Origin: Candidatus Daviesbacteria bacterium
GTDB taxonomy: Bacteria; Patescibacteriota; Microgenomatia; Daviesbacterales; UBA10151
DNA length: 64,000 nucleotides
NCBI GenBank assembly: GCA_016184225.1
Contig: JACPDA010000004.1
Span: 134,800-198,799, forward strand
Direction: 5' to 3'
This document shows, piece after piece, positions 1 through 64,000 of this stretch. The notes under the pieces were generated by a model. The model was not told the origin of the DNA, did no database searches, and saw only the letters and a list, made by a program, of their open reading frames with translations. The position numbers and the translations under genes were made by a program. How positions within the stretch are numbered: position 1 is the stretch's first letter; each line of letters begins with the position of its first letter.

Positions 1-52
1 GCTCCGAATATACCAAGCAGAGCATCAGGGAGTTTGGGGTATTCAGGGGAGC

Positions 53-937
53 TTGGTTGGGTTTAAAAAGAATGTGGAGTTGCAGATGAATAGCATAATA
101 GGAATTTTCAATTTAGTTTTTTTGGGGCCGATCATTAATATTTTAGTTTTAATTTACCAGGGGCTTTCTGCCATCCATATCCCGGGTGCTTTGGGCTTTT
201 CGATAATCATTCTGACGGTTTTGATAAGGATTTTAGTTTGGCCTTTTATGTCCTCTCAAATTAAGGCCACCAAAAAAATGGCTGAGTTAAAGCCGCACCT
301 GGACGAGTTAAAAGGGAAACATAAAGGAGACAAACAAGCTTTGGCTTCTGCCCAGATGGCTTTATACAAAGAACATGGAGTTAATCCGGCCGGCGGTTGT
401 TTGCCGGCCATAATTCAAATTCCGGTATTTATTGGTCTTTACCAAGCCATAATTAATATCCTGCCAGGACCCGGCGGGAACATAAACCATATAAATTCGC
501 TGCTGTATTTTCCTCAGTTGAAACTCCCTTCTGCCTTAGATCCAAATTTTCTCGGACTTAATTTAGGCATTAAGCCCTCTGAATTTGGAAAATTTGGGTT
601 TTTACTTTTGTTAGTACCACTGGTGACTGCCCTTTTGACTTTTGTGCAATCTAAAATGACTTTGCTAAAACCTGTTAAGCACTACCCAACTGACTCTCCC
701 AAAGAAGCAAAAGAGAAAGAAGGATTGGAAGAAAGCATGGGAGCAGTTCAATCCCAGATGGTTTATTTAATGCCGATAATGATTGGCTATTTTGCCTTTA
801 CTTTTCCCATCGGGCTTGCAATTTATTGGAATACCTATACAATACTGGGGATTATTCAGCAGCATCGGATTTCTGGTTGGGGAGGATTGGAGAGTCTAGT
901 GGCTAGAGTCAAGAGTCAAGTGATTTCTAGATTCTAG
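53..937 (+). CDS. yidC: Membrane protein insertase YidC/Oxa1 family (short form)
   Basis: 294 aa, multi-TM. Conserved YidC core reads KEHGVNPAGGCLPAIIQIPVFIGLYQAI. Followed by a jag-like gene as in the canonical yidC-jag pair. The 3' end and stop lie inside a TCTAGA-type tandem repeat. Confidence 0.85.
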   Translation: MVGFKKNVELQMNSIIGIFNLVFLGPIINILVLIYQGLSAIHIPGALGFSIIILTVLIRILVWPFMSSQIKATKKMAELKPHLDELKGKHKGDKQALASAQMALYKEHGVNPAGGCLPAIIQIPVFIGLYQAIINILPGPGGNINHINSLLYFPQLKLPSALDPNFLGLNLGIKPSEFGKFGFLLLLVPLVTALLTFVQSKMTLLKPVKHYPTDSPKEAKEKEGLEESMGAVQSQMVYLMPIMIGYFAFTFPIGLAIYWNTYTILGIIQQHRISGWGGLESLVARVKSQVISRF

Positions 938-958
938 ATTCTAGACTCTAGACTCTAG
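926..958. repeat. TCTAGA-type hexamer tandem repeat spanning the yidC stop
   Basis: TCTAGATTCTAGATTCTAGACTCTAGACTCTAG. Confidence 0.8.
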
Positions 959-976
959 TGACTAAGACACTAACTT

Positions 977-1432
977 ATGGAGAATCAACTTAGCGAGATA
1001 TTAGACAATTTACTAGGTATGTTACTCCTTGAAGGGAGCTATGATATTGAAGAAGCAGATGAAAATTTTGCTGTCTCTATTGAAACAAAAGATGCCGGCA
1101 GACTGATTGGGGTCCGAGGTGAATCTTTGGACGGCTTGCAGCTTTTAGTAAACCAAATGGTAGCTAGAAAAGTTGGAGAAGAAGGGTTTAAAAGGGTGGT
1201 GATAGATGTGGAAGGTTGGAGAAAACAGAAAGAAGAGGAGCTAGTTAAAAGTGCGGAGAGTTGGGGCAAACAGGTTTTGGAGACCAAAAAAGAAATCGAA
1301 CTTGAACCAATGTCAGCTTGGCAAAGGAGGATTGTGCATATGACTATTTCTGAGATGAAAGGTTCGTCCTCTGAGAGTGTTGGAGAAGGTAGAGATAGGC
1401 ATATTGTGATTAAGCCGGTGCAGAAAAGCTAG
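977..1432 (+). CDS. jag: Jag/KhpB-like RNA-binding protein (KH + R3H domains)
   Basis: 151 aa. C-terminal R3H-like segment QRRIVHMTISEMKG...GEGRDRHIVIKP. Position immediately after yidC. Confidence 0.75.
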   Translation: MENQLSEILDNLLGMLLLEGSYDIEEADENFAVSIETKDAGRLIGVRGESLDGLQLLVNQMVARKVGEEGFKRVVIDVEGWRKQKEEELVKSAESWGKQVLETKKEIELEPMSAWQRRIVHMTISEMKGSSSESVGEGRDRHIVIKPVQKS

Positions 1433-1473
1433 CTCGTCACAGTACAAAAAATCGCTCGCACGGTTGGGACTTG

Positions 1474-1563
1474 CTCACTTGTGAGTATTTTGTGTCTGCC
1501 AGAAACCTCGAATTATTAAGAATGATTGCACAAAATCCTCAACATTTTTTGTTCACTTGTGAC
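1474..1563. repeat. Intergenic hairpin repeat (CACTTGTGAG ... GCACAAAATCCTCAACATTTTTTG ... CACTTGTGAC), second copy inside the CDS at 27947-28015
   Basis: Near-identical 24-mer GCACAAAATCCTCAACATTTTTTG at 1528-1551 and 27992-28015. CTCACTTGTGAG occurs at 1474-1485 and 27948-27959. Confidence 0.8.
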
Positions 1564-1583
1564 TTCGCTGCTTTTAACAAGTA

Positions 1584-2816
1584 ATGTTAATTCGTTTAGA
1601 GAGGGTACTCTTATTTTTAGTTGTACTTTTCCTTCCGACCCAGCTTGGGTTACATTTTTGGCCTGGTTTCTCCTTTATTTATTCCTTAAAAATAGACTAT
1701 TTATCCCCCACCTTATATTTCTGGGATCTTTTAGTGGTCGGGCTTTTGTTGGTATGGATTCTGAGAAAGCCTAAGGTTAACAAAGTAGCGCTAAATCTTT
1801 TTTTATTTTTTTTATTAACCCTGGGAGCATCTTTATTGGGCGCTGCTAATATAGGAGCAGGGTTGGTAAGGTTGGAACAATATATGCTGGCTGGTTTTTT
1901 TGGCATCTTTCTGGCCTCGCAAGATCTTAAGAGTTTACTGGGGAAAATTTATTTACCGCTTGTTCTGGGAATTATTGGAGAATCTTTACTGGCCATCTTG
2001 CAAGTGATTAAAGGTGAGACTTTAGGCCTTTGGATTTTAGGGGAAAGAACTTTTAGTCTTTCAACTCCGGGGATTGCCAAGTTTGATTTTTATGGCTGGC
2101 AGTTTTTGCGGCCTTATGGCACATTTCCTCATCCCAATGCCCTGGCAGGATTTATGCTGGTTGCTGTAATTCTGGTGTCATTCTGGGGAGCAAAGCGGGC
2201 CAGAATGACATTACTGATAACAACAGTGTTGGCTGGTTTAACTATTTTCCTGACTGTGTCTAGAACCGCTATTTTAGCAGGATTTATTATATTTGTTGTT
2301 TTATTAAAAAGAAAATGGCTGATTTTTGTAACAATCATAACTTTTATACTCTCCCCTGTTCTTTTTACCAGGTTTTTTAGTCTTTTGAATTTTGATAATT
2401 TGACTTTGCTTAGACGGGAAGAGTTGGTAGGAACTGCCTGGCAAATATTCTTAAAACATCCAGTTTTCGGGGTGGGTCTAAATAATTTTATCCCTACTGT
2501 AGCTTCGGATTTAACAGTCGGCCCCAGCAGATTTTTGCAGCCGGTCCACAATATCTTTTTGTTATCTTTATCCGAGACAGGATTAATTGGTCTGATAGGA
2601 CTAATAAGTCTAATAGGATTTCCGATCTTCAGATTTTTAAAACTACACCCTATACCCTACACCCTATACCCTTGGCTTATTATTATTTTCCTGGGAATGT
2701 TTGACCATTATTTTTTAACTTTGCCCCAAGGGTACAGGTTACTTTTCTTGGTATGGGGGCTATCTTTTTCTCCCCGATTAAATCGGGGTTCCATGATAAA
2801 ATATTCCCGTGAGTAA
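1584..2816 (+). CDS. O-antigen ligase-like (Wzy_C/WaaL family) polytopic membrane protein
   Basis: 410 aa, about 10 predicted TM segments. Central loop with the VSRTAILAGFIIFVVLL region is typical of the O-antigen ligase family. Contains an in-frame heptamer repeat (ACCCTAT/ACCCTAC) at 2643-2671. Confidence 0.6.
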   Translation: MLIRLERVLLFLVVLFLPTQLGLHFWPGFSFIYSLKIDYLSPTLYFWDLLVVGLLLVWILRKPKVNKVALNLFLFFLLTLGASLLGAANIGAGLVRLEQYMLAGFFGIFLASQDLKSLLGKIYLPLVLGIIGESLLAILQVIKGETLGLWILGERTFSLSTPGIAKFDFYGWQFLRPYGTFPHPNALAGFMLVAVILVSFWGAKRARMTLLITTVLAGLTIFLTVSRTAILAGFIIFVVLLKRKWLIFVTIITFILSPVLFTRFFSLLNFDNLTLLRREELVGTAWQIFLKHPVFGVGLNNFIPTVASDLTVGPSRFLQPVHNIFLLSLSETGLIGLIGLISLIGFPIFRFLKLHPIPYTLYPWLIIIFLGMFDHYFLTLPQGYRLLFLVWGLSFSPRLNRGSMIKYSRE

Positions 2817-4032
2817 ATTCACAAAAATCTTTCAGCAGACTTTTTGGCAGATTTTGGGTAAAGTTGTGACAACTCTGTCCACTTTTATTATCTTAGGGTT
2901 AGTCACCAGAAATTATGGTAAGGATGGCACCGGAGTTTTTACTCTGGCTCTAACCTATTTATCCATGTTTTATTTGGTGGCGGATTTTGGTTTTAATGCA
3001 CATGTTCTAAGAAAGGTTACAGGGTACAGGGTACAGGGTACAGGGTACAGGGTACAGAAGCAATGGAATAAATTATTGGGGACAAGGTTGATATGGTCCG
3101 GGGTGCTGGTGGTTTTAGCAGTTGGGTTACTGCCCTTTTGGCCGTTTAGTACACCATTGTTTGTAAAAGCTGTTTCTTTTGGCAGCCTGGCAATTATTGC
3201 CTCATCAGTATTTGTGACATGTAACTTAATCTTTCAAGGCAAGCTTAGGTATGACTTATCTGTTTTGGCATCGGCTTTGGGAACCCTGGCAGGGCTGGCT
3301 GTGTTTGTGTTTTTATCTGCATATAAATTTTCCATCCCTTTTTTACTGCTTGCGCATTTGATTAGCTGGACTGTTATTGCAGCTGCTGCGCTTTTTTTGG
3401 TCAGGAAATTTTTTCAGCAAATTTTTCCCGTCTTTGATCTAATATATGCCAAGAATTTATTTAAACAGTCATGGCCAATTGCGGCAACACTCTCTTTGAA
3501 TGTTTTATATTTCCGGGCAGATGCTTTTATGATTGCTTACTTTAAGTCTGTTTCGGACGTTGGAATCTATAACGTCGCTTATTCAGTTTTCCAATCAGCC
3601 CTGGTTTTGCCTACCTTTATTATGAATGCGTATTATCCTTTGATGTTAAAAACTCTTCATGGCTTGAAATGGATACTCTTAGGACTCTTAGGACTCTCTT
3701 TGCTGGGGACCCTTATAACTCTAATTTTTTCACCCTTCATTATTAAAATCTTGACCGGAGGTGGATTTGCCGGATCAACAGAAAGTTTACAAATTCTTTC
3801 TTTAGGTTTTCCGGCCTATTTTTTATCATCACTTTTGATGTGGATTTTAATTGCTAAAGGCAAATATAAAGTCATGTTTTTGCTTTACATGTCAGGGTTA
3901 ATTTTTAACTTAATTTTGAATTTTATTTATATACCTCAGTATTCATTTTTGGCAGCTTCCTGGACTACGGTTATCTCCGAGTACTTTATTTTAGCGCTGC
4001 AGGTTATGGTATTATGGCTTAAACGAAAATGA
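2809..4032 (+). CDS. Polysaccharide biosynthesis flippase (MOP/Wzx-like) membrane protein
   Basis: 407 aa, roughly 12-14 TM helices, polysaccharide_synth-like architecture, downstream of a ligase-like gene. Contains GGGTACA x5 in frame, read as GYRVQGTGYRVQ. Confidence 0.6.
   Translation: MSKFTKIFQQTFWQILGKVVTTLSTFIILGLVTRNYGKDGTGVFTLALTYLSMFYLVADFGFNAHVLRKVTGYRVQGTGYRVQKQWNKLLGTRLIWSGVLVVLAVGLLPFWPFSTPLFVKAVSFGSLAIIASSVFVTCNLIFQGKLRYDLSVLASALGTLAGLAVFVFLSAYKFSIPFLLLAHLISWTVIAAAALFLVRKFFQQIFPVFDLIYAKNLFKQSWPIAATLSLNVLYFRADAFMIAYFKSVSDVGIYNVAYSVFQSALVLPTFIMNAYYPLMLKTLHGLKWILLGLLGLSLLGTLITLIFSPFIIKILTGGGFAGSTESLQILSLGFPAYFLSSLLMWILIAKGKYKVMFLLYMSGLIFNLILNFIYIPQYSFLAASWTTVISEYFILALQVMVLWLKRK
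3015..3057. repeat. GGGTACA heptamer x5-6 in-frame in the flippase gene
   Basis: GGTTACAGGGTACAGGGTACAGGGTACAGGGTACAGGGTACAG, read as GYRVQGTGYRVQ. Confidence 0.85.
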
Positions 4033-4439
4033 AGATTATTGTTTATACTGATGGAGCCTCTCGAGGTAATCCCGGAGAGGCCAGTTATGGTTTTACTATT
4101 TCGGATGAAAACAGAAAATTTCTTTATGAGGAAGGGAAGTTTATCGGCATTGCCACCAATAATGTGGCAGAATATACGGCAGTTTTGGAAGCGCTTAAAT
4201 ACATTAAAAGAAAATTTGCCGGAAGCAACCAATTGTCTATTGAGCTTTATGCCGACTCTAAGCTAGTGGTGGAGCAGTTGTCCGGTAGATATAAGATGAA
4301 GAGTCCACATCTCAAACCGCTTTTTGAACAAATTAAAATTTTAGCAATGGAACTGGGTGGAGTGGTCCATACTCATGTCCCCAGGTCCCGTAACAGCGCC
4401 GCCGATAGGTTAGCTAATCTTGCTCTGGATTCCCGATAG
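4029..4439 (+). CDS. rnhA: Ribonuclease HI
   Basis: 136 aa. Matches RNase H motifs: DGASRGNPG, TNNVAEY, ADS, HVPRSRNSAADRLAN. Confidence 0.85.
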   Translation: MKIIVYTDGASRGNPGEASYGFTISDENRKFLYEEGKFIGIATNNVAEYTAVLEALKYIKRKFAGSNQLSIELYADSKLVVEQLSGRYKMKSPHLKPLFEQIKILAMELGGVVHTHVPRSRNSAADRLANLALDSR

Positions 4440-4557
4440 CCGCTCAGCACTTCTGACACAGAAAGTCACCTTTGATCACTATTGCAATTTTATCTTAGCA
4501 TGCTACGATTTACGCGTGAACGAAACTCCCGAATCTATCAATACAAAACATAGCATT

Positions 4558-7395
4558 TTGCTTTCGCGAAATAACCCTGTAGCTTTAGTCGTGGGGGCCG
4601 CAGGTTTTTTGGGTTCCCATCTGGTTGATAAATTACTTGACCAGGGGATACAAGTGGTAGGTGTGGATGATCTACGCTACGGTGAAAAGTTTAATTTGCG
4701 GAAAGCCACCGAAAACCGTAATTTTCATTTAGTAATAGAATCCCCGGAAAAGTTGGATTTGGATTTACCAAGACTTGATTATGTCTTCATTCTGCCAGGA
4801 GAAGAAACTAATCTAGGGAAAATATTGGAGCAATTTAGGAAAGAAAAAAGCAGGTGTCTTTTGGTTTCTTCGATCGATCTTTACGAAAAAGGCGATCTCG
4901 AGAAGAGTTTGGAATGGCTTAAGGAAGCAGAGAGTCGGATTGCCAAATTCGCCAGGGAACATAATTTAAACGCCAGAGTGCTAAGGCTAGGCCCTGTTTA
5001 TGGTCCACGCATGGATTTTAAACCCAAGGATCCGGTGATTAAGTTAATTACACAGGCGTTAAATGGTAATTTACAAAAACAGGTTTCATTGGAGTTTTCT
5101 TCTCGGGCGCTTTACATTGCAGATGCAATAGACTTAATGATTAGGACGATATTTGCCGGGAGCACAGCTCAAAAAATCTTTGACGGAGTACTGCCCACTC
5201 CGGTCAAAGTGTCTGAAATAAAACAGGTACTCCTCGATCCGGTTTGGTATGAGGAGAAAGACTTTGTCTTTTCCGAGCTTCCGCCTTGGCCAACCCCGAA
5301 CCTTGATAAAACCATCAAGACACTAAATTGGCGTCCTAAGTCTCATATTTTAGCTAATTTGAAAAAAACTTTAAGTTATTTTAGAGATAACGAAATAAAA
5401 GTGTTGGAGGAGATGGAAGATGAGAAATTGACAGAAGAAAAACAGCCAGACATTTTGGGAGAAGAGAAAAGGGCAGCGCTGGAAGCGTTCAGGCAAAAGG
5501 CACCGGAGGAGTCAAAAGAGAAATTGAAGGTAGAGAAGAAGCGAAAGATCCCCGGACTAACTTTCCCAAAAATATATTTGATTTGTATTTTTGCTTTAGT
5601 TACTTATGCCTTGGTTTGGCCAGGATTAATTTTAAGCTGGAGTATATTTAGCTTCCACTATCAATTAAATGACGGTTTTAAAAACTTAAGTAAAGGGGAG
5701 TTTGAGAAAAGTTTGGGGAATATAAAGCAAGCAGAAGCCGGGGTTAGAGAAGCAAAATCTATTTTTGGCAGTTTAGAACCAATTCGGAAAACAGGTTTGC
5801 TTAAACAACAATTCGAGCTGAGCGATAATCTCCTTGATTTATCAACCCTTTCCATATCTGCGGTCCGCAGCAGCGTTTTAGGTATCCAGGCGCTTCTTAA
5901 AAGCCTGCAGGCGGTAACAGGCGAAAAAGATGAATCGGCTGTAAGTTATTTTAACTCCGCCCAGGTTGATTTAAGCTCAGCCGGTGAAAATTTCGCCAAA
6001 GCAGAGACAATATTAAAGGATGAAAACTTCAATAGAAAGCTGCCGGGCTTTCTACAAAAAAGGGTGGATGAGGTATCTTTGAAACTTTCCCGCTACGCTA
6101 AATTGGCTGCTAAGACAGAAGCTATGAGTGTTCTACTACCTCAGCTGGTCGGTCTTAACGGAGCCAAGAATTACTTAGTACTGTTGCAAAATAATATGGA
6201 ACTCCGGCCGACAGGAGGCTTTATTGGTTCTTTTGCCGAGATTTCTTTTGAGGGAGGGAAGTTAAAGAAAATGGAGGTTAATGATATTTATGCAATAGAC
6301 GGGCAGCTTAATATCCATGTTGAGCCTCCTGCAGAGATTAAAGAAGATCTGGGGCAGAAAGATTTTTATTTGCGGGATAGTAACTGGGAGCCGGATTTTC
6401 CCACCAGCGCCCGTCAGGCTGAGTGGTTTTATACCAAAGAAACAGGGAAAAGCGTGGAAGGGGTGGTCGCCTTAGATGTTTCGGCGATGGAAGAACTGTT
6501 GACAGCAATAGGCGAAGTAGAGCTGGCAGATTATAAAGAAAAGATTAACCCAGAGAACCTGTTTGAAAAAGCTGTAACTCATGCGGAAACCGGTTTTTTT
6601 CCGGGAACACAAGCTAAAAAAAGCTTCTTGACAGCACTGACTCACGGCGTATTTGAAAAAATCTTTTATCTTCCCCAAAATAATTGGCCGGCGATTTTAA
6701 CAGCACTGGGAAAATCGTTAGAGGAAAAACACATCAGTCTTTATTTAAACGATCCCAAACCGTTTAGTTATCTGGTTTCCCAAAATTGGACCCATGTTTT
6801 GCCAAGGCAATCCAATGAAAATCAAAATAAGGATTTTTTAAGTTTAGTTGAGGCAAATTTAGGCGCGAATAAAGTCAATTACTATTTGGATAGAAGTTAT
6901 GACTTGCATACGGTTGTCGAAAAAGACGGGAATTTAAAGCACAGGCTGCGGGTAAGTTTTTTGAATAGAAGCCCCTCTGATGCTTTTCCCGGAGGAAAGT
7001 ATAAAAACCGGATGCGGATATATTTACCGTTTGGCAGCAAACTAAACAGGGCTATTTGGGGGGAGACGGAAATTACCGGCAGTGCCAGCAGTTTTGTTGA
7101 TTATGGCAGGTCTGGTTATTCTTTCCTGCTGGAGCTTAACCCTAAAGAGCAGAAAATATTGGTCTTAGATTATGAAGTACCGATGAAATTAGAGTTCCAA
7201 GATGATAAGGCCACTTATAGGCTGGATGTGGTTAAACAAGCTGGGACAGGAAAAGATCCTTTTGTATGGACGATTACTTACCCAATTAATTACCAACTAA
7301 TTTCAAACCAGGTCAAAGCAAGTAGCCCTCAGGAGCAGTCTATTTCTACAGACCTGTCCGTCGACCGGAGTTTTGAGGTAGAATTTAAAAAATGA
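4558..7395 (+). CDS. Fusion protein: N-terminal NAD-dependent epimerase/dehydratase (SDR) domain, one TM helix, C-terminal DUF4012 domain
   Basis: The tool ORF runs 4420-7395 but overlaps rnhA; a TTG at 4558 precedes the Rossmann motif VVGAAGFLGSHLVDKL. The C-terminal part carries the DUF4012 signature LLQNNMELRPTGGFIGSFAEI. No stop codon separates the two domains. Confidence 0.6.
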   Translation: MLSRNNPVALVVGAAGFLGSHLVDKLLDQGIQVVGVDDLRYGEKFNLRKATENRNFHLVIESPEKLDLDLPRLDYVFILPGEETNLGKILEQFRKEKSRCLLVSSIDLYEKGDLEKSLEWLKEAESRIAKFAREHNLNARVLRLGPVYGPRMDFKPKDPVIKLITQALNGNLQKQVSLEFSSRALYIADAIDLMIRTIFAGSTAQKIFDGVLPTPVKVSEIKQVLLDPVWYEEKDFVFSELPPWPTPNLDKTIKTLNWRPKSHILANLKKTLSYFRDNEIKVLEEMEDEKLTEEKQPDILGEEKRAALEAFRQKAPEESKEKLKVEKKRKIPGLTFPKIYLICIFALVTYALVWPGLILSWSIFSFHYQLNDGFKNLSKGEFEKSLGNIKQAEAGVREAKSIFGSLEPIRKTGLLKQQFELSDNLLDLSTLSISAVRSSVLGIQALLKSLQAVTGEKDESAVSYFNSAQVDLSSAGENFAKAETILKDENFNRKLPGFLQKRVDEVSLKLSRYAKLAAKTEAMSVLLPQLVGLNGAKNYLVLLQNNMELRPTGGFIGSFAEISFEGGKLKKMEVNDIYAIDGQLNIHVEPPAEIKEDLGQKDFYLRDSNWEPDFPTSARQAEWFYTKETGKSVEGVVALDVSAMEELLTAIGEVELADYKEKINPENLFEKAVTHAETGFFPGTQAKKSFLTALTHGVFEKIFYLPQNNWPAILTALGKSLEEKHISLYLNDPKPFSYLVSQNWTHVLPRQSNENQNKDFLSLVEANLGANKVNYYLDRSYDLHTVVEKDGNLKHRLRVSFLNRSPSDAFPGGKYKNRMRIYLPFGSKLNRAIWGETEITGSASSFVDYGRSGYSFLLELNPKEQKILVLDYEVPMKLEFQDDKATYRLDVVKQAGTGKDPFVWTITYPINYQLISNQVKASSPQEQSISTDLSVDRSFEVEFKK

Positions 7396-7402
7396 ATGGT
7401 AG

Positions 7403-7466
7403 TTCTCGACAAGCTCGAACAATAATATTTATTCTTCGACCGAGCGTAGCGAGTGGAGAAGTACAT
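7403..7466. repeat. X-Y repeat pair upstream of the GIY-YIG gene (TTCTCGACAAGCTCGAACAATAA + TTATTCTTCGACCGAGCGTAGCGAGTGGAGAAGTACAT)
   Basis: Both halves recur in the order Y then X at 8962-9067, on the far side of the MFS gene. Confidence 0.7.
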
Positions 7467-7468
7467 CC

Positions 7469-7741
7469 ATGAAAAAGCAGTGGAAGTGGTATGTTTATAT
7501 CGTTGAATGTTTAGATGGGACATATTATACAGGTTGCACATGGAATATTCTTAATAGAATGGAACAGCATATTTCTCGACTAGGCTCGAAATATACCCAG
7601 AAGCATGGTTTCAAACAGCTTGTATATTTTGAGGAGCATAATAATTTGGAAAATGCCCGTTTAAGGGAAAAACAAGTTAAAAATTGGAATCAGGAGAAGA
7701 AAAGAAAGCTAATTGACGGCGAATGGAAAAAGGATTGGTAA
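7469..7741 (+). CDS. GIY-YIG nuclease family protein (UPF0213/YhbQ-like, catalytic domain only)
   Basis: 90 aa. GIY-YIG core: WYVYIVEC..GTYYTGCT..NRMEQH; downstream arginine and conserved E/N. Confidence 0.75.
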   Translation: MKKQWKWYVYIVECLDGTYYTGCTWNILNRMEQHISRLGSKYTQKHGFKQLVYFEEHNNLENARLREKQVKNWNQEKKRKLIDGEWKKDW

Positions 7742-7755
7742 TAAATTCTTTTGGC

Positions 7756-8916
7756 TTAATTTCTTTCGTGATGAAATAATTTCCAAAGCAGCAGTATAGG
7801 TATCGCTAGCAGGATATTAATAATTATCAGCGCCCTAAGCGGTCCTATCTTATCAGCAAATAATCCAAGACTGAAAGACACAACACCAAATAAAATACTC
7901 CCTGCTAAAGAATTAATTGAGCCCAAAGTTGCTCTTTGTTCATCACTAAATTCTTTTTGAAGCAAACTATTTTTTGCAACCTCACTTGAGCCATAAGCTA
8001 GCGATGTGGCAGACATAATCGCGGGTGAAGCAATGGTTGGAAAAATTAAAGCCAATAGGTTGAGTAATCTACTAACTATGCTGTTTATAATTAAAGTATT
8101 GAGTGCTTTTAGTTTTTGAATAATTGGGCCGGCAAAGTAAAAGCTAATTGATCCGCCAATAAAACTAAATGCTCTGGCTACGCCTACTGCCCACAGCGGC
8201 CAAAGTGAGTTTATAAAAATTGGCTGGAACTGAAAACCTGATTCACCTAGAGCAAAACCTGTTGCGGATGTGATACTTAATAATTTAAGTCTGTAATTTT
8301 TTCTGAAAAGACCTAAAGCTTCTTTAAGATGTGAGTAAATATTCCCGGATTCATTAATATACTTCCGTGTTTCTACTAATCCTAAACTTATCATTACTAA
8401 AACAATATTGGGAATGACTGAAAGCCACATCACTAAAGATAGAGAGATGTTAGCTATAAAACCGCCTATAACAGCACCAATAGCCAGCGCAGCTTGCTCT
8501 GTTGAACTGACTTTGCCGAGATACCGGTGGTACTTATCAGTTGTTTGTTCTTCGGCTAAGGTGTCGTAAAGCAAAGCATTGTTATTGCCGCTAAAAAAAG
8601 ACCTGGCGAGACCTTCAAAAATAGCCCCAATTACTAAAATAAGATAGGAATGACCTAAAGCATAGAAAATGGTTGTAAGCAGAAGTGATAATGCTCCCAA
8701 AACAACTGTCTTCTTCCTGCCGATCATATCTGAAAATATGCCTGTTGGAATTTCAAAGATAGCTGAGGAAATAAAGGTTATGGAAAAAATACTCATAGCC
8801 AAAGCATAGGATCCGGTTATTTTAGCAAAGTAAATAACTAAAATAGCGGAGTATAGGTGAAAACCTATTAGAAAATTAAATATAGACAAAAGTTTAATAT
8901 TTTTATGAATTGGCAT
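7756..8916 (-). CDS. MFS transporter
   Basis: 386 aa, 12 TM. MFS-like motif GRKKTVVLGA after TM2. Confidence 0.7.
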   Translation of the reverse strand: MPIHKNIKLLSIFNFLIGFHLYSAILVIYFAKITGSYALAMSIFSITFISSAIFEIPTGIFSDMIGRKKTVVLGALSLLLTTIFYALGHSYLILVIGAIFEGLARSFFSGNNNALLYDTLAEEQTTDKYHRYLGKVSSTEQAALAIGAVIGGFIANISLSLVMWLSVIPNIVLVMISLGLVETRKYINESGNIYSHLKEALGLFRKNYRLKLLSITSATGFALGESGFQFQPIFINSLWPLWAVGVARAFSFIGGSISFYFAGPIIQKLKALNTLIINSIVSRLLNLLALIFPTIASPAIMSATSLAYGSSEVAKNSLLQKEFSDEQRATLGSINSLAGSILFGVVSFSLGLFADKIGPLRALIIINILLAIPILLLWKLFHHERN

Positions 8917-8961
8917 ATCTTAAACTATCCTACAGTTTAGGAGATGTTTCAAGTTACCTTT

Positions 8962-9067
8962 ATTATTCTTCGAGTGAGGAGCGAAGCGAAGAATCGAGAA
9001 GTTACATTAAAAATTATAATAGTTTCAAAGGTAGGTTCTCGACTCGAAGACCCGCTCGAACAATAAG
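8962..9067. repeat. Y'-X' repeat pair (copy of 7403-7466 in swapped order)
   Basis: TATTCTTCGAGTGAGGAGCGAAGCGAAGAATCGAGAAGTTACAT ... TTCTCGACTCGAAGACCCGCTCGAACAATAA. Confidence 0.7.
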
Positions 9068-9495
9068 CAAAGCTTCTCTTTGAGTAAGAAAATCTTGTTG
9101 TTCCCGCTAGCCGTCCTGTAACAGGAACTGTTACCAATAAGGCCTTGTGAATTAAGCTCAAATGTGGTAAATTACCTTGTATCAAATGAGTGCGGGAGCT
9201 GGAAGAGTAGAACAATTAAATCAGGTCGGTAGGAAATTTCAGCGTCACGGAGAAAAACAATTAAACCTGCCACCAAAAGAGCTAAGGGCAATTACAAGAC
9301 GCGAAAGACAGTTTCAGAAAGCTCTTGACTGCGAGGCGGAGAAGCAAAATCGGGTCTGGGAGAGGATTCAGAGAGGATTGGGAGGTTATGACGGAACAGA
9401 CTGTTTGGTGCTGCGGAAAGAGATAAACTATCTTAGTCGGTGCGGCATCTCAGTAGATGTGGAGAGAGGTTGATCGTTTACATGGAGACATTAAT

Positions 9496-10269
9496 ATGGA
9501 TAGATTAAGTTTACAGGCCGAAGAGAGAATACTCTTGGGTAAAAAAGTTAAGAATTTAAGAAAAGACGGTAAACTCCCCGGCCATGTTTTTGGTAAGGGG
9601 TTGGAAACCGAACATGTGTCAGTGGACGGGAAAACTTTCCTAAAAACCTTTAAAGAAGCAGGGGAGACTGGTTTAATTGATTTGAAGATTGGAACCGAAA
9701 AAGTCAAGCCGGTAATGGTTAGGGGAGTACAATATGATCCGGTTTCCGGGCAGCCTATTCATATTGATTTTTACCAGGTTAGCCTGACCCAGAAAGTTAA
9801 AGTGCCGGTGCCATTGGTTCTAATAGGTGAGCAGCCGGAATCAGTCCATCTGGGTGAAACTATAGTTTTGCAAACTTTAAACGAGGTGCAAGTTGAGGCA
9901 CTTCCAACAGATTTAGTAGAAAACATTGAAGTTGATATTAGTTCTTTGCAAAATATTGATGATGCCATCACTGTGGGCCAGTTAAGCTATGATAGAGCTA
10001 AATTAACTATTGATGCCGGCGAAGAAGATATTGTTGTAAAACTAGCTCCGGCTGTCACAGCTGAGATGGAAAAGCTTTTGGAGGAAGAAGCTGCTGAGGC
10101 TGCGGCAGCTGCTGCTGAAACTCAAGCAGGTGCGGAGAAGGCTGAAGAAGCTGCTGAAGGCGTTGAAACTGCTGAGGGTGGAGTTCCTGTTGAGGGTGAA
10201 GTCCAGGCAGAAGGCGAGCAGGCTTCGGGTGAAACAAAGCCAAGCGGAGAAGCAGCTGAGAAAGCATAA
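9496..10269 (+). CDS. rplY: 50S ribosomal protein L25 (Ctc form) with low-complexity Ala/Glu-rich C-terminal tail
   Basis: N-terminal L25 domain LQAEERILLGKKVKNLRKDGKLPGHVFGKG...HIDF. Start MDRLSL chosen inside the longer tool ORF 9457-10269. Confidence 0.8.
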   Translation: MDRLSLQAEERILLGKKVKNLRKDGKLPGHVFGKGLETEHVSVDGKTFLKTFKEAGETGLIDLKIGTEKVKPVMVRGVQYDPVSGQPIHIDFYQVSLTQKVKVPVPLVLIGEQPESVHLGETIVLQTLNEVQVEALPTDLVENIEVDISSLQNIDDAITVGQLSYDRAKLTIDAGEEDIVVKLAPAVTAEMEKLLEEEAAEAAAAAAETQAGAEKAEEAAEGVETAEGGVPVEGEVQAEGEQASGETKPSGEAAEKA

Positions 10270-10281
10270 AGTAAACAAAAG

Positions 10282-10650
10282 ATGAATACAACGAAAGAGA
10301 TGATAGACTATGTAGCAGCTAGTCTTACTGGGACTGGTTTCAGTGGTGAAATTATGAATGACTGGACGCCAAACATAGTCTACGCTAGTATGGGTTTGTT
10401 TGGTCGACTTAGACCGGTTAAAAGCTATCAAGAGTATTTTTTAGGCAAAGACCCTATGTTTGAGGCTAAAGGACAATCTGAATTTTCCAGTACAGTTATG
10501 CGATTGAGTGATCCCAAGGCTGTGATTGCGTTTGATAGGTTAGTAAAAGATTTTAATAGTGCTTTACCTATGATAATAGCAGACGAAAACAATGGAGCAG
10601 TACAGTTTTTTTTAAAGAGAGCAAACAAATTGAAAGAGCAACTACCCTAG
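10282..10650 (+). CDS. Hypothetical protein
   Basis: 122 aa ORF with no recognisable motif. Confidence 0.35.
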   Translation: MNTTKEMIDYVAASLTGTGFSGEIMNDWTPNIVYASMGLFGRLRPVKSYQEYFLGKDPMFEAKGQSEFSSTVMRLSDPKAVIAFDRLVKDFNSALPMIIADENNGAVQFFLKRANKLKEQLP

Positions 10651-10693
10651 TAATTGCTTAGTGCGGCGATTCTGCGTTAATTTTGCGGGGATT

Positions 10694-13009
10694 TTAGCCT
10701 CGACTATCTTCCGGCCATTGAGTTACCATGATCGATTTACCCTTATGAGGCAGTTTTTGCCAGAGTTCTTCTGTCAGAAATGGCATGAATGGATGCAGTA
10801 GCTCCAAAGAGGTTTTCAAAACATGCTCCAAAATCGGTTGAGTTTCAGTTCGTCTGGCTTTTGATTTTTCAATATAGACATCAGCAAATTCATGCCAGAT
10901 GAATTCATAAAGAGATTCAGTTGCCAAATGAAGCTGGAAACTTTCCAGGTTTTTAGTAACAGATTTTATCGTCTTGGTTAATTCATCCATGATCTTTTTG
11001 TCATCAGGATGAGTAGTGTCATTCTGGGGAGCGTTAGCGACTCCAGAATCTAGAGTAGGATTCTGGTCCTCGCCAGAATGACGTGTTGTGCCCTCCGGCT
11101 TGAGCTCAATTATGAATCTATAAATATTGCGCAGTTTGGTACCAAAATTACGGAAGTTTTTACACCGCTCATCCATTTGCTGCCTGGAAGTCCGTCCGTC
11201 CCGGCCGGGAATGGAATAGCCATACAGAGCCATCCTGGTAGCATCAACTCCCCACTGGGCCACCAAATCATAAGGGCTGATGCCATTACCCAAAGACTTG
11301 GAAAACTTTCTGCCCTGGATATCTCTTAGCATGCCATGGAAGAACATGTTTTTAAAGGGAATTTCATCCTTGAACCAAAGTCCCAGCATAATCATCCGGG
11401 CTATCCATAAAAACTTGATTTCCGGGGCTGAAGTTTCAAAATCCCAAGGAAAATATTTTTTAAGTTCTTTGGTTTCCTCCGGTTTATCCTGAGCGAAGTC
11501 GAAGGACCAGCCTAAAGTAGCCATCGGCCAAAGCCCGGAAGAAAACCAGGTATCCAGAACTTGTTCATCCTGCACCCAATGCTTCTCCCCGCAGGTTTGG
11601 CAGTTTTTACCAGGTTCTTCAAGGGAGATAACCATATCTTTAAGACCGTCAGGTCGCAAGCTTTGCTTATCCTTGCCTACTAAATGATTAGGATTGCACT
11701 TCTCACAGTACCAAACCGGGATCCGGTGTCCCCACCAAAGAGAACGGGAAATTGACCAGTCATGAATTTCTTTTAACCAGTTACCCAATATTTTTTGGTA
11801 ATTTTTTGGCAGAAAATTAATCCGCCTTAAGTTTTTTAAGGCTTTTTCTGCTAAAGGCGCCATTTTGACAAACCACTCCTCAGAAATCAGCGGTTCGATG
11901 GTAGTTTTGCACCTTTCACAAACAGGAACCGAATGGGTATAGTCTTCCTCTTTTTCAATGGCCCCAACGCTTTCTAACTCCTCCACGGCTTTTTGTCGCG
12001 CCTCGGCAATTTTTAAGCCTGCTAGATTTTTTGCCAGTTCAGTCATCCGGCCGGTTTTATCAATGGCATGTAAAATTGGTAGGTTGTGATCTTTCCCTAT
12101 TTCATAATCTAAGGGGTCGTGGCCAGGTGTGATCTTTAAGGCTCCGGTGCCGAAACCCTTGTCTACCCGTTTATCTTCAAAAATTGGGGTCTTATTGCCG
12201 TTTAAGGGATTAAGAGCGTTTTTACCGACAAATTGGTTAAATTTGGGATGCTTGGGGTAGACGGCAATGCCGGTATCGGCATAAATTGTCTCGGGACGGG
12301 CTGTAGCAATGGTAATAAAGTCATTTGTCATGCTGGCTTGTCCAGCATCTTTCTGAGATTCTGGAGTCGCTTCGCTCCCCAGAATGACACTTTCATTTTT
12401 GATTTGATACCTGACAAAATATAGTTTTTCTTTTCTTTCCTGGTATTCCATTTCCAAATCTTCAATGGCTGTAGCATCTTTGGGACACCATTGGACAATG
12501 TAGGCTCCTTTATACAAGAGGTCCTGATCCCAAAAAGTTTTAAACTCAGCCAGGACTGCTTTTTGAACCTGGGGGTCCAGGGTAAAAACTTCTTTTGACC
12601 AGTCAGCCGAGATGCCCATTAAGTCCCAAGTTTTATGAAAAGAGTTGTAGACTTCTTCTTTAAATTGCCAGGCGCGTTTGAGCCAATCTTCCCGCCCTAA
12701 CTTTTGTTTTGATAATCCTTCTTTTTCCAGGATTTTATTAAAAGTGCCTTCAAAGAGGATTCCGGCATGGTCCACTCCTGGTAAAAGCAGGACGTCATGC
12801 CCCTGCATCCTCTTAAATCGGGCAATGGCGTCCATAATAGAGTGTTCCATGGCATGGCCTAAATGGAGTTCCCCGTTCACATTAGGTGGAGGCATTAGCA
12901 GGGAGTAGGGCTTTTTGTCTGAGTCAGGGTTGGCAGCAAACAACCCTTCTTTTTCCCAAAACTGGTACCACTCACTTTCAGTTTCTTCCTGATTTTGAGT
13001 CTTTGCCAT
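10694..13009 (-). CDS. valS: Valine--tRNA ligase
   Basis: Class I aaRS HIGH motif (PPPNVNGELHLGHAMEH) and KMSKS motif (KFSKSLGN). ValRS-type editing region contains WFSSGLWPMATLGW. Start MAKTQNQ chosen inside the tool ORF 10694-13087. Carries two in-frame palindromic insertions. Confidence 0.85.
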   Translation of the reverse strand: MAKTQNQEETESEWYQFWEKEGLFAANPDSDKKPYSLLMPPPNVNGELHLGHAMEHSIMDAIARFKRMQGHDVLLLPGVDHAGILFEGTFNKILEKEGLSKQKLGREDWLKRAWQFKEEVYNSFHKTWDLMGISADWSKEVFTLDPQVQKAVLAEFKTFWDQDLLYKGAYIVQWCPKDATAIEDLEMEYQERKEKLYFVRYQIKNESVILGSEATPESQKDAGQASMTNDFITIATARPETIYADTGIAVYPKHPKFNQFVGKNALNPLNGNKTPIFEDKRVDKGFGTGALKITPGHDPLDYEIGKDHNLPILHAIDKTGRMTELAKNLAGLKIAEARQKAVEELESVGAIEKEEDYTHSVPVCERCKTTIEPLISEEWFVKMAPLAEKALKNLRRINFLPKNYQKILGNWLKEIHDWSISRSLWWGHRIPVWYCEKCNPNHLVGKDKQSLRPDGLKDMVISLEEPGKNCQTCGEKHWVQDEQVLDTWFSSGLWPMATLGWSFDFAQDKPEETKELKKYFPWDFETSAPEIKFLWIARMIMLGLWFKDEIPFKNMFFHGMLRDIQGRKFSKSLGNGISPYDLVAQWGVDATRMALYGYSIPGRDGRTSRQQMDERCKNFRNFGTKLRNIYRFIIELKPEGTTRHSGEDQNPTLDSGVANAPQNDTTHPDDKKIMDELTKTIKSVTKNLESFQLHLATESLYEFIWHEFADVYIEKSKARRTETQPILEHVLKTSLELLHPFMPFLTEELWQKLPHKGKSIMVTQWPEDSRG
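11018..11082. mobile_element. MITE-like GTCATTCTGG...CCAGAATGAC element inserted in-frame in valS
   Basis: Two hairpins: GTCATTCTGG-loop-CCAGAATC and GATTCTGG-loop-CCAGAATGAC. Translated as ...DSGVANAPQNDTTHPDD... inside ValRS. Confidence 0.75.
12321..12388. mobile_element. Second GTCATT...CCAGAATGAC hairpin element in-frame in valS
   Basis: GTCATTTGTCATGCTGG..CCAGCATC + GATTCTGG..CCAGAATGAC. Inserted peptide ESVILGSEATPESQKDAGQAS lies between conserved ValRS blocks. Confidence 0.7.
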
Positions 13010-13019
13010 GATAGCGCCA

Positions 13020-13679
13020 TTATACTCTATCGGTAGGTGTATCCTTCTTAGATAGAGGCCCGTAGTCGGTAATACGGGATAAGTCATAGGTTGAATATAG
13101 CAGCTTGTGGTTTGGGCCTTGACGGCAAATAGTAATAGTGCCTAGTCTAGGATTTTTAGTAACCGAGACAAGTGTCTCGACTGGGCATCTGTCAATATAA
13201 TTATTAATTTTTAAGTAGAACCCGGAGCTGCCTTTTTCTTTTAGCTCCTGGGCTGTAATGACAAATAAATCTTTAGGTCGGTCTTCCGGGTGATTTAGGT
13301 AATGTTTGTCAGTTTGAATTTGGTCGAGACGAAATATTTCCGGGTAATAGCGGTCTAGCCCAGTTGTCAAGTTAGGAGGCTGTTTTGAGTGCCATTCCCG
13401 CGGGTTGATTGTGTTGTTCGTAATACTCTTTTCAGGGCGTTGAGGCTTGGGGCGCAATTCCAGATAGATAGGAGTTGTGGGATCAAATATTTCTTCCCGA
13501 AGGTCTAGGCGCTTTAGAACAACTTCCTCTTGACCATCTGCCCCGATCCTAACAGAAAACCGGGTATAAGTTCCGGGCGTTACAGGTGTTGCTTGTAAGC
13601 CTACCCACAACCTTCTATTGTAGTCTAGCGGCCGTTCATCTCCCATTTCTATATTCATAATAAACAAAAGTAGCCTCAA
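13020..13679 (-). CDS. Hypothetical protein
   Basis: 219 aa ORF with no recognisable motif; true start may be one of the internal Met codons near the N-terminus. Confidence 0.35.
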   Translation of the reverse strand: MRLLLFIMNIEMGDERPLDYNRRLWVGLQATPVTPGTYTRFSVRIGADGQEEVVLKRLDLREEIFDPTTPIYLELRPKPQRPEKSITNNTINPREWHSKQPPNLTTGLDRYYPEIFRLDQIQTDKHYLNHPEDRPKDLFVITAQELKEKGSSGFYLKINNYIDRCPVETLVSVTKNPRLGTITICRQGPNHKLLYSTYDLSRITDYGPLSKKDTPTDRV

Positions 13680-13723
13680 TGGAGGCTACGATGGGGAAAT
13701 TTTAGGATGGTTTAGAGGGATTG

Positions 13724-14818
13724 TCAATAGGCCAGTGAAAGGTTGGGGTCAGCCTGGAAGGTTAAAGGATTAACTGGGTTGTAGTTAAATATGGCGGCAG
13801 TAGCAATCATGGCAGCATTGTCAGTACATAAATTTGCACTGGGAATGCGCAAGTTAATCGTTAATCGTTTAAGATCGTCAGATTGCAAGCTCTGCTTATC
13901 GTTTATCGTTTTTTTAAACTCAGAAACAAGTTTTTGGTTGGCAGCCACACCGCCGGCTACTATAATTTGCTTAATTTTATACTTTTGGACAGCTTGAATA
14001 GTTTTGGCAACTAATACATCAACAATAGCTTGTTCAATGGCAGCAGCTAAATCGCATTTCACCTTCGAGGTGTAGCTTCTTTTTTTCACCTCGAAGGTGT
14101 GGATTAAGTTTGCTACTGCTGTTTTTAAACCGGAAAAGGAAAAGTCAAAGTCTTTGGAGTTGATCATGGGTCTAGGCAGATCAAACTTTGAGGCGTCTCC
14201 ACGTGTGGCTAACTTAGCAATCTCCGAGCCTCCGGGGTAAGGTAGGCCTAAAAGTCTGGCACATTTGTCAAAACATTCCCCGGCTGCATCATCTCTGGTG
14301 CCACCCAGATATTCATACTTACCATGGTTTTTAAAAAGTACAAGATCAGTATGGCCACCGGAAACCAGCAGGCCCAGGCAGGGGAATTTTGGAATTACAC
14401 CTTCCAGGTGGTGTTGCGCCTGCGGCACACCTGGAAGGTGATCTGTAATCCAATTAGCGTAAAAGTGTCCGATCAGGTGGTTAATGGGAATTAGAGGCTT
14501 ACTCCAGATTGTAGCCAGAACTTTGGCAGTTTCAACTCCAACTAAGAGGGAGCCGATTAATCCCGGTCCATAAGTTACAGCGATGGCGTCGATATCCTGT
14601 TGCCTGTGGCCTGAAGCCTGCAAACTTTCTTCTATTACCGGAATAATAGCTTTAATTTGTTCCCGGGCAGCCTGTTCAGGAATGACGCCGCCATATTTAG
14701 CCTGTAAGCTAGCCGAGGATGCTACCACATTGGACAAAATCCTTACTCCGCTTTCGGTCTTTTGTACTACTGCAGCTGCTGTTTCATCACAAGAAGTTTC
14801 TATCCCAAGTATTATCAT
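13724..14818 (-). CDS. tsaD: tRNA N6-adenosine threonylcarbamoyltransferase TsaD (Kae1/Gcp)
   Basis: N-terminus MIILGIETSCDETAAAV. ASKHA fold and metal-binding histidines (HLIGHFYAN). Carries in-frame repeat insertions (palindrome CACCTTCGAGGTG...CACCTCGAAGGTG at ~14077-14105; TAATCGTT repeats at ~13858-13905). Confidence 0.85.
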   Translation of the reverse strand: MIILGIETSCDETAAAVVQKTESGVRILSNVVASSASLQAKYGGVIPEQAAREQIKAIIPVIEESLQASGHRQQDIDAIAVTYGPGLIGSLLVGVETAKVLATIWSKPLIPINHLIGHFYANWITDHLPGVPQAQHHLEGVIPKFPCLGLLVSGGHTDLVLFKNHGKYEYLGGTRDDAAGECFDKCARLLGLPYPGGSEIAKLATRGDASKFDLPRPMINSKDFDFSFSGLKTAVANLIHTFEVKKRSYTSKVKCDLAAAIEQAIVDVLVAKTIQAVQKYKIKQIIVAGGVAANQKLVSEFKKTINDKQSLQSDDLKRLTINLRIPSANLCTDNAAMIATAAIFNYNPVNPLTFQADPNLSLAY

Positions 14819-15216
14819 TTGGTTATTTTAACAGAGTGTTCTTTTAACCATTTGGAGATCTGTTCAATAGTTAAATTTCCGTTATCTACCCTAATTGCAA
14901 ATTCCACCTCTTTTGTATGATTGTTGGTTAATCTGTATCCATTTTTCCATAGGAATAAACCTGCAGAGGTTAAAGCAGTGCGTTTGTTCCCATCCACAAA
15001 GGGATGGTTTTTCAAAAGAGACTGAAGTAATGCCGCAGCTTTATCAAAGATTGAAAAATAGAGATACTCACCACCAAAAGTTGCCTGGGGTCTGGCTACG
15101 GCAGATTCCACCAAGCCTAAATCTCGTACACCAAAAGAGCCGTCATATCTTTTGACTGCTCTATCATGAATGAATAATACCTGTTGGGTTGTGAGGAAGA
15201 TAATTTTAATTTTCAC
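14815..15216 (-). CDS. doc: Doc/Fic family toxin (death-on-curing)
   Basis: 133 aa. Fic motif HPFVDGNKRTA. Overlaps the upstream AbrB-like gene by 4 nt. Confidence 0.8.
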   Translation of the reverse strand: MKIKIIFLTTQQVLFIHDRAVKRYDGSFGVRDLGLVESAVARPQATFGGEYLYFSIFDKAAALLQSLLKNHPFVDGNKRTALTSAGLFLWKNGYRLTNNHTKEVEFAIRVDNGNLTIEQISKWLKEHSVKITK

Positions 15217-15449
15217 CTATGGGAGAGTTCTTGTAGCACATCTTCATGTTCATTCATAAACTCTTCCACCATTTTGGCGAATTTTTGATCTATACCACTC
15301 AGCTGAATTCTTTTAACCGGTTTGAGTAACAAACCTTCCTTAGTTTCTTTCCACTCCACTTTTGAACCATCTCTAATAGAGAGTTGATGAGCATATGTTT
15401 TTGGGACTGTGACAGCTAAAGAATTGCCGTTTTTAAATACTTTTCTCAT
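15213..15449 (-). CDS. AbrB/MazE/SpoVT-family antitoxin (Phd-like partner of Doc)
   Basis: Swapped-hairpin motif VFKNGNSLAVTVPK. Start MRKVFKNG chosen inside the tool ORF 15213-15521; TATAAT lies about 20 nt upstream. Confidence 0.6.
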   Translation of the reverse strand: MRKVFKNGNSLAVTVPKTYAHQLSIRDGSKVEWKETKEGLLLKPVKRIQLSGIDQKFAKMVEEFMNEHEDVLQELSHR

Positions 15450-15528
15450 GGTTCGACTTCGCTCACCATTATTATACCATAATTGTACTGACAATGTACT
15501 GACATAATTAACATGGTACAATCAGTAT

Positions 15529-16380
15529 ATGATCCCGAAGCAAAAACATGAGTTTATTAAAGACGCCTTGTGGATTTCATATACGGCTTTGAAGGATTTT
15601 ACCCGCTGCCCCAGAAGTTATTATTTGAAAAATAGGTACAGAGATCCTAAGACTGGTAATAGATTGCAGGTAGCATCAGCCCCGATGACTTTAGGCTCCC
15701 TGGTTCATGATGCCATTAAGTGGTATTTACTAACTGGTAGGGTGGCTGGTAAAGATGCTGTAGTTGCTCAATATAAAAACCACTGGTTAAAATACCGGGG
15801 CAAACGGGGTGGTTTCACCTCTACCAAAGAAGAAGCGGAATTTGGCAAACGGGGACTGGCTATGCTGGATAATTTTATGAAGAATGTTGGTAGCTTAGAG
15901 CCGCATGTGCCTCTGTTTGATTTTCTTAAGTTTAGGTTGGATGAAAAAATTATCCTAAACGGCCGGGTGGATTTTGTAGGACAGCTGCCAGATGGCAGCT
16001 TACATATACTGGATTTTAAAACCGGATCAAAAGAGGAGGAAGACTCTACCCAGCTTCACACTTATGCCATTTTGGCAGAGTCGCATTTACAAAAACCAGT
16101 TTCCCGGATCAGTTATTGGTATTTGGACCGGGAATCTGTTCCAAAAGAGGCAGTGCTGGATTCCTTGGAAGAAAAACTGACGTGGTTGCGGGATAAGGCT
16201 TTGCAGATTAAAAGGGCGATTGATGAGAATAATTGGGTTTGTATTGAGGGAGGTCCGCCAGCTGGCGGATTATGCAATGATTGCAGGAGCTACCAGGCGA
16301 TTATTGATGGTAAGGGTGAGTTCCAATTTTCCGATGAAGCTTTTAAAAAGGATGTATACTTTTTGGATAAATTGAAATAA
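15529..16380 (+). CDS. PD-(D/E)XK nuclease family protein, Cas4/RecB-like with 4-Cys cluster
   Basis: Motifs GRVDFV, ILDFK (D-x-K), QLHTYAIL (QxxxY). Cysteines at CPRSYY (N-terminal) and C-x10-C-x2-C (C-terminal), consistent with a Cas4-type Fe-S nuclease. No CRISPR array or other cas genes in the window. Confidence 0.65.
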   Translation: MIPKQKHEFIKDALWISYTALKDFTRCPRSYYLKNRYRDPKTGNRLQVASAPMTLGSLVHDAIKWYLLTGRVAGKDAVVAQYKNHWLKYRGKRGGFTSTKEEAEFGKRGLAMLDNFMKNVGSLEPHVPLFDFLKFRLDEKIILNGRVDFVGQLPDGSLHILDFKTGSKEEEDSTQLHTYAILAESHLQKPVSRISYWYLDRESVPKEAVLDSLEEKLTWLRDKALQIKRAIDENNWVCIEGGPPAGGLCNDCRSYQAIIDGKGEFQFSDEAFKKDVYFLDKLK

Positions 16381-16415
16381 TTGGCTGTAATATCTTATAC
16401 TCTCTAGATTGAGTT

Positions 16416-17252
16416 ATGGAAGAAAGAAGAGCAGGTTTAGTAAACGGGGTTCGGCGTCTGGTTTTTCCTGGAGAGCCAAAAAAGACAGGGGAAACAAAAG
16501 AGGGAAAACCAAAAGAGTTAAGCATAATGTTCCATCTCCACTTGGGTAGACCTGATCAGCTTGATCCTGGTTTGTTGTCTCTGAGAAAGACGAGAGAGGT
16601 TAATGATATATTTAGGGAAGTGACTGGCTCTTCTCTTGCTGATTCGAGTCGGGAATATTATCACTTAGATAAAGCTGATGAGTTAGTGTTATGGAGGGTA
16701 GGAAGGTTGGCTGGTAATTATATCCGGTTACAGCCTCTTCTGGAAGCAGGTTGTCAGCTAAGGGCGGTAGGAAGCGGTGATTCTGCTATATGCAGCGCTT
16801 TAGCTGCCGAAGCAATAAGTTTGAGAACTGCTTTAACTTTGGAGGTAAAACAGTCGAAGTTAATAGCCATTGCACAAGGTGTACACAGCGGATGGTTGTT
16901 TAGAAACCGTCAATTTCCGTTTCGCACATCTAAGATGGAACCTTATTTAGATGAGTTGAAGGGAGCTGTGGCTGAAACAGATATTCAGGAACCTAAGGTT
17001 AAGATAGTAGGAGATAAGGGTCAAATAATCACCACCGCAGCAGGGATTAGCCAGGAGATTATGCGGCAGCCAGTAGAGCCAAGCAATGAGGAGACGGTCA
17101 GGAGGGTACTGAGGCGGTTAGCTCCTCCTGTGCAAGAGATTGGATTAGATGAGGTGGATAATACCAAGAAGTATCTAACTATAGGGACGATTGTAGCGGG
17201 AGGAATTATTTTGACTAAGATCGTTCACGATAAGCGCCAAAAACCTAAATAA
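16416..17252 (+). CDS. Hypothetical protein with C-terminal TM anchor (GC-richer than surroundings)
   Basis: 278 aa. Only recognisable feature is a C-terminal hydrophobic helix YLTIGTIVAGGIILTKIV. Composition differs from neighbours; true start uncertain. Confidence 0.4.
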   Translation: MEERRAGLVNGVRRLVFPGEPKKTGETKEGKPKELSIMFHLHLGRPDQLDPGLLSLRKTREVNDIFREVTGSSLADSSREYYHLDKADELVLWRVGRLAGNYIRLQPLLEAGCQLRAVGSGDSAICSALAAEAISLRTALTLEVKQSKLIAIAQGVHSGWLFRNRQFPFRTSKMEPYLDELKGAVAETDIQEPKVKIVGDKGQIITTAAGISQEIMRQPVEPSNEETVRRVLRRLAPPVQEIGLDEVDNTKKYLTIGTIVAGGIILTKIVHDKRQKPK

Positions 17253-17805
17253 GCTTGATTTCTGCTAAGGTGTTATGGGTATGAAGGCCATTTTCAGGGG
17301 TTGATTCAAAAAGTTTGATGGAGGTAATTTGTACGGGAGTAAAAGGGGCGGACATAATCCTTTCAAAGCTTACCTCTAAGCTGTGACTAATTTTAAATAG
17401 TCTATTCAGTTTAGCCAGAGAAATGTGGGGGACAAAACGTCTTTCATCTACCGGTAGGTGCAAAGTCTCCAGTCCGTCTTTAATCCTTTCCCGGATCAGG
17501 TGGATTTTATCAATGTCTCCTTTGACTCCTACCCATAGAATTTGTGGGTGATGGATCTCCGGAAATCCGTCAAGATAGGCGGGGGTGACCTGGAATGCCG
17601 GTATTCCCTGGGCTGCATCTGTGATGACTTTAATTAGATCCCCCTTTAGCTCCTCCGGCTGCTCGCCAATAAAGGCTAAAGTCAGGTGAATTTTGTCCAA
17701 ATCAGTTAATCTGGCTTGAGGAATTAATGTATGCAGACTATGTTGAATAGATTGAAAGGCCGGTAAATTCTCCTTCGGTATTTCTAAAGCTATGAAAAAC
17801 CTCAT
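17245..17805 (-). CDS. thpR: RNA 2',3'-cyclic phosphodiesterase (2H phosphoesterase, ThpR/LigT)
   Basis: Two H-x-T/S-x motifs: HLTLAF and HISLAK. Confidence 0.75.
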   Translation of the reverse strand: MRFFIALEIPKENLPAFQSIQHSLHTLIPQARLTDLDKIHLTLAFIGEQPEELKGDLIKVITDAAQGIPAFQVTPAYLDGFPEIHHPQILWVGVKGDIDKIHLIRERIKDGLETLHLPVDERRFVPHISLAKLNRLFKISHSLEVSFERIMSAPFTPVQITSIKLFESTPENGLHTHNTLAEIKLI

Positions 17806-18085
17806 ATTTCTCTAATTGACAAATGTTATAAGATTTGTCACATTGAAAGTATAGCATAAGGTTAAATTATGATAGAGCGTTGGAAACCGGTAGATTGTGA
17901 GCAATGCGATTTGAAGAGTTCAATTAAGCACGATGATGGTAAGATATTTTGTTTAGTGACTGGTGGTTTGATAGGAGTGAGTCCCTGTATAATTGAAGGT
18001 CCTTTTATGCGCATACCCAAAACTCTTCTTAGACGGGAAGAGCGGGTAAATGCAGTAGGGAATTTGGTAGGGGTTTGACAGCTGT

Positions 18086-19345
18086 TTAGGTCCCCTCAGT
18101 CCAGGAGGCTAAGTATTTTTTCTGTTCTTCGGTTAAGGTGTCAATGGAAATACCCAAAGATTTAAGTTTTAGCTCGGCAATCATGTCATCTAACTCTTTT
18201 GGCACAGTATAAACATCTGTTTTTAGTTTGCCGCGGTTTTTAACCAAAAATTCAGCTGCTAGCGCCTGGTTGGCAAAGGACATATCCATCACATCAGGCG
18301 GATGGCCTTCAGCTGAGGCCAAATTAATTAACCTGCCTTCCCCTAGCACAAAGATTTTTTTACCGTCCTCGATAGTCACTTCTTCCAAATTATCCCGCAG
18401 CAGCCTTCTGTTTTTGGCAATTTTAAGCAGGCCCTCATAATCAAACTCAACGTTGAAATGTCCGGTATTGGCTACAATGGCGCCGTCTTTCATTTTTTTA
18501 AAATGTTCTACCGAGAGGACGGTCTTATTGCCGGTGGCAGTGCAGATAATGTCTGCAATTTTGATTGCCTCACCGATTGGCATCACATCATATCCATCCA
18601 TAGTGGCTTCCAAAGCTTTTAAGGGATCAACCTCGGTGATTATTACCAAAGATCCCATGCCTCTGGCCCGAGCTGCCAATCCTCTGCCGCACCAGCCATA
18701 ACCTACCACCACAAACTTTTTGCCGGCCAAAAGCACATTAGTGGCCCTGATGATGCCGTCAATGGTGGACTGTCCTGTGCCATAGCGGTTGTCAAACATA
18801 TGTTTGGTGTTGCTGTCATTGACTGCCATGACAGGAATCTTGAGTGTTCCGTCTTTTAGCATAGCCCGCAGTCTAATGACGCCGGTGGTGGTTTCCTCAG
18901 AGGAGCCGATCACGTCTTTGAGTTGGGATTTTCGCTCAGTATGGAGCAAAGTTACCAGATCTGCTCCGTCATCCATGGTGATTTGGGGGTTAAAATCTAA
19001 GACTTCGTTTAGGTGTTTATAATAAGTATCTTTGTCCTCGCCTTTAATGGCAAAAGTGGGAATGCCATAGTCTTCTACCAAAGAGGCAGCCACTTCATCT
19101 TGAGTAGACAAGGGATTTGAGGCACAAAGGGCTAAATTTGCTCCGCCTTCTTTTAGGGCGATCATTAAGTTGGCAGTTTCAGATGTGACATGCAAACAAG
19201 CTCCCAGAGTTACTCCTGCCAGGGGTTTTTCTATGGTAAAACGCCTTTTGATCAGCTCCAGAACTTTCATTTGGGAACCGGCCCACTCGATACGCAGTTT
19301 TCCTTTGGCAGCCAGTTTTAAATCTTTAACATCATGTTTGGTCAT
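18086..19345 (-). CDS. ahcY: Adenosylhomocysteinase
   Basis: 419 aa. SAHH N-terminus and NAD-binding region ([17 protein letters not shown]); high similarity along full length. Confidence 0.9.
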
Positions 19346-19353
19346 AGTAGTTT

Positions 19354-19430
19354 GTCATTGCGAGCGATTAGCGTGGCAATCTTAATTAATCAAGATTCCC
19401 ACGGGTCGAAGTATCGACCCTCGGAATGAC
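19354..19430. mobile_element. GTCATTGCGAG...GGAATGAC hairpin element filling the ahcY-pfkB intergenic gap
   Basis: GTCATTGCGAGCGATTAGCGTGGCAATC + GATTCCCACGGGTCGAAGTATCGACCCTCGGAATGAC. Lies between the pfkB stop (19433) and the ahcY start (19345). Confidence 0.7.
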
Positions 19431-19432
19431 AT

Positions 19433-20419
19433 TTAGGGTAGTTTTAATTCTCCCCCAAAATTTTCCTGGTATCTTTTCCGAAACTCTTCAATTGTGAAAG
19501 TGTGATTAGTTGTACCATATTTTTCAATGGCGTAACAAGCAGCAATAGACCCCATTTGGGCGCAAACTTTCAAGTCTAAATCTTTGGTAAAGCCGGTTAA
19601 AAAGCCGGCCCGATATGCATCTCCGGCGCCGGTGGGATCCACCACTTGATTGAGTTTTCCAGCTTTAATTGACCACCTTCCAGGCAAAGACACCTCGGGG
19701 GTGGGCTTTGACTCCCCCGAGGTGGATATAGTTTTTCCTGTTTGGATGGTTGAGCCTTTTTCACCTAGGGTAGTAATCAGGATTTTAACCTGGTTTAACA
19801 GTTGTTCGTCATCCAGCATCAGTTTTTCTTTCAAAAGAGCAATTTCATAATCATTACCGATTAAAATTTCAGCCCCAGTTAGCATTTCCCGGAGGTCCCC
19901 CGGAGATAAGGCCGGCAGCTGCATGCCGGGGTCCAGCATATAAGGGATTTTTAAGCTTTGGCATTGCTGAGTGAGTTTCACCATAGCCTGGGGGTTGTTG
20001 GGAGAAATTACCACAAAATCAGTGGTGATGCCTTTTAGGGATAACTGAGAAGCATAGTCCATGGCTCCGGGATAAAAGGCGCTAATTTGATTATCAACTT
20101 TGTCAGTCATGATAAAAGCCGAAGAAGTTAAATTGTTTTGGGCGGTTTGAATTTTGGAAATATCCACTCCGGCTTTGACCAGAAACTGGGCATACTCAGT
20201 AAAATCCACCCCGGCCATGCCAACTATACCCACAGGAGTTTTTAGCAAACTTAAATTATAGGCAATATTGCCGGCTGTGCCGCCTTTTTGTTTGGTTAAA
20301 GTGTTAACTAAAAAGGATAAATTGATCTGGTGGATTTTATCCGGCATGATGTGGTCGGAAAATTTGCCCGGATAATCCATGATATGATCAAAAGCGAGTG
20401 AGCCGGTAACTGTGATCAT
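19433..20419 (-). CDS. PfkB-family carbohydrate/nucleoside kinase (possibly adenosine kinase)
   Basis: C-terminal PfkB signature DPTGAGDAYRAGFLTG. Adjacent to ahcY, so an adenosine kinase role is plausible. Confidence 0.7.
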   Translation of the reverse strand: MITVTGSLAFDHIMDYPGKFSDHIMPDKIHQINLSFLVNTLTKQKGGTAGNIAYNLSLLKTPVGIVGMAGVDFTEYAQFLVKAGVDISKIQTAQNNLTSSAFIMTDKVDNQISAFYPGAMDYASQLSLKGITTDFVVISPNNPQAMVKLTQQCQSLKIPYMLDPGMQLPALSPGDLREMLTGAEILIGNDYEIALLKEKLMLDDEQLLNQVKILITTLGEKGSTIQTGKTISTSGESKPTPEVSLPGRWSIKAGKLNQVVDPTGAGDAYRAGFLTGFTKDLDLKVCAQMGSIAACYAIEKYGTTNHTFTIEEFRKRYQENFGGELKLP

Positions 20420-20775
20420 TTTGTTTCTCCGCTAATGAAGGTTATTTTACCAAAAAGAGAACGTTCGGAACTTCTGGTAAAAAGGGCTGTTAATTTCTTG
20501 TCAATATCATCTTCGCTTAAATTTGTGGAAACACCCACGATCCCTGTGGTATTGCTAAACTCTACAAAATCCACAAAATCTTTGACATTAAATGTTACTA
20601 CGAGCATATGATTTTTAGAAGCAAATTGGAAAACTTCCCAATCAGACCACCCTTTTTGTTCAGGGTTTTGCAGAATGTGTTTAACAGTGAATTTTTTATT
20701 TAACCTGGGAAGATATGAACGCACGAAGAAATTCTCGTCAAGGAGAATTTTGTGTTTGAAAAATTTCGCCCTCAT
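20416..20775 (-). CDS. DUF5615-like (PIN-like) putative toxin
   Basis: 119 aa. Overlaps the upstream DUF433 gene; DUF433/DUF5615 two-gene arrangement. Confidence 0.5.
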   Translation of the reverse strand: MRAKFFKHKILLDENFFVRSYLPRLNKKFTVKHILQNPEQKGWSDWEVFQFASKNHMLVVTFNVKDFVDFVEFSNTTGIVGVSTNLSEDDIDKKLTALFTRSSERSLFGKITFISGETK

Positions 20776-20986
20776 CCTTACTAGTATCTATCTTAGTGGC
20801 TAACTCCGCAATAGCCCCTTTGAATACTTTTTTGGGAACCCATGGGTAGTGATCGTGAATCTCATCGATAGTATACCCTTCGGAGACCATATACAGAATT
20901 CTTTCCATAGGCACACGGGTACCGGTTATAACCAGCGCCCCGCGCATGATGGTTGGATTAGATGAAATGTAGGAATATTTTTTCAT
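20738..20986 (-). CDS. DUF433 domain protein (putative antitoxin)
   Basis: DUF433 motif IMRGALVITGTRVPMERILYMVSEGYTIDEI. Confidence 0.6.
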   Translation of the reverse strand: MKKYSYISSNPTIMRGALVITGTRVPMERILYMVSEGYTIDEIHDHYPWVPKKVFKGAIAELATKIDTSKDEGEIFQTQNSP

Positions 20987-21220
20987 ACCCTAATTATACA
21001 CCAGTTATAAAGTTTTCCACAAGGTAGGCTAGGTTGCGAATAACCTTAAGTCGCAGACTATTTCAGCTTTTTAGCCTCAGAAATAGTATAAAATCCGCAG
21101 GCCTGCCCTGAGTGAAATCGAAGGGTATCAATACAAATCCTCCTGGGAGTCATTTAGACTCCCGTCCTTCGGACCCCCAAGGGTGGAAATTCCAACAAGT
21201 ATTTATGGTATCATCTGTGC

Positions 21221-21760
21221 ATGAGAGAGACAGAGGGAGATATTTTAAGGCAAGCGGAGTTAGTTTCAGAGGTAGCACAGGAACGGCGAGAAACTGGTTT
21301 TTTAGTCGATGTATCCATTGAGACTGCGGGTTCGCTCGTTCGCCGTTTAAGAACAAAACCACCAGAAGGTTTAGAGTGCAAGTTTTTAGATAAAAGATGC
21401 TGCAAAGGGCTCTATAAGAAAGTGAGAAAAGCGCTTAAGGGTTCACAAGATTCTAAAGATATCTCTTTTGTTCTAAACTACCAAGAGGCTGATTTTTTAA
21501 ATGCTAACTTGTTGGCAGAAATAGAATTTTACAGAAAAAGTGTACCCCGTACAATGCAAGCATTCCAGAATAATCTTCAGGAAATATATGGAGTGAGTGA
21601 AGAGGGGCAAGGGGAAAATGAAAGCGTTATAGGAGTAGTGAGTGAAGCAAATCTCCGGCTCCTTGTGGCAGCAGTGAATGATTTTAGAACACTGAATTTG
21701 GCTTTTATGAAAGCCGGAGGAATCACTCGCCCTGAGTTTTTACAATTTCAAGAGTTCTAG
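21221..21760 (+). CDS. Hypothetical protein
   Basis: 179 aa ORF with no recognisable motif; start uncertain. Confidence 0.3.
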   Translation: MRETEGDILRQAELVSEVAQERRETGFLVDVSIETAGSLVRRLRTKPPEGLECKFLDKRCCKGLYKKVRKALKGSQDSKDISFVLNYQEADFLNANLLAEIEFYRKSVPRTMQAFQNNLQEIYGVSEEGQGENESVIGVVSEANLRLLVAAVNDFRTLNLAFMKAGGITRPEFLQFQEF

Positions 21761-23538
21761 TTTTCTTTTGTACCCACCAAAAATACAGCCTGCCAGGGTT
21801 TGTAGAAGGATTTCCAGGTTTCATCAATTAAGGTCTGTCCATTCCTGGTGACTATCCTTTTAAAGCTGACATTGGCTCCCCAGGCGGCCCAGTCCACCTG
21901 TTTAACTGTGCCTTTAGGCAGTGTCGGATCATCTTGACGAAGTTCCGGAGGAGGTGGAGTTTGATTGGTCACGACCGGCTGGGTTAAGCTCACGACCCGG
22001 CCATCTGGCGTGCCATAAAGGTCAATATATAAAGTGGTGCCATAAGTATAGGCTTGGATTAAGATATGGGCACTGGTATCGTTTTTAAACTGGAAATCCA
22101 CACTGGGGTAAAAAACCGTCGCATCCAGGCCCGGCGGAAAACCCTGTTCATAGTAACCGACTCTATAGGCATGGGCAGTTCTTTTAACCACCGGCAGCCC
22201 GGCATTTAACACTGCTCTAAAAAGCGTGGTGGAATCCTGACAAACACCGCCCCCGTCATCTAAAACAGTTCTTCCTTCTTTAATAACATAGGCTTGTTTA
22301 AAACCTGTTTGAGCTGTGATATCACCCACTGTTTGATTAAAAGAAAAAATTTCGCCAGGAGGAACTAATACTCCGTTGATTTTTGAGGCGGTCAGGCCGA
22401 TATTATAGATCCTATTTTCGATTGACCCGGCAAAATTGGAAATCCCCCGGCCCAGCAGCTCCTTAATACCTAAACTATTTACATCGGAGGTGGCAATTTT
22501 AGGCTTGACAGTAGCAACCGGCAGGATAATAGTTTTTGGGGAATCGGAAGTTAAAGTTTCAGAGAGCAGCTTAAAGGTTTTGTCTATATCCAGCTTCCTT
22601 CCTTCTTGTGAGGGTTTAAAAGCAGTTACTCTTTTGGTGGCCGGATTAAACTCAAACAAGCCCTCCTGGACATTTTGGTCAATTTCAGCAGCAATCTTTT
22701 TGAGGTATACAGAGGTTTGATCTTTATCCAACAGCAGGCTATCCCCTTTAGTTAGATCCAGCAGAGTTAAAAGCTGTTTGGTATCCAAAACCCAGGTATT
22801 TGTGCCAAAGGTTAACTTAATTGGTTCCTGCATGGTTCCTTCCAGGGCTTGTTTGGCCCGGACTACCTGGTTAGTGGTAATAACAGGAGGGATAGTTTTA
22901 AGAGGCAGCTCTGAGTTGTATTGACCGGTTAATAAAAAATCCGAAATGACTTTTTCAACAGCATTTTTATCCAAAGCCAGGCCATCTATTCCTTCTTTGA
23001 TCTGGATATGGGCAGACGGGGTGCCTTCCGGGCTGGGTGTCTCATCAAAAATCAGCTGGGCGTTTTGCGGCGGCTTATCAATTAGGCTAGCTATATTATC
23101 AAGTTGTTTGTCTAAGGACAAGTTAATTTTGGGAGAGATTTTTGAAAGAAGGAAAATAGTTTGTATTTGCCTGCCAAGGCGGCTAATGAGTGATCCCTGA
23201 CGGTTTTCTTTAAAGGCCGATGTTAGCGCGGAATAATCTAGCGCAGCCGAAGAGGTGGCAATATCAATAGTGAATGAATCCTGATCAGTGGAAAAGGAGA
23301 GTTTCTGCTCTGCTCTTTTCTGGAATCTGGACTCAACCTTCCTGATTGCCTGTCCCTGTGTCAAAAAAGAGATATTAGTATCCCCCACAAAAGTTAAGGG
23401 TGAGTATTTATCCGCTATAACTATCTGATAGGTAATTACAGTCAAGATCACAAGCAATATAGATAAACCTATTGGCAGTAAGTTCTGCTTAACCAGACGA
23501 ATTAGATTGGGAGGGGATTTTTTCTTTTGCTTAGCCAT
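21757..23538 (-). CDS. VanW family protein with C-terminal G5-like domain
   Basis: N-terminal TM. VanW core GGGVCQDSTTLFRAVLNAGLPVVKRTAHAY. Apparent leaderless start: a TACAAT -10 lies about 7 nt upstream of the ATG. Confidence 0.75.
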   Translation of the reverse strand: MAKQKKKSPPNLIRLVKQNLLPIGLSILLVILTVITYQIVIADKYSPLTFVGDTNISFLTQGQAIRKVESRFQKRAEQKLSFSTDQDSFTIDIATSSAALDYSALTSAFKENRQGSLISRLGRQIQTIFLLSKISPKINLSLDKQLDNIASLIDKPPQNAQLIFDETPSPEGTPSAHIQIKEGIDGLALDKNAVEKVISDFLLTGQYNSELPLKTIPPVITTNQVVRAKQALEGTMQEPIKLTFGTNTWVLDTKQLLTLLDLTKGDSLLLDKDQTSVYLKKIAAEIDQNVQEGLFEFNPATKRVTAFKPSQEGRKLDIDKTFKLLSETLTSDSPKTIILPVATVKPKIATSDVNSLGIKELLGRGISNFAGSIENRIYNIGLTASKINGVLVPPGEIFSFNQTVGDITAQTGFKQAYVIKEGRTVLDDGGGVCQDSTTLFRAVLNAGLPVVKRTAHAYRVGYYEQGFPPGLDATVFYPSVDFQFKNDTSAHILIQAYTYGTTLYIDLYGTPDGRVVSLTQPVVTNQTPPPPELRQDDPTLPKGTVKQVDWAAWGANVSFKRIVTRNGQTLIDETWKSFYKPWQAVFLVGTKEN

Positions 23539-23554
23539 GCCGGTATTGTACCGC

Positions 23555-23575
23555 TTTAGGGTATAATTGACAAAG
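23555..23575. promoter_or_regulatory. Shared 20-mer TTAGGGTATAATTGACAAAG in a divergent promoter region (second copy at 33356-33375)
   Basis: Identical 20-mer at two bidirectional intergenic regions. On the minus strand it supplies a TTGTCA -35-like box, a 17-nt spacer and TACAAT just upstream of the vanW ATG. Both downstream plus-strand genes start ATTAATGAAAAAG. Confidence 0.5.
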
Positions 23576-23589
23576 GAGCTATCAGCCTT

Positions 23590-23653
23590 CAGTCATCAGT
23601 CGTCAGACAATTTGTTTTCTAGTCTGATAGCTGACAGCTGAAGACTGACGACT
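23590..23653. repeat. Palindromic GTCGTCAGAC/GTCTGACGAC-type repeat in the 5' leader of the SBP gene
   Basis: CAGTCATCAGTCGTCAGAC ... GTCTGATAGCTGACAGCTGAAGACTGACGACT. The same unit recurs in-frame in sbcD at 44930-44956. Confidence 0.7.
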
Positions 23654-23657
23654 ATTA

Positions 23658-24944
23658 ATGAAAAAGATCATTATTATTGTTTTGAGTTTAAGTGTTGTTT
23701 TAGGATTCCTCTTTTGGAAATTCGGGCCGAGCATCTCCCTTTTTAATAAACCAAAACCAGAAGGGCCGACAACCTTAACTTATTGGGGCCTTTGGGAAGA
23801 CGGTAATTTGATCAAGCCGGTAATTGCCGAGTACCAAAAGCAACATCCGAATATTTCCATTACTTATGAGCGTAAATCATCAGTCAATTATAGAACTAGG
23901 GCTCAGGCTCAAATTAGGGAAGGAGTGGGGCCGGATATTTTCCGGATTCACAATTCCTGGTTACCGATGTTCCAATCTGATTTAGCCAGCGCTCCTCAAG
24001 AGGTATTTAGCACTGATGAGTACAAGAGAATGTTTTATCCGGTAGCCTCGGAGAGTTTCATTAAAGGCGATCAAATTTATGGTGCCCCTATGGAAATAGA
24101 TGGTCTGGCTCTTTTTTACAACGAGGAGATGTTGGCTGCGATCGGTGGCAAGCCGCCTAAAAACTGGCAGGAATTTATAGATTATGCGACTAAAATGACG
24201 GTTCGGGATGCCACCGGCATTAAAACTGCCGGGGCAGCTCTGGGAACCGCCGGCAATGTTGATCATTGGTCGGATATTTTAGGGCTACTGCTGTTGCAAC
24301 AACCTGGAGTGGATTTTAACAATGTGGCAACGCCGCAGGTAGCAGAAGTGATCAGATTTTATACCGGTTTTGTGACTGATCCAAAGAAAAAAACCTGGGA
24401 TGTTAATCTACCTAAATCTACTGATATGTTCGCCGCCGGAAGATTAGGCTTCTACTTTGCTCCTTCTTGGAAGGCGCATGAGTTGCGGGTAGCCAACCCC
24501 GGCTTAAAATTTAAAGTAGCGCCAGCGCCGCAGCTATCCGGTAAGACTGCAGGTTGGGCGACATTTTGGGGCGAGGTAGTCTCTAGCAAATCCCAAAATC
24601 CAACAGAAGCCTGGAAATTTGTTAAATACTTAGTATCTGCCGAGGCTGAAAAATTGGCTTACCAGGAAGCTGCAAAGATCAGGTTGTTTGGAGAGCCGTA
24701 TTCCCTGGTCAGCTTACAAGGTGAGTTGGCAGGGGATCCGGTGGTGGGAGCTTTTGTCAGCCAGGGACCGATTTATAAAAGCTGGTATTTATCATCCAAT
24801 ACTTTTGACGGAGGCATCAACGATGAAATGATTAAATATTGGGAAGATGGGATTAATGCTACCTTAGCCGGGACAGATCCAATGGCAGCTTTGCAAACTG
24901 TTAATCAGGGGGTCAAGCAGGTGTTGGATAAATATAAGCAATAA
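23658..24944 (+). CDS. ABC transporter substrate-binding protein (family 1, sugar-type)
   Basis: 428 aa. N-terminal signal/TM; SBP_bac_1-like pattern along its length. No permease or ATPase gene adjacent in the window. Confidence 0.65.
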   Translation: MKKIIIIVLSLSVVLGFLFWKFGPSISLFNKPKPEGPTTLTYWGLWEDGNLIKPVIAEYQKQHPNISITYERKSSVNYRTRAQAQIREGVGPDIFRIHNSWLPMFQSDLASAPQEVFSTDEYKRMFYPVASESFIKGDQIYGAPMEIDGLALFYNEEMLAAIGGKPPKNWQEFIDYATKMTVRDATGIKTAGAALGTAGNVDHWSDILGLLLLQQPGVDFNNVATPQVAEVIRFYTGFVTDPKKKTWDVNLPKSTDMFAAGRLGFYFAPSWKAHELRVANPGLKFKVAPAPQLSGKTAGWATFWGEVVSSKSQNPTEAWKFVKYLVSAEAEKLAYQEAAKIRLFGEPYSLVSLQGELAGDPVVGAFVSQGPIYKSWYLSSNTFDGGINDEMIKYWEDGINATLAGTDPMAALQTVNQGVKQVLDKYKQ

Positions 24945-24947
24945 AAT

Positions 24948-25271
24948 ATGCTTAAAATTGTTACTTTTGTGCCGGTAAAAGATGCAGAAAAAGTAAGGCA
25001 GGCCATGGGAGATGCCGGGGCAGGGGTGCTGGGAAATTATACCCATGCCAGCTTTTCCACCCGGGGGGTTGGCAGGTTTATTCCCAGAATAGGAGCAAAA
25101 CCAGCCATTGGAGAGATAGGAAGATTGGAAGAAGTAGAGGAAGAAAGAATAGAGATGATTTGTCAAAAAGAGAAGGTAAAAGAAGTGGTTGCAGTCATTA
25201 AAAGAGTCCATCCCTATGAAGAAATACCGATAGAGATTTATCAGTTGGTGGATGAGAATGAACTTATATGA
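24948..25271 (+). CDS. Small PII-fold-like protein (CutA / Nif3-insert-like), hypothetical
   Basis: 107 aa. C-terminal HPYEEIPIE resembles the HPYE(V/E)P motif of CutA and the Nif3 insert domain. Weak call. Confidence 0.35.
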   Translation: MLKIVTFVPVKDAEKVRQAMGDAGAGVLGNYTHASFSTRGVGRFIPRIGAKPAIGEIGRLEEVEEERIEMICQKEKVKEVVAVIKRVHPYEEIPIEIYQLVDENELI

Positions 25272-25669
25272 TTAAGACTAAAATTGAATCTAGGGAGGCG
25301 GCAAAGAAATTGGGAGCTTATTCTCACGGATACAGCGTAGAAGTTGGTGGCGCCAAAATTATATTTACCACCGGCCAGATTGCTTTGGATAAAGAAGGAA
25401 ATGTAGTCGCGCCCGATAACATAGAGAAACAAACTGAATTTGTGTTTGAATCTTTACAGAATATTTTAAAAGAAGCAGGGGCCAGCCTTGATGATGTGGT
25501 AAAAGCCACCATTTATGTTACAGATATAAACGATTTCCCTAAAATTTCTCCTATTAGAAATAAATACTTTCAAAATTCCGAACCAGTATCTACTTTAGTA
25601 GAAGTCAGCAAATTAGTAAAAGAGGGATGTAAGGTGGAAATAGAAGTGATTGCTGTTAAAGAAAAATAG
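25268..25669 (+). CDS. ridA: RidA/YjgF family enamine/imine deaminase
   Basis: 133 aa. YjgF-family signature across the sequence (AYSHGY..., PARS...VEV). Confidence 0.8.
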   Translation: MIKTKIESREAAKKLGAYSHGYSVEVGGAKIIFTTGQIALDKEGNVVAPDNIEKQTEFVFESLQNILKEAGASLDDVVKATIYVTDINDFPKISPIRNKYFQNSEPVSTLVEVSKLVKEGCKVEIEVIAVKEK

Positions 25670-25709
25670 TTAGTTACACTTAGTCGCTATAGCGATTTAT
25701 TGTAACCGG

Positions 25710-26189
25710 ATGTTGATGAAAAATATAAAAATTAGGAAAGCTGTTTTGAGTGATTTAAAGATTATTCAAGATTTAAGCCAGGAATTATTTGAACACGGTG
25801 CCCAGTGGGATAGATATTTTAATATGAGTTGGTCTCATGGCCAAGATGGAGAGAAATTTTTCAGAAAAGTTCTTACTGCTAAGAATCGTATCTGCTTTAT
25901 AGCCGATATAGATGGTATGGTAGTAGGGTATTTGGCTGCTTCGGTGCTGCCAATTCATTCATGGAGACCAGTTAAACGTACGGAAATTACTAACTTATTT
26001 GTTAAAGAGAAATTTAGAGGTATGAAAATTGGCACAAAATTGTTAGAGAGTTTTTTAAAATGGAGTAAAGAAAAAGGTGTTAAGCGAGCAGTGGTTGTAG
26101 CTAATGCGAATAATGCTAAAGCTATAATTTTTTATAAGAAAAACAGATTTTTACCTGAATTTGTTACTCTAGAAGGCGATATATTTTAG
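25710..26189 (+). CDS. GNAT family N-acetyltransferase
   Basis: 159 aa. Acetyl-CoA binding motif region RGMKIGTKLLESFLKWSKEKG. Confidence 0.7.
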   Translation: MLMKNIKIRKAVLSDLKIIQDLSQELFEHGAQWDRYFNMSWSHGQDGEKFFRKVLTAKNRICFIADIDGMVVGYLAASVLPIHSWRPVKRTEITNLFVKEKFRGMKIGTKLLESFLKWSKEKGVKRAVVVANANNAKAIIFYKKNRFLPEFVTLEGDIF

Positions 26190-27211
26190 ATTAGTGGCGG
26201 TAAATTTATGAGTTGGACTTCGGGTTCTAAGGTAATGCCGAATTTTTCTTTCACTTTTTCAGCATAAATCTTGGCCAAATTATGAAACGCTTTGGCTGTT
26301 CCAGTGCCTTGATTTATAAACAGATTGGCATGGTAAGAAGCTATTTCTATACCATCTGATTTTTGGCCTTTGGCCCCGACTTCTTCCAGTAGTGCTCCGG
26401 CAGGAAGTTTTCCAAAAACTATTTTTTCCTGAGGGATATTTTTTAAAATTTCCGGAGAAACCTCCGAAGCCACTAAATTCTTGAAGAAACTGCCCGGGCA
26501 TTTAGTGCCGGGGGGGTATTTTATTAATCTTTTTGATAAAACATCCTGAGCTTCTTCTGCAAGGATTTTTGGGTCCCCCGGTTCCAATTGAAAAATGACT
26601 TCTAAAATAGTGTCTTTGGTTTTTTTAAAAATACTGTCCCGGTAGCTAAATTGACAAGCTTCTTTGGCCATTGTCATTCTGGGGAGCGGAGCGACACCAG
26701 AATCAGATTCTGGACAAGTCCCGATGGAATCGAGGACACTCGACAGAGTCGGTGCCAGAATGACAACTTCTGTTATATGGTCGGAGATTGTCTGGCCATA
26801 TGCCCCGGCATTGCCATAAATTGCCCCTCCAACAGTACCTGGAATACCGGTCAGCTTTTGTAAACCGGAGAGCCCATGATTAATGGCGTAATCAACCAGG
26901 TCTTGTAGTGGAGTGCCGCTTTTAATACTCACCATTACACCCCCGAGGTGTAACCGCATTTCTTCACCTCGGGGGTGAGTTGCTGAAATTCCGGTTATCT
27001 CATTCTTAATCACTAAACACTCTACCCCTTCATCAGCCACCAATAAATTACTGCCGCCGCCTATTATCAGATATGGCAGTGCCTGATCTTTAGCGTATTG
27101 GATAGCTTCTGTTAGCTCTTTTTGTGTGTTAACCTCTACAAATTTTTTAGCCGGGCCACCGATAGATAAAGTGGTTATGTTTTTTAATGGATAGTTTTCT
27201 TGAAATTGCAT
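26186..27211 (-). CDS. murB: UDP-N-acetylenolpyruvoylglucosamine reductase
   Basis: FAD-binding N-terminus (GGPAK..., IIGGGSNLL). Carries two in-frame palindromic insertions. Confidence 0.85.
   Translation of the reverse strand: MQFQENYPLKNITTLSIGGPAKKFVEVNTQKELTEAIQYAKDQALPYLIIGGGSNLLVADEGVECLVIKNEITGISATHPRGEEMRLHLGGVMVSIKSGTPLQDLVDYAINHGLSGLQKLTGIPGTVGGAIYGNAGAYGQTISDHITEVVILAPTLSSVLDSIGTCPESDSGVAPLPRMTMAKEACQFSYRDSIFKKTKDTILEVIFQLEPGDPKILAEEAQDVLSKRLIKYPPGTKCPGSFFKNLVASEVSPEILKNIPQEKIVFGKLPAGALLEEVGAKGQKSDGIEIASYHANLFINQGTGTAKAFHNLAKIYAEKVKEKFGITLEPEVQLINLPPLI
26673..26764. mobile_element. GTCATTCTGG...CCAGAATGAC MITE-like element in-frame in murB
   Basis: GTCATTCTGG..CCAGAATC + GATTCTGGACAAG...CCAGAATGAC. 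The right hairpin (GATTCTGGACAAG) is identical to the right end of the GIY-YIG element at 32025-32046. Inserted peptide LAPTLSSVLDSIGTCPESDSGVAPLPRMT. Confidence 0.8.
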
Positions 27212-27241
27212 GTGGTTAATTATACATGGTAAATTAGCGAC

Positions 27242-28210
27242 ATGGAAAAAGCGATATTAAAAACACTTATTTATGCCGATATTTTTGATTATCCCTTAAA
27301 AATTAACGAAATCCAGAAATGGCTAATAGGTAAAAAAGCAACACTTAGACAGGTTGAATCGGCCATAAGCCGGTTAGTTAAAAATTCCAAGTTAAAAGTT
27401 CAAAGCGGTCATTATTTTTTGCCGGGGAAAACGGGTTTAGTGATGCAAAGAAAACGCCGGGAGAATCAGTCTGTTGAGTATTTCCGAAAAGCAAATATGC
27501 TCTGCCAAATTTTAAAAATTATCCCCTGGGTTAAATTGACAGGAATCTCCGGAGGCTTAGCTTTAGGTAATGCTTCTAAAAAAGATGACATAGATCTTTT
27601 TATCGTTACTGCCAGAAATCGCTTGTGGATTTCCCGCCTGCTGGCTTTAGGTGTATTGTCTCTGACGGGGCAAAGAAGAAAAGTTGGGGAAATGGGTAGA
27701 AAGATTGCCGGAAAGTTGTGTATTAATATTTTACTCGAAGAAGATAGATTAGAGCAAGAGAGTAAAGATATCTTTGTTGCACATGAGTTGTTACAGATGA
27801 AGGTTTTATGGCAAAGAGATGGGATTTATGTAAAGTATCTGGGAGACAATTCCTGGGCCTTTGAGTTTTTACCAAATTGGGTGGGTGTTGGGACAGTTCG
27901 TTTGGTCGCAAAAAAACGTTCGTACGGTAGAGACTTACTCACTTGTGAGGATTTTGTGAAAAGCCATGATAGTAAATCATTGAGTCAATCAGCACAAAAT
28001 CCTCAACATTTTTTGATTGACTCAAACTTCACTGTCCTTATTTGTGATTTATTAGAAAAACTGGCTAAATGGTGGCAGCTAAAGATCATGCAGGAGCCAC
28101 AAGGGATGGAGCGGATAGAAGATGGGGCGCTTTATTTTCACCCGCAGGACTGTAGGCTGCGGATTCTTTCTGAATACCAGCGGCGGATTAAAAAACTTAG
28201 CACCCCTTGA
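27242..28210 (+). CDS. Nucleotidyltransferase-domain protein (Pol beta superfamily), hypothetical
   Basis: NTase motif GISGGLALGNASKKDDIDLFIV (G[SG]x9-13 DxD). Contains an in-frame copy of the 1474-1563 hairpin repeat at 27947-28015. Confidence 0.5.
   Translation: MEKAILKTLIYADIFDYPLKINEIQKWLIGKKATLRQVESAISRLVKNSKLKVQSGHYFLPGKTGLVMQRKRRENQSVEYFRKANMLCQILKIIPWVKLTGISGGLALGNASKKDDIDLFIVTARNRLWISRLLALGVLSLTGQRRKVGEMGRKIAGKLCINILLEEDRLEQESKDIFVAHELLQMKVLWQRDGIYVKYLGDNSWAFEFLPNWVGVGTVRLVAKKRSYGRDLLTCEDFVKSHDSKSLSQSAQNPQHFLIDSNFTVLICDLLEKLAKWWQLKIMQEPQGMERIEDGALYFHPQDCRLRILSEYQRRIKKLSTP
27947..28015. repeat. In-frame hairpin insertion (GAGGATTTTGTG ... CACAAAATCCTC) in the nucleotidyltransferase CDS; copy of the intergenic repeat at 1474-1563
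   Basis: 12-bp perfect inverted repeat. Flanking CTCACTTGTGAG and GCACAAAATCCTCAACATTTTTTG match 1474-1551. Reads as LLTCEDFVKSHDSKSLSQSAQNPQHFL. Confidence 0.75.
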
Positions 28211-28249
28211 CAAGTAGTGCTAGATTTTGGTATAAATTGGTCCACATTT

Positions 28250-28567
28250 ATGGTCAAAGCTCAAAAAGGCGTTACAAAAGTTTCCATCAAGCCTTTGATG
28301 GGTTATGTGTTGGTGCAACCTTCTGAGGCAGAAAGCAGGACTGCTTCCGGTATAATTCTTCCAGAAAGTGCCCAAGAAAAACCAGCCCAGGGGATAGTTT
28401 TAGCAGTTGGTGATGATATGGTATTTGAAAACGGCAAAGTTTTGAAAGCTTCCGTAAAGCCGGGAGATAAGGTGGTTTATAAAAAATGGGGCGGAGATGA
28501 AATCAAAGTTGACGGGAAAGAATTAAAGTTAGTAAAATTCGACGACCTGATGGCAATATTGGAATAA
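28250..28567 (+). CDS. groES: Co-chaperonin GroES
   Basis: Typical GroES sequence IKPLMGYVLVQPSEAESRTASGIILPESAQEKPAQGIVLAVGDD. Start MVKAQKG chosen within the tool ORF 28217-28567. Confidence 0.85.
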   Translation: MVKAQKGVTKVSIKPLMGYVLVQPSEAESRTASGIILPESAQEKPAQGIVLAVGDDMVFENGKVLKASVKPGDKVVYKKWGGDEIKVDGKELKLVKFDDLMAILE

Positions 28568-28569
28568 AT

Positions 28570-28938
28570 ATGGGAAAAAAGGTGGAAACAGAAGCAGAAT
28601 TAGCTAGTCAATATAGACCCTTTGCTGTAAATCGCCTTCATACCGAGAGAGGAGATACAGGTACTCTTATGATTTTTACTGGTATAGTTGGGACTGGAGG
28701 CGTTGTAATAGCTGGAGTATCATATATTGCTGATAGGTATTTATCCCATTTAGAAGGTTTAGTGCCACAAGTTTTAGATGGTATTTCAAAGGCTGGAATA
28801 GGTGTGGGTGTCGCAGTCGCTACTGTAGGGTTTGGCATATCAGGTGCTTGTATAGTGGCGCTTCGGGAGAATATCAAGGATTCTTTAGTTGAAGGTAGAA
28901 AACTAGATGCATGGACTAGAATTAGCAGGAGAAAATAA
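28570..28938 (+). CDS. Small hydrophobic hypothetical protein inserted between groES and groEL
   Basis: 122 aa. Gly-rich TM segments. Tightly packed: ATG 2 nt after the groES stop, and its stop 2 nt before the groEL ATG. Confidence 0.45.
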   Translation: MGKKVETEAELASQYRPFAVNRLHTERGDTGTLMIFTGIVGTGGVVIAGVSYIADRYLSHLEGLVPQVLDGISKAGIGVGVAVATVGFGISGACIVALRENIKDSLVEGRKLDAWTRISRRK

Positions 28939-28940
28939 GA

Positions 28941-29633
28941 ATGGCTAAAATTTTAAAATTTAGAAGTAATAATATTGAAGCTTTAATAAGATGGGTCAAG
29001 AAAAACGGGGCTTGGAATAATAGCCACACAATTTTTGTCTGTATTAATTGCAATAAGTCTTTCTCTGGTGCCCCCTCAGCGAAAGCTAAGTTTTGCTCAA
29101 AGATTTGCTATTACAACAATATGAAACAAAGAAGAGGTGCAATTACTTCTCATTGGAAAGGCGGCATAAGCGAAGGCAATCGATGCCCAGATTGCCACAA
29201 GTCAATTAGCTATGCTTCAAAGCGATGTAAACCATGTGCAGTAAAATTGATGCCTCATATGCATATTACAGACAGACCCTGGTTAAGAGAGCCGGAGGCG
29301 ATCAGAAAGGCGCTAAGAAGACGTCCAGTTTCATCTCTGGAAGCAAAGTTTCAAGAGATTATAAATAAGAATAACTTACCTTATAAGTATGTTGGCAATG
29401 GCAAATTTTTTATCGAGCGTAAAAACCCTGATTTCATAAACATTAACGGGGAGAAGAAAGCTGTTGAAGTGTATGCCAGAAAACATAAAGAAAAATTAAG
29501 GAATCTTAGTATTGAAGAATGGAAAAAAGAGAGACAAGTTATTTTTGCGAAATATGGTTGGGAAATTATTTTCTTTGATGAAGTACAGTTAACTGAAAAT
29601 AATGTTTTAGTCACTCTAAAAGGAGGAAAATAA
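28941..29633 (+). CDS. Chimeric ORF: first 7 codons of groEL (MAKILKF) fused to a Cys-rich HNH-like endonuclease
   Basis: HNH-like pattern C-x2-C...C-x3-C...H-x9-N-x-C-x2-C-H...C-x2-C. C-terminal PD-(D/E)XK/Vsr-like segment [22 protein letters not shown]. Flanked by direct repeats. Confidence 0.55.
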
Positions 29634-29640
29634 AATTTCT
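28962..29640 (+). mobile_element. About 0.68 kb insertion in the 5' end of groEL carrying an HNH-like endonuclease ORF, flanked by 17-18 bp direct repeats
   Basis: Left repeat GCTAAAATTTTAAAATTT at 28944-28961; right repeat TCTAAAATCTTAAAATTT at 29638-29655. Joining codons 1-7 at 28941-28961 to 29656 onward restores the canonical GroEL N-terminus [18 protein letters not shown]. Confidence 0.6.
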
Positions 29641-31248
29641 AAAATCTTAAAATTTGATTCTGAGGCAAGAGAGAAATTATTAAAGGGTATTAATACCTTG
29701 ACTGAAGCTGTGGCTACCACACTGGGACCTAAAGGCCGCAATGTAGCTTTGGATAAAAAATGGGGAGCGCCGAATGTAGTACACGACGGAGTAACTGTAG
29801 CTAAAGAAATAGATTTAGAAGATCCCTTTGAAAATATGGGAGCCCAGCTTTTGAAAGAAGCAGCCAGTAAAACTTCTGATGTGGCCGGAGACGGTACCAC
29901 CACTGCCACAATTTTGGCCAAAGCGATCGTTAACGAGGGCTTAAAAAATATCCAAGCCGGCAGCAATCCCATGATCCTAAAGCATGGTATTGAAAAAGCA
30001 GTGATTGTTTTGGTGGAAGAGCTTAAGAAAATGAGTAAGAAAATTGCTTCCCAGGAAGAAGTCGCCCAGGTAGCCACTATTTCTGCTGCAGATTCCCAGA
30101 TTGGTAACTTAATAGCCGAATCCTTACAAAAAGTGGGTAAAGACGGGGTGGTTACGGTTGAGGAAGGCAAAACCATGGAGATGAGCGTGGATTATAAAGA
30201 AGGGATGGAGTTTGATAAAGGCTTTGTGTCCCCGTATTTTGTGACTGATACGGATAAGATGGAATCTTCTATTGAAGATGCCTGTATTTTAATTACCGAT
30301 AAAAAGATATCTTCGGCTGCTGATTTAGTGCCATTCCTGGAAAAATTTGTTCAAGTTAGTAAAAACCTGGTTATTATTGCCGATGAAGTGGAAGGTGAGG
30401 CCTTAGCGCTTTTGGTAGTTAATAAACTGCGGGGGACATTTAATGTTTTGGCAGTAAAAGCCCCGGGTTTTGGTGACCGGCGCAAAGAAAGCTTAGAAGA
30501 TATTGCTATTTTAACCGGCGGCGCAGTTTTGTCTGAAGATACTGGTAGAAAACTTGAGTCAGTGGAGATGGATGAGCTGGGTCGGGCCGGCCGGGTAACT
30601 TCCAATAAAGACAATACTTTGATTGTGGATGGCAAAGGCACAAAAGCTAAGATTGAAGCCAGAATTTCCCAGATTAAAAGAGAGCTGGCCGGCTCTGATT
30701 CCGAATTTGATAAAGAAAAGCTGCAGGAGAGACTAGCAAAGCTGACCGGCGGGGTAGCAGTTATCAGTGTGGGAGCTGCCACAGAAGTTGAGCTAAAAGA
30801 GAAAAAAGAAAGAGTAATTGATGCAGTGGCTGCCACAAAAGCTGCCATAGAAGAAGGGATTGTGGCTGGTGGAGAAGTAGCCCTGCTTCGGGCAGGCAAA
30901 GCGCTGGATTCTGTGGTAGCTAGCGGTGAAGAAGCAGTTGGAGTAGAAATAGTCAAAAGAGCCCTGGAACAGCCTTTTAGGACGTTGGTGAAAAATGCCG
31001 GTATGGATGATGGAATTGCGTTGTCTAAAGTCATGGCCAGCCAGGGCAATATGGGGGTTGATGTATTAGATGGCGAAGTTAAAGACTTGGTAAAGGTTGG
31101 TATTATTGATCCGGTGAAGGTAGCCCGTTCTGCTTTGCAGAATGCAGCTTCAGTAGCGGTCATGGTGATGACAACAAATTGTCTCGTAACAGACGCAAAA
31201 GAGCCTGAGAAACAACAAATACCAACTGGTGGTATGCCAGAATACTAG
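29635..31248 (+). CDS. groEL: Chaperonin GroEL (60 kDa), 5' end displaced by an insertion
   Basis: Conserved [21 protein letters not shown], full GroEL length. The in-frame upstream stretch [20 protein letters not shown] has no ATG; the nearest candidate starts are ATT at 29635 or TTG at 29698. The original ATG plus 6 codons sits at 28941-28961. Confidence 0.8.
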
Positions 31249-31262
31249 AGTTTAGTATAAAT

Positions 31263-31661
31263 ATGACTGAGAAAGTACCTGAAAATCCTACTGATGTTTT
31301 TAGCCTTTTGGATGCACTTTGTGAGGAAGATGGTACTTCTCCGGCTAAGCGTGTAAAGCAGGTGGTTAGTGGGATAAGTAGAGTACATGGTCTGGTAAGG
31401 GATCCGGGAGGGAAATTTACTGTTCTGGGGATTGACAAGTTTGACGGTTCGGATTGGGTGGAAGGAAAATTTGATTCACCAGAGGAAGCGTTATCTGCGG
31501 CACGGCGTAGGACAAGTGAGAATAAGCAATTGGCCAGTAGCGCTGATATTGCCACTGTTTTTTATGCCTACAATTCCGAGGGTGTTTACTTGGGTGGTGA
31601 CACTTGGGATGAGGAGGAACGGAGGCTCTATGAGGAAAGCCAAGGTAAAGCTAACCCCTAA
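31263..31661 (+). CDS. Hypothetical protein
   Basis: 132 aa acidic ORF with no recognisable motif. Confidence 0.35.
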   Translation: MTEKVPENPTDVFSLLDALCEEDGTSPAKRVKQVVSGISRVHGLVRDPGGKFTVLGIDKFDGSDWVEGKFDSPEEALSAARRRTSENKQLASSADIATVFYAYNSEGVYLGGDTWDEEERRLYEESQGKANP

Positions 31662-31680
31662 TTTCAGTTCTATTACTTCC

Positions 31681-32046
31681 GTCATTCTGGTAAGTGAGTG
31701 AAACGAATGCACCCAGAATCTTATCAAGGAATATAATAGTTTTATGTATGTTTACATAATGGCTAACAGTAGACCTACCATTTATACAGGAGTAACCAGC
31801 GATCTAATTAGGAGAGTATATGAACATAAGCAGGGATTTATTGAGGGGTTTACTAAAAAGTATCATCTGTATAAACTAATTTACTACGAAGTCGTAGAAG
31901 GACAAATGGAAGCTATTATTAGAGAGAAACAGATTAAAGATATGAATAGGGTAGAGAAATTAGAGATGATCAAAAAATTTAATCCCGATTTTCAGGATCT
32001 TTACCCGCAGATTATTTAAGAACGATTCTGGACAAGCCAGAATGAC
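31681..32046 (+). mobile_element. Full-length GTCATTCTGG...CCAGAATGAC element carrying a GIY-YIG (YhbQ-like) ORF; putative master copy of the MITE-like elements
   Basis: Left terminal hairpin GTCATTCTGGTAAGTGAGTGAAACGAATGCACCCAGAATC (31681-31720). Right terminal hairpin GATTCTGGACAAGCCAGAATGAC (32024-32046). GIY-YIG ORF 31744-32019 lies between them. Confidence 0.7.
31744..32019 (+). CDS. GIY-YIG nuclease family protein (UPF0213/YhbQ-like)
   Basis: 91 aa. GIY-YIG core [28 protein letters not shown]; paralog of the CDS at 7469-7741. Confidence 0.75.
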
Positions 32047-32070
32047 AGAGTTTGTTGTATATTAATAATA

Positions 32071-32664
32071 ATGGCTAAGTTTCATTACCGGGAATCTCCG
32101 ACGGAAAAGCAAAGACAGGCTTTTAAAAAATATCTCTCAGAGGATGAGGAACTGGTTCTAGTGACAGGATTATCCGCAGCCTTTATCAGATCTAGGTTCT
32201 TAATCTATACCCTTTTTCCGGGTATGCTTTTTTTAGGTTTGGGTCTGGGAGTGGGATGGCTTCTGGCTTTAGATAAAATCTGGGCTTTAATTTTAGGGTT
32301 AGGAGGGATGTTTTTAGTGGCATTTGTTAAAACAATGCATGTTTATCACTCTAACAGATATTTGCTTACCACCAGAAGGGTAATCATTAAAAAGGGTTTT
32401 TTCTCGGTTAAATTAACAGCTGCTCTTTTTGATAAAATCACTCATCTTGAAGTGGGTCAATCTATTATTGATCGGCTCTTGATGCACCAGGGTACCATTA
32501 TTGTTAATACGGCCGGTTTAAATAAAGGAGAAATTATGTTGAAGTATGTAGATTATCCTTTAGAACTTAAGAACTTATTAGAAAGACTGATTAATCGCGA
32601 AAGAGAACAGTTCGGACTGCGGGGGGCGACCCTGACAGAAGTCGAAGGCGAAATTATTTCTTAG
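32071..32664 (+). CDS. Bacterial PH-domain (bPH_2/YdbS-like) membrane protein
   Basis: Two N-terminal TM helices followed by a bPH_2 region (LLTTRRVIIKKGFFSVKLTAALFDKITHLEVGQSIIDRLL). Confidence 0.65.
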   Translation: MAKFHYRESPTEKQRQAFKKYLSEDEELVLVTGLSAAFIRSRFLIYTLFPGMLFLGLGLGVGWLLALDKIWALILGLGGMFLVAFVKTMHVYHSNRYLLTTRRVIIKKGFFSVKLTAALFDKITHLEVGQSIIDRLLMHQGTIIVNTAGLNKGEIMLKYVDYPLELKNLLERLINREREQFGLRGATLTEVEGEIIS

Positions 32665-33289
32665 CCAAGACCATTGGCATATCAGGGATTTCCGGGAGTA
32701 GAGTCAGCGGGTTAACATAATTTCCTTCGCGGGTAATTTCTAGGTGGGTATGCGGACCGGAAGTGTAACCAGTTAGTCCGACTTCTCCCAGAATATTTTC
32801 CTGAGTGACCTTATTCCCTACCTTAATATAAATTTTGCCCATATGGGCATATTTTGATTGAAAGCCGTTTTGGTGGCTAACTACCACGAAATTACCCAAG
32901 CCGAAAATATCCCTGCCCGCTTCGGAAACCTCGCCGTCGATGATGGGGTGGATAGGCATACCTAGACCGGTGGCAATATCTATGCCGGGATGATAAGAAG
33001 AATACCTGGTTGATAGATATCCGGGATGCGGGAGAATAAGTGGTTTTGAAAAGGAGTTGGCAATGATTTCACCTTTTTGTTCCAGGCTGGAAGCTTTCAC
33101 TACAGAACGCTTAACAGGTGGAATAGAAAAAGCAGGGTAAACCCCTAGAAGCGTTAAAGAAATGAAAACAAAAATTGTAAGCCTTGTAAACCTTTTCGGG
33201 AACCTTAGCTTAATTTTAGATAATCTCTGAAGTAGGGCGTCCCTTTCAGAAACTATTTTAGACAGAAGGTTTTTGTTTTGACTTTTCAA
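32654..33289 (-). CDS. M23 family metallopeptidase (LytM-like)
   Basis: HPGIDI, HxH (GPHTHLE) and VVSHQNGFQSKYAHMG motifs. TTG start. Confidence 0.8.
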   Translation of the reverse strand: MKSQNKNLLSKIVSERDALLQRLSKIKLRFPKRFTRLTIFVFISLTLLGVYPAFSIPPVKRSVVKASSLEQKGEIIANSFSKPLILPHPGYLSTRYSSYHPGIDIATGLGMPIHPIIDGEVSEAGRDIFGLGNFVVVSHQNGFQSKYAHMGKIYIKVGNKVTQENILGEVGLTGYTSGPHTHLEITREGNYVNPLTLLPEIPDMPMVLAKK

Positions 33290-33355
33290 AACAAATCCCG
33301 ATTAAATCGGGACAAGGGCGTATGATAACAGATCTTAAGATCAATGTCAAAGATC

Positions 33356-33375
33356 TTAGGGTATAATTGACAAAG
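33356..33375. promoter_or_regulatory. Second copy of the TTAGGGTATAATTGACAAAG promoter-region 20-mer
   Basis: Identical to 23556-23575. Sits in the divergent M23 / PEGA-protein intergenic region, followed by ATTAATGAAAAAG at the start of the downstream gene. Confidence 0.5.
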
Positions 33376-33394
33376 TGAGTAGAGGGATCTATTA

Positions 33395-34198
33395 ATGAAA
33401 AAGCTTATTCTCTGGTTTCTAGTACTGATTAGTTTTGTGGCTTTACTACTTCGTTTTAGCGATAGGGCAGCAGAAATCTTTTTAGGTATTAAACAGACGA
33501 GCGGTATTTCTGTTTTATCAGAACCAGCGCAGGCTGTGGTTTTCTTAAACGAAAAAGAAGCAGGCACCACACCCTATGAAGATAAAAATCTGGCAGCGGG
33601 TGATTATGTGGTTAAAATTACAAAAGGGAAAGCTTCTTGGCAAGGTAGGGTTAAGCTGACTCCCGGGACCGTGACTGTCATAAACAGGGATTTAGCAGAA
33701 GATATGGCATCTTCAGCCGGAGAGATCCTCACGTTAAATAGAGGTAAGGGTTTGACCGTCATTTCTAACCCAACAGGAGCGGCAGTAGAAGTAGATGGGA
33801 AATCTTATGGCAGTACACCGATTACAGTTAATGTTGAAATAGGGCAGCATACTATTTTGGTAAGCCACACAAATTACCTAAAAAGGAGCATCAGGGCAGA
33901 TTTGCCAAATAATTTTAACTTAACAGTTTCGGTAAATTTAGCTCTTTCCGAGGCTGATTTGAGTACTACCATAACCTCCGTAATCACTGTTACTCCGGAA
34001 GTGGTGGTTAGGCAAACTCCCACAGGGTTTTTGCGGGTTAGAGATAAAGCATCATTGAATGGAAAGGAAATTGCCCAGGTAAAACCAGGGGATACGCTGA
34101 TACTTTTAGAAGAACAAGGAGCATGGGATCGGATACGATTGTCTGACGGGACAGAAGGTTTTGTTTCTTCCGCATATGTTGAAAAGAAAAATCCTTAA
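33395..34198 (+). CDS. PEGA-domain (x2) + SH3b-domain secreted/membrane-anchored protein
   Basis: N-terminal TM. Two PEGA-like repeats (PAQAVVFLNEKEAGTTPYED; PTGAAVEVDGKSYGSTPIT). C-terminal SH3_3-like region GFLRVRDKASLNGKEIAQVKPGDTLILLEE. Confidence 0.65.
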   Translation: MKKLILWFLVLISFVALLLRFSDRAAEIFLGIKQTSGISVLSEPAQAVVFLNEKEAGTTPYEDKNLAAGDYVVKITKGKASWQGRVKLTPGTVTVINRDLAEDMASSAGEILTLNRGKGLTVISNPTGAAVEVDGKSYGSTPITVNVEIGQHTILVSHTNYLKRSIRADLPNNFNLTVSVNLALSEADLSTTITSVITVTPEVVVRQTPTGFLRVRDKASLNGKEIAQVKPGDTLILLEEQGAWDRIRLSDGTEGFVSSAYVEKKNP

Positions 34199-34199
34199 G

Positions 34200-34853
34200 T
34201 TACGTTTCAAGCACGGATTCTCCTTTAAGTTTTTGCATATCTTTAACTACCAAATTTTTCCCCCGATGAGCGATTAGACCCTTTTGTTGCAGTTTTTCCA
34301 TCTCAATACTGACAGTTTCCCTGGCCACTCCGATCAGGTTAGCAATATCTTGATGGGTTAGCGGGACTGGTATTAAAATGCCATTTTTGTCTTTAACCCC
34401 AAACCTTTCGGCACAGATTAATATGATTGAAGCTACTTTACTTTGGGCATGACCAAAGATGGCATGTTCCATTCTGCTTAAAACTCCTCCGAAACGCGTC
34501 AAAATTCGGCTGTTTATGTCAAACAACACCTCAGCGTTGTCCTTAATAAAAGTTAAAAATTCTCTTCGCGGTGCCTGATAAACTTCAGTGTCAGTCATGG
34601 CCTCTAGGTAATAAGTATTCGGGGTATCATTTATAGTCCACATCATGGGGAAAAAATCCTCTGCCTTAAAAATAATTAGGGTTAATTCCTGAGCATTGCC
34701 AGAAATAGAATAAAGCCTGACATAACCTTTCTTAAGATATAAAACACCTTTTGGTTTATCATCTGCTCGCAGGATTGTCCTACCCTTTTTAAAAGATAGT
34801 TTCTTAAATCTGGAGAAAAAATTATTCAACTTTCCGGAAATTTGTGGCTCCAT
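34200..34853 (-). CDS. Crp/Fnr family transcriptional regulator
   Basis: cNMP-binding beta-barrel region plus C-terminal HTH (HQDIANLIGVARETVSIEMEKLQQKGLI). Confidence 0.8.
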   Translation of the reverse strand: MEPQISGKLNNFFSRFKKLSFKKGRTILRADDKPKGVLYLKKGYVRLYSISGNAQELTLIIFKAEDFFPMMWTINDTPNTYYLEAMTDTEVYQAPRREFLTFIKDNAEVLFDINSRILTRFGGVLSRMEHAIFGHAQSKVASIILICAERFGVKDKNGILIPVPLTHQDIANLIGVARETVSIEMEKLQQKGLIAHRGKNLVVKDMQKLKGESVLET

Positions 34854-34968
34854 TTGTGGCTACTGGATTGTACTAAAGTAACAGACTGCAATCAAATACT
34901 AGCTTGTTAGATATATTACTGCATTTTATTTATTTTAAGAGTAAGTTCTATTTGAAAAGAGGTGGAAC

Positions 34969-35424
34969 ATGGACTATCGTGCGAGGAGTGATATTTGGCA
35001 ATCTGACGAGGCTTTGAAAGTTGGGCAAGCAATTTCCCCAACTAATAGATCACGGGTACTGGCCAGGTTTAGACAAATCTTTCCCTTGGTTTTATTTCCG
35101 GATGATTTAATAATAGAAGAACTTCGAATAATTTGGGTTCGTAGAGATGGACCTTGGGCAGAAGAAATTATTTCCATTATGGCTACAGATATAGCCAGTG
35201 TAGATGCTTCAGCCGGACCGCTACTTGGACGCATCCATGTCAAAAGTCTAACAGGTGGTCCGGAGATTTTGGTAGATAATTTTTCCAGAGGAGATGTTTA
35301 TCGAATTCGTTGTTTAGTTGAGGGGATTGCCTTGGCGGCAAGAGCCGGGCTAAAGGTGGATGTTGAAGATTTAGAAACTAAAAAAGAGTTGCTTGCAAAA
35401 GCAGGGTTTGTTAAATTACATTAA
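34969..35424 (+). CDS. Hypothetical protein
   Basis: 151 aa ORF with no recognisable motif; divergent from the Crp-family gene. Confidence 0.35.
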   Translation: MDYRARSDIWQSDEALKVGQAISPTNRSRVLARFRQIFPLVLFPDDLIIEELRIIWVRRDGPWAEEIISIMATDIASVDASAGPLLGRIHVKSLTGGPEILVDNFSRGDVYRIRCLVEGIALAARAGLKVDVEDLETKKELLAKAGFVKLH

Positions 35425-35436
35425 GGTCAAAAATCC

Positions 35437-36369
35437 CTATGCCCCCAAGAAGTAAATAATTCCCAACACTAAAACTGCCCATATTAAAACAGCGACCAGT
35501 AACGGAGTATCAGTTAAAATTACCCGCTCGGGAGACTCCCCTTCTTTTTTTTCATAAATAATATAGAGATACCTCATTACGGCATAAAGTACTACCGGTA
35601 CGGTTGCCATTAAATACTTGGCCTGTGCAAAAGGTAATTCAAACCCACCCAGGAACATTGAAACTAGCTGTCGTGCTTGGATAGGCGGTTGCAGGAAAGC
35701 AAAGAAAGCATATGTGAGCCAGGTGGAATTGGCGAACATGCTGGTTAAAATATCGAGTAAATTTTCCGGATAATGCAGCAGCGTTTCCCGGTGGCGGGCG
35801 GCTTGGGAGGTCATTAAAGTCCGTTCTGACCTTCTTTTCCCGATTGCCAAAAATAGCGCGAAGCTGGTGACGGAGAGTAAAAACCAAACATTTAAATGCG
35901 CATCTATTGCCCAAACTCCGCCGTAAACCCGGAGAACAAACCCGGCTGCAATTACCAATACATCAATTAAAATGACTTGTTTGAGATATGCCGAGTAAAA
36001 AAGCTGTATGATTAGGTAAGTCAACGCAGCAAAGAAAAAAGCCGGGGAGAGTTTATAGGAAAGAGGTAAAAAGATGGCAATTGCACTGAGTGCTAAAGTT
36101 ATCGCTAAAGGGACGGGAACAAGACCAGAGGCAATTGGCCGTTTTCTTTTAAACGGATGTAATTTATCTCTTTCAATGTCGAATACGTCGTTTAAAAGAT
36201 AAGTGGCAGATGAAAAAATACAAAAGAGGGTAAAGGCCTCGATAGTTTTTAAGAGATTAATGGGATCAAACAGCGTTCCGGAGAAGATTAAAGCGGCAAA
36301 AACAGCGCAATTTTTTATCCATTGTCTGGGGCGCGACGCTTTGAATATTCCCCAAAAAAGTTTAACCAT
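35437..36369 (-). CDS. UbiA-family prenyltransferase (decaprenyl-phosphate phosphoribosyltransferase-like)
   Basis: Asp-rich motif NDVFDIERDKLHP...RPIASG; 8-9 TM helices. The 5' end overlaps the upstream gene by about 55 nt, so the true start may be internal. Confidence 0.75.
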   Translation of the reverse strand: MVKLFWGIFKASRPRQWIKNCAVFAALIFSGTLFDPINLLKTIEAFTLFCIFSSATYLLNDVFDIERDKLHPFKRKRPIASGLVPVPLAITLALSAIAIFLPLSYKLSPAFFFAALTYLIIQLFYSAYLKQVILIDVLVIAAGFVLRVYGGVWAIDAHLNVWFLLSVTSFALFLAIGKRRSERTLMTSQAARHRETLLHYPENLLDILTSMFANSTWLTYAFFAFLQPPIQARQLVSMFLGGFELPFAQAKYLMATVPVVLYAVMRYLYIIYEKKEGESPERVILTDTPLLVAVLIWAVLVLGIIYFLGA

Positions 36370-37367
36370 AGAATGCCTCCCAAAAGAGCTACTCCGACTA
36401 AGGCTGCGGCAAAAAGTTTACCTTTGGAGGATAAGCTTAAGGCTGCTGCCCCCAGGATAACACTTCCCAGAATGTAAAACAAGGCTATTTTTTGATGGGA
36501 AAAGCCAATTTCGAGTAGCTTGTGATGCAAATGCCCCCGATCTCCCCAAACAGGCGATCTTCCTTGCAGCATCCTTCGAAGGAATGTATAGGCAAAATCA
36601 GTGGCAGGGATCAACAGGACCAGTCCTGCAGTTGCCAATTTTCCTCCGGAGAGAATTGCCAAAACTGCAATCATAAATCCTAAAATTCCTGATCCGGAGA
36701 ACCCCGGAAAAATTTTGGCCGGATGCCAGTTAAAAATCAGAAGCCCTAGCGCAGATCCGGCGGTAATGAAGGAAAGTTTGGCTAAATTTAATTGCGTCGG
36801 ATCGGAAGATAATTTTAACGACAAAAACCCCAGGATTATGGCAGACACAGTAATAATTCCCGGCATTTGGCCATCTACACCTTTTGACCAGTTCATCATG
36901 TTCATTACCCAAACAATCCAAATCACAGATAAGAAATCGGCAAGTAAGGCAATCTGGGGACTGCTGTCAAGCTGAATGATTCCTCCCAGGGGATTGGTGA
37001 TGAAGGTAATACCTATGCCGCTTCCGATTACAACTGCCGCTGCAATAAATTGGGCGATCAAGCGCAGATAAGGTGAGAAATTTTGATACTTATCGTCTAA
37101 AAGGCCAACAGCCAGCAGGATAAAAAGCCCTAGTAGAATACCTGGAGTATAACGCTCATATGGCATAAAGATTAATATTGCCGAAGCTATGGCCAAAAAT
37201 ACCGGGAGTCCCCCTGCCCTTGGTACAATCCTTTTTTGTGTGTGAGCGGGATGGGGTCGGGTTTTCGGATCATCTATCAGATGAAACTTCTTAGCAAAAG
37301 CGATAGTGGGAGGGAAACTAAGGACGGCAGCGAGGAAGGAGAAAATAGCAGGTAAAAGAAAATTCAT
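36315..37367 (-). CDS. Glycosyltransferase family 4 (MraY/WecA-like polyprenyl-phosphate sugar-1-phosphate transferase)
   Basis: MraY/WecA signature NMMNWSKGVDG plus D-D-x-x-D region; about 10 TM helices. Confidence 0.75.
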   Translation of the reverse strand: MNFLLPAIFSFLAAVLSFPPTIAFAKKFHLIDDPKTRPHPAHTQKRIVPRAGGLPVFLAIASAILIFMPYERYTPGILLGLFILLAVGLLDDKYQNFSPYLRLIAQFIAAAVVIGSGIGITFITNPLGGIIQLDSSPQIALLADFLSVIWIVWVMNMMNWSKGVDGQMPGIITVSAIILGFLSLKLSSDPTQLNLAKLSFITAGSALGLLIFNWHPAKIFPGFSGSGILGFMIAVLAILSGGKLATAGLVLLIPATDFAYTFLRRMLQGRSPVWGDRGHLHHKLLEIGFSHQKIALFYILGSVILGAAALSLSSKGKLFAAALVGVALLGGILWLNFFGEYSKRRAPDNG

Positions 37368-37369
37368 GT

Positions 37370-37699
37370 TTAAATAAAATTTAAGATTATTTTAATAAAA
37401 GTAATGGTTAATATTATGCCTACTACAGCAGATGAAAGAGAAAGCGCTTTTTTGAAAAAGGATTGCTGAGGATGCAGTTGCCAGGCAATAATTAGATTCA
37501 AAAGAGCGATCAAGCTAATGCTTGCCGGAATAATTAAAAACTGTTGCGGGGTTGCCAGTTGTTCTTCACCCCAGGGCAGGGAATAAAAAAGAGGAAGCTT
37601 GGGAGGCAAAAATTTAAATAGGGAAAAGATAATAGTAGTTAGAACTAGACCGGCAAGTAATGGGGATAGTCCTATCCAAAAGTATAATTCCTTAAGCAT
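37370..37699 (-). CDS. Small membrane protein (hypothetical)
   Basis: 109 aa, 3 TM helices; sits between the GT2 and GT4 genes. Confidence 0.4.
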   Translation of the reverse strand: MLKELYFWIGLSPLLAGLVLTTIIFSLFKFLPPKLPLFYSLPWGEEQLATPQQFLIIPASISLIALLNLIIAWQLHPQQSFFKKALSLSSAVVGIILTITFIKIILNFI

Positions 37700-37703
37700 A
37701 GAT

Positions 37704-39479
37704 TTAGATTTTTTCTAATAGCCTTGTTTTGTTTGTAACTCTAAATTCTAATTTTCTACCAAACATTAGAGAAGTTTGTGCGTCAATAGCAGGGAGGGCA
37801 GAAATAGTTATTAAAATAAGGGGTATTAAAAGCCACTGGATATATGACCAGGTTTTTTTAAATAAGGACCAATTTGCCGGTCTTTTGGGAACTACTTTTT
37901 CATGAACAAAGATAGTGGCAAAAAGACCAAAGAAAGTAACTGTCAATATCCATGAAGAAACTATTGGCAGATTTACTGACAGCACCGATGTTTTAAAATT
38001 GGGGTTAACCAAAGGAATTAGTAAACTACCGAAGGTAACAAAGATTGCTAAAAATCCCCATTTTAAGTCTCCCCAGATTTTAAAAAGCACTTTGTCGGTT
38101 TTGTCCCAAAAATCAATCTCTTTGGTAAAGTATTGCCTGATAATAAAGGGGATGTGCTCTACACCATAGGCCCATCTTTTAATCTGCAGATATTGGTTTT
38201 GGAAGGTTTTGAGTAAGGTAGTATCTTGGACAGCATCGGCGGAAATAGGTAAAAAGTGTGGGATGACTTTATAATCTCCGTTAAAATGGAAGTATGCTTT
38301 CCAATAAAAGCCGTTATCATCGTTAACTTTGTCCGGTATCCAGAGACCAATATCTAAAAGTGCCTTTAAACTTAAAGACATTGAGGAATAATTCATGTAT
38401 TTATCAGAACCGACCATTTCAGCCAGTTGCCAAAGCGAGGTGCCGGTGGCCATCAGTCTCATCGGGGTGGGGGTTTGCCAGTAGTTATTGTGGTACAAAA
38501 ATACTCCGGTAAAAGTTCTTTTATCTCGCTCGGCTACCGGTAAAGATAAGTATTTATGCAGTGCTCCGGAGAGAAACTGGGGGTGGATCACAAAATCAGC
38601 ATCTAAGGTGGTGACAAATACATCTTCAATATTGATTCCTTTTTTCTGAAGCTCAGGCAGGATGTGGTTAATCATCCAATTTTTGTTTGACCCTTGGCCG
38701 GCCACCTCACCAGGCAGTCCATAAGGGTGCGATGTAGTAAAGATGCCGGCTACTTTGTTCTCTACTTCTTTAAGGTACTCTTTGGTCTGCTCGACCTTTT
38801 CCGGGTCGTCCCGTTCCTCAAACCCGACAGCGATAAATATTTTATCTCTGGGGTAACTGCAGTTTGTCAGGGCATCAAAAGTAGGTCTTAGAATGTATAA
38901 GGCTTCTTTATAAGTTGGAACTAGTATGAGTTGATAGTAGCTTTTAGCTTCTTCCGGAAAATCCCTTTGCAGGAGTTTTTGCCAGTCTTCTTTTTTTACA
39001 GACTCCATTTTTCTGTAGCCGATTAAAATTAAAATAGCAATCCGGAAAGCAGTCAGCAACCAATAGATATCAGCAATCAAAATTAGGTAAGCTACGGCAT
39101 AGGGTAGAGCGAAAGAGAGCCAGATAGGAGAAGTTAAGGCCAGCCAGGTTAAGCTGCCGGGCAGGATTTCCAAAATCCTTTCAAAACCATTCTCGTGTTT
39201 TAAGACAAAATCCCGCTCTGTCTTCTCGAAGAAGATGAAACGTTGAGAAAGCAGGTGATGTATGATTAAACCCAGACCTGCGCCTACCAGCAAAAGGCCT
39301 ACCAAAACATTCAAACCGCCACTTAGATAAGATTGACCAAGAAAACCGATTAAAAGTCCTATTAGTGCGAAGATTAGGCCGATAAAACTATAGCGGATTT
39401 CCCCGGTTATTCGCTTTAAGATTTCCGCAAAATAGAAAAAAGACATAAACCCAATAAAAAAGACCAGTAAAATCCGCAT
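37704..39479 (-). CDS. Membrane-bound processive glycosyltransferase family 2 (cellulose-synthase-like)
   Basis: DxD (TLDADFV) and QxxRW (QIKRWAYG) motifs; flanking TM helices. Confidence 0.75.
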   Translation of the reverse strand: MRILLVFFIGFMSFFYFAEILKRITGEIRYSFIGLIFALIGLLIGFLGQSYLSGGLNVLVGLLLVGAGLGLIIHHLLSQRFIFFEKTERDFVLKHENGFERILEILPGSLTWLALTSPIWLSFALPYAVAYLILIADIYWLLTAFRIAILILIGYRKMESVKKEDWQKLLQRDFPEEAKSYYQLILVPTYKEALYILRPTFDALTNCSYPRDKIFIAVGFEERDDPEKVEQTKEYLKEVENKVAGIFTTSHPYGLPGEVAGQGSNKNWMINHILPELQKKGINIEDVFVTTLDADFVIHPQFLSGALHKYLSLPVAERDKRTFTGVFLYHNNYWQTPTPMRLMATGTSLWQLAEMVGSDKYMNYSSMSLSLKALLDIGLWIPDKVNDDNGFYWKAYFHFNGDYKVIPHFLPISADAVQDTTLLKTFQNQYLQIKRWAYGVEHIPFIIRQYFTKEIDFWDKTDKVLFKIWGDLKWGFLAIFVTFGSLLIPLVNPNFKTSVLSVNLPIVSSWILTVTFFGLFATIFVHEKVVPKRPANWSLFKKTWSYIQWLLIPLILITISALPAIDAQTSLMFGRKLEFRVTNKTRLLEKI

Positions 39480-39509
39480 GGTGTATCGTTAAGTGTACTT
39501 TTTTCAGCC

Positions 39510-40400
39510 TCAGAAAGCAAATATTTTCTTAGCGTTTGTGCTGGTTTGTTCTGCTACTTCTGCAAATGATATTCCTTTTAAATCGGCAATAAGCTCCGCA
39601 ATTTCTTTAACCGCCGAGGGTTCGTTTCGCTGGCCTCTTTTACCTTGGGGAGCTAAAAAGGGACAATCTGTTTCCAGTAGAATTTTGTTAAGCGGAAGAA
39701 TTTTAGCAGCTTCTCTTAAGTATTCATTCTTGGGATAGGTGATATTGGCTGCAAAAGAAACGAATAAGTTGGTAGCAGGTAGTAGGTAGCTGGTAGTATG
39801 GGGAAGCCCACTATAACAATGTAAGATGGCAGGTTGGTCGCCGACCATTTTCAGCGCTTCATTCCAAGCCTCGGAGTTGGTGGGGTTTTTTGACCGGTCA
39901 TCCCGGCAATGAATAACTGCCGGCAGATTTAGTTTTTTTGCCAAATCAATGTGAGCCTGAAAAAGCATCCTTTGTAAATCTTTAACCTGTTGGGTGGTAA
40001 TAGAAGGTGGAATGAATCCGGGATTGCTTTCAAAAAAGAAGTCCAGGCCACACTCACCTATACCTACAACTCTTTCAGGATTGCTGCGGTAGATTTTTTC
40101 CAGTTGTGCAATATCTTTTGCCAGATCATTTTGCACATTTGACCCACGGTCGGAGGGCATTTGTGATTGTGAATATTTGGTAGATTCATGTGGGTGAATG
40201 CCGATGGTGGAATAAACTGATAAACCTGCCGGCCACTTAGTGTTTGTGGCTTGGTCCAAAGCCTTTTGACTTGTTTCAACATCCACGCCGATATTGATGA
40301 TTGTAGAAACTCCGGCATCAACAGCCCTTTGAATCATTTCATAAAAATCCTCTTTGTATGAATCCCAGTAAAGATGGGCATGTGTGTCAATTAAATTCAT
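39510..40400 (-). CDS. tatD: TatD family hydrolase (Mg-dependent DNase)
   Basis: N-terminal IDTHAHL; HxH/metal ligands throughout. Contains an in-frame GGTAGNN tandem repeat at 39771-39801. Confidence 0.85.
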   Translation of the reverse strand: MNLIDTHAHLYWDSYKEDFYEMIQRAVDAGVSTIINIGVDVETSQKALDQATNTKWPAGLSVYSTIGIHPHESTKYSQSQMPSDRGSNVQNDLAKDIAQLEKIYRSNPERVVGIGECGLDFFFESNPGFIPPSITTQQVKDLQRMLFQAHIDLAKKLNLPAVIHCRDDRSKNPTNSEAWNEALKMVGDQPAILHCYSGLPHTTSYLLPATNLFVSFAANITYPKNEYLREAAKILPLNKILLETDCPFLAPQGKRGQRNEPSAVKEIAELIADLKGISFAEVAEQTSTNAKKIFAF

Positions 40401-41854
40401 ATTCGGGCCTGCCCGCCAATTGCTTCGCCGCTAGGCGATGGCAGGCGGGGGAAAAGTGACGGGGCAGATTTAATTCGCCGGCTGGCGAATTGTTTTAAGA
40501 TTTTTTCTGCAGTTTCTGGTAAAAAGGGTTGTAAGTTAAAGGCAATTTGCTGGATTCTTATAACGAGGTTTTCCAGTACAGGTTTGGCTTCTTCGTTGGA
40601 TAACTCCCAGGGTTTTTTAATATTAATTTCTTTATCTGCCTCAGTAATCCTAGTCCTAATCCAAAACAGTGCTTCATTAAATTTAAACTCAGAGAGTAAT
40701 TTTTCCAGATCCTGATCAAATTCTGTGGGAATGGTACCAGCCTTTATTTCATGTTGTTCACAGAGTCTAGCGACCCTGGCCACTAAATTCCCTAAACCAT
40801 TTGCCAGGTCAGCATTATAAACTTCTTTAAACCGCTCATTTGTAAAATCGCCGTCAGCATCAATCGGGATTTGGGAGAGCATGAAGTAGCGCAAGGGTTC
40901 TAGTCCGAATTTTTCAACTACATCCTGGGGTGAGATAACATTGCCCAAAGACTTACTAATCTTTTCTCCTTTTAAATTAACAAATCCGTGGATTAAAATT
41001 TGCTTTGGCAGTGGCAATCCTGCAGACAACAACATAGCTGGCCAATAAACCGTATGGAATCTGTTAATATCTTTACCAATAATGTGTAAATCTGCCGGCC
41101 ACCACTTTTGAAACTTTTCCTCATCCCAGCCAAATCCAATTCCGGTCATATAGATCGCTAAAGCATCAAACCAAACATAAATTTTCTGGCTTGGGTTTTC
41201 CGGAACCGGTACTCCAACACCTCTGGAGCGTTCATTTGATCGGGAAATACTAAAATCCTCCAAGCCGGATTTAATAAAAGATAAAACCTCGGATCTTTTG
41301 TTGGCTGGAGCAATTTTTAATTCGTCGCTTTCTATTAGTTGAATTAACTTTTCTTGATATTTTGATAACTTAAAAAAATAGTTTTCCTCTTTTATGCGTT
41401 CCGGTTTGGTGTGGTGGATGGAACAAAGCCCGTCAACCAGCTCTGTTTCTGTCTTGAAAGATTCGCAGCCAATGCAATATAAACCCCCATATTCTTTTTT
41501 ATAAATATCGCCATTTTCCTCACATAATTTCCATAATTTTTGCACTCCGGGCCAGTGTTTTTTTTGATCAGAGCCTCGTTGGAAAACATCCAGGTGCACT
41601 TTTAAAAATTCGAAAGTTTGATGCCAGATTTTGGAATTGCGGTCTAAAAATTCCTGGATAGGAAGACCTTCTTTTTCAGCGGCCTGGACATTTTTTAGCG
41701 CATTTTCATCTGCTCCGGAAAGAAGCAAAGTTTCATCTTCTTTTAGTTGGTGGTATTTTCTAACAGTATCTGCTTGAAAATATTCCAGTGAGTGGCCAAC
41801 ATGCGGCAAGCCGTTAACATAGGGTATAGCTGTTGTAAGGTAGAATTTGTTCAT
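40397..41854 (-). CDS. metG: Methionine--tRNA ligase
   Basis: HIGH motif (PYVNGLPHVGHSLEY), KMSKS motif (KISKSLGN) and Zn-knuckle cysteines (CIGCESF...CSIHH). The C-terminal 20 residues are encoded by a GC-rich palindrome at 40407-40490. Confidence 0.85.
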   Translation of the reverse strand: MNKFYLTTAIPYVNGLPHVGHSLEYFQADTVRKYHQLKEDETLLLSGADENALKNVQAAEKEGLPIQEFLDRNSKIWHQTFEFLKVHLDVFQRGSDQKKHWPGVQKLWKLCEENGDIYKKEYGGLYCIGCESFKTETELVDGLCSIHHTKPERIKEENYFFKLSKYQEKLIQLIESDELKIAPANKRSEVLSFIKSGLEDFSISRSNERSRGVGVPVPENPSQKIYVWFDALAIYMTGIGFGWDEEKFQKWWPADLHIIGKDINRFHTVYWPAMLLSAGLPLPKQILIHGFVNLKGEKISKSLGNVISPQDVVEKFGLEPLRYFMLSQIPIDADGDFTNERFKEVYNADLANGLGNLVARVARLCEQHEIKAGTIPTEFDQDLEKLLSEFKFNEALFWIRTRITEADKEINIKKPWELSNEEAKPVLENLVIRIQQIAFNLQPFLPETAEKILKQFASRRIKSAPSLFPRLPSPSGEAIGGQARI

Positions 41855-42261
41855 TGTAACTTCGTCAGTTTAGGGATTTTTGAGAGTTTAGTCAAATCCG
41901 ATTTAATCGGATTCAAACCCTTTCTTTTTGTTTTTCTAAAATAACTGGCCAGTAAACCGGTTGCTATGATGACTAAGGCGCCGGTGATGATATTTAGAGA
42001 ATTCAAAGCCTTCAAGATTAATAATAAAACCAGGCCCAAACAGACGGAGGAGGAAAAAAGAATATTTTTTAAGAAGATGTTAAGGGTAAAAACTAGCGCT
42101 AAATATAAAGAGAGGAAAAAGGGAAAAATTTGCATAGCATTTGCCTGGGTTAGGCTCTCAGGATAGGGAACTTGTAAAACTACAAATGTAAAACTGCCCC
42201 AGAAAAATAGGCTAGGGAAAATTTTTAAAATAATTTTAAACATGAATCCATTGTAAACCAA
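41851..42261 (-). CDS. Small membrane protein (hypothetical)
   Basis: 136 aa, 4 TM helices. Confidence 0.4.
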   Translation of the reverse strand: MVYNGFMFKIILKIFPSLFFWGSFTFVVLQVPYPESLTQANAMQIFPFFLSLYLALVFTLNIFLKNILFSSSVCLGLVLLLILKALNSLNIITGALVIIATGLLASYFRKTKRKGLNPIKSDLTKLSKIPKLTKLQ

Positions 42262-42341
42262 AAACTTTGAAAGATTAAGGAACCAAAATTTCGCAATAGC
42301 GAAAAAGTGGTACCATGTTTGTTGTTAATAAATTTTATTTT

Positions 42342-44528
42342 TTAAACCCCAACCACCTCAAAAGTAGAACCTCCTGAGTTCTTGGAAACCTCAATTCTGA
42401 CCGGGAATTCTTCTTTTAACTCTTCTATATGAGTAATCACTAAAATCTTTTCAAAATCATTTTTAATGGCATCTATTGCTTCTATTAACCTGGCTCTCCC
42501 TGGTGCATCTTGAGATCCAAATCCTTCATCAATGACCAAAAATTGTAATTTTGCCCCGGCCCGGTGGGTCAGCAGTTTGGAAATGGCCAGCCGGATACAA
42601 AAATTAACCCGGAAAGCCTCACCTCCCGAGTACATCTCATAAGGCCGCTCACCCATCTCATCAGAAATAATGATGTCTAGTGTTTCTATAATGCCTTTTT
42701 CACCGCCGGCAAGTTTAGTTTTGGTTTCCTTTTGGGTTTCGAAACTGACTTTCATACGGCCTTCGGTAAGCTTTTCCAGCAATTTATTTGTTTCATCCTC
42801 AATTTCCGGGATGGCTGCTTCTATAATCATGGCCTGGATGCCTTTTTTGCCGAATGCCAAAGCCAGCTCTTCAAAAGTTTCTCTTTCCTCCGTTAGGGTA
42901 ATTTTTTCTGCTGACTTTTGTTTCGAGAGATTTTCCATTTGGGCTGTCCGGGAAATTAATTCATTAATCTGTCCCAAAATTCCGCGGGCCGCTTTTTCTT
43001 CTTCACGGATACCGGTAAGTTGATTTTCCGTACCGGTGATTTCCTGGTTTAAATTAATAATTTTTTCTGATAAATCAGGTAGTTTAGTTAATTCCTCCGA
43101 TATTCTATCAACCTGCAACTTTTTATTTTGAAACAGGATCCTCATTTCTAAAACTACTTTTTCCTCTGTTTGCAAAGTGGCTTGAATTGTTAGCTTTTCA
43201 TCATTTTGTTTTTGGATTTCTTCTGAATCCTTAAGTTGCAACAGGATTTGTTGGTATTTTTCAGAATCAAAATAGATGGCTTTTAATTGATTTTCTAAAT
43301 CAGCAATTGTTTGTTCTTCCTTGAAAAAATTAATTTTCTGGAGATCTTTTTTCAGATTTGTGATTTGGGTTGTTAATTGACTGTGCACATGTGATTTTTC
43401 AGCTTTGCCGATTTCCTGTCCGCAAGTCGGACATTTGGCTCCTGTTTTTGATGATGCACTAAGTTGGGCAGTCAGTTTATCTATTTCTTTTTGGATGCTT
43501 TGTGTCTGTTGTTTTTTGACATTAATTTCTCCGTTTGTAACGGATAATTTATTTTTTATTTCCAGTTGTTCATGTCTGATTTTATCCATTTTTTCTTTTT
43601 CCAGTTGCAGGGATTTTAAATTCTGCAATTGCCCGCTGACTTCCTGTAATTTTTGGAGTTGTAGCCCAAGAGAGTCAATTTTACTTTTGCGGTTTTTTCC
43701 CTGAGTGATGATTTCTTCTAATTCTTTTTTATTTTCCAAATAATTTTGCTCTAATTTTTTTCTTTGTTCTGAAGCCAAATTTAGTGCTTCCCGCTCCTCC
43801 CGCAAGGTTTTTAACCTTTCTTCTGAGGCTTTAATTTGTGTTTCAACTTCGGTAATTTTATTTTCGGCTGCCTTTTTCTTTGCTGAACGGTCTTCTTTTT
43901 GGGACAACTCCGCTTCTATTTCCAGGAGTTGATAATCCAGCAGTTGCAGTTTTGTCAGCGCTGCCTTGCTTTTTTCTTTGGCTTTTTCCTCTAAGAGATC
44001 GTAGTGATCTAAGCCTAAAATATCGGCCAAAATCTTTTTCCGCTCAGTCGGGCCTTTGGTGGTAAATTCATCAGCATGGCCTTGACGAAGATATGCAGAG
44101 TTGGTAAATGTCTCAAAGCTTAAATGCAGGGCATCTATTATTTTTTGTTGGGTAGCTTTGATGGTGCCTTCTGTCAGATTATGTCCTGAGCGAACAGAGT
44201 GAGTTGAAGGATTACTACTCCAGAATTCCAGCGCTGTTTGACCGCCGCCTTTTGTTGAACGACTTCTTTTAATAGTAAAGTTATGGCCGTCCAGCTCGAA
44301 TTCAAACTCAGCAGACATATTAACTGCACTTGCATGGATCAGGCTGTCGGAAGAATCCCCGGCCCGGGAAGTACCCCAAATGCACCAGGTGATAGCATCA
44401 AGCAAAGATGACTTACCGGCGCCGTTGAGCCCGGAAATGGCAGCCAGCTTAAATTTTGTAAAATCCAGCTCAGGTGGGCTTTGACCGTAACTTGTAAAAT
44501 TGGATAATGTTAGTTTAACCGGTATCAT
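42342..44528 (-). CDS. sbcC: SbcC/Rad50-family ATPase
   Basis: Walker A ISGLNGAGKSSLLDAI; long coiled coil; zinc hook CPTCGQ; C-terminal Walker B/D-loop FLVIDEGFGSQD. Confidence 0.85.
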   Translation of the reverse strand: MIPVKLTLSNFTSYGQSPPELDFTKFKLAAISGLNGAGKSSLLDAITWCIWGTSRAGDSSDSLIHASAVNMSAEFEFELDGHNFTIKRSRSTKGGGQTALEFWSSNPSTHSVRSGHNLTEGTIKATQQKIIDALHLSFETFTNSAYLRQGHADEFTTKGPTERKKILADILGLDHYDLLEEKAKEKSKAALTKLQLLDYQLLEIEAELSQKEDRSAKKKAAENKITEVETQIKASEERLKTLREEREALNLASEQRKKLEQNYLENKKELEEIITQGKNRKSKIDSLGLQLQKLQEVSGQLQNLKSLQLEKEKMDKIRHEQLEIKNKLSVTNGEINVKKQQTQSIQKEIDKLTAQLSASSKTGAKCPTCGQEIGKAEKSHVHSQLTTQITNLKKDLQKINFFKEEQTIADLENQLKAIYFDSEKYQQILLQLKDSEEIQKQNDEKLTIQATLQTEEKVVLEMRILFQNKKLQVDRISEELTKLPDLSEKIINLNQEITGTENQLTGIREEEKAARGILGQINELISRTAQMENLSKQKSAEKITLTEERETFEELALAFGKKGIQAMIIEAAIPEIEDETNKLLEKLTEGRMKVSFETQKETKTKLAGGEKGIIETLDIIISDEMGERPYEMYSGGEAFRVNFCIRLAISKLLTHRAGAKLQFLVIDEGFGSQDAPGRARLIEAIDAIKNDFEKILVITHIEELKEEFPVRIEVSKNSGGSTFEVVGV

Positions 44529-45727
44529 TATTCTAATAACTGGGCAGCATATTTTTCCAAAGCTTTTTGTTTTGTAACCGGATATTTTTTGGCTTCAAAA
44601 TATTTTTTTAAAGCGGCAATCGGAGTCAGGGTCTCCACATCCTTACCAAAATCTATTTTTTCCCGTTCCAGCCGTTCAACATTTCTGGAAATACCGGCCA
44701 CTAAATGGGCTAAAGAGAGAGCTTTTTTTATTTTATCCATCTCGATATCTTGATCCAGTCCGGCAGGGATATTAATGACTAGCCTGATAATTTTATCTGC
44801 CAGGTCGTGTTTTTTGATTTCATCCAGTATAGTTTGGGTGGGGTCAGGATCTGCACTTTTGAGGTTAACAGTGATAGTTAAAAACTGCCGGGCATTGGTA
44901 GAGATAAACTGATAACTTGTTTGATATTTGTCTGACGTCTGACGACTGACGACTGAAAGCTCTACTAAACAAATTCCTTTTTCCTCTTTTTCCTCCCCGA
45001 AATCTATCCGTTGTGGCGAGCCGGAATAAACAATTAATGGTCCGCCCGCTTCGCGAGGCGAGCCCGCCGGCGGATTGGAAAGAACTTGGTGTTTGTGGAT
45101 ATGGCCCAAGGCCACATAATTTAGCCTTTTGTCTTGTAGCAAGGGTAGGGGAAGGGTAATATCATTCCCAATTGCCAGACCTTTTTCACTTCCGAACTGC
45201 GCCCCCACTATTTCAGCATGGGACAGTAAAACAGCAGGGGAATCAGGAGTAATTTTGTCATAGAGTAATTTTAGTTTTTCAGCCACGGTTTTGTAGTCGT
45301 TTTTATGTAACCAGGGTAGGGTGACTACTTGTAAGTTTCCGGATTTGGTGGGAATTTGCAAAATTTCCGGATGTCTGGAAACCCAGACATTATCTATCTC
45401 CAAGGCTGAATAGATATCCAAAGTATTGGCTTTGCCTTCTGCATTGGGGGTGTCGTGATTTCCCACTACCAAAACAACAGGGATTTTTTTGGCCAGTTTA
45501 GCAATCCTTTCACCAAAACCCCGCTGTTGGGTGGGGTTGGGATCACGGGTTTTATAGGCATCACCGGCAAAGATCACTGCATCGACATTTTCTTTAAAAG
45601 CAGTTTCTACAATAAAATCAAAAGTATTGAAAAAATCCAGCAGCCTGGTGGAAAGTCCGGTTTCCGGATCCAATTTAGAGTAATTTTCCATGCCAATATG
45701 AAGGTCAGAAAAGTGAAGTAGTTTCAT
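44528..45727 (-). CDS. sbcD: SbcD/Mre11-family nuclease
   Basis: Calcineurin-like phosphoesterase motifs MKLLHFSDLHIG, GDAYK, GNHD, GHIH. Carries in-frame repeat insertions at 44930-44956 and 45030-45070. Confidence 0.85.
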   Translation of the reverse strand: MKLLHFSDLHIGMENYSKLDPETGLSTRLLDFFNTFDFIVETAFKENVDAVIFAGDAYKTRDPNPTQQRGFGERIAKLAKKIPVVLVVGNHDTPNAEGKANTLDIYSALEIDNVWVSRHPEILQIPTKSGNLQVVTLPWLHKNDYKTVAEKLKLLYDKITPDSPAVLLSHAEIVGAQFGSEKGLAIGNDITLPLPLLQDKRLNYVALGHIHKHQVLSNPPAGSPREAGGPLIVYSGSPQRIDFGEEKEEKGICLVELSVVSRQTSDKYQTSYQFISTNARQFLTITVNLKSADPDPTQTILDEIKKHDLADKIIRLVINIPAGLDQDIEMDKIKKALSLAHLVAGISRNVERLEREKIDFGKDVETLTPIAALKKYFEAKKYPVTKQKALEKYAAQLLE

Positions 45728-45765
45728 CGCAGAGCGATTATACCACCGGAGCGTTGTGATAGAAT

Positions 45766-46923
45766 ATGGCCATGTTTAAGCCTAGAATAAACAATCTTAG
45801 ACACAAACTTCTAGAAGAAAAACTGGACGGCGTTTTAATTTCTTCTGTTTCCAATATTAGCTATCTAACTGGTTTTACCAATTTTTCGGAAAAAGAGCGG
45901 GAGGCGTATATTTTTATTGGCAGCGATTTTGCCTACATTATTACTGATGCCAGGTATTCAGAGGCAGTAAAAAAACAGGTTCCACACTTAACCCTTTTTG
46001 AAAGAAGTCACAATAAACCAACCAAGACTCTATTTAAAAAACACCAAAAAGAGATAAAACAGCTAGGGATTGAAGAAGATAATTTAACAGTCTTAGAGCA
46101 CAAGTCTTTGAGCAAACATTTTAAAAAAATAAAACATTTTGATGTTTCCGGTTTAAGAAGTATTAAAAATGAAAAAGAAATCAGCAAAATAGAGAAGGCT
46201 TGCCGAATTGGGGATTTGGCTTTCGATTATATTGTAAAAAAGATTAGGACTGGAGTAACTGAAAAACAGATGGCAGAGGAGTTGGAAAATTTCATCAGAA
46301 GTAAAGGTGCTAGGTTTTCTTTTCCGCCGATTATAGCTTTTGGTAAAAATTCCAGTGTGCCGCATCATCAAACAGGTCCTTCGACTCTCTTCGTTCGCTC
46401 AGGACGAGAAGGACTAATTATCCTTCTCGATTTTGGTGTTAAGGTTGATAATTATTGTTCTGATATGACCAGGACTGTATTTTTCGGAAAACTAACTGGT
46501 AAACAAAAAGAAATTTATGAAGTGGTTTTGGCAGCCCAACAAAAAGCTGTGGGTTATATCAATTCTGTCCTTCGACTTCGCTCAGGATCTTCGACTAGAT
46601 CATTAAAAGCTTCTGAAGTGGACAAGGTTGCCAGGGATTATATTGTTTCCAAAGGTTATCCCACTATTCCCCATTCCTTGGGGCATGGAATCGGTTTGGA
46701 AGTGCACGAGCATCCCAGTCTATCACCCAAAAGCAGGGAAATTTTACAAGAAGGGATGGTTTTTTCGATTGAACCGGGAATATACATTCCTGATTTTGGC
46801 TCGCCTCGCTCGACGCGAGTCGAAGCGGGCGGAGTCAGGATTGAAGATTTATTTGTTTTGAAAGACAACGGGTTAAGGCAACTTACCAACTCGCCAAAGG
46901 GAATAATTTCTGTTAACATTTAG
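45766..46923 (+). CDS. pepP: Xaa-Pro aminopeptidase / M24 family peptidase
   Basis: M24 pita-bread fold motifs (HGLGHGIGLEVHE, SIEPGIY, GGVRIED). Three GC-rich palindromic in-frame insertions. Confidence 0.8.
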   Translation: MAMFKPRINNLRHKLLEEKLDGVLISSVSNISYLTGFTNFSEKEREAYIFIGSDFAYIITDARYSEAVKKQVPHLTLFERSHNKPTKTLFKKHQKEIKQLGIEEDNLTVLEHKSLSKHFKKIKHFDVSGLRSIKNEKEISKIEKACRIGDLAFDYIVKKIRTGVTEKQMAEELENFIRSKGARFSFPPIIAFGKNSSVPHHQTGPSTLFVRSGREGLIILLDFGVKVDNYCSDMTRTVFFGKLTGKQKEIYEVVLAAQQKAVGYINSVLRLRSGSSTRSLKASEVDKVARDYIVSKGYPTIPHSLGHGIGLEVHEHPSLSPKSREILQEGMVFSIEPGIYIPDFGSPRSTRVEAGGVRIEDLFVLKDNGLRQLTNSPKGIISVNI

Positions 46924-46932
46924 ACTTACAAT

Positions 46933-47502
46933 ATGGTAAAAATTCAAATTATTTTAGGAAGTACCAGACCTAACAGGTTTAGCGAAAAACCAGGTAAGTG
47001 GATATTTGAACTCTTGCAAAAGAGAGAAGGGATAGAAGCAGAACTTATTGATCTTCGGGATTATCCCTTGCCGTTTTTTAACGAACCGATGTCCCCCACC
47101 ATGCTAAAGGGTAAGTATTCAAATAAAGAAGCCGAGAGATGGGTCGAAAAAGTGGCCGAGGCTGATGGGTATATTATCGTGACTCCTGAGTATAATCATG
47201 GATACTCGGCTGTGTTAAAAAATGCCTTAGATTATCCCTATGAGCAATGGAATAATAAACCGGTGGGATTTGTAGCTTACGGCGGGATGGGTGGTGCCCG
47301 AGCTGTTGAGCAGTTAAGAGAAGTGGTAGTGGAATTACAAATGGTACCGATTAGAACCGCTGTACATATTCCAGCCTTTTGGACATTACTTGATGATAAA
47401 GGAAACCTCAAAACAGAAACTTTAAACGAAAGCGCAGAGGCAATGCTTGATCATTTGATCCGGTGGACTAAAGTTTTAAAAGAGGCAAGAGAGAAATTGT
47501 AA
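46933..47502 (+). CDS. NADPH-dependent FMN reductase / flavodoxin-like fold oxidoreductase
   Basis: 189 aa. N-terminal IQIILGSTRPNRFS, typical of FMN_red family proteins. Confidence 0.7.
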   Translation: MVKIQIILGSTRPNRFSEKPGKWIFELLQKREGIEAELIDLRDYPLPFFNEPMSPTMLKGKYSNKEAERWVEKVAEADGYIIVTPEYNHGYSAVLKNALDYPYEQWNNKPVGFVAYGGMGGARAVEQLREVVVELQMVPIRTAVHIPAFWTLLDDKGNLKTETLNESAEAMLDHLIRWTKVLKEAREKL

Positions 47503-47509
47503 AGCTTAA

Positions 47510-48031
47510 TTATTCCCGGTACAGCCAGAAATTATCTACTTTTTTAAATGGTTTCCAAGTTGAGAAATGGTAAGTTTGGGTGATCACCACAGTTCCCTTT
47601 TTGGTCTCTGTTTTTAGTCTCTCTTCCAGCCTTTTAACCCCTTTATGCAGCAGATAGATATAAATTACATCTGCATCTTTATATGTTTTGGAAAAGATAT
47701 TGCCATGGTAAAATTTTACCCTCCCAGACGTGGTCTGGGAAGCCTGGGAAGTTAATTTCAAGGCTTTGTATCTTGAATACGAAACACGTAGCCATGACTG
47801 CTCGATGCCAAAAGATTCTGCACCCAGTTTTGCTGCCTCAAAAACCACCCGGCCGTCACCTGACCCCAGTTCGTAAAATTTTTTACCCTTTTTAACACCA
47901 GCCAGTTTTAGGATTTTCCTGATTTGGTCCATTTTAGTTGGAACATATGGAGCATCAGATCCGGCAAACCAGGACAGGCTGATAAGACAACCCAGTAATA
48001 TGCCGGCCGAGATTATTAATGTAGTGTCCAT
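47510..48031 (-). CDS. Class I SAM-dependent methyltransferase
   Basis: Motif I FYELGSGDGRVVFEAA. Start chosen at the internal Met, overlapping the upstream stop as TAATG; the tool ORF extends to 48100. Confidence 0.65.
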   Translation of the reverse strand: MDTTLIISAGILLGCLISLSWFAGSDAPYVPTKMDQIRKILKLAGVKKGKKFYELGSGDGRVVFEAAKLGAESFGIEQSWLRVSYSRYKALKLTSQASQTTSGRVKFYHGNIFSKTYKDADVIYIYLLHKGVKRLEERLKTETKKGTVVITQTYHFSTWKPFKKVDNFWLYRE

Positions 48032-49059
48032 TATTTTCCCAGTAATTTTAACAGGAACACCTTGAGTGGAGTTAATTTGTCGATAACTGTAAACATCCAA
48101 TACACCGGCCAGTTAAAAACTAAATCATAAGTGCCAATATATTCGGTTAACTTTCCACCGTAACCTTGTTTAAATTTATGGAACCCGAACCAGGGATCTT
48201 TGGGGTCAGCGCTGGGACCCAATGCTCCCCACATGTCAAATTTCTTAAGCCCTAATTTTTGACCCAGTTTAATAGCCTCCCAAGCTACCAGATTATTTGC
48301 CATTACTTCAGGATGAATTTTAGAAGAACCACCGTAAGGGTAATAAAAAGTGTCTTTAAAATTTAGCAGCATCCAGGCAGTTAAGGGTATAGGGGTTAGG
48401 GTATAGGGTTTAGGGTAAAAGGCAATTAACAGTCTGGCCATGCCTGAACTTTTAAGTATTTTCCATACTTGGCGGTGATAATGTTCGTTGTGTCCGTGAT
48501 AACCTTGACGTTTAGTGGTTTCAAAATAAAGTTTTAGATAAATTTCAAAAGCCTCATCATCTGTACGTTCTTCAACTTTCACTCCGTGTTTCTGGGCTAT
48601 TTTGATGTTATATCTGGTTTTAGGGTGCAGATTTTTCAAAAGCTCCTCTTCTGATTTGGTTAGGTCTAATATAAAGTTGTACTTGGTAAATAATGGTTTA
48701 GGGGATTTTATAAATTCTTCTGTTGCCTGTAACCTGTTGCCTGTAACCTGTTCTATATCTGGCTCGACTTTAATAAAGGCACAATTGTTTTCTTTGCCAA
48801 TTTTTTTTAGGGCTACTGCTAATTCTTTATCCGGAAATGGGCCTTTTGGTAAGTATCCGACGTACTGATTAGTTAAGGGGATTTTATGTAAAGTTAACTG
48901 GAAAGCCTTTGATAATTTTCCGTTTTGGTAAATACCATATCTTAAAACCGGAATCCCTAAACTCTTTCTAAACTCCCCCCACTGCCAGGACTCTATAACA
49001 TGGGTAACTAATTTATTGTACTGTGATTTTTGATTGTCGCCAATCGGCCGTAAATCCAT
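48031..49059 (-). CDS. FemAB-family (GNAT-fold) peptidoglycan bridge-formation-like protein
   Basis: 342 aa. FemAB-like N-terminal region (WQWGEFRKSLG...YVGYLPKGP). Contains in-frame heptamer/11-mer repeats at 48381-48420 and 48721-48753. Confidence 0.6.
   Translation of the reverse strand: MDLRPIGDNQKSQYNKLVTHVIESWQWGEFRKSLGIPVLRYGIYQNGKLSKAFQLTLHKIPLTNQYVGYLPKGPFPDKELAVALKKIGKENNCAFIKVEPDIEQVTGNRLQATEEFIKSPKPLFTKYNFILDLTKSEEELLKNLHPKTRYNIKIAQKHGVKVEERTDDEAFEIYLKLYFETTKRQGYHGHNEHYHRQVWKILKSSGMARLLIAFYPKPYTLTPIPLTAWMLLNFKDTFYYPYGGSSKIHPEVMANNLVAWEAIKLGQKLGLKKFDMWGALGPSADPKDPWFGFHKFKQGYGGKLTEYIGTYDLVFNWPVYWMFTVIDKLTPLKVFLLKLLGK
48381..48420. repeat. TAGGGTA/TAGGGTT heptamer array in-frame in the FemAB-like gene
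   Basis: TTAAGGGTATAGGGGTTAGGGTATAGGGTTTAGGGTAAAA; minus-strand translation KPYTLTPIPLT. Confidence 0.8.
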
Positions 49060-49076
49060 GCGACAAGTATATCAGA

Positions 49077-49736
49077 TTAGAAGATCTGAATTTTAGCTTT
49101 AGTCTTAAGTTCTTGGAATTTTTGGGAAAAGATTTGGGATAATTTTTGGCTTTTAATCGTTTCCGTTGCCTCTTTTTCCTGCCCGGCAGAATCGCTGGCC
49201 CGTAGTTGGTCTTTATTTTGTTCGATGAATTTGTTAACTTCTTCTGCAGAAACAGTTGCCTCGTTTGCATATAATTTCTCAATGCTGAGCTGTAACCTAA
49301 TTTGTTGTCTGATGCTATCCCTGGTTTGTCCTTGTTGGGCTAAAAGCGCATCCAGAGACTCTGCTCCTCCCACACCGGTTTCTATCTCTGTGATTTTCTT
49401 ATTAACCTCTGTCTCAGACGCTACTGCATTATTTTTGATGGCTTCACTTAAAATAATTTTTTCATTAATTAATTGGTTTAAAGTTTGAGAACGGAATTGC
49501 TTATTAAGCTTCATTTGCAGTTCTAAATTTGTAATAGGAGAGCCGTTGACTGTGGCAGCAATAAACCATTCTTTTTTATATATTACTAAAAGCAGGAGCC
49601 CTGCAATTGCTAAAATGATATAGAATTTTTTTGAAGAGCGGAACCTTTTCAAGGAAGATAGTTTATCCAAAACATTATTAACCCTGTTAAATGGACGAGC
49701 CGATTCGATTTTTTTGAGAGGTATTTTTTTCGCCAT
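49077..49736 (-). CDS. SurA N-terminal domain-containing protein (periplasmic chaperone-like)
   Basis: N-terminal TM, then SurA_N-like region FIAATVNGSPITNLELQMKLNKQ. Start MAKKIPL chosen inside the tool ORF 49077-49799. Confidence 0.6.
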   Translation of the reverse strand: MAKKIPLKKIESARPFNRVNNVLDKLSSLKRFRSSKKFYIILAIAGLLLLVIYKKEWFIAATVNGSPITNLELQMKLNKQFRSQTLNQLINEKIILSEAIKNNAVASETEVNKKITEIETGVGGAESLDALLAQQGQTRDSIRQQIRLQLSIEKLYANEATVSAEEVNKFIEQNKDQLRASDSAGQEKEATETIKSQKLSQIFSQKFQELKTKAKIQIF

Positions 49737-49793
49737 TGACCGATAATAACAGAACTTGTTGTTTCTTGGCAATAGCAGAGTTATGATTATTTT

Positions 49794-50426
49794 GTGCAAA
49801 AAGGTTCTGTCACACTTTTTCTTTTATTTGCAGGGTTAATAGTTGTAATCGGTTTTTTTGCCTTCAGGCAATTGAAACTGCCGTCCTCAAATCTTCAATC
49901 GCCGGGTGTCATTGCCTCACCCTTACCTGATAGTCCTACTTATACCGATCAGGAATTAGGCTTTGAATTTGAATACCCTAAAGATTTATCTGTTAAAGAG
50001 GATTCGGAAGAGCAGTTTAACAAAAGAGGCAATGGAAATTTTAGAGAAAACTTTAAGGGTTATGTGGGGTATGAACCTGCTAAAGCTTTGGGTGCAGTAG
50101 TGGCATTAGATCAAGAAAATGGTTTTGAGACAAGTCCATTTACAATTTGGGTATTTAACAATGATAACAATTTAACAACAGAACAATGGTTTAAAGATTA
50201 TTGGTATTACCCTTTCCTTTGGGGAGTCTTTGACTATACATCAAAAGGGCATATTACACCGGATAGCGAGGCCACAGTGAGCGGAAGGATGGCGAAATAT
50301 AAAATTGTTTCTTACCAACCCGGTTCTCCGAAATTTTTGTATGTATCTAAGGATAAGAAAATATATTTGTTTAGGGTAATTGGGGAGAATGGGGATAAAA
50401 TTCTATCTTCATTTAAGTTTTTATAA
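49794..50426 (+). CDS. Hypothetical exported protein
   Basis: 210 aa. N-terminal TM/signal; no recognisable domain. Confidence 0.35.
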   Translation: MQKGSVTLFLLFAGLIVVIGFFAFRQLKLPSSNLQSPGVIASPLPDSPTYTDQELGFEFEYPKDLSVKEDSEEQFNKRGNGNFRENFKGYVGYEPAKALGAVVALDQENGFETSPFTIWVFNNDNNLTTEQWFKDYWYYPFLWGVFDYTSKGHITPDSEATVSGRMAKYKIVSYQPGSPKFLYVSKDKKIYLFRVIGENGDKILSSFKFL

Positions 50427-50429
50427 TAG

Positions 50430-50699
50430 ATGAAGATTGTCTTCACTGTACATGTATTAGAAGATTCAATTCCTAGATTTGAAAGATTAGGTTGGGTGAT
50501 TACCAAAACAAAAATTAGACAAACGATAAAAGAGCCTAAATGGAAAGGAATAACCAGATTCGGACAGCCAACAGCTATGAGTTTAATGGACGAAAGCCAT
50601 ATTTTGAGAGTTATTTTTGAGGTGGAAGATGATATAATTAGAGTAATTACAGCACATATTGCAAGGAGAGGTACTTATGAAAGCACTAAAAAGAATTAA
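50430..50699 (+). CDS. DUF4258-like protein (putative toxin of a two-gene pair)
   Basis: 89 aa. Overlaps the downstream DUF2283-like gene; this pairing is typical of putative toxin-antitoxin modules. Confidence 0.5.
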   Translation: MKIVFTVHVLEDSIPRFERLGWVITKTKIRQTIKEPKWKGITRFGQPTAMSLMDESHILRVIFEVEDDIIRVITAHIARRGTYESTKKN

Positions 50700-50928
50700 A
50701 TATAGTGAGGATGTTGACATCTTAACTATTCAATTATCTGATAAAAAGATTGATGATTCTTACGATACTGAATATGGAATTGTTAGCGTGGCTGAAGACG
50801 GAGAGCCAATTTTATTAGAAATTTTTAATGCCGGTAAGTTTTTGAAGGATTTAAATAAAGCCATTCCAAAGAAGATCCAGCGAGAACTTTGGTCGACTCC
50901 AGTTTCAGTAGCCCATAGAATTAAATAA
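50659..50928 (+). CDS. DUF2283-like protein (putative antitoxin partner)
   Basis: 89 aa. YDTEYGIV...EDGEPILLEI pattern. Confidence 0.5.
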   Translation: MQGEVLMKALKRIKYSEDVDILTIQLSDKKIDDSYDTEYGIVSVAEDGEPILLEIFNAGKFLKDLNKAIPKKIQRELWSTPVSVAHRIK

Positions 50929-51088
50929 CAAATATGATTATCCATAAGGCTACCTGTGGTCTTTGCAAACCGACCAAAAAGTTTAAGAGAAATGATACTA
51001 AGATAAAAGGTGTTTTACTTGAAGCTATGCTTTCTGGTGATTTAACTGCGAATTTAATCAAAAGCTACGAAAAAAGATTTAAGCAATA

Positions 51089-51595
51089 ATGCAAAAAGGA
51101 TTTGTAATAATTCCTATTTTGATTGGCCTAGTGATAATAGGAGGGGTAGCTGGGGCTTGGTATACAAAGCTAATTCAGATTCCGGGTTTTGCTCCGCCTG
51201 GATGCCGTTACCAGAAGGTTCAATGTATCCAGGCTCCCTGTGACCCAATATTAGTCTGCGGTACTCTATCGCTTACTGTCCAGCCTACTCCAACCACCCC
51301 TACTGCGCCTGATGAAACTACAGCATGTGTTAAGGAAAAACAAAAGCAATTTGGAGAAAGCAAATTTAAGAAAGGTGATTTGATAGTTGGGTTCAAAATA
51401 ACTGATCCAAAAGAGGCTCAAACCATCATCAAATCTTATGGATTAGGAATTGAGTCTGTAGGAGATCCTGAGCATATTCAACCTTTAACGATAGATGTTG
51501 CCGTTCCTACGGGAGAAGAATTTTTTTGGCTTTGTAAGCTGCAGCAAAATCCAAACATAGAGGCTGTTTCGTTGAATTTTATATTGAATATCTAA
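51089..51595 (+). CDS. Hypothetical exported protein
   Basis: 168 aa. N-terminal TM; Cys-containing; no recognisable domain. Confidence 0.35.
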   Translation: MQKGFVIIPILIGLVIIGGVAGAWYTKLIQIPGFAPPGCRYQKVQCIQAPCDPILVCGTLSLTVQPTPTTPTAPDETTACVKEKQKQFGESKFKKGDLIVGFKITDPKEAQTIIKSYGLGIESVGDPEHIQPLTIDVAVPTGEEFFWLCKLQQNPNIEAVSLNFILNI

Positions 51596-51610
51596 AAGTT
51601 TTTCTAAGTC

Positions 51611-52348
51611 TTACAGTAAGTAAATATCTACAAATTTTGCTCTCCAGCCTGCAGTTCTTGCATCATCAAAGCCTAAGTCAATAATATTCCCTTTAATGGA
51701 TCCGCCGGTGTCTCCGGCAATGGCTGAACCATATCCGGGAATATAAACTTTTGATCTCAGCTTGATAACTTTGGGATCAACTGCGATCACCCCCTTGCCG
51801 GCCCGCATGCCGATGGCAGTCCATTCGTTGCAACCAGGACAGCGGGAGTCATAATGAGTGGCATAAACTCTCATTTTTTTCCAATATTTAATTTCTCCAT
51901 CCGGAGTGTCCAGTGTTCTCCAGACTATTTTTGTCCCCCGCAAGATCTTTTTGTCTTTAGCCGGAGTTGTTTCAACAGAAATAAGTTCCCTGGAGTACTC
52001 TTCCTGGTCCACCTCGGGGGAGCCAGAGCTCACCCCCGAGGTGTTTGCCGGTTTGTAGTATGTCACTTTAAATATCTTTATTTTTTTGCCATCCTCTCCT
52101 TCTTCCAAAATTTTTTCTTCCCCGGCTTCGGTTTCCGGGTCGTCCTGGTAGGTAACCTTTTTAGGCAGGATCTCTGTTTCTTCCTGCAACTTTTCCGTAA
52201 AAGAAGACTCTGTAGTAATAGGTTGGTTAACTGGCAAAGTTTCCGTGGGGGAAGGGGTGGATTGCCCTAGAACTGATGGGGTTTGGAAAATACTTTTAGC
52301 AAAAAATGTTAAGGATAGGATTAATATAATTCCTAAGTATTTCTCCAT
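51611..52348 (-). CDS. 3D-domain protein (MltA/RpfB-like cell-wall binding or lytic)
   Basis: C-terminal 3D domain VYATHYDSRCPGCNEWTAIGMRAGKGVIAVDPKVIKL...GDTGGSIKGNIIDL. Carries an in-frame CACCTCGGGGG...CCCCCGAGGTG palindrome at 52008-52045. Confidence 0.75.
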   Translation of the reverse strand: MEKYLGIILILSLTFFAKSIFQTPSVLGQSTPSPTETLPVNQPITTESSFTEKLQEETEILPKKVTYQDDPETEAGEEKILEEGEDGKKIKIFKVTYYKPANTSGVSSGSPEVDQEEYSRELISVETTPAKDKKILRGTKIVWRTLDTPDGEIKYWKKMRVYATHYDSRCPGCNEWTAIGMRAGKGVIAVDPKVIKLRSKVYIPGYGSAIAGDTGGSIKGNIIDLGFDDARTAGWRAKFVDIYLL

Positions 52349-52349
52349 G

Positions 52350-54326
52350 TTAAATTCTTAACCACTCATCTTCCTCAACTGGACTGGAATTATCTATTTC
52401 ACCAAGATCATCAACATCTTTGTAGTTTGCATTGCTGGAAATTAAACTCTCTGGAATATCTGATAAGAATCTAGATACCAGATTATTGCTTCTTTGGCCA
52501 AAATACAACCTTTGCCTGGCATAGGTTAAATATAGCTTTTCTTTAGCCCGGGTAATGCCGACGTAACAAAGCCGTCTTTCTTCTTCTAACTCCCTGACAT
52601 CCAACATGGCCCGGGAATGGGGGAATAAGCCTTCTTCCATACCCACTATAAAAACTACCGGGAACTCCAAACCTTTGGCGGAGTGGAGAGTCATTAAGGT
52701 AACTGCATCCTTTTTCGGTGTGTCGGTGTGTCGGTGTGTCGGTGTGTCAGATGCTTCCACTAAGGCCACATTTTCCAAAAATTGGGTTAAATCAGGAAAT
52801 TCTTCTGCCACTGAACGGAGTTCCTTAACGTTTTCCATCCGCATTTTGCCTTCTTCGCTGCTGTCATCTAGGTATTCAAGATAACTTGTGACTTGTAGGA
52901 TTTTATCCAGTAGCTCCAGGGTAGTATAAGGCAAATTGTCATTGCGAGGAGCCGTAGGCGACGCCGCAATCTGGGTAGGATTATTGTCTGGACTAGATTG
53001 CTTCGCTTCGCTCGCAATGACGTTTTGGAGTTCCATGATTTTTGAAAGCCTGCCTTTGCCAATTTTTTCTGCTCTTTTTAGGGAAACAGAATCTTTGGGG
53101 TTTTGTAGCAAACGAAGATAAGCCAGGACATCTTTAATCTCTTTTCTGGCATAAAAGCTGACACCACCAACTAACTGGTAAGGCATGCCTACTTTTAGGA
53201 ACTGCTCTTCCAAGCTTCTGGATTGGGCATTAGTACGGTATAAAATGGCAAAGTCAGATAGTTTTGTTGCACCCTTGGGGTGTGGTATTAAGGGATGAGT
53301 AATAGTATGTAAAATAAACAAGGCTTCTTCAACTTCGTTTCTTACCTCAACTACTTCAATTTTTTCGCCGCCGTCTTTATTGGTCCAAAGTTTTAAGATG
53401 GGATGGGATTTATTTTTGGAAATAATTGCATGTGCCGCATCCAGGATATTTTGGGTGGAGCGATAGTTTTGTTCCAAGTTAAAGATCTTAGCAGTTGGGT
53501 AATCTTTTTGGAAATTAACAATGTTGCGAAAATCAGCTCCCCGGAAGGAATAAATTGATTGGCTGGCGTCTCCCACCACACAGATATTTTTGTGGCGGTT
53601 GCTTAAGTATTTACTGATTAAATATTGGGCCGGGTTAGTATCCTGGTATTCATCTATTAATATGTAACGGAATTGAATTTGGTAGCGGACAAGAATGCTG
53701 GGGTCAGTTTGGAATAATTTAATGACCCCGAGTAGTAGGTCATCAAAATCCAGGGCATGGTTTCGCTCCAAAATCTTCTGGTATTCTAAATATATTTTGG
53801 CTACAGTTTCCTGAAAATAACCTCTGGCATATTGGGGGTATTCCAAAGCAGAAATCAGTTCATTCTTGGCTCCTGATATGTTATTCCGGACAGCAGCAGG
53901 AGAAGTTTTCTGAGTCGGGATATTTAGATTTGCCATGGCTTCTTTAATAGCATCCAAAGCATCCCCTTCGTCATAGATGGCAAACCCCGGGGGGAGTCCC
54001 AGGATCCGACCCTCACGGCGGAGAATCCTGGCGCAAAAACTGTGGAATGTACCCATTATTGGAAGCTGGAAATTAGAAGCTGGAGGCTGGAAATTCAGAA
54101 GTTTTAAGATCCGATCCCGCATCTCGCCGGCGGCTTTGTTAGTGAACGTGACCATAAGAATACTTTCTGGTGGTACACTTTTTTCCTGGATTAAATAAGC
54201 CACCCGATGGGTTAGGGCTTTGGTTTTACCGGAACCGGCCCCGGCCAAAATTAAAACAGGACCCTCGGTGGCCTGAACTGCCTGTTTTTGGATGGGGTTT
54301 AAGTCATCTAAGAGGGAATTGGGCAT
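52350..54326 (-). CDS. UvrD/PcrA-family ATP-dependent DNA helicase
   Basis: Motif I GAGSGKTKALTHRVAYLI, motif II DEYQDTN, motif VI YVGITRAKEKL. Carries an in-frame GTCATTGCGAG element (52938-53021) and a TGTCGGTG x4 repeat (52716-52748). Confidence 0.85.
   Translation of the reverse strand: MPNSLLDDLNPIQKQAVQATEGPVLILAGAGSGKTKALTHRVAYLIQEKSVPPESILMVTFTNKAAGEMRDRILKLLNFQPPASNFQLPIMGTFHSFCARILRREGRILGLPPGFAIYDEGDALDAIKEAMANLNIPTQKTSPAAVRNNISGAKNELISALEYPQYARGYFQETVAKIYLEYQKILERNHALDFDDLLLGVIKLFQTDPSILVRYQIQFRYILIDEYQDTNPAQYLISKYLSNRHKNICVVGDASQSIYSFRGADFRNIVNFQKDYPTAKIFNLEQNYRSTQNILDAAHAIISKNKSHPILKLWTNKDGGEKIEVVEVRNEVEEALFILHTITHPLIPHPKGATKLSDFAILYRTNAQSRSLEEQFLKVGMPYQLVGGVSFYARKEIKDVLAYLRLLQNPKDSVSLKRAEKIGKGRLSKIMELQNVIASEAKQSSPDNNPTQIAASPTAPRNDNLPYTTLELLDKILQVTSYLEYLDDSSEEGKMRMENVKELRSVAEEFPDLTQFLENVALVEASDTPTHRHTDTPKKDAVTLMTLHSAKGLEFPVVFIVGMEEGLFPHSRAMLDVRELEEERRLCYVGITRAKEKLYLTYARQRLYFGQRSNNLVSRFLSDIPESLISSNANYKDVDDLGEIDNSSPVEEDEWLRI
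52716..52748. repeat. TGTCGGTG octamer-like tandem repeat in-frame in uvrD
   Basis: CGGTGTGTCGGTGTGTCGGTGTGTCGGTGTGTC, read as DTPTHRHTDTP. Confidence 0.8.
52938..53021. mobile_element. GTCATTGCGAG...CTCGCAATGAC MITE-like element in-frame in uvrD (84 nt)
   Basis: GTCATTGCGAG..CGCAATC + GATTGC...CTCGCAATGAC. Inserted peptide SEAKQSSPDNNPTQIAASPTAPRNDNL. Confidence 0.8.
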
Positions 54327-54355
54327 AAACGGGCTTTAGTATAGCAGGTTTTTAT

Positions 54356-55999
54356 TTGTCAAGTCTTTACAAAATTTTTAATAGTGCTATCATCATAGTC
54401 CGTATGAATAAACTTTTAGATTTTTGGGCTCCTTGGTGTATTGATCCGGAAACTCCGGTTTTAACTGAAAATGGTTATATAAAAGCTTTACAAGTTAAGA
54501 TAGGGCAAAGATTAATCGCAATTGACCCAAAGACTAAAAAGCAATCAATTAAGAAAGTCCAAAAGGTGAGAATTTTTAAAGATGCTTCTTCCAAAAAAAT
54601 AATTTTAGAAACAGGTAGGGAATTGGTTGGAGATGTTAATCACCTAGTCTTAACACAAGAAGGTTTTAAAAAACTAGAAGAGCTAACAGTGGGAGCAAAG
54701 ATTTTAGTTGATCCTGTAGTTAAAGTAGACCAATTTAATGAATCAATTGCTCTTGCAAGGTTATTAGGTTTTGTTGTGACAGATGGGTATCTATATGAGG
54801 ATTTAAAACACCATATTCACGAAACCCATTTTTTTGTGGGAACAGAACAAGATGCAAAAGATATCAAAAACGATCTGGAATGCTTAGGTTTCCATAAACT
54901 TGAAATTAAAATAAGATCCAATAAAAGAGTCATTGACGGCAGAGAATTCATAATTAATACTTACCGTTGCCGCAATTTTGAGAAAGCTTTATTTGAATTG
55001 TTGAAGTCCAAAGGAGCTCCTGTCGGTCGCAAGAAGAACCAGGCTTATTTTGTTCCCGAATGGATTATGGATGGGGATGTATCCGTGAAAAGCGCTTTTT
55101 TAAGTGGCTGGTTGGGCGGAGACGGATGCAAGATCGATTATTATATCAAACATGCTGGCGCCAGCTCTCATAATGCAGGCTTCAAGGTTAATGCTATTGA
55201 ATTTCATAAAGAGAAAGAGTTTGAAAGAGAGGGAATTCTTTACGCGAAACAACTGGGATTATTACTTGAACAATTGGGAGTTGAAGTAAGGGATATATCA
55301 AGCAGTGATGATGAAGACGGGGTAATTATTTCACTCAGAGTAGCTACTGACTATCAATCGCTATTTAACTTAGCTAGTATTGGCTACGCTTATGCTAGAT
55401 CAAAGAATGTTAGCATTCCTTTTATCAGGGAGTTTTTACAGTACAGACTTTTTGAACGTAATCGTTATATTCAAGCAAAGCAAATTGCTCTTCAGCAGTT
55501 AGCCTTAGGAGTCAGCAGTAACCAAATTGCTGAGAGTTTGCAAATCCCAGTTGGCACAATAGTTAGCTGGAATTATGCAAATAGAGATACTCAAGTAGTG
55601 TATCCTGCTAAAGGCGGTGAGGCTTTATTTATAAAATGGTTGGAACAGCGTCAACAAGAAAACTTATTATGGGAAAGAGTCTTATCAATTGAAGAAGCAG
55701 ATAATCGTGATGTAATAGGTATTACAGTCGGTGACCCTCATACAATTATAACTAATGGGATGGTCTCTCATAATTGTGGACCCTGTCATGTGATGGCTCC
55801 TGTTTTGGAAGAACTGGAAAAAGAACTCTCAGGCAAGGTTGAAATAGAAAAAATTAATGTTGATGATAATCAAGCCAAAGCCAGCGAGCATGGAGTGATG
55901 AGTATACCAACTTATATTATCTTAAAAGATGGTAAAGAGGTGGCTAGAAAAATTGGGGTAACTGCTAAAGCAGATCTTTTGAAATTGCTTCAAAGTTGA
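54356..55999 (+). CDS. trxA: Thioredoxin interrupted by a LAGLIDADG-type intein
   Basis: Exteins read ...DFWAPW | CGPCHVMAPVLEEL..., i.e. the WCGPC active site is split. Intervening 446 aa starts with Cys and ends with His-Asn, followed by Cys+1. Confidence 0.85.
   Translation: MSSLYKIFNSAIIIVRMNKLLDFWAPWCIDPETPVLTENGYIKALQVKIGQRLIAIDPKTKKQSIKKVQKVRIFKDASSKKIILETGRELVGDVNHLVLTQEGFKKLEELTVGAKILVDPVVKVDQFNESIALARLLGFVVTDGYLYEDLKHHIHETHFFVGTEQDAKDIKNDLECLGFHKLEIKIRSNKRVIDGREFIINTYRCRNFEKALFELLKSKGAPVGRKKNQAYFVPEWIMDGDVSVKSAFLSGWLGGDGCKIDYYIKHAGASSHNAGFKVNAIEFHKEKEFEREGILYAKQLGLLLEQLGVEVRDISSSDDEDGVIISLRVATDYQSLFNLASIGYAYARSKNVSIPFIREFLQYRLFERNRYIQAKQIALQQLALGVSSNQIAESLQIPVGTIVSWNYANRDTQVVYPAKGGEALFIKWLEQRQQENLLWERVLSIEEADNRDVIGITVGDPHTIITNGMVSHNCGPCHVMAPVLEELEKELSGKVEIEKINVDDNQAKASEHGVMSIPTYIILKDGKEVARKIGVTAKADLLKLLQS
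54437..55774 (+). mobile_element. Intein (446 aa) with LAGLIDADG homing endonuclease domain, inserted at the thioredoxin active-site Cys
   Basis: Cys1 CIDPETPVLTENG (block A). LAGLIDADG motifs LARLLGFVVTDGYL and FLSGWLGGDGC. C-terminal VSHN followed by extein CGPC. Confidence 0.8.
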
Positions 56000-56307
56000 A
56001 TTTTAAAGATAGAGTTTTACAAATTGTGAAAAAAATTCCTTATGGAAAAGTTACCACCTATGGTACTGTGGCTATTTTAGCGGGAATTCCAAGAGGGGCC
56101 AGGTTAGTGGGAGGAATTTTGCATTACCAAGGAGATAAACTGCCTTGGCATCGGGTAGTCAACCGCCACGGATTTATTTCTACTAAATGTTTGGACCATC
56201 CCAAAAAGCTTCAAAAAGCTCTGCTGGAGCAAGAAGGCATAGCAGTTTCTCCGGATTTCATGGTAAACTTGGAAAAGTATGGATGGTGGGGAAAAGAATT
56301 GACCTAA
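55996..56307 (+). CDS. Alkyltransferase-like protein (ATL; MGMT DNA-binding domain lacking the active-site Cys)
   Basis: 103 aa. PWHRVVN replaces the PCHRV motif. Helix-turn-helix VKKIPYGKVTTYGTVA. Start overlaps the trxA stop. Confidence 0.7.
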   Translation: MNFKDRVLQIVKKIPYGKVTTYGTVAILAGIPRGARLVGGILHYQGDKLPWHRVVNRHGFISTKCLDHPKKLQKALLEQEGIAVSPDFMVNLEKYGWWGKELT

Positions 56308-56407
56308 TTACTAATTAACCTAATTGATCTAAATAATGACTAATGTCTAGTTTAGAAATTTAGTCATTGGGATTTGATTAGAAATTAGTAATTAAAAATT
56401 AGAAATT

Positions 56408-57076
56408 ATGAAGGATATTTGGATTATTGCTAACTGGAAAAGCAATAAAAATATTAGCGAGGCTTTAGACTGGATTTCCCAGGTTGGCCCGAAAATTCCT
56501 AAGCAGGATAATTTAAAAGTTGTGGTTTGTCCGACTTTTAGTGCTCTCTCGGAAGTTAAAAAAGCCATTACTGTGGGAAATTTTCCTCTTCTGGTGGGAG
56601 CACAGGATTTATCTCCATTTGGGATAGGTGCTTACACCGGGGAAGAGCCGGCAGAACTTTTAAACCAACTAATCACCTTAACGATTTTGGGACACTCTGA
56701 AAGGCGGCAAAATTTTAGAGAGTCCGATGAGACAATAGCGAAAAAGACACAGCAGGCATTGGGCAACAATATAACTCCACTGGTGTGTGTTCAAAACGAG
56801 GAGATACCGGTGCCTGAAGGTTGTAAACTGGTAGCCTATGAACCTATCTGGGCTATTGGTACCGGTAATCCGGATACTCCTGAGAACGCTAATGTTGTGG
56901 CGGAGAAAATAAAGCAACAGTATAGTGCCAGTATAGAAGTGGTTTATGGGGGGAGTGTTCATTCAGGCAATGTTAAAGATCTTGTTATGCAAGAAAATAT
57001 TAATGGAGTGTTAGTAGGTAGCGCTTCTTTGGATGCTGAGGAATTTATTAAGATATGTCAAGTTGTTTCGGAGTAA
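56408..57076 (+). CDS. tpiA: Triosephosphate isomerase
   Basis: Catalytic motifs NWK (Lys), GHSERR (His) and AYEPIWAIGTG (Glu). Confidence 0.85.
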   Translation: MKDIWIIANWKSNKNISEALDWISQVGPKIPKQDNLKVVVCPTFSALSEVKKAITVGNFPLLVGAQDLSPFGIGAYTGEEPAELLNQLITLTILGHSERRQNFRESDETIAKKTQQALGNNITPLVCVQNEEIPVPEGCKLVAYEPIWAIGTGNPDTPENANVVAEKIKQQYSASIEVVYGGSVHSGNVKDLVMQENINGVLVGSASLDAEEFIKICQVVSE

Positions 57077-57082
57077 TATCAA

Positions 57083-58330
57083 GTGAAAACTTTGCGACCC
57101 TTAAGACTCGGAAGAGGCAAAAAAGATAATTCTTTAAAATTAAGAAGAGTAAAAAAAATCTTCAAGAAACTGCTGCCGATCACTTTAGTGATCGGGATTT
57201 TTATATTACTTGCCTTTTTCATAACAACCTTATCTGGTACTGGTTCTTATGTAAGTTCCATAATTTCCGGCACCTCCTTAAAGTCTACCAATGGTCAGGT
57301 GAATTTAGTACTCTTAGGAATTGCAGGGGGGCTGCATGATGGTAGTAATTTAACTGATACCATTATGGTTGCTTCGTATAATCTAAAAACCAATCAGGTA
57401 TATTTATTTTCCATACCTCGGGATTTGTGGTTACCGGCGCTGCGGAGTAAAGCAAATGCGGTTTACCAAATTGGTCTTTCAGAGGGTAATGACTTAGGGT
57501 TAGCTAAAGTAGTTTTGGGAAATGTTTTAGGAATACCGATTCATTACGCCTTGAGGGTAGATTTTAGAGGATTCGTACAAGCAATTGATGCAATAGACGG
57601 GATAGAGGTAGTGATTGAAAATCCGTTTGATGATTATCTGTACCCGATTGCTGGTAAAGAAAACGACCTTTGTGGAAATACGGAAAAAGAGATAGATTTT
57701 AATGAAGAAGAGGCAAAGAAATTAAATATCGAGCCGGGTAAGAGAAAGGTTCTAATTACAAACGACGGACAAATTGCCACCGATTCAGCCCAGGAAGATA
57801 AAGGAATTGAATATTTTAATTGTCGATATGAACACATCAGTTTTAGCAAGGGTAAGATGCAAATGAGCGGGGCAGTGGCTTTGAGTTTCGTGCGTTCAAG
57901 ACACGGAACAAATAGTGAAGGATCGGATTTTGCCAGGTCAAAAAGACAACAAAAGGTAATTGAGGCGGTCAGGAATAAACTCTTATCCTTAGAAACTTTA
58001 ACAAACCCACAAAAAATTACAGATTTAATGGGGGCATTAGGTAAAAGCATAGACACTGATATTTCTGTAAAAGAAGCGATAGATTTTTACAAATTGTCAC
58101 AAAAATTAAATAAAACTTATAATTTTATTTTGGATGATTCTCCGAAATTTGGTTTACCTGATAATCGCAAGTCATTGCTCGTACATCCGCCGGCTTCAGA
58201 TTACGGAGGCGCCTATGTTTTAGTGTCTCAAGATGATGACTTTTCTATTGTTCAGGGATATGTTAGAAAGGTACTGAAAGGTGAAATAACAGAATATGAT
58301 GCTACAGCTTCTGCACGGACCCGCAATTAA
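57083..58330 (+). CDS. LytR-CpsA-Psr (LCP) family protein
   Basis: N-terminal TM, then LCP core ...DTIMVASYN...IPRDLWLP...VRSRHG. Confidence 0.8.
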   Translation: MKTLRPLRLGRGKKDNSLKLRRVKKIFKKLLPITLVIGIFILLAFFITTLSGTGSYVSSIISGTSLKSTNGQVNLVLLGIAGGLHDGSNLTDTIMVASYNLKTNQVYLFSIPRDLWLPALRSKANAVYQIGLSEGNDLGLAKVVLGNVLGIPIHYALRVDFRGFVQAIDAIDGIEVVIENPFDDYLYPIAGKENDLCGNTEKEIDFNEEEAKKLNIEPGKRKVLITNDGQIATDSAQEDKGIEYFNCRYEHISFSKGKMQMSGAVALSFVRSRHGTNSEGSDFARSKRQQKVIEAVRNKLLSLETLTNPQKITDLMGALGKSIDTDISVKEAIDFYKLSQKLNKTYNFILDDSPKFGLPDNRKSLLVHPPASDYGGAYVLVSQDDDFSIVQGYVRKVLKGEITEYDATASARTRN

Positions 58331-58934
58331 TGCTTCCAGAAGGAAGCTTCAAGAATTAAAGAAAAAATTTAATCCGGAAAATATAGTGGTTTTTGATTCG
58401 GAGGCACAATCGGGACAGGTAATTGCCAGTTTAATGACTGTCCCAATGTTTTCTGAGCAGAGATTAATTATTTGGGAAAATCCTCCAGAAGGTTTTGTCT
58501 TAGACTCATCACTCATCACTCATCACTCATCACTCATCTTGTGGTTTGATTACGAAGTGGATACCAAGAAGTGGCCCCGGTTTGAGCCGCTATTTTTTCC
58601 CGAGGCTAAAGAAGTTTCAGTTTTTCCTTTTCTTGATTTTTTGGTAGCTAAAGATCAAAAAGCTTTTCTAGAAATGGAAAAATTAAAAACTGCTGGTTTT
58701 GATATCCATTACTGTCTGACGATGGTTTTTTATCTGCTGCGTAATTTAATTGTCACTCCTAAAAATGCCCCGGATTTTGTAAAAAAGAAGCTTATTAGAC
58801 AAAGAGCGGAATTTGACAGGGAAAAGATAACCAGGCTTTATAAAGATATCTTGGAAATTGACTTCAAAATGAAATCCGGCTTCTTAGAAAAACCCCAGGC
58901 AGAGTTTCTACTAATTAATAGGTTTCTGCGCTAA
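58296..58934 (+). CDS. Putative DNA polymerase III delta subunit (HolA-like), short
   Basis: 212 aa. Weak resemblance to the HolA N-domain (pattern LLHGPAINASRRKLQEL...MFSEQRLIIWENP). Contains an in-frame CATCACT x4 repeat (LITHHSSLI). Confidence 0.4.
   Translation: MMLQLLHGPAINASRRKLQELKKKFNPENIVVFDSEAQSGQVIASLMTVPMFSEQRLIIWENPPEGFVLDSSLITHHSSLILWFDYEVDTKKWPRFEPLFFPEAKEVSVFPFLDFLVAKDQKAFLEMEKLKTAGFDIHYCLTMVFYLLRNLIVTPKNAPDFVKKKLIRQRAEFDREKITRLYKDILEIDFKMKSGFLEKPQAEFLLINRFLR
58505..58538. repeat. CATCACT heptamer x4+ in-frame in the holA-like gene
   Basis: CTCATCACTCATCACTCATCACTCATCACTCATC. Confidence 0.8.
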
Positions 58935-58981
58935 ATTTATACACATTTTGAATCTGTTCGTGCCTGTGATAGAATAACCCA

Positions 58982-60544
58982 ATGAAAAATGTAGAAGGCC
59001 GCCCAGGCTATCCGGTTTTTTCAAGACCAAGTACAGATGTTACTTATATTAAAGGAGTAAATTTCTATAGACATTATGAACAACATAGAAAAGGAGCTAG
59101 GCCCATTGTTATTTATCCACCTCTAGGCAACGTTTGGATAGCGCTGGAGTATTTTGGCCAAAGATTTGGTATTAAAACATTGACCCAGCTTGAGAGAGAC
59201 GACGATTCAAGCAAACCCCAAAACCCGCCTAACATCAACAAAGAGACAGAAAATTTGGGTACCCAGTATTCTCCGGAAGGGATTTGTGGTCCTTTTAAGT
59301 CATTAATGGGCTATACCTTGCAAAGTGCGATAAGATTTGAAAAGTTACGGGAAGCAATGGGTGATGATGTTATTTACCCTGTTTTCATGACTCATGAGAG
59401 CACCGGACTTTGCAGGGAGCGAACTTATGGTAGATTGGCTGAAGCACATCTTCACGATTATTATATGCATAACTTTGGCCACGCTAATTTTGATTTTTAC
59501 ATCCTGAAAGATTCTGTCCAAGGGGTAATGGAATTTGTTTCCTTTCTTCTTGATGTTTCAGGAAGAAATATTGGAGCTTCTAGATTTAGAATAATTACTA
59601 ACTTTATTGACACCGTAAACCTTATAAACGAAGCGATCGAACGGTTAGATATGGCGGAAATTTTTGAGAAAGATGTCAGATATACTCAAAGTCTGATATC
59701 TGAAAACGATTTCCATAAGGCTGAAGTGATACTGCAGGGAGCAAGGCTGGCATTGGCATCAGGCGATTTGCCCAATAACAAAAAAAGTGGTGTTACACAT
59801 GTGATGCGCCAGAAGTTAGAAGACTTACCAGAGAGAAAGGTAATTCCCGGAGGTAATCTTGCTAAGGCTGGTGAGGTTTTTCTGGCTAATGTTCTGGATG
59901 AAATGCATCAGCGGGAGACTGCTGTTATTGGTGAAATCCCCCTGGCTAATGTTCTGGATGAAATGCATCAGAGGTTAAATGCCTTACCTAGGATAAGAGA
60001 GATTCCAAAGGGGGTGATTGCTATTGCCGGTGAGATCTTTATGGTTGAAGAAATGGCCAGTTCAGCAGCAGATCTCGGCTCGGTATTGGGAAAACTAGGA
60101 TATTACTATGTAAAAACCGTGGGTCACAGCCATTATACCCATAAAGTTAGATTAGATTTAGAAAGACTATCTGCATTTCTTATTAGAAAATTAAACCCAC
60201 TTCACAGGGATCAAAAGGCAGAATTAGCAGCAAAAGCAGGTTTAAGGCGTGATGTGGGCGGACACAGTTTAGATACAGGCAAACTTGCGACTCTAATTAA
60301 TGAAGGAAAGGCGGATTATGACGGTGTAATTGAAATGTTTCCTTACAATTGTCTCCCCCAAATTATGGCTGCCAATATTGTAAAATGTGAAATACCTTGG
60401 CTACGGTTGCTGTTTGGAGAACAAGCAGGTAGAGCAGGAATTATCACTAGAGTGGAAGCTTCTTTAGATACAATTGAAAGACGAAAACAAAAAGCAAAAG
60501 AAAGAAGATCTGCTACGATTGGTATCGCTACGAATCAGAATTAA
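58982..60544 (+). CDS. Hypothetical protein with internal exact 13-aa tandem duplication
   Basis: 520 aa, no confident domain. Duplication LANVLDEMHQR...LANVLDEMHQR comes from a 30-nt unit repeated at 59883-59912 and 59943-59972. Confidence 0.4.
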   Translation: MKNVEGRPGYPVFSRPSTDVTYIKGVNFYRHYEQHRKGARPIVIYPPLGNVWIALEYFGQRFGIKTLTQLERDDDSSKPQNPPNINKETENLGTQYSPEGICGPFKSLMGYTLQSAIRFEKLREAMGDDVIYPVFMTHESTGLCRERTYGRLAEAHLHDYYMHNFGHANFDFYILKDSVQGVMEFVSFLLDVSGRNIGASRFRIITNFIDTVNLINEAIERLDMAEIFEKDVRYTQSLISENDFHKAEVILQGARLALASGDLPNNKKSGVTHVMRQKLEDLPERKVIPGGNLAKAGEVFLANVLDEMHQRETAVIGEIPLANVLDEMHQRLNALPRIREIPKGVIAIAGEIFMVEEMASSAADLGSVLGKLGYYYVKTVGHSHYTHKVRLDLERLSAFLIRKLNPLHRDQKAELAAKAGLRRDVGGHSLDTGKLATLINEGKADYDGVIEMFPYNCLPQIMAANIVKCEIPWLRLLFGEQAGRAGIITRVEASLDTIERRKQKAKERRSATIGIATNQN

Positions 60545-60565
60545 ATTCTTAGTTTTTAGGAGATG

Positions 60566-61561
60566 TTATTGTGAGTTTAACGCTTTGAGTTTTTGGGACA
60601 TTAAGCTTAAGTCTTTTTGGTCAACTATTCCATCACCGTTAATATCAGCTTTTTTATTTTTGGGATTTTGGCCAAGGTTTTGAAGCAGCGTTGTGTAGTC
60701 TGTAGTATTGGTTATTCCATCTTCATTTAAGTCGTATTGATTAAAAGTTTCAGCTTGCTCCGGGGTTTCTTCCAGCATGGTCAAGTCTATATTCTGACCT
60801 AATTTTATCGGAGGTAAGGGAGTTGAATTAGCTTTTAATTTAAATGTAACAGTTGTCTCTTCTTTATCTGAGCGAATTATTAGTTTAGCAATAGCTCCTT
60901 CTGTTAGCTGGTACGTGCTGGAAAGATCAGCTTTTCTAACTTGCGAAAGCGGTATCAAGAAATTGCCGCCTGTTTTAACTGTCGAAGACTGGATAGTGGC
61001 CTCCGGCAGAATTAAGTAGATAACACCATTTTCTAAAGGTATGTTGCCATCCAGGATAGAACCTATAACCGGCGTGAATCCTGTTTGACTTGTTAGGGGC
61101 GTTGCGGTTTCAAACTTCTGAGTATCGGAAGTAATTTTACCAGAGGTGATTTTGAATTGATAGTTGGTTTGAGGAAGGAGGTTTTTTAGTGTGACGTAAT
61201 GAATAGAACGGGGTTTTGGTCCGCCAGCTGGCGGATTACCATCCCTATCATCCAGGACTGTTTGACCAGTAGGACTATTTTGGCCAAAGGTTAGGAAAGA
61301 AGCAGCCGGAGAATTGGTTTGCCAAGAAATTGCCACAGAATCTTCGGCAATATTTGCAACAGTAATATTTTGTGGAGTGAAATTAGGTGCAGCTTGTGAA
61401 AGAAATGTTTGTTCTCTTAAAACAAGGTAAACCCCACTTACAAGTCCCAAAAAAATTATACCGAGTCCCAAAAGAGTGGGGATTTTAAATTTGTTGATAA
61501 ATTCTTGCATAGCTTTAATTTTCCAAACCCCGAGTGTTAAACTCAGGACTAATAGGTTCAA
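60566..61561 (-). CDS. Membrane-anchored protein with C-terminal dockerin-like (Ca-binding) repeats
   Basis: N-terminal TM. C-terminal DLNEDGITNTTD and DINGDGIVDQKD match the dockerin/EF-hand-like D-x-N/D-x-D-G pattern. Confidence 0.55.
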   Translation of the reverse strand: MNLLVLSLTLGVWKIKAMQEFINKFKIPTLLGLGIIFLGLVSGVYLVLREQTFLSQAAPNFTPQNITVANIAEDSVAISWQTNSPAASFLTFGQNSPTGQTVLDDRDGNPPAGGPKPRSIHYVTLKNLLPQTNYQFKITSGKITSDTQKFETATPLTSQTGFTPVIGSILDGNIPLENGVIYLILPEATIQSSTVKTGGNFLIPLSQVRKADLSSTYQLTEGAIAKLIIRSDKEETTVTFKLKANSTPLPPIKLGQNIDLTMLEETPEQAETFNQYDLNEDGITNTTDYTTLLQNLGQNPKNKKADINGDGIVDQKDLSLMSQKLKALNSQ

Positions 61562-61695
61562 TTACCTCCTGTACTTTCTGAGGGATTTCTACCTTTGAAT
61601 AACTATGGAAGATATCAAATACCACCCAGGCAACAATTGTAACAAAAAGTAAAATTACAGCAATAAGCCACTGTTTCCTAGTCATGTTTTTCGAT

Positions 61696-62304
61696 TCATT
61701 TTAAGTAAAATGCTTTTCCGGATAAAGACATAATAAGTGCCGTACCCTCTTCAACTTTAGAGATTGATAAACTATCAACTGAGATTAACCTGCTACTGTC
61801 TTTAAGATCCTGCAACAAAGAAATTAGGTTTTCGTAATTGCCTTCTGTATTGAAGGTAAAAGAGACTTCTGACAGGGAACCCATTTGATTATCGGCAGTT
61901 TCGGTATTTATAACAAGAGGCTGGACTTGTAAGGCTGATACTGAGGCCTCATGGGCTTTGGCGGTTTGTTCCAAGACTTGGATTAGCGATTTTAAGCTGA
62001 TAGCATCAGGGATTGCTGCAGCAATCCTCTCTTTTATATTTTGATCCAAGTTATCATAATTTTTTTTACCTAAAGATAAGTTATTTGCTTTTTGAGTGAC
62101 TTTTTGTAAAACTTGATCTGAATCAACAAGCCTTTTTTGCAGTACCAGAATAGTTTCAACGGTGGGTTTGATTGCAAAAAATATCAGTAAGGATATTGTC
62201 AAAAGTGTGAATATTGCCGGCCCGTAATTTTTAATAACGGGTATTTTGCCAATTGGTTTAATATAGGTAAAGTACCTGGAATAGAGTAAAGATCTGCTTT
62301 TCAC
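61696..62304 (-). CDS. pilO: PilO-like type IV pilus assembly protein
   Basis: 202 aa. Single N-terminal TM followed by a coiled coil; overlaps the upstream PilN-like gene by 4 nt. Confidence 0.5.
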   Translation of the reverse strand: MKSRSLLYSRYFTYIKPIGKIPVIKNYGPAIFTLLTISLLIFFAIKPTVETILVLQKRLVDSDQVLQKVTQKANNLSLGKKNYDNLDQNIKERIAAAIPDAISLKSLIQVLEQTAKAHEASVSALQVQPLVINTETADNQMGSLSEVSFTFNTEGNYENLISLLQDLKDSSRLISVDSLSISKVEEGTALIMSLSGKAFYLK

Positions 62305-62879
62305 AAACTTTTTCCTCCGGAATCAGTTGATTTAGCGTCAATGGTGAATTTGATGGTTTCTTGTTCCAATCCAACCCCGGCAAGAGCGATATCGCTAAAG
62401 ATATCTTCTTCTTTCAATCCGCTGATAAAGCTAGTTATGTTGTTACTGGATTGAGTTTCACCAGTGATATGAATGGTAGCACCACCAGTATTTTTTCCTA
62501 TATTGATATTGATAATTTTAATGCCCAGAGGAGTTTGGTCGGAAATTTTTTTTAAAATCATCGGCCAATCCAGCGCGGTCTTTTTGGTGCTGTCGATATT
62601 AGATAGTTTAAGCTGTGTTTCTCTTATCAATATCTCATAAGGCCTAAGGCTTTCAATATAGGGGATTTGTTGTTCAATAGCTTCTTTTTTAGAGGCTAAA
62701 TCTGCGTCCAGTTTAAACCTGGCACCAAAAGCAATTAAGACTATGGCGTTTACTGCCACAAAGAGATAGCGTCCGGAAGAAAGCAGCCACCGAACAAGTT
62801 TAACCGGAAGTTTTTCAGGGTTGCTTTGGGGTTTAAGTAGGTTTAGTCTGATTGTCAGCAGGGGTTTAGGCTTGGGCAT
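62301..62879 (-). CDS. pilN: PilN-like type IV pilus assembly protein
   Basis: 192 aa. Conserved N-terminus RLNLL, then TM and coiled coil; PilN-family topology. Confidence 0.55.
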   Translation of the reverse strand: MPKPKPLLTIRLNLLKPQSNPEKLPVKLVRWLLSSGRYLFVAVNAIVLIAFGARFKLDADLASKKEAIEQQIPYIESLRPYEILIRETQLKLSNIDSTKKTALDWPMILKKISDQTPLGIKIININIGKNTGGATIHITGETQSSNNITSFISGLKEEDIFSDIALAGVGLEQETIKFTIDAKSTDSGGKSL

Positions 62880-62891
62880 GCCTTTATTATA

Positions 62892-62924
62892 CTAGGGTCT
62901 AGGGTTTAGGGTCTAGGGTGTAGG
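62892..62924. repeat. Telomere-like heptamer array (CTAGGGT/TTAGGGT/GTAGGGT) in the pilN-rpsT intergenic region
   Basis: CTAGGGTCTAGGGTTTAGGGTCTAGGGTGTAGG. Same TAGGGTN unit as at 48381-48420; reverse complement at 2643-2671. Confidence 0.8.
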
Positions 62925-62930
62925 AGTTAA

Positions 62931-63251
62931 TCACTTGGTTGAAGTTTTCTTGACAGAAGCTTTATTTGATAACCTGGACTTTAAGCGTGCAGCTTTACTT
63001 TCGCTTGCGAAAGAAGGCTGCGAGATTAATTTAGACAATCTTGACTTCAATCGAGCAGACTTATTAGGATGGATTAGGTGGACTTTGGCGGCTTTGTCTA
63101 AAGCTGAAAAGGCTGCAGTCAGGTCTTTGACAGTTTTGCTGGCTCTGGCCTTTTTGACTAAAGACTTTAAGGCAACTTCCCGCTTTTTGTTGCGGGCAGT
63201 TCTGACTTTATCTTTTCTGACCTTTTTAATGGCCGAGCGAATAATTGGCAA
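62931..63251 (-). CDS. rpsT: 30S ribosomal protein S20 with repetitive C-terminal extension
   Basis: S20 N-terminus MPIIRSAIKKVRKDKVRTARNKKREVALKS..HPNKSARLKSRLSKL. C-terminal extension duplicates the A/SARLKSRLS unit. Confidence 0.8.
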   Translation of the reverse strand: MPIIRSAIKKVRKDKVRTARNKKREVALKSLVKKARASKTVKDLTAAFSALDKAAKVHLIHPNKSARLKSRLSKLISQPSFASESKAARLKSRLSNKASVKKTSTK

Positions 63252-63383
63252 TCGGAGCGCCCTCCTTTCTTTGGCGCGAGATCGCTTGCAAAAATTGTCT
63301 AAATGACAATTTTTGACAAGGGCGAGCGTTATGGTATCATAGCCACTACCTTTTTAGCAAGAAAGCAGATAAACTAAGTTAAG

Positions 63384-64000
63384 ATGGTCAAAAATTTATT
63401 TTCTCTCCTTTATTCAAGGCAAACATCAATCTTATCCGCAGCTTCGATAATAATGGCCACTATGATGTTATCCAAGGTTTTAGGTTTGGTCCGCGACCGC
63501 CTGCTTGCCCATGTCTTCTCGCCGGATCTAATCGATATTTTTTGGGCAGCATTTAGGTTACCGGACTTTATTTTTCAAATCATCATTCTAGGTGCGCTGT
63601 CTGTTGCATTTATTCCCGTTTTTACAGAACACCTTGAAGATAAAGGGAAAGAGAATGCCTTTGAGATGGCAAGAGCAGTTTTGGGTGTATTTTTTTCCGG
63701 ATTTATCTTAACAACAATTTTAATTTACGTTTTTGCGGAGCCAATTATTTCTAATTTTATAGCTCCGGGTTTTACCTCGGTCAGACAACTACAAGTTGTG
63801 GAATTAACAAGAGTGATTCTCTTTGGTCAGGTGATATTGGTTATAGGATCATTTTTTATCGGCATTTCACAATCGTTTCAGCGGTTTATTATCCCGTCTT
63901 TGTCACCGGTGTTTTATAACTTGGGGATGATTTTGGGAATTGTCTTTTTGTCCAAATATTTTGGTATTGTGGGTGCAGGCTATGGTGTTGTAATAGGCGC
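63384..64000 (+). CDS. murJ: Lipid II flippase MurJ (MviN), N-terminal part; continues past the window end
   Basis: N-terminus SKVLGLVRDRLLAHVFSPDLIDIFWAAFRLPDFIFQ matches the MurJ consensus. ORF is open at the window edge. Confidence 0.8.
   Translation, partial: MVKNLFSLLYSRQTSILSAASIIMATMMLSKVLGLVRDRLLAHVFSPDLIDIFWAAFRLPDFIFQIIILGALSVAFIPVFTEHLEDKGKENAFEMARAVLGVFFSGFILTTILIYVFAEPIISNFIAPGFTSVRQLQVVELTRVILFGQVILVIGSFFIGISQSFQRFIIPSLSPVFYNLGMILGIVFLSKYFGIVGAGYGVVIG

Follow-up and report, generated by a model that had tools for sequence, protein, structure and literature searches.

Short GC-rich repeats lie in frame inside conserved genes of a Candidatus Daviesbacteria genome. One type (type 1) is best explained as REP/REPIN-type elements moved by a RAYT-like transposase and kept in frame, with types 2 and 3 as further interspersed repeats, a reading to which we give a probability of about 0.7. 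The window analysed is a 64-kb stretch of this CPR (Patescibacteria) genome with a coding fraction of about 94%; its PepP matches a Candidatus Daviesbacteria protein at 100% identity. Because RAYT genes flanked by type 1 units are found in relatives, type 1 is best read as REPIN-like and as forced into coding space.

Three types of in-frame repeat

The sites reported by the initial annotation all exist, a few bases from where they had been placed, inside intact open reading frames that Pfam confirms as TsaD, MurB, G5+3D, Metallophos/SbcD, M24 PepP and MetRS (Table 1). Their GC enrichment is as described (62-72% locally vs. 40% across the window). The added length, thought to be 8-20 residues, measures 4-18, from insertions of 18-43 nt. 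An Rfam scan of the window matched no family.

Table 1. In-frame repeats of the window, with fold z scores against shuffles
Repeat	Gene	Positions	Strand	Sequence	Encodes or read as	Size	z
Type 3	class I tRNA synthetase (valS-like)	11487-11505	-		SFDFAQD	24-nt insertion	
Type 1 doublet	tsaD	14060-14099	.	arms CACCTTCGAGGTG + CACCTCGAAGGTG	HTFEVKKRSYTSKV	14-nt spacer	-9.6
Type 1 doublet	tsaD	14398-14440	.	arms CACCTTCCAGGTG + CACCTGGAAGGTG	HLPGVPQAQHHLEGV	17-nt spacer	-7.4
Type 1 remnant single arm	beside pfkB doublet	19674-19684	.	CACCTTCCAGG on + strand	PGRW		
Type 1 doublet	pfkB-family kinase	19691-19724	.	coding-strand spacer AGTCAAAGCCCA	STSGESKPTPEV	34 nt	-4.8
Type 1 doublet	murB	26938-26977	.	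reversed arm order CACCCCCGAGGTG … CACCTCGGGGGTG	HPRGEEMRLHLGGV		-6.5
Type 2-like, GC-rich	metG (MetRS C-terminal tail)	40403-40447	-	LPSPSGEAIGGQAR		42-nt insertion immediately before stop codon	
Type 3	sbcC	44184-44210	-		PSTHSVRSG	27-nt insertion, missing from L001, L104-L106	
Type 2	sbcD	45044-45061	-	TCGCCTCGCGAAGCGGGC, within NPPAGSPREAGGP		18-nt insertion vs. L104	
Type 3	pepP site 1	46378-46404	+		PSTLFVRSG	replaces ancestral loop, net gain 12 nt	
Type 3	pepP site 2	46569-46587	+		LRLRSG		0.1
Type 2	pepP site 3	46801-46830	+	TCGCCTCGC-TCGACGCGAGTC-GAAGCGGGC	GSPRSTRVEA	30-nt insertion	
Type 1 doublet	G5/3D-domain gene	52010-52043	.		NTSGVSSGSPEV	34 nt, net insertion 42 nt	-5.6
Type 1 singlet	uvrD	53270-53282	.	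unit CACCCTTGGGGTG			

Type 1 consists of CACC-N5-GGTG units in inverted pairs, present in the window as five doublets plus a singlet and a remnant arm, 100% of them within coding sequence. The unit CACCNNNNNGGTG occurs nine times vs. 0.34 expected, a count reached in none of 100 shuffles. The doublets are 34-43 nt long with spacers of 12-17 nt, and fold as DNA far better than chance: z lies between -4.8 and -9.6, and none of 200 shuffles does as well. The arms covary among copies (TTCGA/TCGAA, TTCCA/TGGAA, TCGGG/CCCGA) and both arm orders are present (26938 vs. 19691 and 52010); the 17-nt spacer of one tsaD doublet is a small hairpin by itself. Every unit begins with CACC and finishes with GGTG, without a GTAG or CGTC head. 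The earlier list of type 1 sites was right about tsaD, murB and the 3D gene and missed the tsaD doublet at 14398-14440, the pfkB doublet with its adjoining remnant, and the uvrD singlet.

Type 2 is defined by the motif TCGCCTCGC…GAAGCGGGC, with two matches in the window (sbcD and pepP) vs. none expected. Its dyad symmetry is weak: z = -1.5 for sbcD, where 15 of 200 shuffles fold equally well, and z = -2.65 for pepP. The metG element had been grouped with these two; it is merely a loose relative (TCGCCTAGCGGCGAAGC, spanning about 40403-40447) whose hairpin is not significant (z = -1.6), and its description as encoding the C-terminal tail is correct. The type 3 motif CCTTCGAC…CGCTCAGGA has four matches vs. 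none expected, namely the two pepP sites already noted plus copies in sbcC and the valS-like gene that had gone unlisted. Three copies fold no better than shuffles (z of about 0) and the region 46374-46431 has z = -1.9; type 3 is thus a repeat rather than a palindrome. The term palindrome, applied at first to all three types, suits type 1 alone. Between them, the type 3 copies use each of the three reading frames (GPST..VRSG, VLRLRSG, SFDFAQD). Predicted junction peptides of the inserts include NTSGVSSGSPEV, GSPRSTRVEAGG and STSGESKPTPEV.

Filled and empty sites among relatives

Comparison with syntenic Daviesbacteria relatives (L001 and L104-L109; protein identity 75-85%) shows most of the inserts to be missing there, with empty sites found for sbcD, pepP sites 1 and 2, the 3D gene, sbcC, tsaD site 1, murB and valS. 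Solved homologues are gapped precisely at the insertion sites, and the AlphaFold model of PepP places the inserts in coil with low pLDDT (below 50 for site 3). That one DNA motif is found in unrelated genes, and type 3 in three reading frames, supports the core of the initial interpretation, that the repeats are DNA-level invasions and not ancestral protein sequence.

At the sbcD site L104 has AAT CCG CCG|GCT GGC GGA, L001, L105 and L106 are without seven codons, and the insert corresponds to a 10-residue gap vs. Thermotoga maritima Mre11 (3qg5), between GHIH and the following strand. The pepP site 3 insert is likewise a 10-residue gap vs. 3q6d and 1wy2; L104, L105 and L106 have the empty state (TTT|GGC GGA), L001 is filled with 1 of 30 nt differing, and scattered relatives are filled with differing spacer lengths. 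Short direct repeats, GGC in pepP and GC(G/T)GGC in sbcD, lie beside these inserts. Both type 3 repeats of pepP are missing from L001 and L104-L106 (site 1 being filled in scattered relatives), and that of valS from L108 and L109. The metG gene terminates at PRI* in L104, L105 and L106, while its 42-nt tail is identical at 42 of 42 positions in L001, where the remainder of the gene is only 57% identical.

Type 1 sites vary in the same way. The insert at tsaD 14398-14440 is a 14-residue gap vs. E. coli TsaD (4ydu) and is missing from L108 and L109; its spacer recurs, with compensated arms, in uvrB of a WWE3 genome (L050). Other insertions occupy the loop at tsaD 14060-14099 in L108 and L109. 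The murB insert is missing from both of these genomes, and L107 holds a single unit, CACCCTTGGGGTG, in its place. The pfkB 34-mer is found unchanged in many CPR genomes. At the pfkB site, L109 is empty, a 27-nt deletion has left L108 with just GAGGTG, and L107 carries a full older variant, CACCTTCCAGG-AGCCAAAGCCCA-CCTGGAAGGTG, which is read as LPDSPSRSQSPPGRW in many Daviesbacteria homologues and of which the single arm at 19674-19684 is the remnant in the window. The 3D-gene site is empty in L001, L105 and L106 and filled in L104, with arms identical at 22 of 22 positions and a spacer that differs at 3 of 12.

Not every insertion is recent. L001 also has the pepP site 3 insert and the metG tail, L104 also has the 3D insert, and the older pfkB variant is present in many Daviesbacteria; of the initial proposal of recent invasion, the insertion stands and the recency does not for those three inserts. 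Several sites are hot spots that have been occupied repeatedly. Filled and empty states disagree among sites, so that repeated gain, precise loss or recombination must be invoked. Some insertions also replace host sequence or bring extra bases, as in the 3D gene, where 42 nt were gained for a 34-nt element. No consistent target duplication emerges when filled and empty sites are compared. Among copies of the 34-nt type, the GA…GA flanks match each other in 14 of 28, where base frequencies alone would give about 12. Type 1 thus has a genuine flank consensus (A-R-A / R-A), and the matching of left and right dinucleotides is at chance level.

Type 1 units and RAYT-like genes

Across species-representative genomes, 101 stretches contain the exact 22-nt type 1 arm pair, mostly those of CPR Microgenomates and usually within long open reading frames; among the 91 copies from low-GC loci, 59 fall within ORFs of at least 200 aa. 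(High-GC actinobacterial matches were discounted, being probably chance or terminator hairpins.) In the WWE3 genome L050, the gene at 401-1039 has type 1 doublets on both sides, and the adjoining uvrB holds an in-frame copy. Its product matches Pfam Y1_Tnp (E = 5.8e-8, 33 bits vs. a cut-off of 23), and its sole NCBIfam match is NF047646, the REP-associated tyrosine transposase, on which CPR proteins of this kind score 47-54 bits vs. a curated cut-off of 80. A PDB search with the single L050 sequence found nothing; with a profile of 28 homologues, the best PDB match is the E. coli RAYT (TnpArep) 4er8 (E = 1.2e-4), with both the HUH and the YIxxNP motif in the match. All 28 homologues have the HUH-like motif as HFH and the second motif as YIHLNP.

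The flanks of these genes are rich in type 1 units. Among 72 metagenome homologues with both flanks available, a CACC…GGTG unit lies within 150 nt of the gene in 33, and on both sides in 23; the flanks carry 2.5 units per kb vs. 0.05 per kb in the rest of the loci. RAYTs flanked by type 1 units are found in relatives L050, L110-L113 and L194, and the unit variants are lineage-specific. The Daviesbacteria RAYT of L194 (MBI2021765.1) has in its flanks CACCTTCGAGGTG, precisely the arm of the tsaD doublet at 14060-14099, which is also identical to units beside the RAYT of L120. The arm of the other tsaD doublet equals units beside the RAYTs of L110 and L119, and the uvrD unit recurs beside the RAYT homologue of L122 as well as at the murB site of L107.

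No RAYT lies within the 64-kb window, by tblastn with the L050 protein or by profile search. (A weak match in L108 upstream of pfkB was rejected, being without Pfam support, and tblastn queries from IS200, IS608 and the E. coli RAYT gave only a weak match in L050.) Homologues are rare, with two (L050 and L081) in the roughly 870 kb of window and relatives searched, in keeping with RAYTs being single-copy genes. No link between types 2 or 3 and RAYT flanks was seen: type 3 had no matches there, and type 2 9-mers were judged coincidental, the L119 case overlapping a type 1 unit. GTCATT-like hairpins occur near two RAYTs, a lead at most. In Omnitrophota, type 1 arms are intergenic, beside a terminator-like hairpin.

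A mechanism can be proposed from these arrangements. The 13-nt CACC-N5-GGTG unit, a small imperfect palindrome, would be the REP, and two inverted units around a 12-17-nt spacer would form the 34-43-nt hairpin of a REPIN-like doublet. Such doublets would be non-autonomous; a RAYT-like Y1 (HUH) transposase, encoded by a single-copy gene, probably acts on them in trans while they are single-stranded DNA hairpins, and each RAYT lineage would pair with its own N5 variant. Most insertions would strike coding sequence because intergenic space is almost nil, and those that survive would be the ones that keep the frame, bring no stop codon and fall in a tolerant loop, so that translation of the hairpins would give short, hydrophilic peptides, TSGV…SPEV for example. 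Copies would later decay via in-frame deletion to single arms. Types 2 and 3 behave likewise, in frame and with presence or absence differing among relatives. All insertions scored against an empty site are multiples of 3 nt and stop-free, and the 34-nt type takes the TSG…PEV reading in 20 of 23 distinct coding sites (P = 4.6e-6), the stop-containing reading never being used; selection probably accounts for the retention of frame.

A broader proposal, which we hold tentatively and rate somewhat below even, is that CPR bacteria (Microgenomates) have REPIN-RAYT systems of their own, built on a REP of just 13 nt. Short of intergenic room, these would have colonised coding space and would re-use permissive loops, giving a steady supply of loop-length variation in essential enzymes; the intergenic arm in Candidatus Omnitrophota would then point to transfer of the system between phyla. 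Nested or adjacent variants at pfkB, tsaD and pepP suggest that loop re-use may reflect homing to earlier copies.

Alternative explanations and known systems

It is possible, if unlikely, that type 1 repeats arise without a dedicated transposase, template switching in replication or snap-back synthesis making and correcting the quasi-palindromes, and homologous recombination or gene conversion among Daviesbacteria populations spreading them from genome to genome and from copy to copy. Arms that are perfectly complementary in each copy and covary between copies would fit such an origin, as would arms better conserved than spacers and flanks (the 22 of 22 arm positions and 3 of 12 spacer differences of the 3D insert). 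So would the mosaic look of metG, with its 42/42 identity to L001 amid differing flanks, the incongruent presence and absence among sites, the lack of a clean target duplication, and the direct repeats beside the type 2 inserts. But the same 34-nt sequence, spacer included, is found in unrelated genes of many CPR classes, and this origin does not predict the roughly 50-fold enrichment of units at both RAYT ends or their lineage-specific variants.

We consider it quite unlikely that the elements, instead of being tolerated selfish DNA, serve the host, whether through nucleic-acid structure (RNA or DNA that pauses translation, stabilizes mRNA or binds proteins) or through surface peptides of some use. 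The near relatives manage without inserts in the same essential enzymes, the same DNA in differing frames and orientations yields unrelated peptides, copies decay by deletion, the pepP inserts are low-confidence coil in the model, and the window has no Rfam match. This weighs against the strong frame bias of the 34-nt type, arms conserved across long divergence, insertions that persist in many Daviesbacteria, the intergenic Omnitrophota arms with their adjacent hairpin, and the discussion of co-option in the REPIN literature (PMC3337134), all of which a host role could accommodate.

That the inserts are never translated, being excised from the transcript or bypassed by ribosomes, is very improbable. 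The GC-rich "byp" elements of yeast mitochondria are the comparison case, and GC-rich hairpins inside essential genes of an AT-rich genome do recall them. Yet frame and stop constraints would be needless if inserts were removed or bypassed, and here the insertions scored against an empty site have lengths divisible by three and no in-frame stop, and the 34-nt type never uses its stop-containing frame. Equally remote are assembly or binning artefacts, plausible at first sight for a metagenome-assembled genome whose short GC-rich hairpins can attract assembly errors, and ancestral lineage-specific loops: chimeras, a concern raised with the initial annotation, are excluded by identical elements at orthologous sites in independent assemblies (the 3D gene in L104, pepP site 3 and metG in L001), the same motif is present in 101 stretches from many projects, and repeats common to unrelated genes rule out ancestral loops.

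The preferred reading, of REPIN-like elements with a RAYT-like mover, has its model in the REP/REPIN and RAYT systems (REPtrons) of Pseudomonas fluorescens SBW25 and E. coli (PMC3116915, PMC3337134, PMC3733652), where the REPIN is an inverted REP doublet and both arm configurations are described (PMC3337134). Type 1 resembles these in being a short imperfect palindrome, greatly over-represented and arranged in inverted pairs with a variable spacer that form a hairpin. It resembles them also in the rare, apparently single-copy Y1/HUH gene flanked, in relatives, by its own unit type, and in that the best structural relative of the CPR transposase is E. coli TnpArep (4er8). It differs in that its copies are mostly intragenic and in frame, whereas REPs are predominantly extragenic, and in size (a 13-nt unit and a 34-43-nt doublet vs. 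about 89 nt for the GI REPIN of SBW25). Its units begin with CACC and not with the GTAG or CGTC head of the described REP superfamilies (PMC3733652), and the CPR transposase, below the NCBIfam cut-off, forms a distant clade. A literature search combining CPR or Patescibacteria with palindromic, in-frame, REP or RAYT gave no matching report, and a full-text search for the motif sequences gave unrelated primer matches only.

Intragenic REPs are documented (PMC3733652), and Rickettsia palindromic elements (RPEs) are about 100-150 bp long (PMC3733652, PMC10969869). Like both, the repeats described here sit in frame in conserved housekeeping genes, tolerated in loops and variable among relatives. 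Repair genes are among the hosts in each case: uvrB, UvrD and recBCD for RPEs and intragenic REPs (PMC3733652, PMC10969869), and here sbcC, sbcD and uvrD, as well as uvrB in L050. Compared by description, RPEs add a peptide of tens of residues and the present inserts only 4-18, and relatives here, unlike the RPE case, have a RAYT-like gene whose flanks bear the type 1 units. Bacterial MITEs are also small, non-autonomous, hairpin-forming and interspersed, and can create in-frame fusions; type 1 differs from them in showing no consistent target-site duplication across the sites compared, in having only a 12-17-nt spacer between its terminal inverted repeats, and in its associated enzyme, a Y1 single-strand transposase and not one of the DDE type. 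Coding palindromes in mitochondrial genes of Nematomorpha, with perfect inverted repeats up to 284 bp, likewise have both arms translated, as type 1 arms presumably are, within protein-coding sequence; they occur in animal mitochondria and have no known transposase (PMC6649704). Since intragenic REPs and Rickettsia RPEs are already known, type 1 is an extension of a known kind of element into CPR and not a surprise.

Whatever moves them, the inserts explain much of the length variation of CPR orthologues, and they are liable to distort alignments, homology searches and predicted structures. They also provide natural markers by which strains could be typed and tolerant loops located in essential enzymes. 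If the REPIN-RAYT reading is true, long-lived partnerships of element and transposase extend to the ultra-small, host-dependent CPR bacteria, where the near absence of non-coding DNA would leave the elements to survive as translated loops inside genes.

GC-rich repeats in the window

The 13-nt unit CACC-N5-GGTG (type 1), which usually occurs in inverted pairs (doublets), is found nine times in the window, the uvrD singlet counted, against 0.34 expected. A perfect-stem census yields five GC-rich hairpins with arms of 11-13 nt, and every arm of these doublets is one such unit. Within a copy each arm exactly complements the other; from copy to copy the middle five bases covary on both arms (TTCGA/TCGAA, TTCCA/TGGAA, TCGGG/CCCGA), and both arm orders are found. 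Folded as single-stranded DNA, the doublets score z = -4.8 to -9.6, with 0 of 200 shuffles as good, so that these palindromes stand on firmer ground than the initial annotation gave them.

The observation as a whole, that several types of GC-rich palindrome lie inside genes, holds in part: the other two types are repeats, with weak dyad symmetry in type 2 and none in type 3. Type 2, TCGCCTCGC…GAAGCGGGC, is common to sbcD and pepP (2 matches, 0 expected), with fold scores of z = -1.5 in sbcD and -2.65 in pepP; the metG tail, once counted as a member, scores z = -1.6 and is related to these copies only loosely. Type 3, CCTTCRAC…CGCTCAGGA, has four copies (two in pepP, one each in sbcC and valS; 0 expected), is read in all three frames, and folds no better than shuffled sequence. 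No mobiliser of either was found, and neither showed an association with the flanks of REP-associated tyrosine transposase (RAYT) genes; both types may belong to further REP-like families or be remnants left by decay.

The window comes from a CPR/Patescibacteria (Microgenomates) bacterium, its pepP and pfkB products being 100% identical to Candidatus Daviesbacteria proteins. Its GC content is 40%, and the ORFs of a greedy map take up about 94% of its length, leaving about 6% non-coding. Pfam agrees with the host genes as originally named (TsaD, MurB, a G5+3D protein, an SbcD-type Metallophos protein, M24 PepP and MetRS) and adds a PfkB kinase, UvrD, a class I tRNA synthetase and a Wzy_C protein. 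A Fic/DOC protein and MazE-like antitoxin pair directly adjoins tsaD.

Other repeats are present as well. Eight GTCATTSYGRG heads (0.12 expected) lie mostly inside genes (Wzy_C, valS, murB, uvrD), and the uvrD and murB inserts of this GTCATT family are absent or degenerate in relatives; GTCATT-like hairpins 76-170 nt from RAYT homologues at two loci of other genomes (L129, L139) are a weak lead. The 30-nt repeat AAGCARAGCTTGCRAYCTGACGRTCTTAAA (2 copies, 0 expected) encodes KQSL(R/Q)(P/S)D(G/D)LK, and both copies are absent from the syntenic relatives L108 and L109. Heptamer-like runs (CTGACGA/GTCGTCA, TAGAGTC) are arranged in inverted arrays; one run inside sbcD adjoins a 7-residue insertion that three relatives lack and that is shorter in L104.

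Repeats and neighbouring features, in window positions unless a locus of another genome is named
Feature	Position	Gene or context	Source
Type 1 doublet	14060-14099	tsaD	perfect-stem census
Type 1 doublet	14398-14440	tsaD	perfect-stem census
Type 1 doublet	19691-19724	pfkB	perfect-stem census
Type 1 doublet	26938-26977	murB	perfect-stem census
Type 1 doublet	52010-52043	3D gene	perfect-stem census
Type 1 singlet	53270	uvrD	unit count
Type 2	45044-45061	sbcD	
Type 2	46801-46830	pepP	
GTCATT heads	2177, 11018, 12378, 19354, 19420, 26673, 52938, 53011		
30-nt repeat	11639-11668	valS	
30-nt repeat	13868-13897	tsaD	
Heptamer-like arrays	23577-23653, 891-964		
Heptamer-like run	44936-44956	sbcD	
Perfect palindrome	40472-40491	metG	
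Fic/DOC and MazE-like pair	14815-15521	adjoining tsaD	
TTGA-preceded unit	L050 365-372	RAYT-like gene	
TTGA-preceded units	L110, L112	~50 nt upstream of RAYT start codon	
TTGA-preceded units	L113	both flanks	
TTGA-preceded unit	L194 3967-3974	RAYT-like gene	
83-nt repeats	L027 4340-4422, 6571-6653, 7267-7349, and ~20 other S014_49 loci	Omnitrophota	

Filled and empty sites

That the elements are invasions and not ancestral sequence, as had been proposed, is supported by gaps in solved homologues and by empty sites in relatives. PepP aligned with structures 3q6d and 1wy2 shows gaps of about 5, 11 and 10 residues exactly at the elements; likewise, 14 and 5 residues of TsaD have no counterpart in 4ydu, nor have 10 residues of SbcD in T. 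maritima Mre11. All three PepP inserts lie in coil in an AlphaFold model (mean pLDDT 81.9), the third with pLDDT below 50. At the DNA level, comparison with syntenic loci of relatives at 75-85% protein identity (L001, L104-L109) defines the sbcD insert as 18 nt against L104 (three other relatives have none), pepP site 3 as 30 nt at TTT|GGC GGA, and the 3D-gene insert as 42 nt. The tail of MetRS comes from 42 nt inserted directly before the stop codon, where three relatives end at PRI*. Relatives are also empty at tsaD site 1 and at the murB, sbcC and valS sites.

In 42 PepP and 30 PfkB homologues these loops are filled sporadically, by related or different elements, which makes such sites hot spots. 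Signs of decay are seen at the pfkB site of L108, where a 27-nt deletion leaves only GAGGTG, and at the murB site of L107, which retains one type 1 unit. Sharing patterns conflict (L001 has the pepP site 3 insert and the metG tail, L104 the 3D insert), which requires gain more than once, precise loss or recombination. Compound and nested insertions occur in relatives: a 23-residue tandem SKASLRV repeat in the L104 PepP (P0009), a type 2 element between type 1 arms (L005 880-985), and a type 1 copy in the PfkB homologue P0184 with another insert (LPAGRQG) in its spacer.

The metG gene (40397-41854) is 57% identical overall to its L001 counterpart (4782-6248), and over the last ~50 residues and the 42-nt tail the match is near-perfect or complete. 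The window's metG groups with L105, and L104 with L106. The gene looks mosaic, which suggests gene replacement or recombination, the breakpoint being close to the 3' end. Within the metG range first annotated, and separate from the tail insertion, lies a short perfect palindrome, AATTCGCC-GGCT-GGCGAATT; it reads FASRRIK (F-SGxIK in relatives).

A RAYT-like transposase and its flanking units

A WWE3 locus (L050) encodes a 212-aa Y1_Tnp protein with type 1 doublets upstream and downstream. The downstream doublet spans the Y1_Tnp stop codon and the start of uvrB, which contains a further in-frame copy. The sole NCBIfam match of this protein is the REP-associated tyrosine transposase model, at a score below the cut-off, and the best match of a profile built from 28 homologues is the E. 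coli RAYT structure 4er8, HUH and YIxxNP motifs included. Judged by sequence, the family (1,785 members at E ≤ 1e-5) is RAYT-like. Gottesmanbacteria, Woykebacteria and other RAYT-like homologues are flanked by CACC…GGTG variants of their own, and more distant ones by other hairpins. Among 72 metagenome homologues with both flanks, a unit lies within 150 nt of the gene in 33 and on both sides in 23; unit density is 2.5/kb in RAYT flanks versus 0.05/kb elsewhere in the same loci. A Daviesbacteria RAYT-like gene (MBI2021765.1, L194) has on both sides CACCTTCGAGGTG, the exact tsaD arm at 14060. Such homologues are rare (2 in ~870 kb searched), and none was found in the 64-kb window. Units upstream of RAYT genes are repeatedly preceded by TTGA, giving TTGACACC, which might also serve as a -35 promoter box of the transposase gene.

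Distribution and origin of type 1 elements

When one genome per species is scanned, the exact type 1 arm pair turns up in 101 stretches, mostly from CPR Microgenomates (Daviesbacteria, Gottesmanbacteria, Curtissbacteria, Levyibacteriota, Woesebacteria, Roizmanbacteria, Chisholmbacteria, WWE3) and usually inside long ORFs. Whole-element types recur across these genomes, the window's exact 34-mers among them. The non-CPR isolate Ca. Omnitrophota S014_49 carries ~20 copies with the same 11-nt arms, located between genes, inside an 83-nt composite repeat with a second, terminator-like hairpin; neighbours of the repeat include a secretin gene. Several TPA MAG records labelled "uncultured Gammaproteobacteria bacterium" (L001, L004, L109 (CAZAZW01) and others) are syntenic with the window at 75-85% protein identity, and that label looks wrong.

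REPIN-RAYT systems comprise inverted REP doublets in two configurations with variable spacers, RAYT-specific REP types and single-copy RAYTs, a published picture that type 1 and the flanked RAYT-like genes fit (PMC3337134). REPs inside genes, frequently those for DNA repair (PMC3733652), and Rickettsia RPEs (PMC10969869) are documented. The type 1 unit differs from known REPs in being very short and in having CACC heads in place of GTAG or CGTC; its RAYT clade is a distant one, the copies lie predominantly in coding sequence, and the host group (CPR) is another. The literature searched holds no report of such elements in CPR.

The best explanation of type 1 is that its copies are REPIN-like elements belonging to a CPR RAYT clade. 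All scored insertions have a length divisible by 3 nt, the reading TSG…PEV is used at 20 of 23 distinct 34-nt coding sites (P = 4.6e-6), and the stop-containing frame of the 34-nt type at none, which argues that the inserts are translated. Filled/empty comparisons and flank analysis revealed no target-site rule. The RAYT-like enzyme would move type 1 doublets as single-stranded hairpins; landings would fall mostly in genes, non-coding DNA being about 6%, and persistence would be limited to insertions that are in-frame, stop-free and located in loops.
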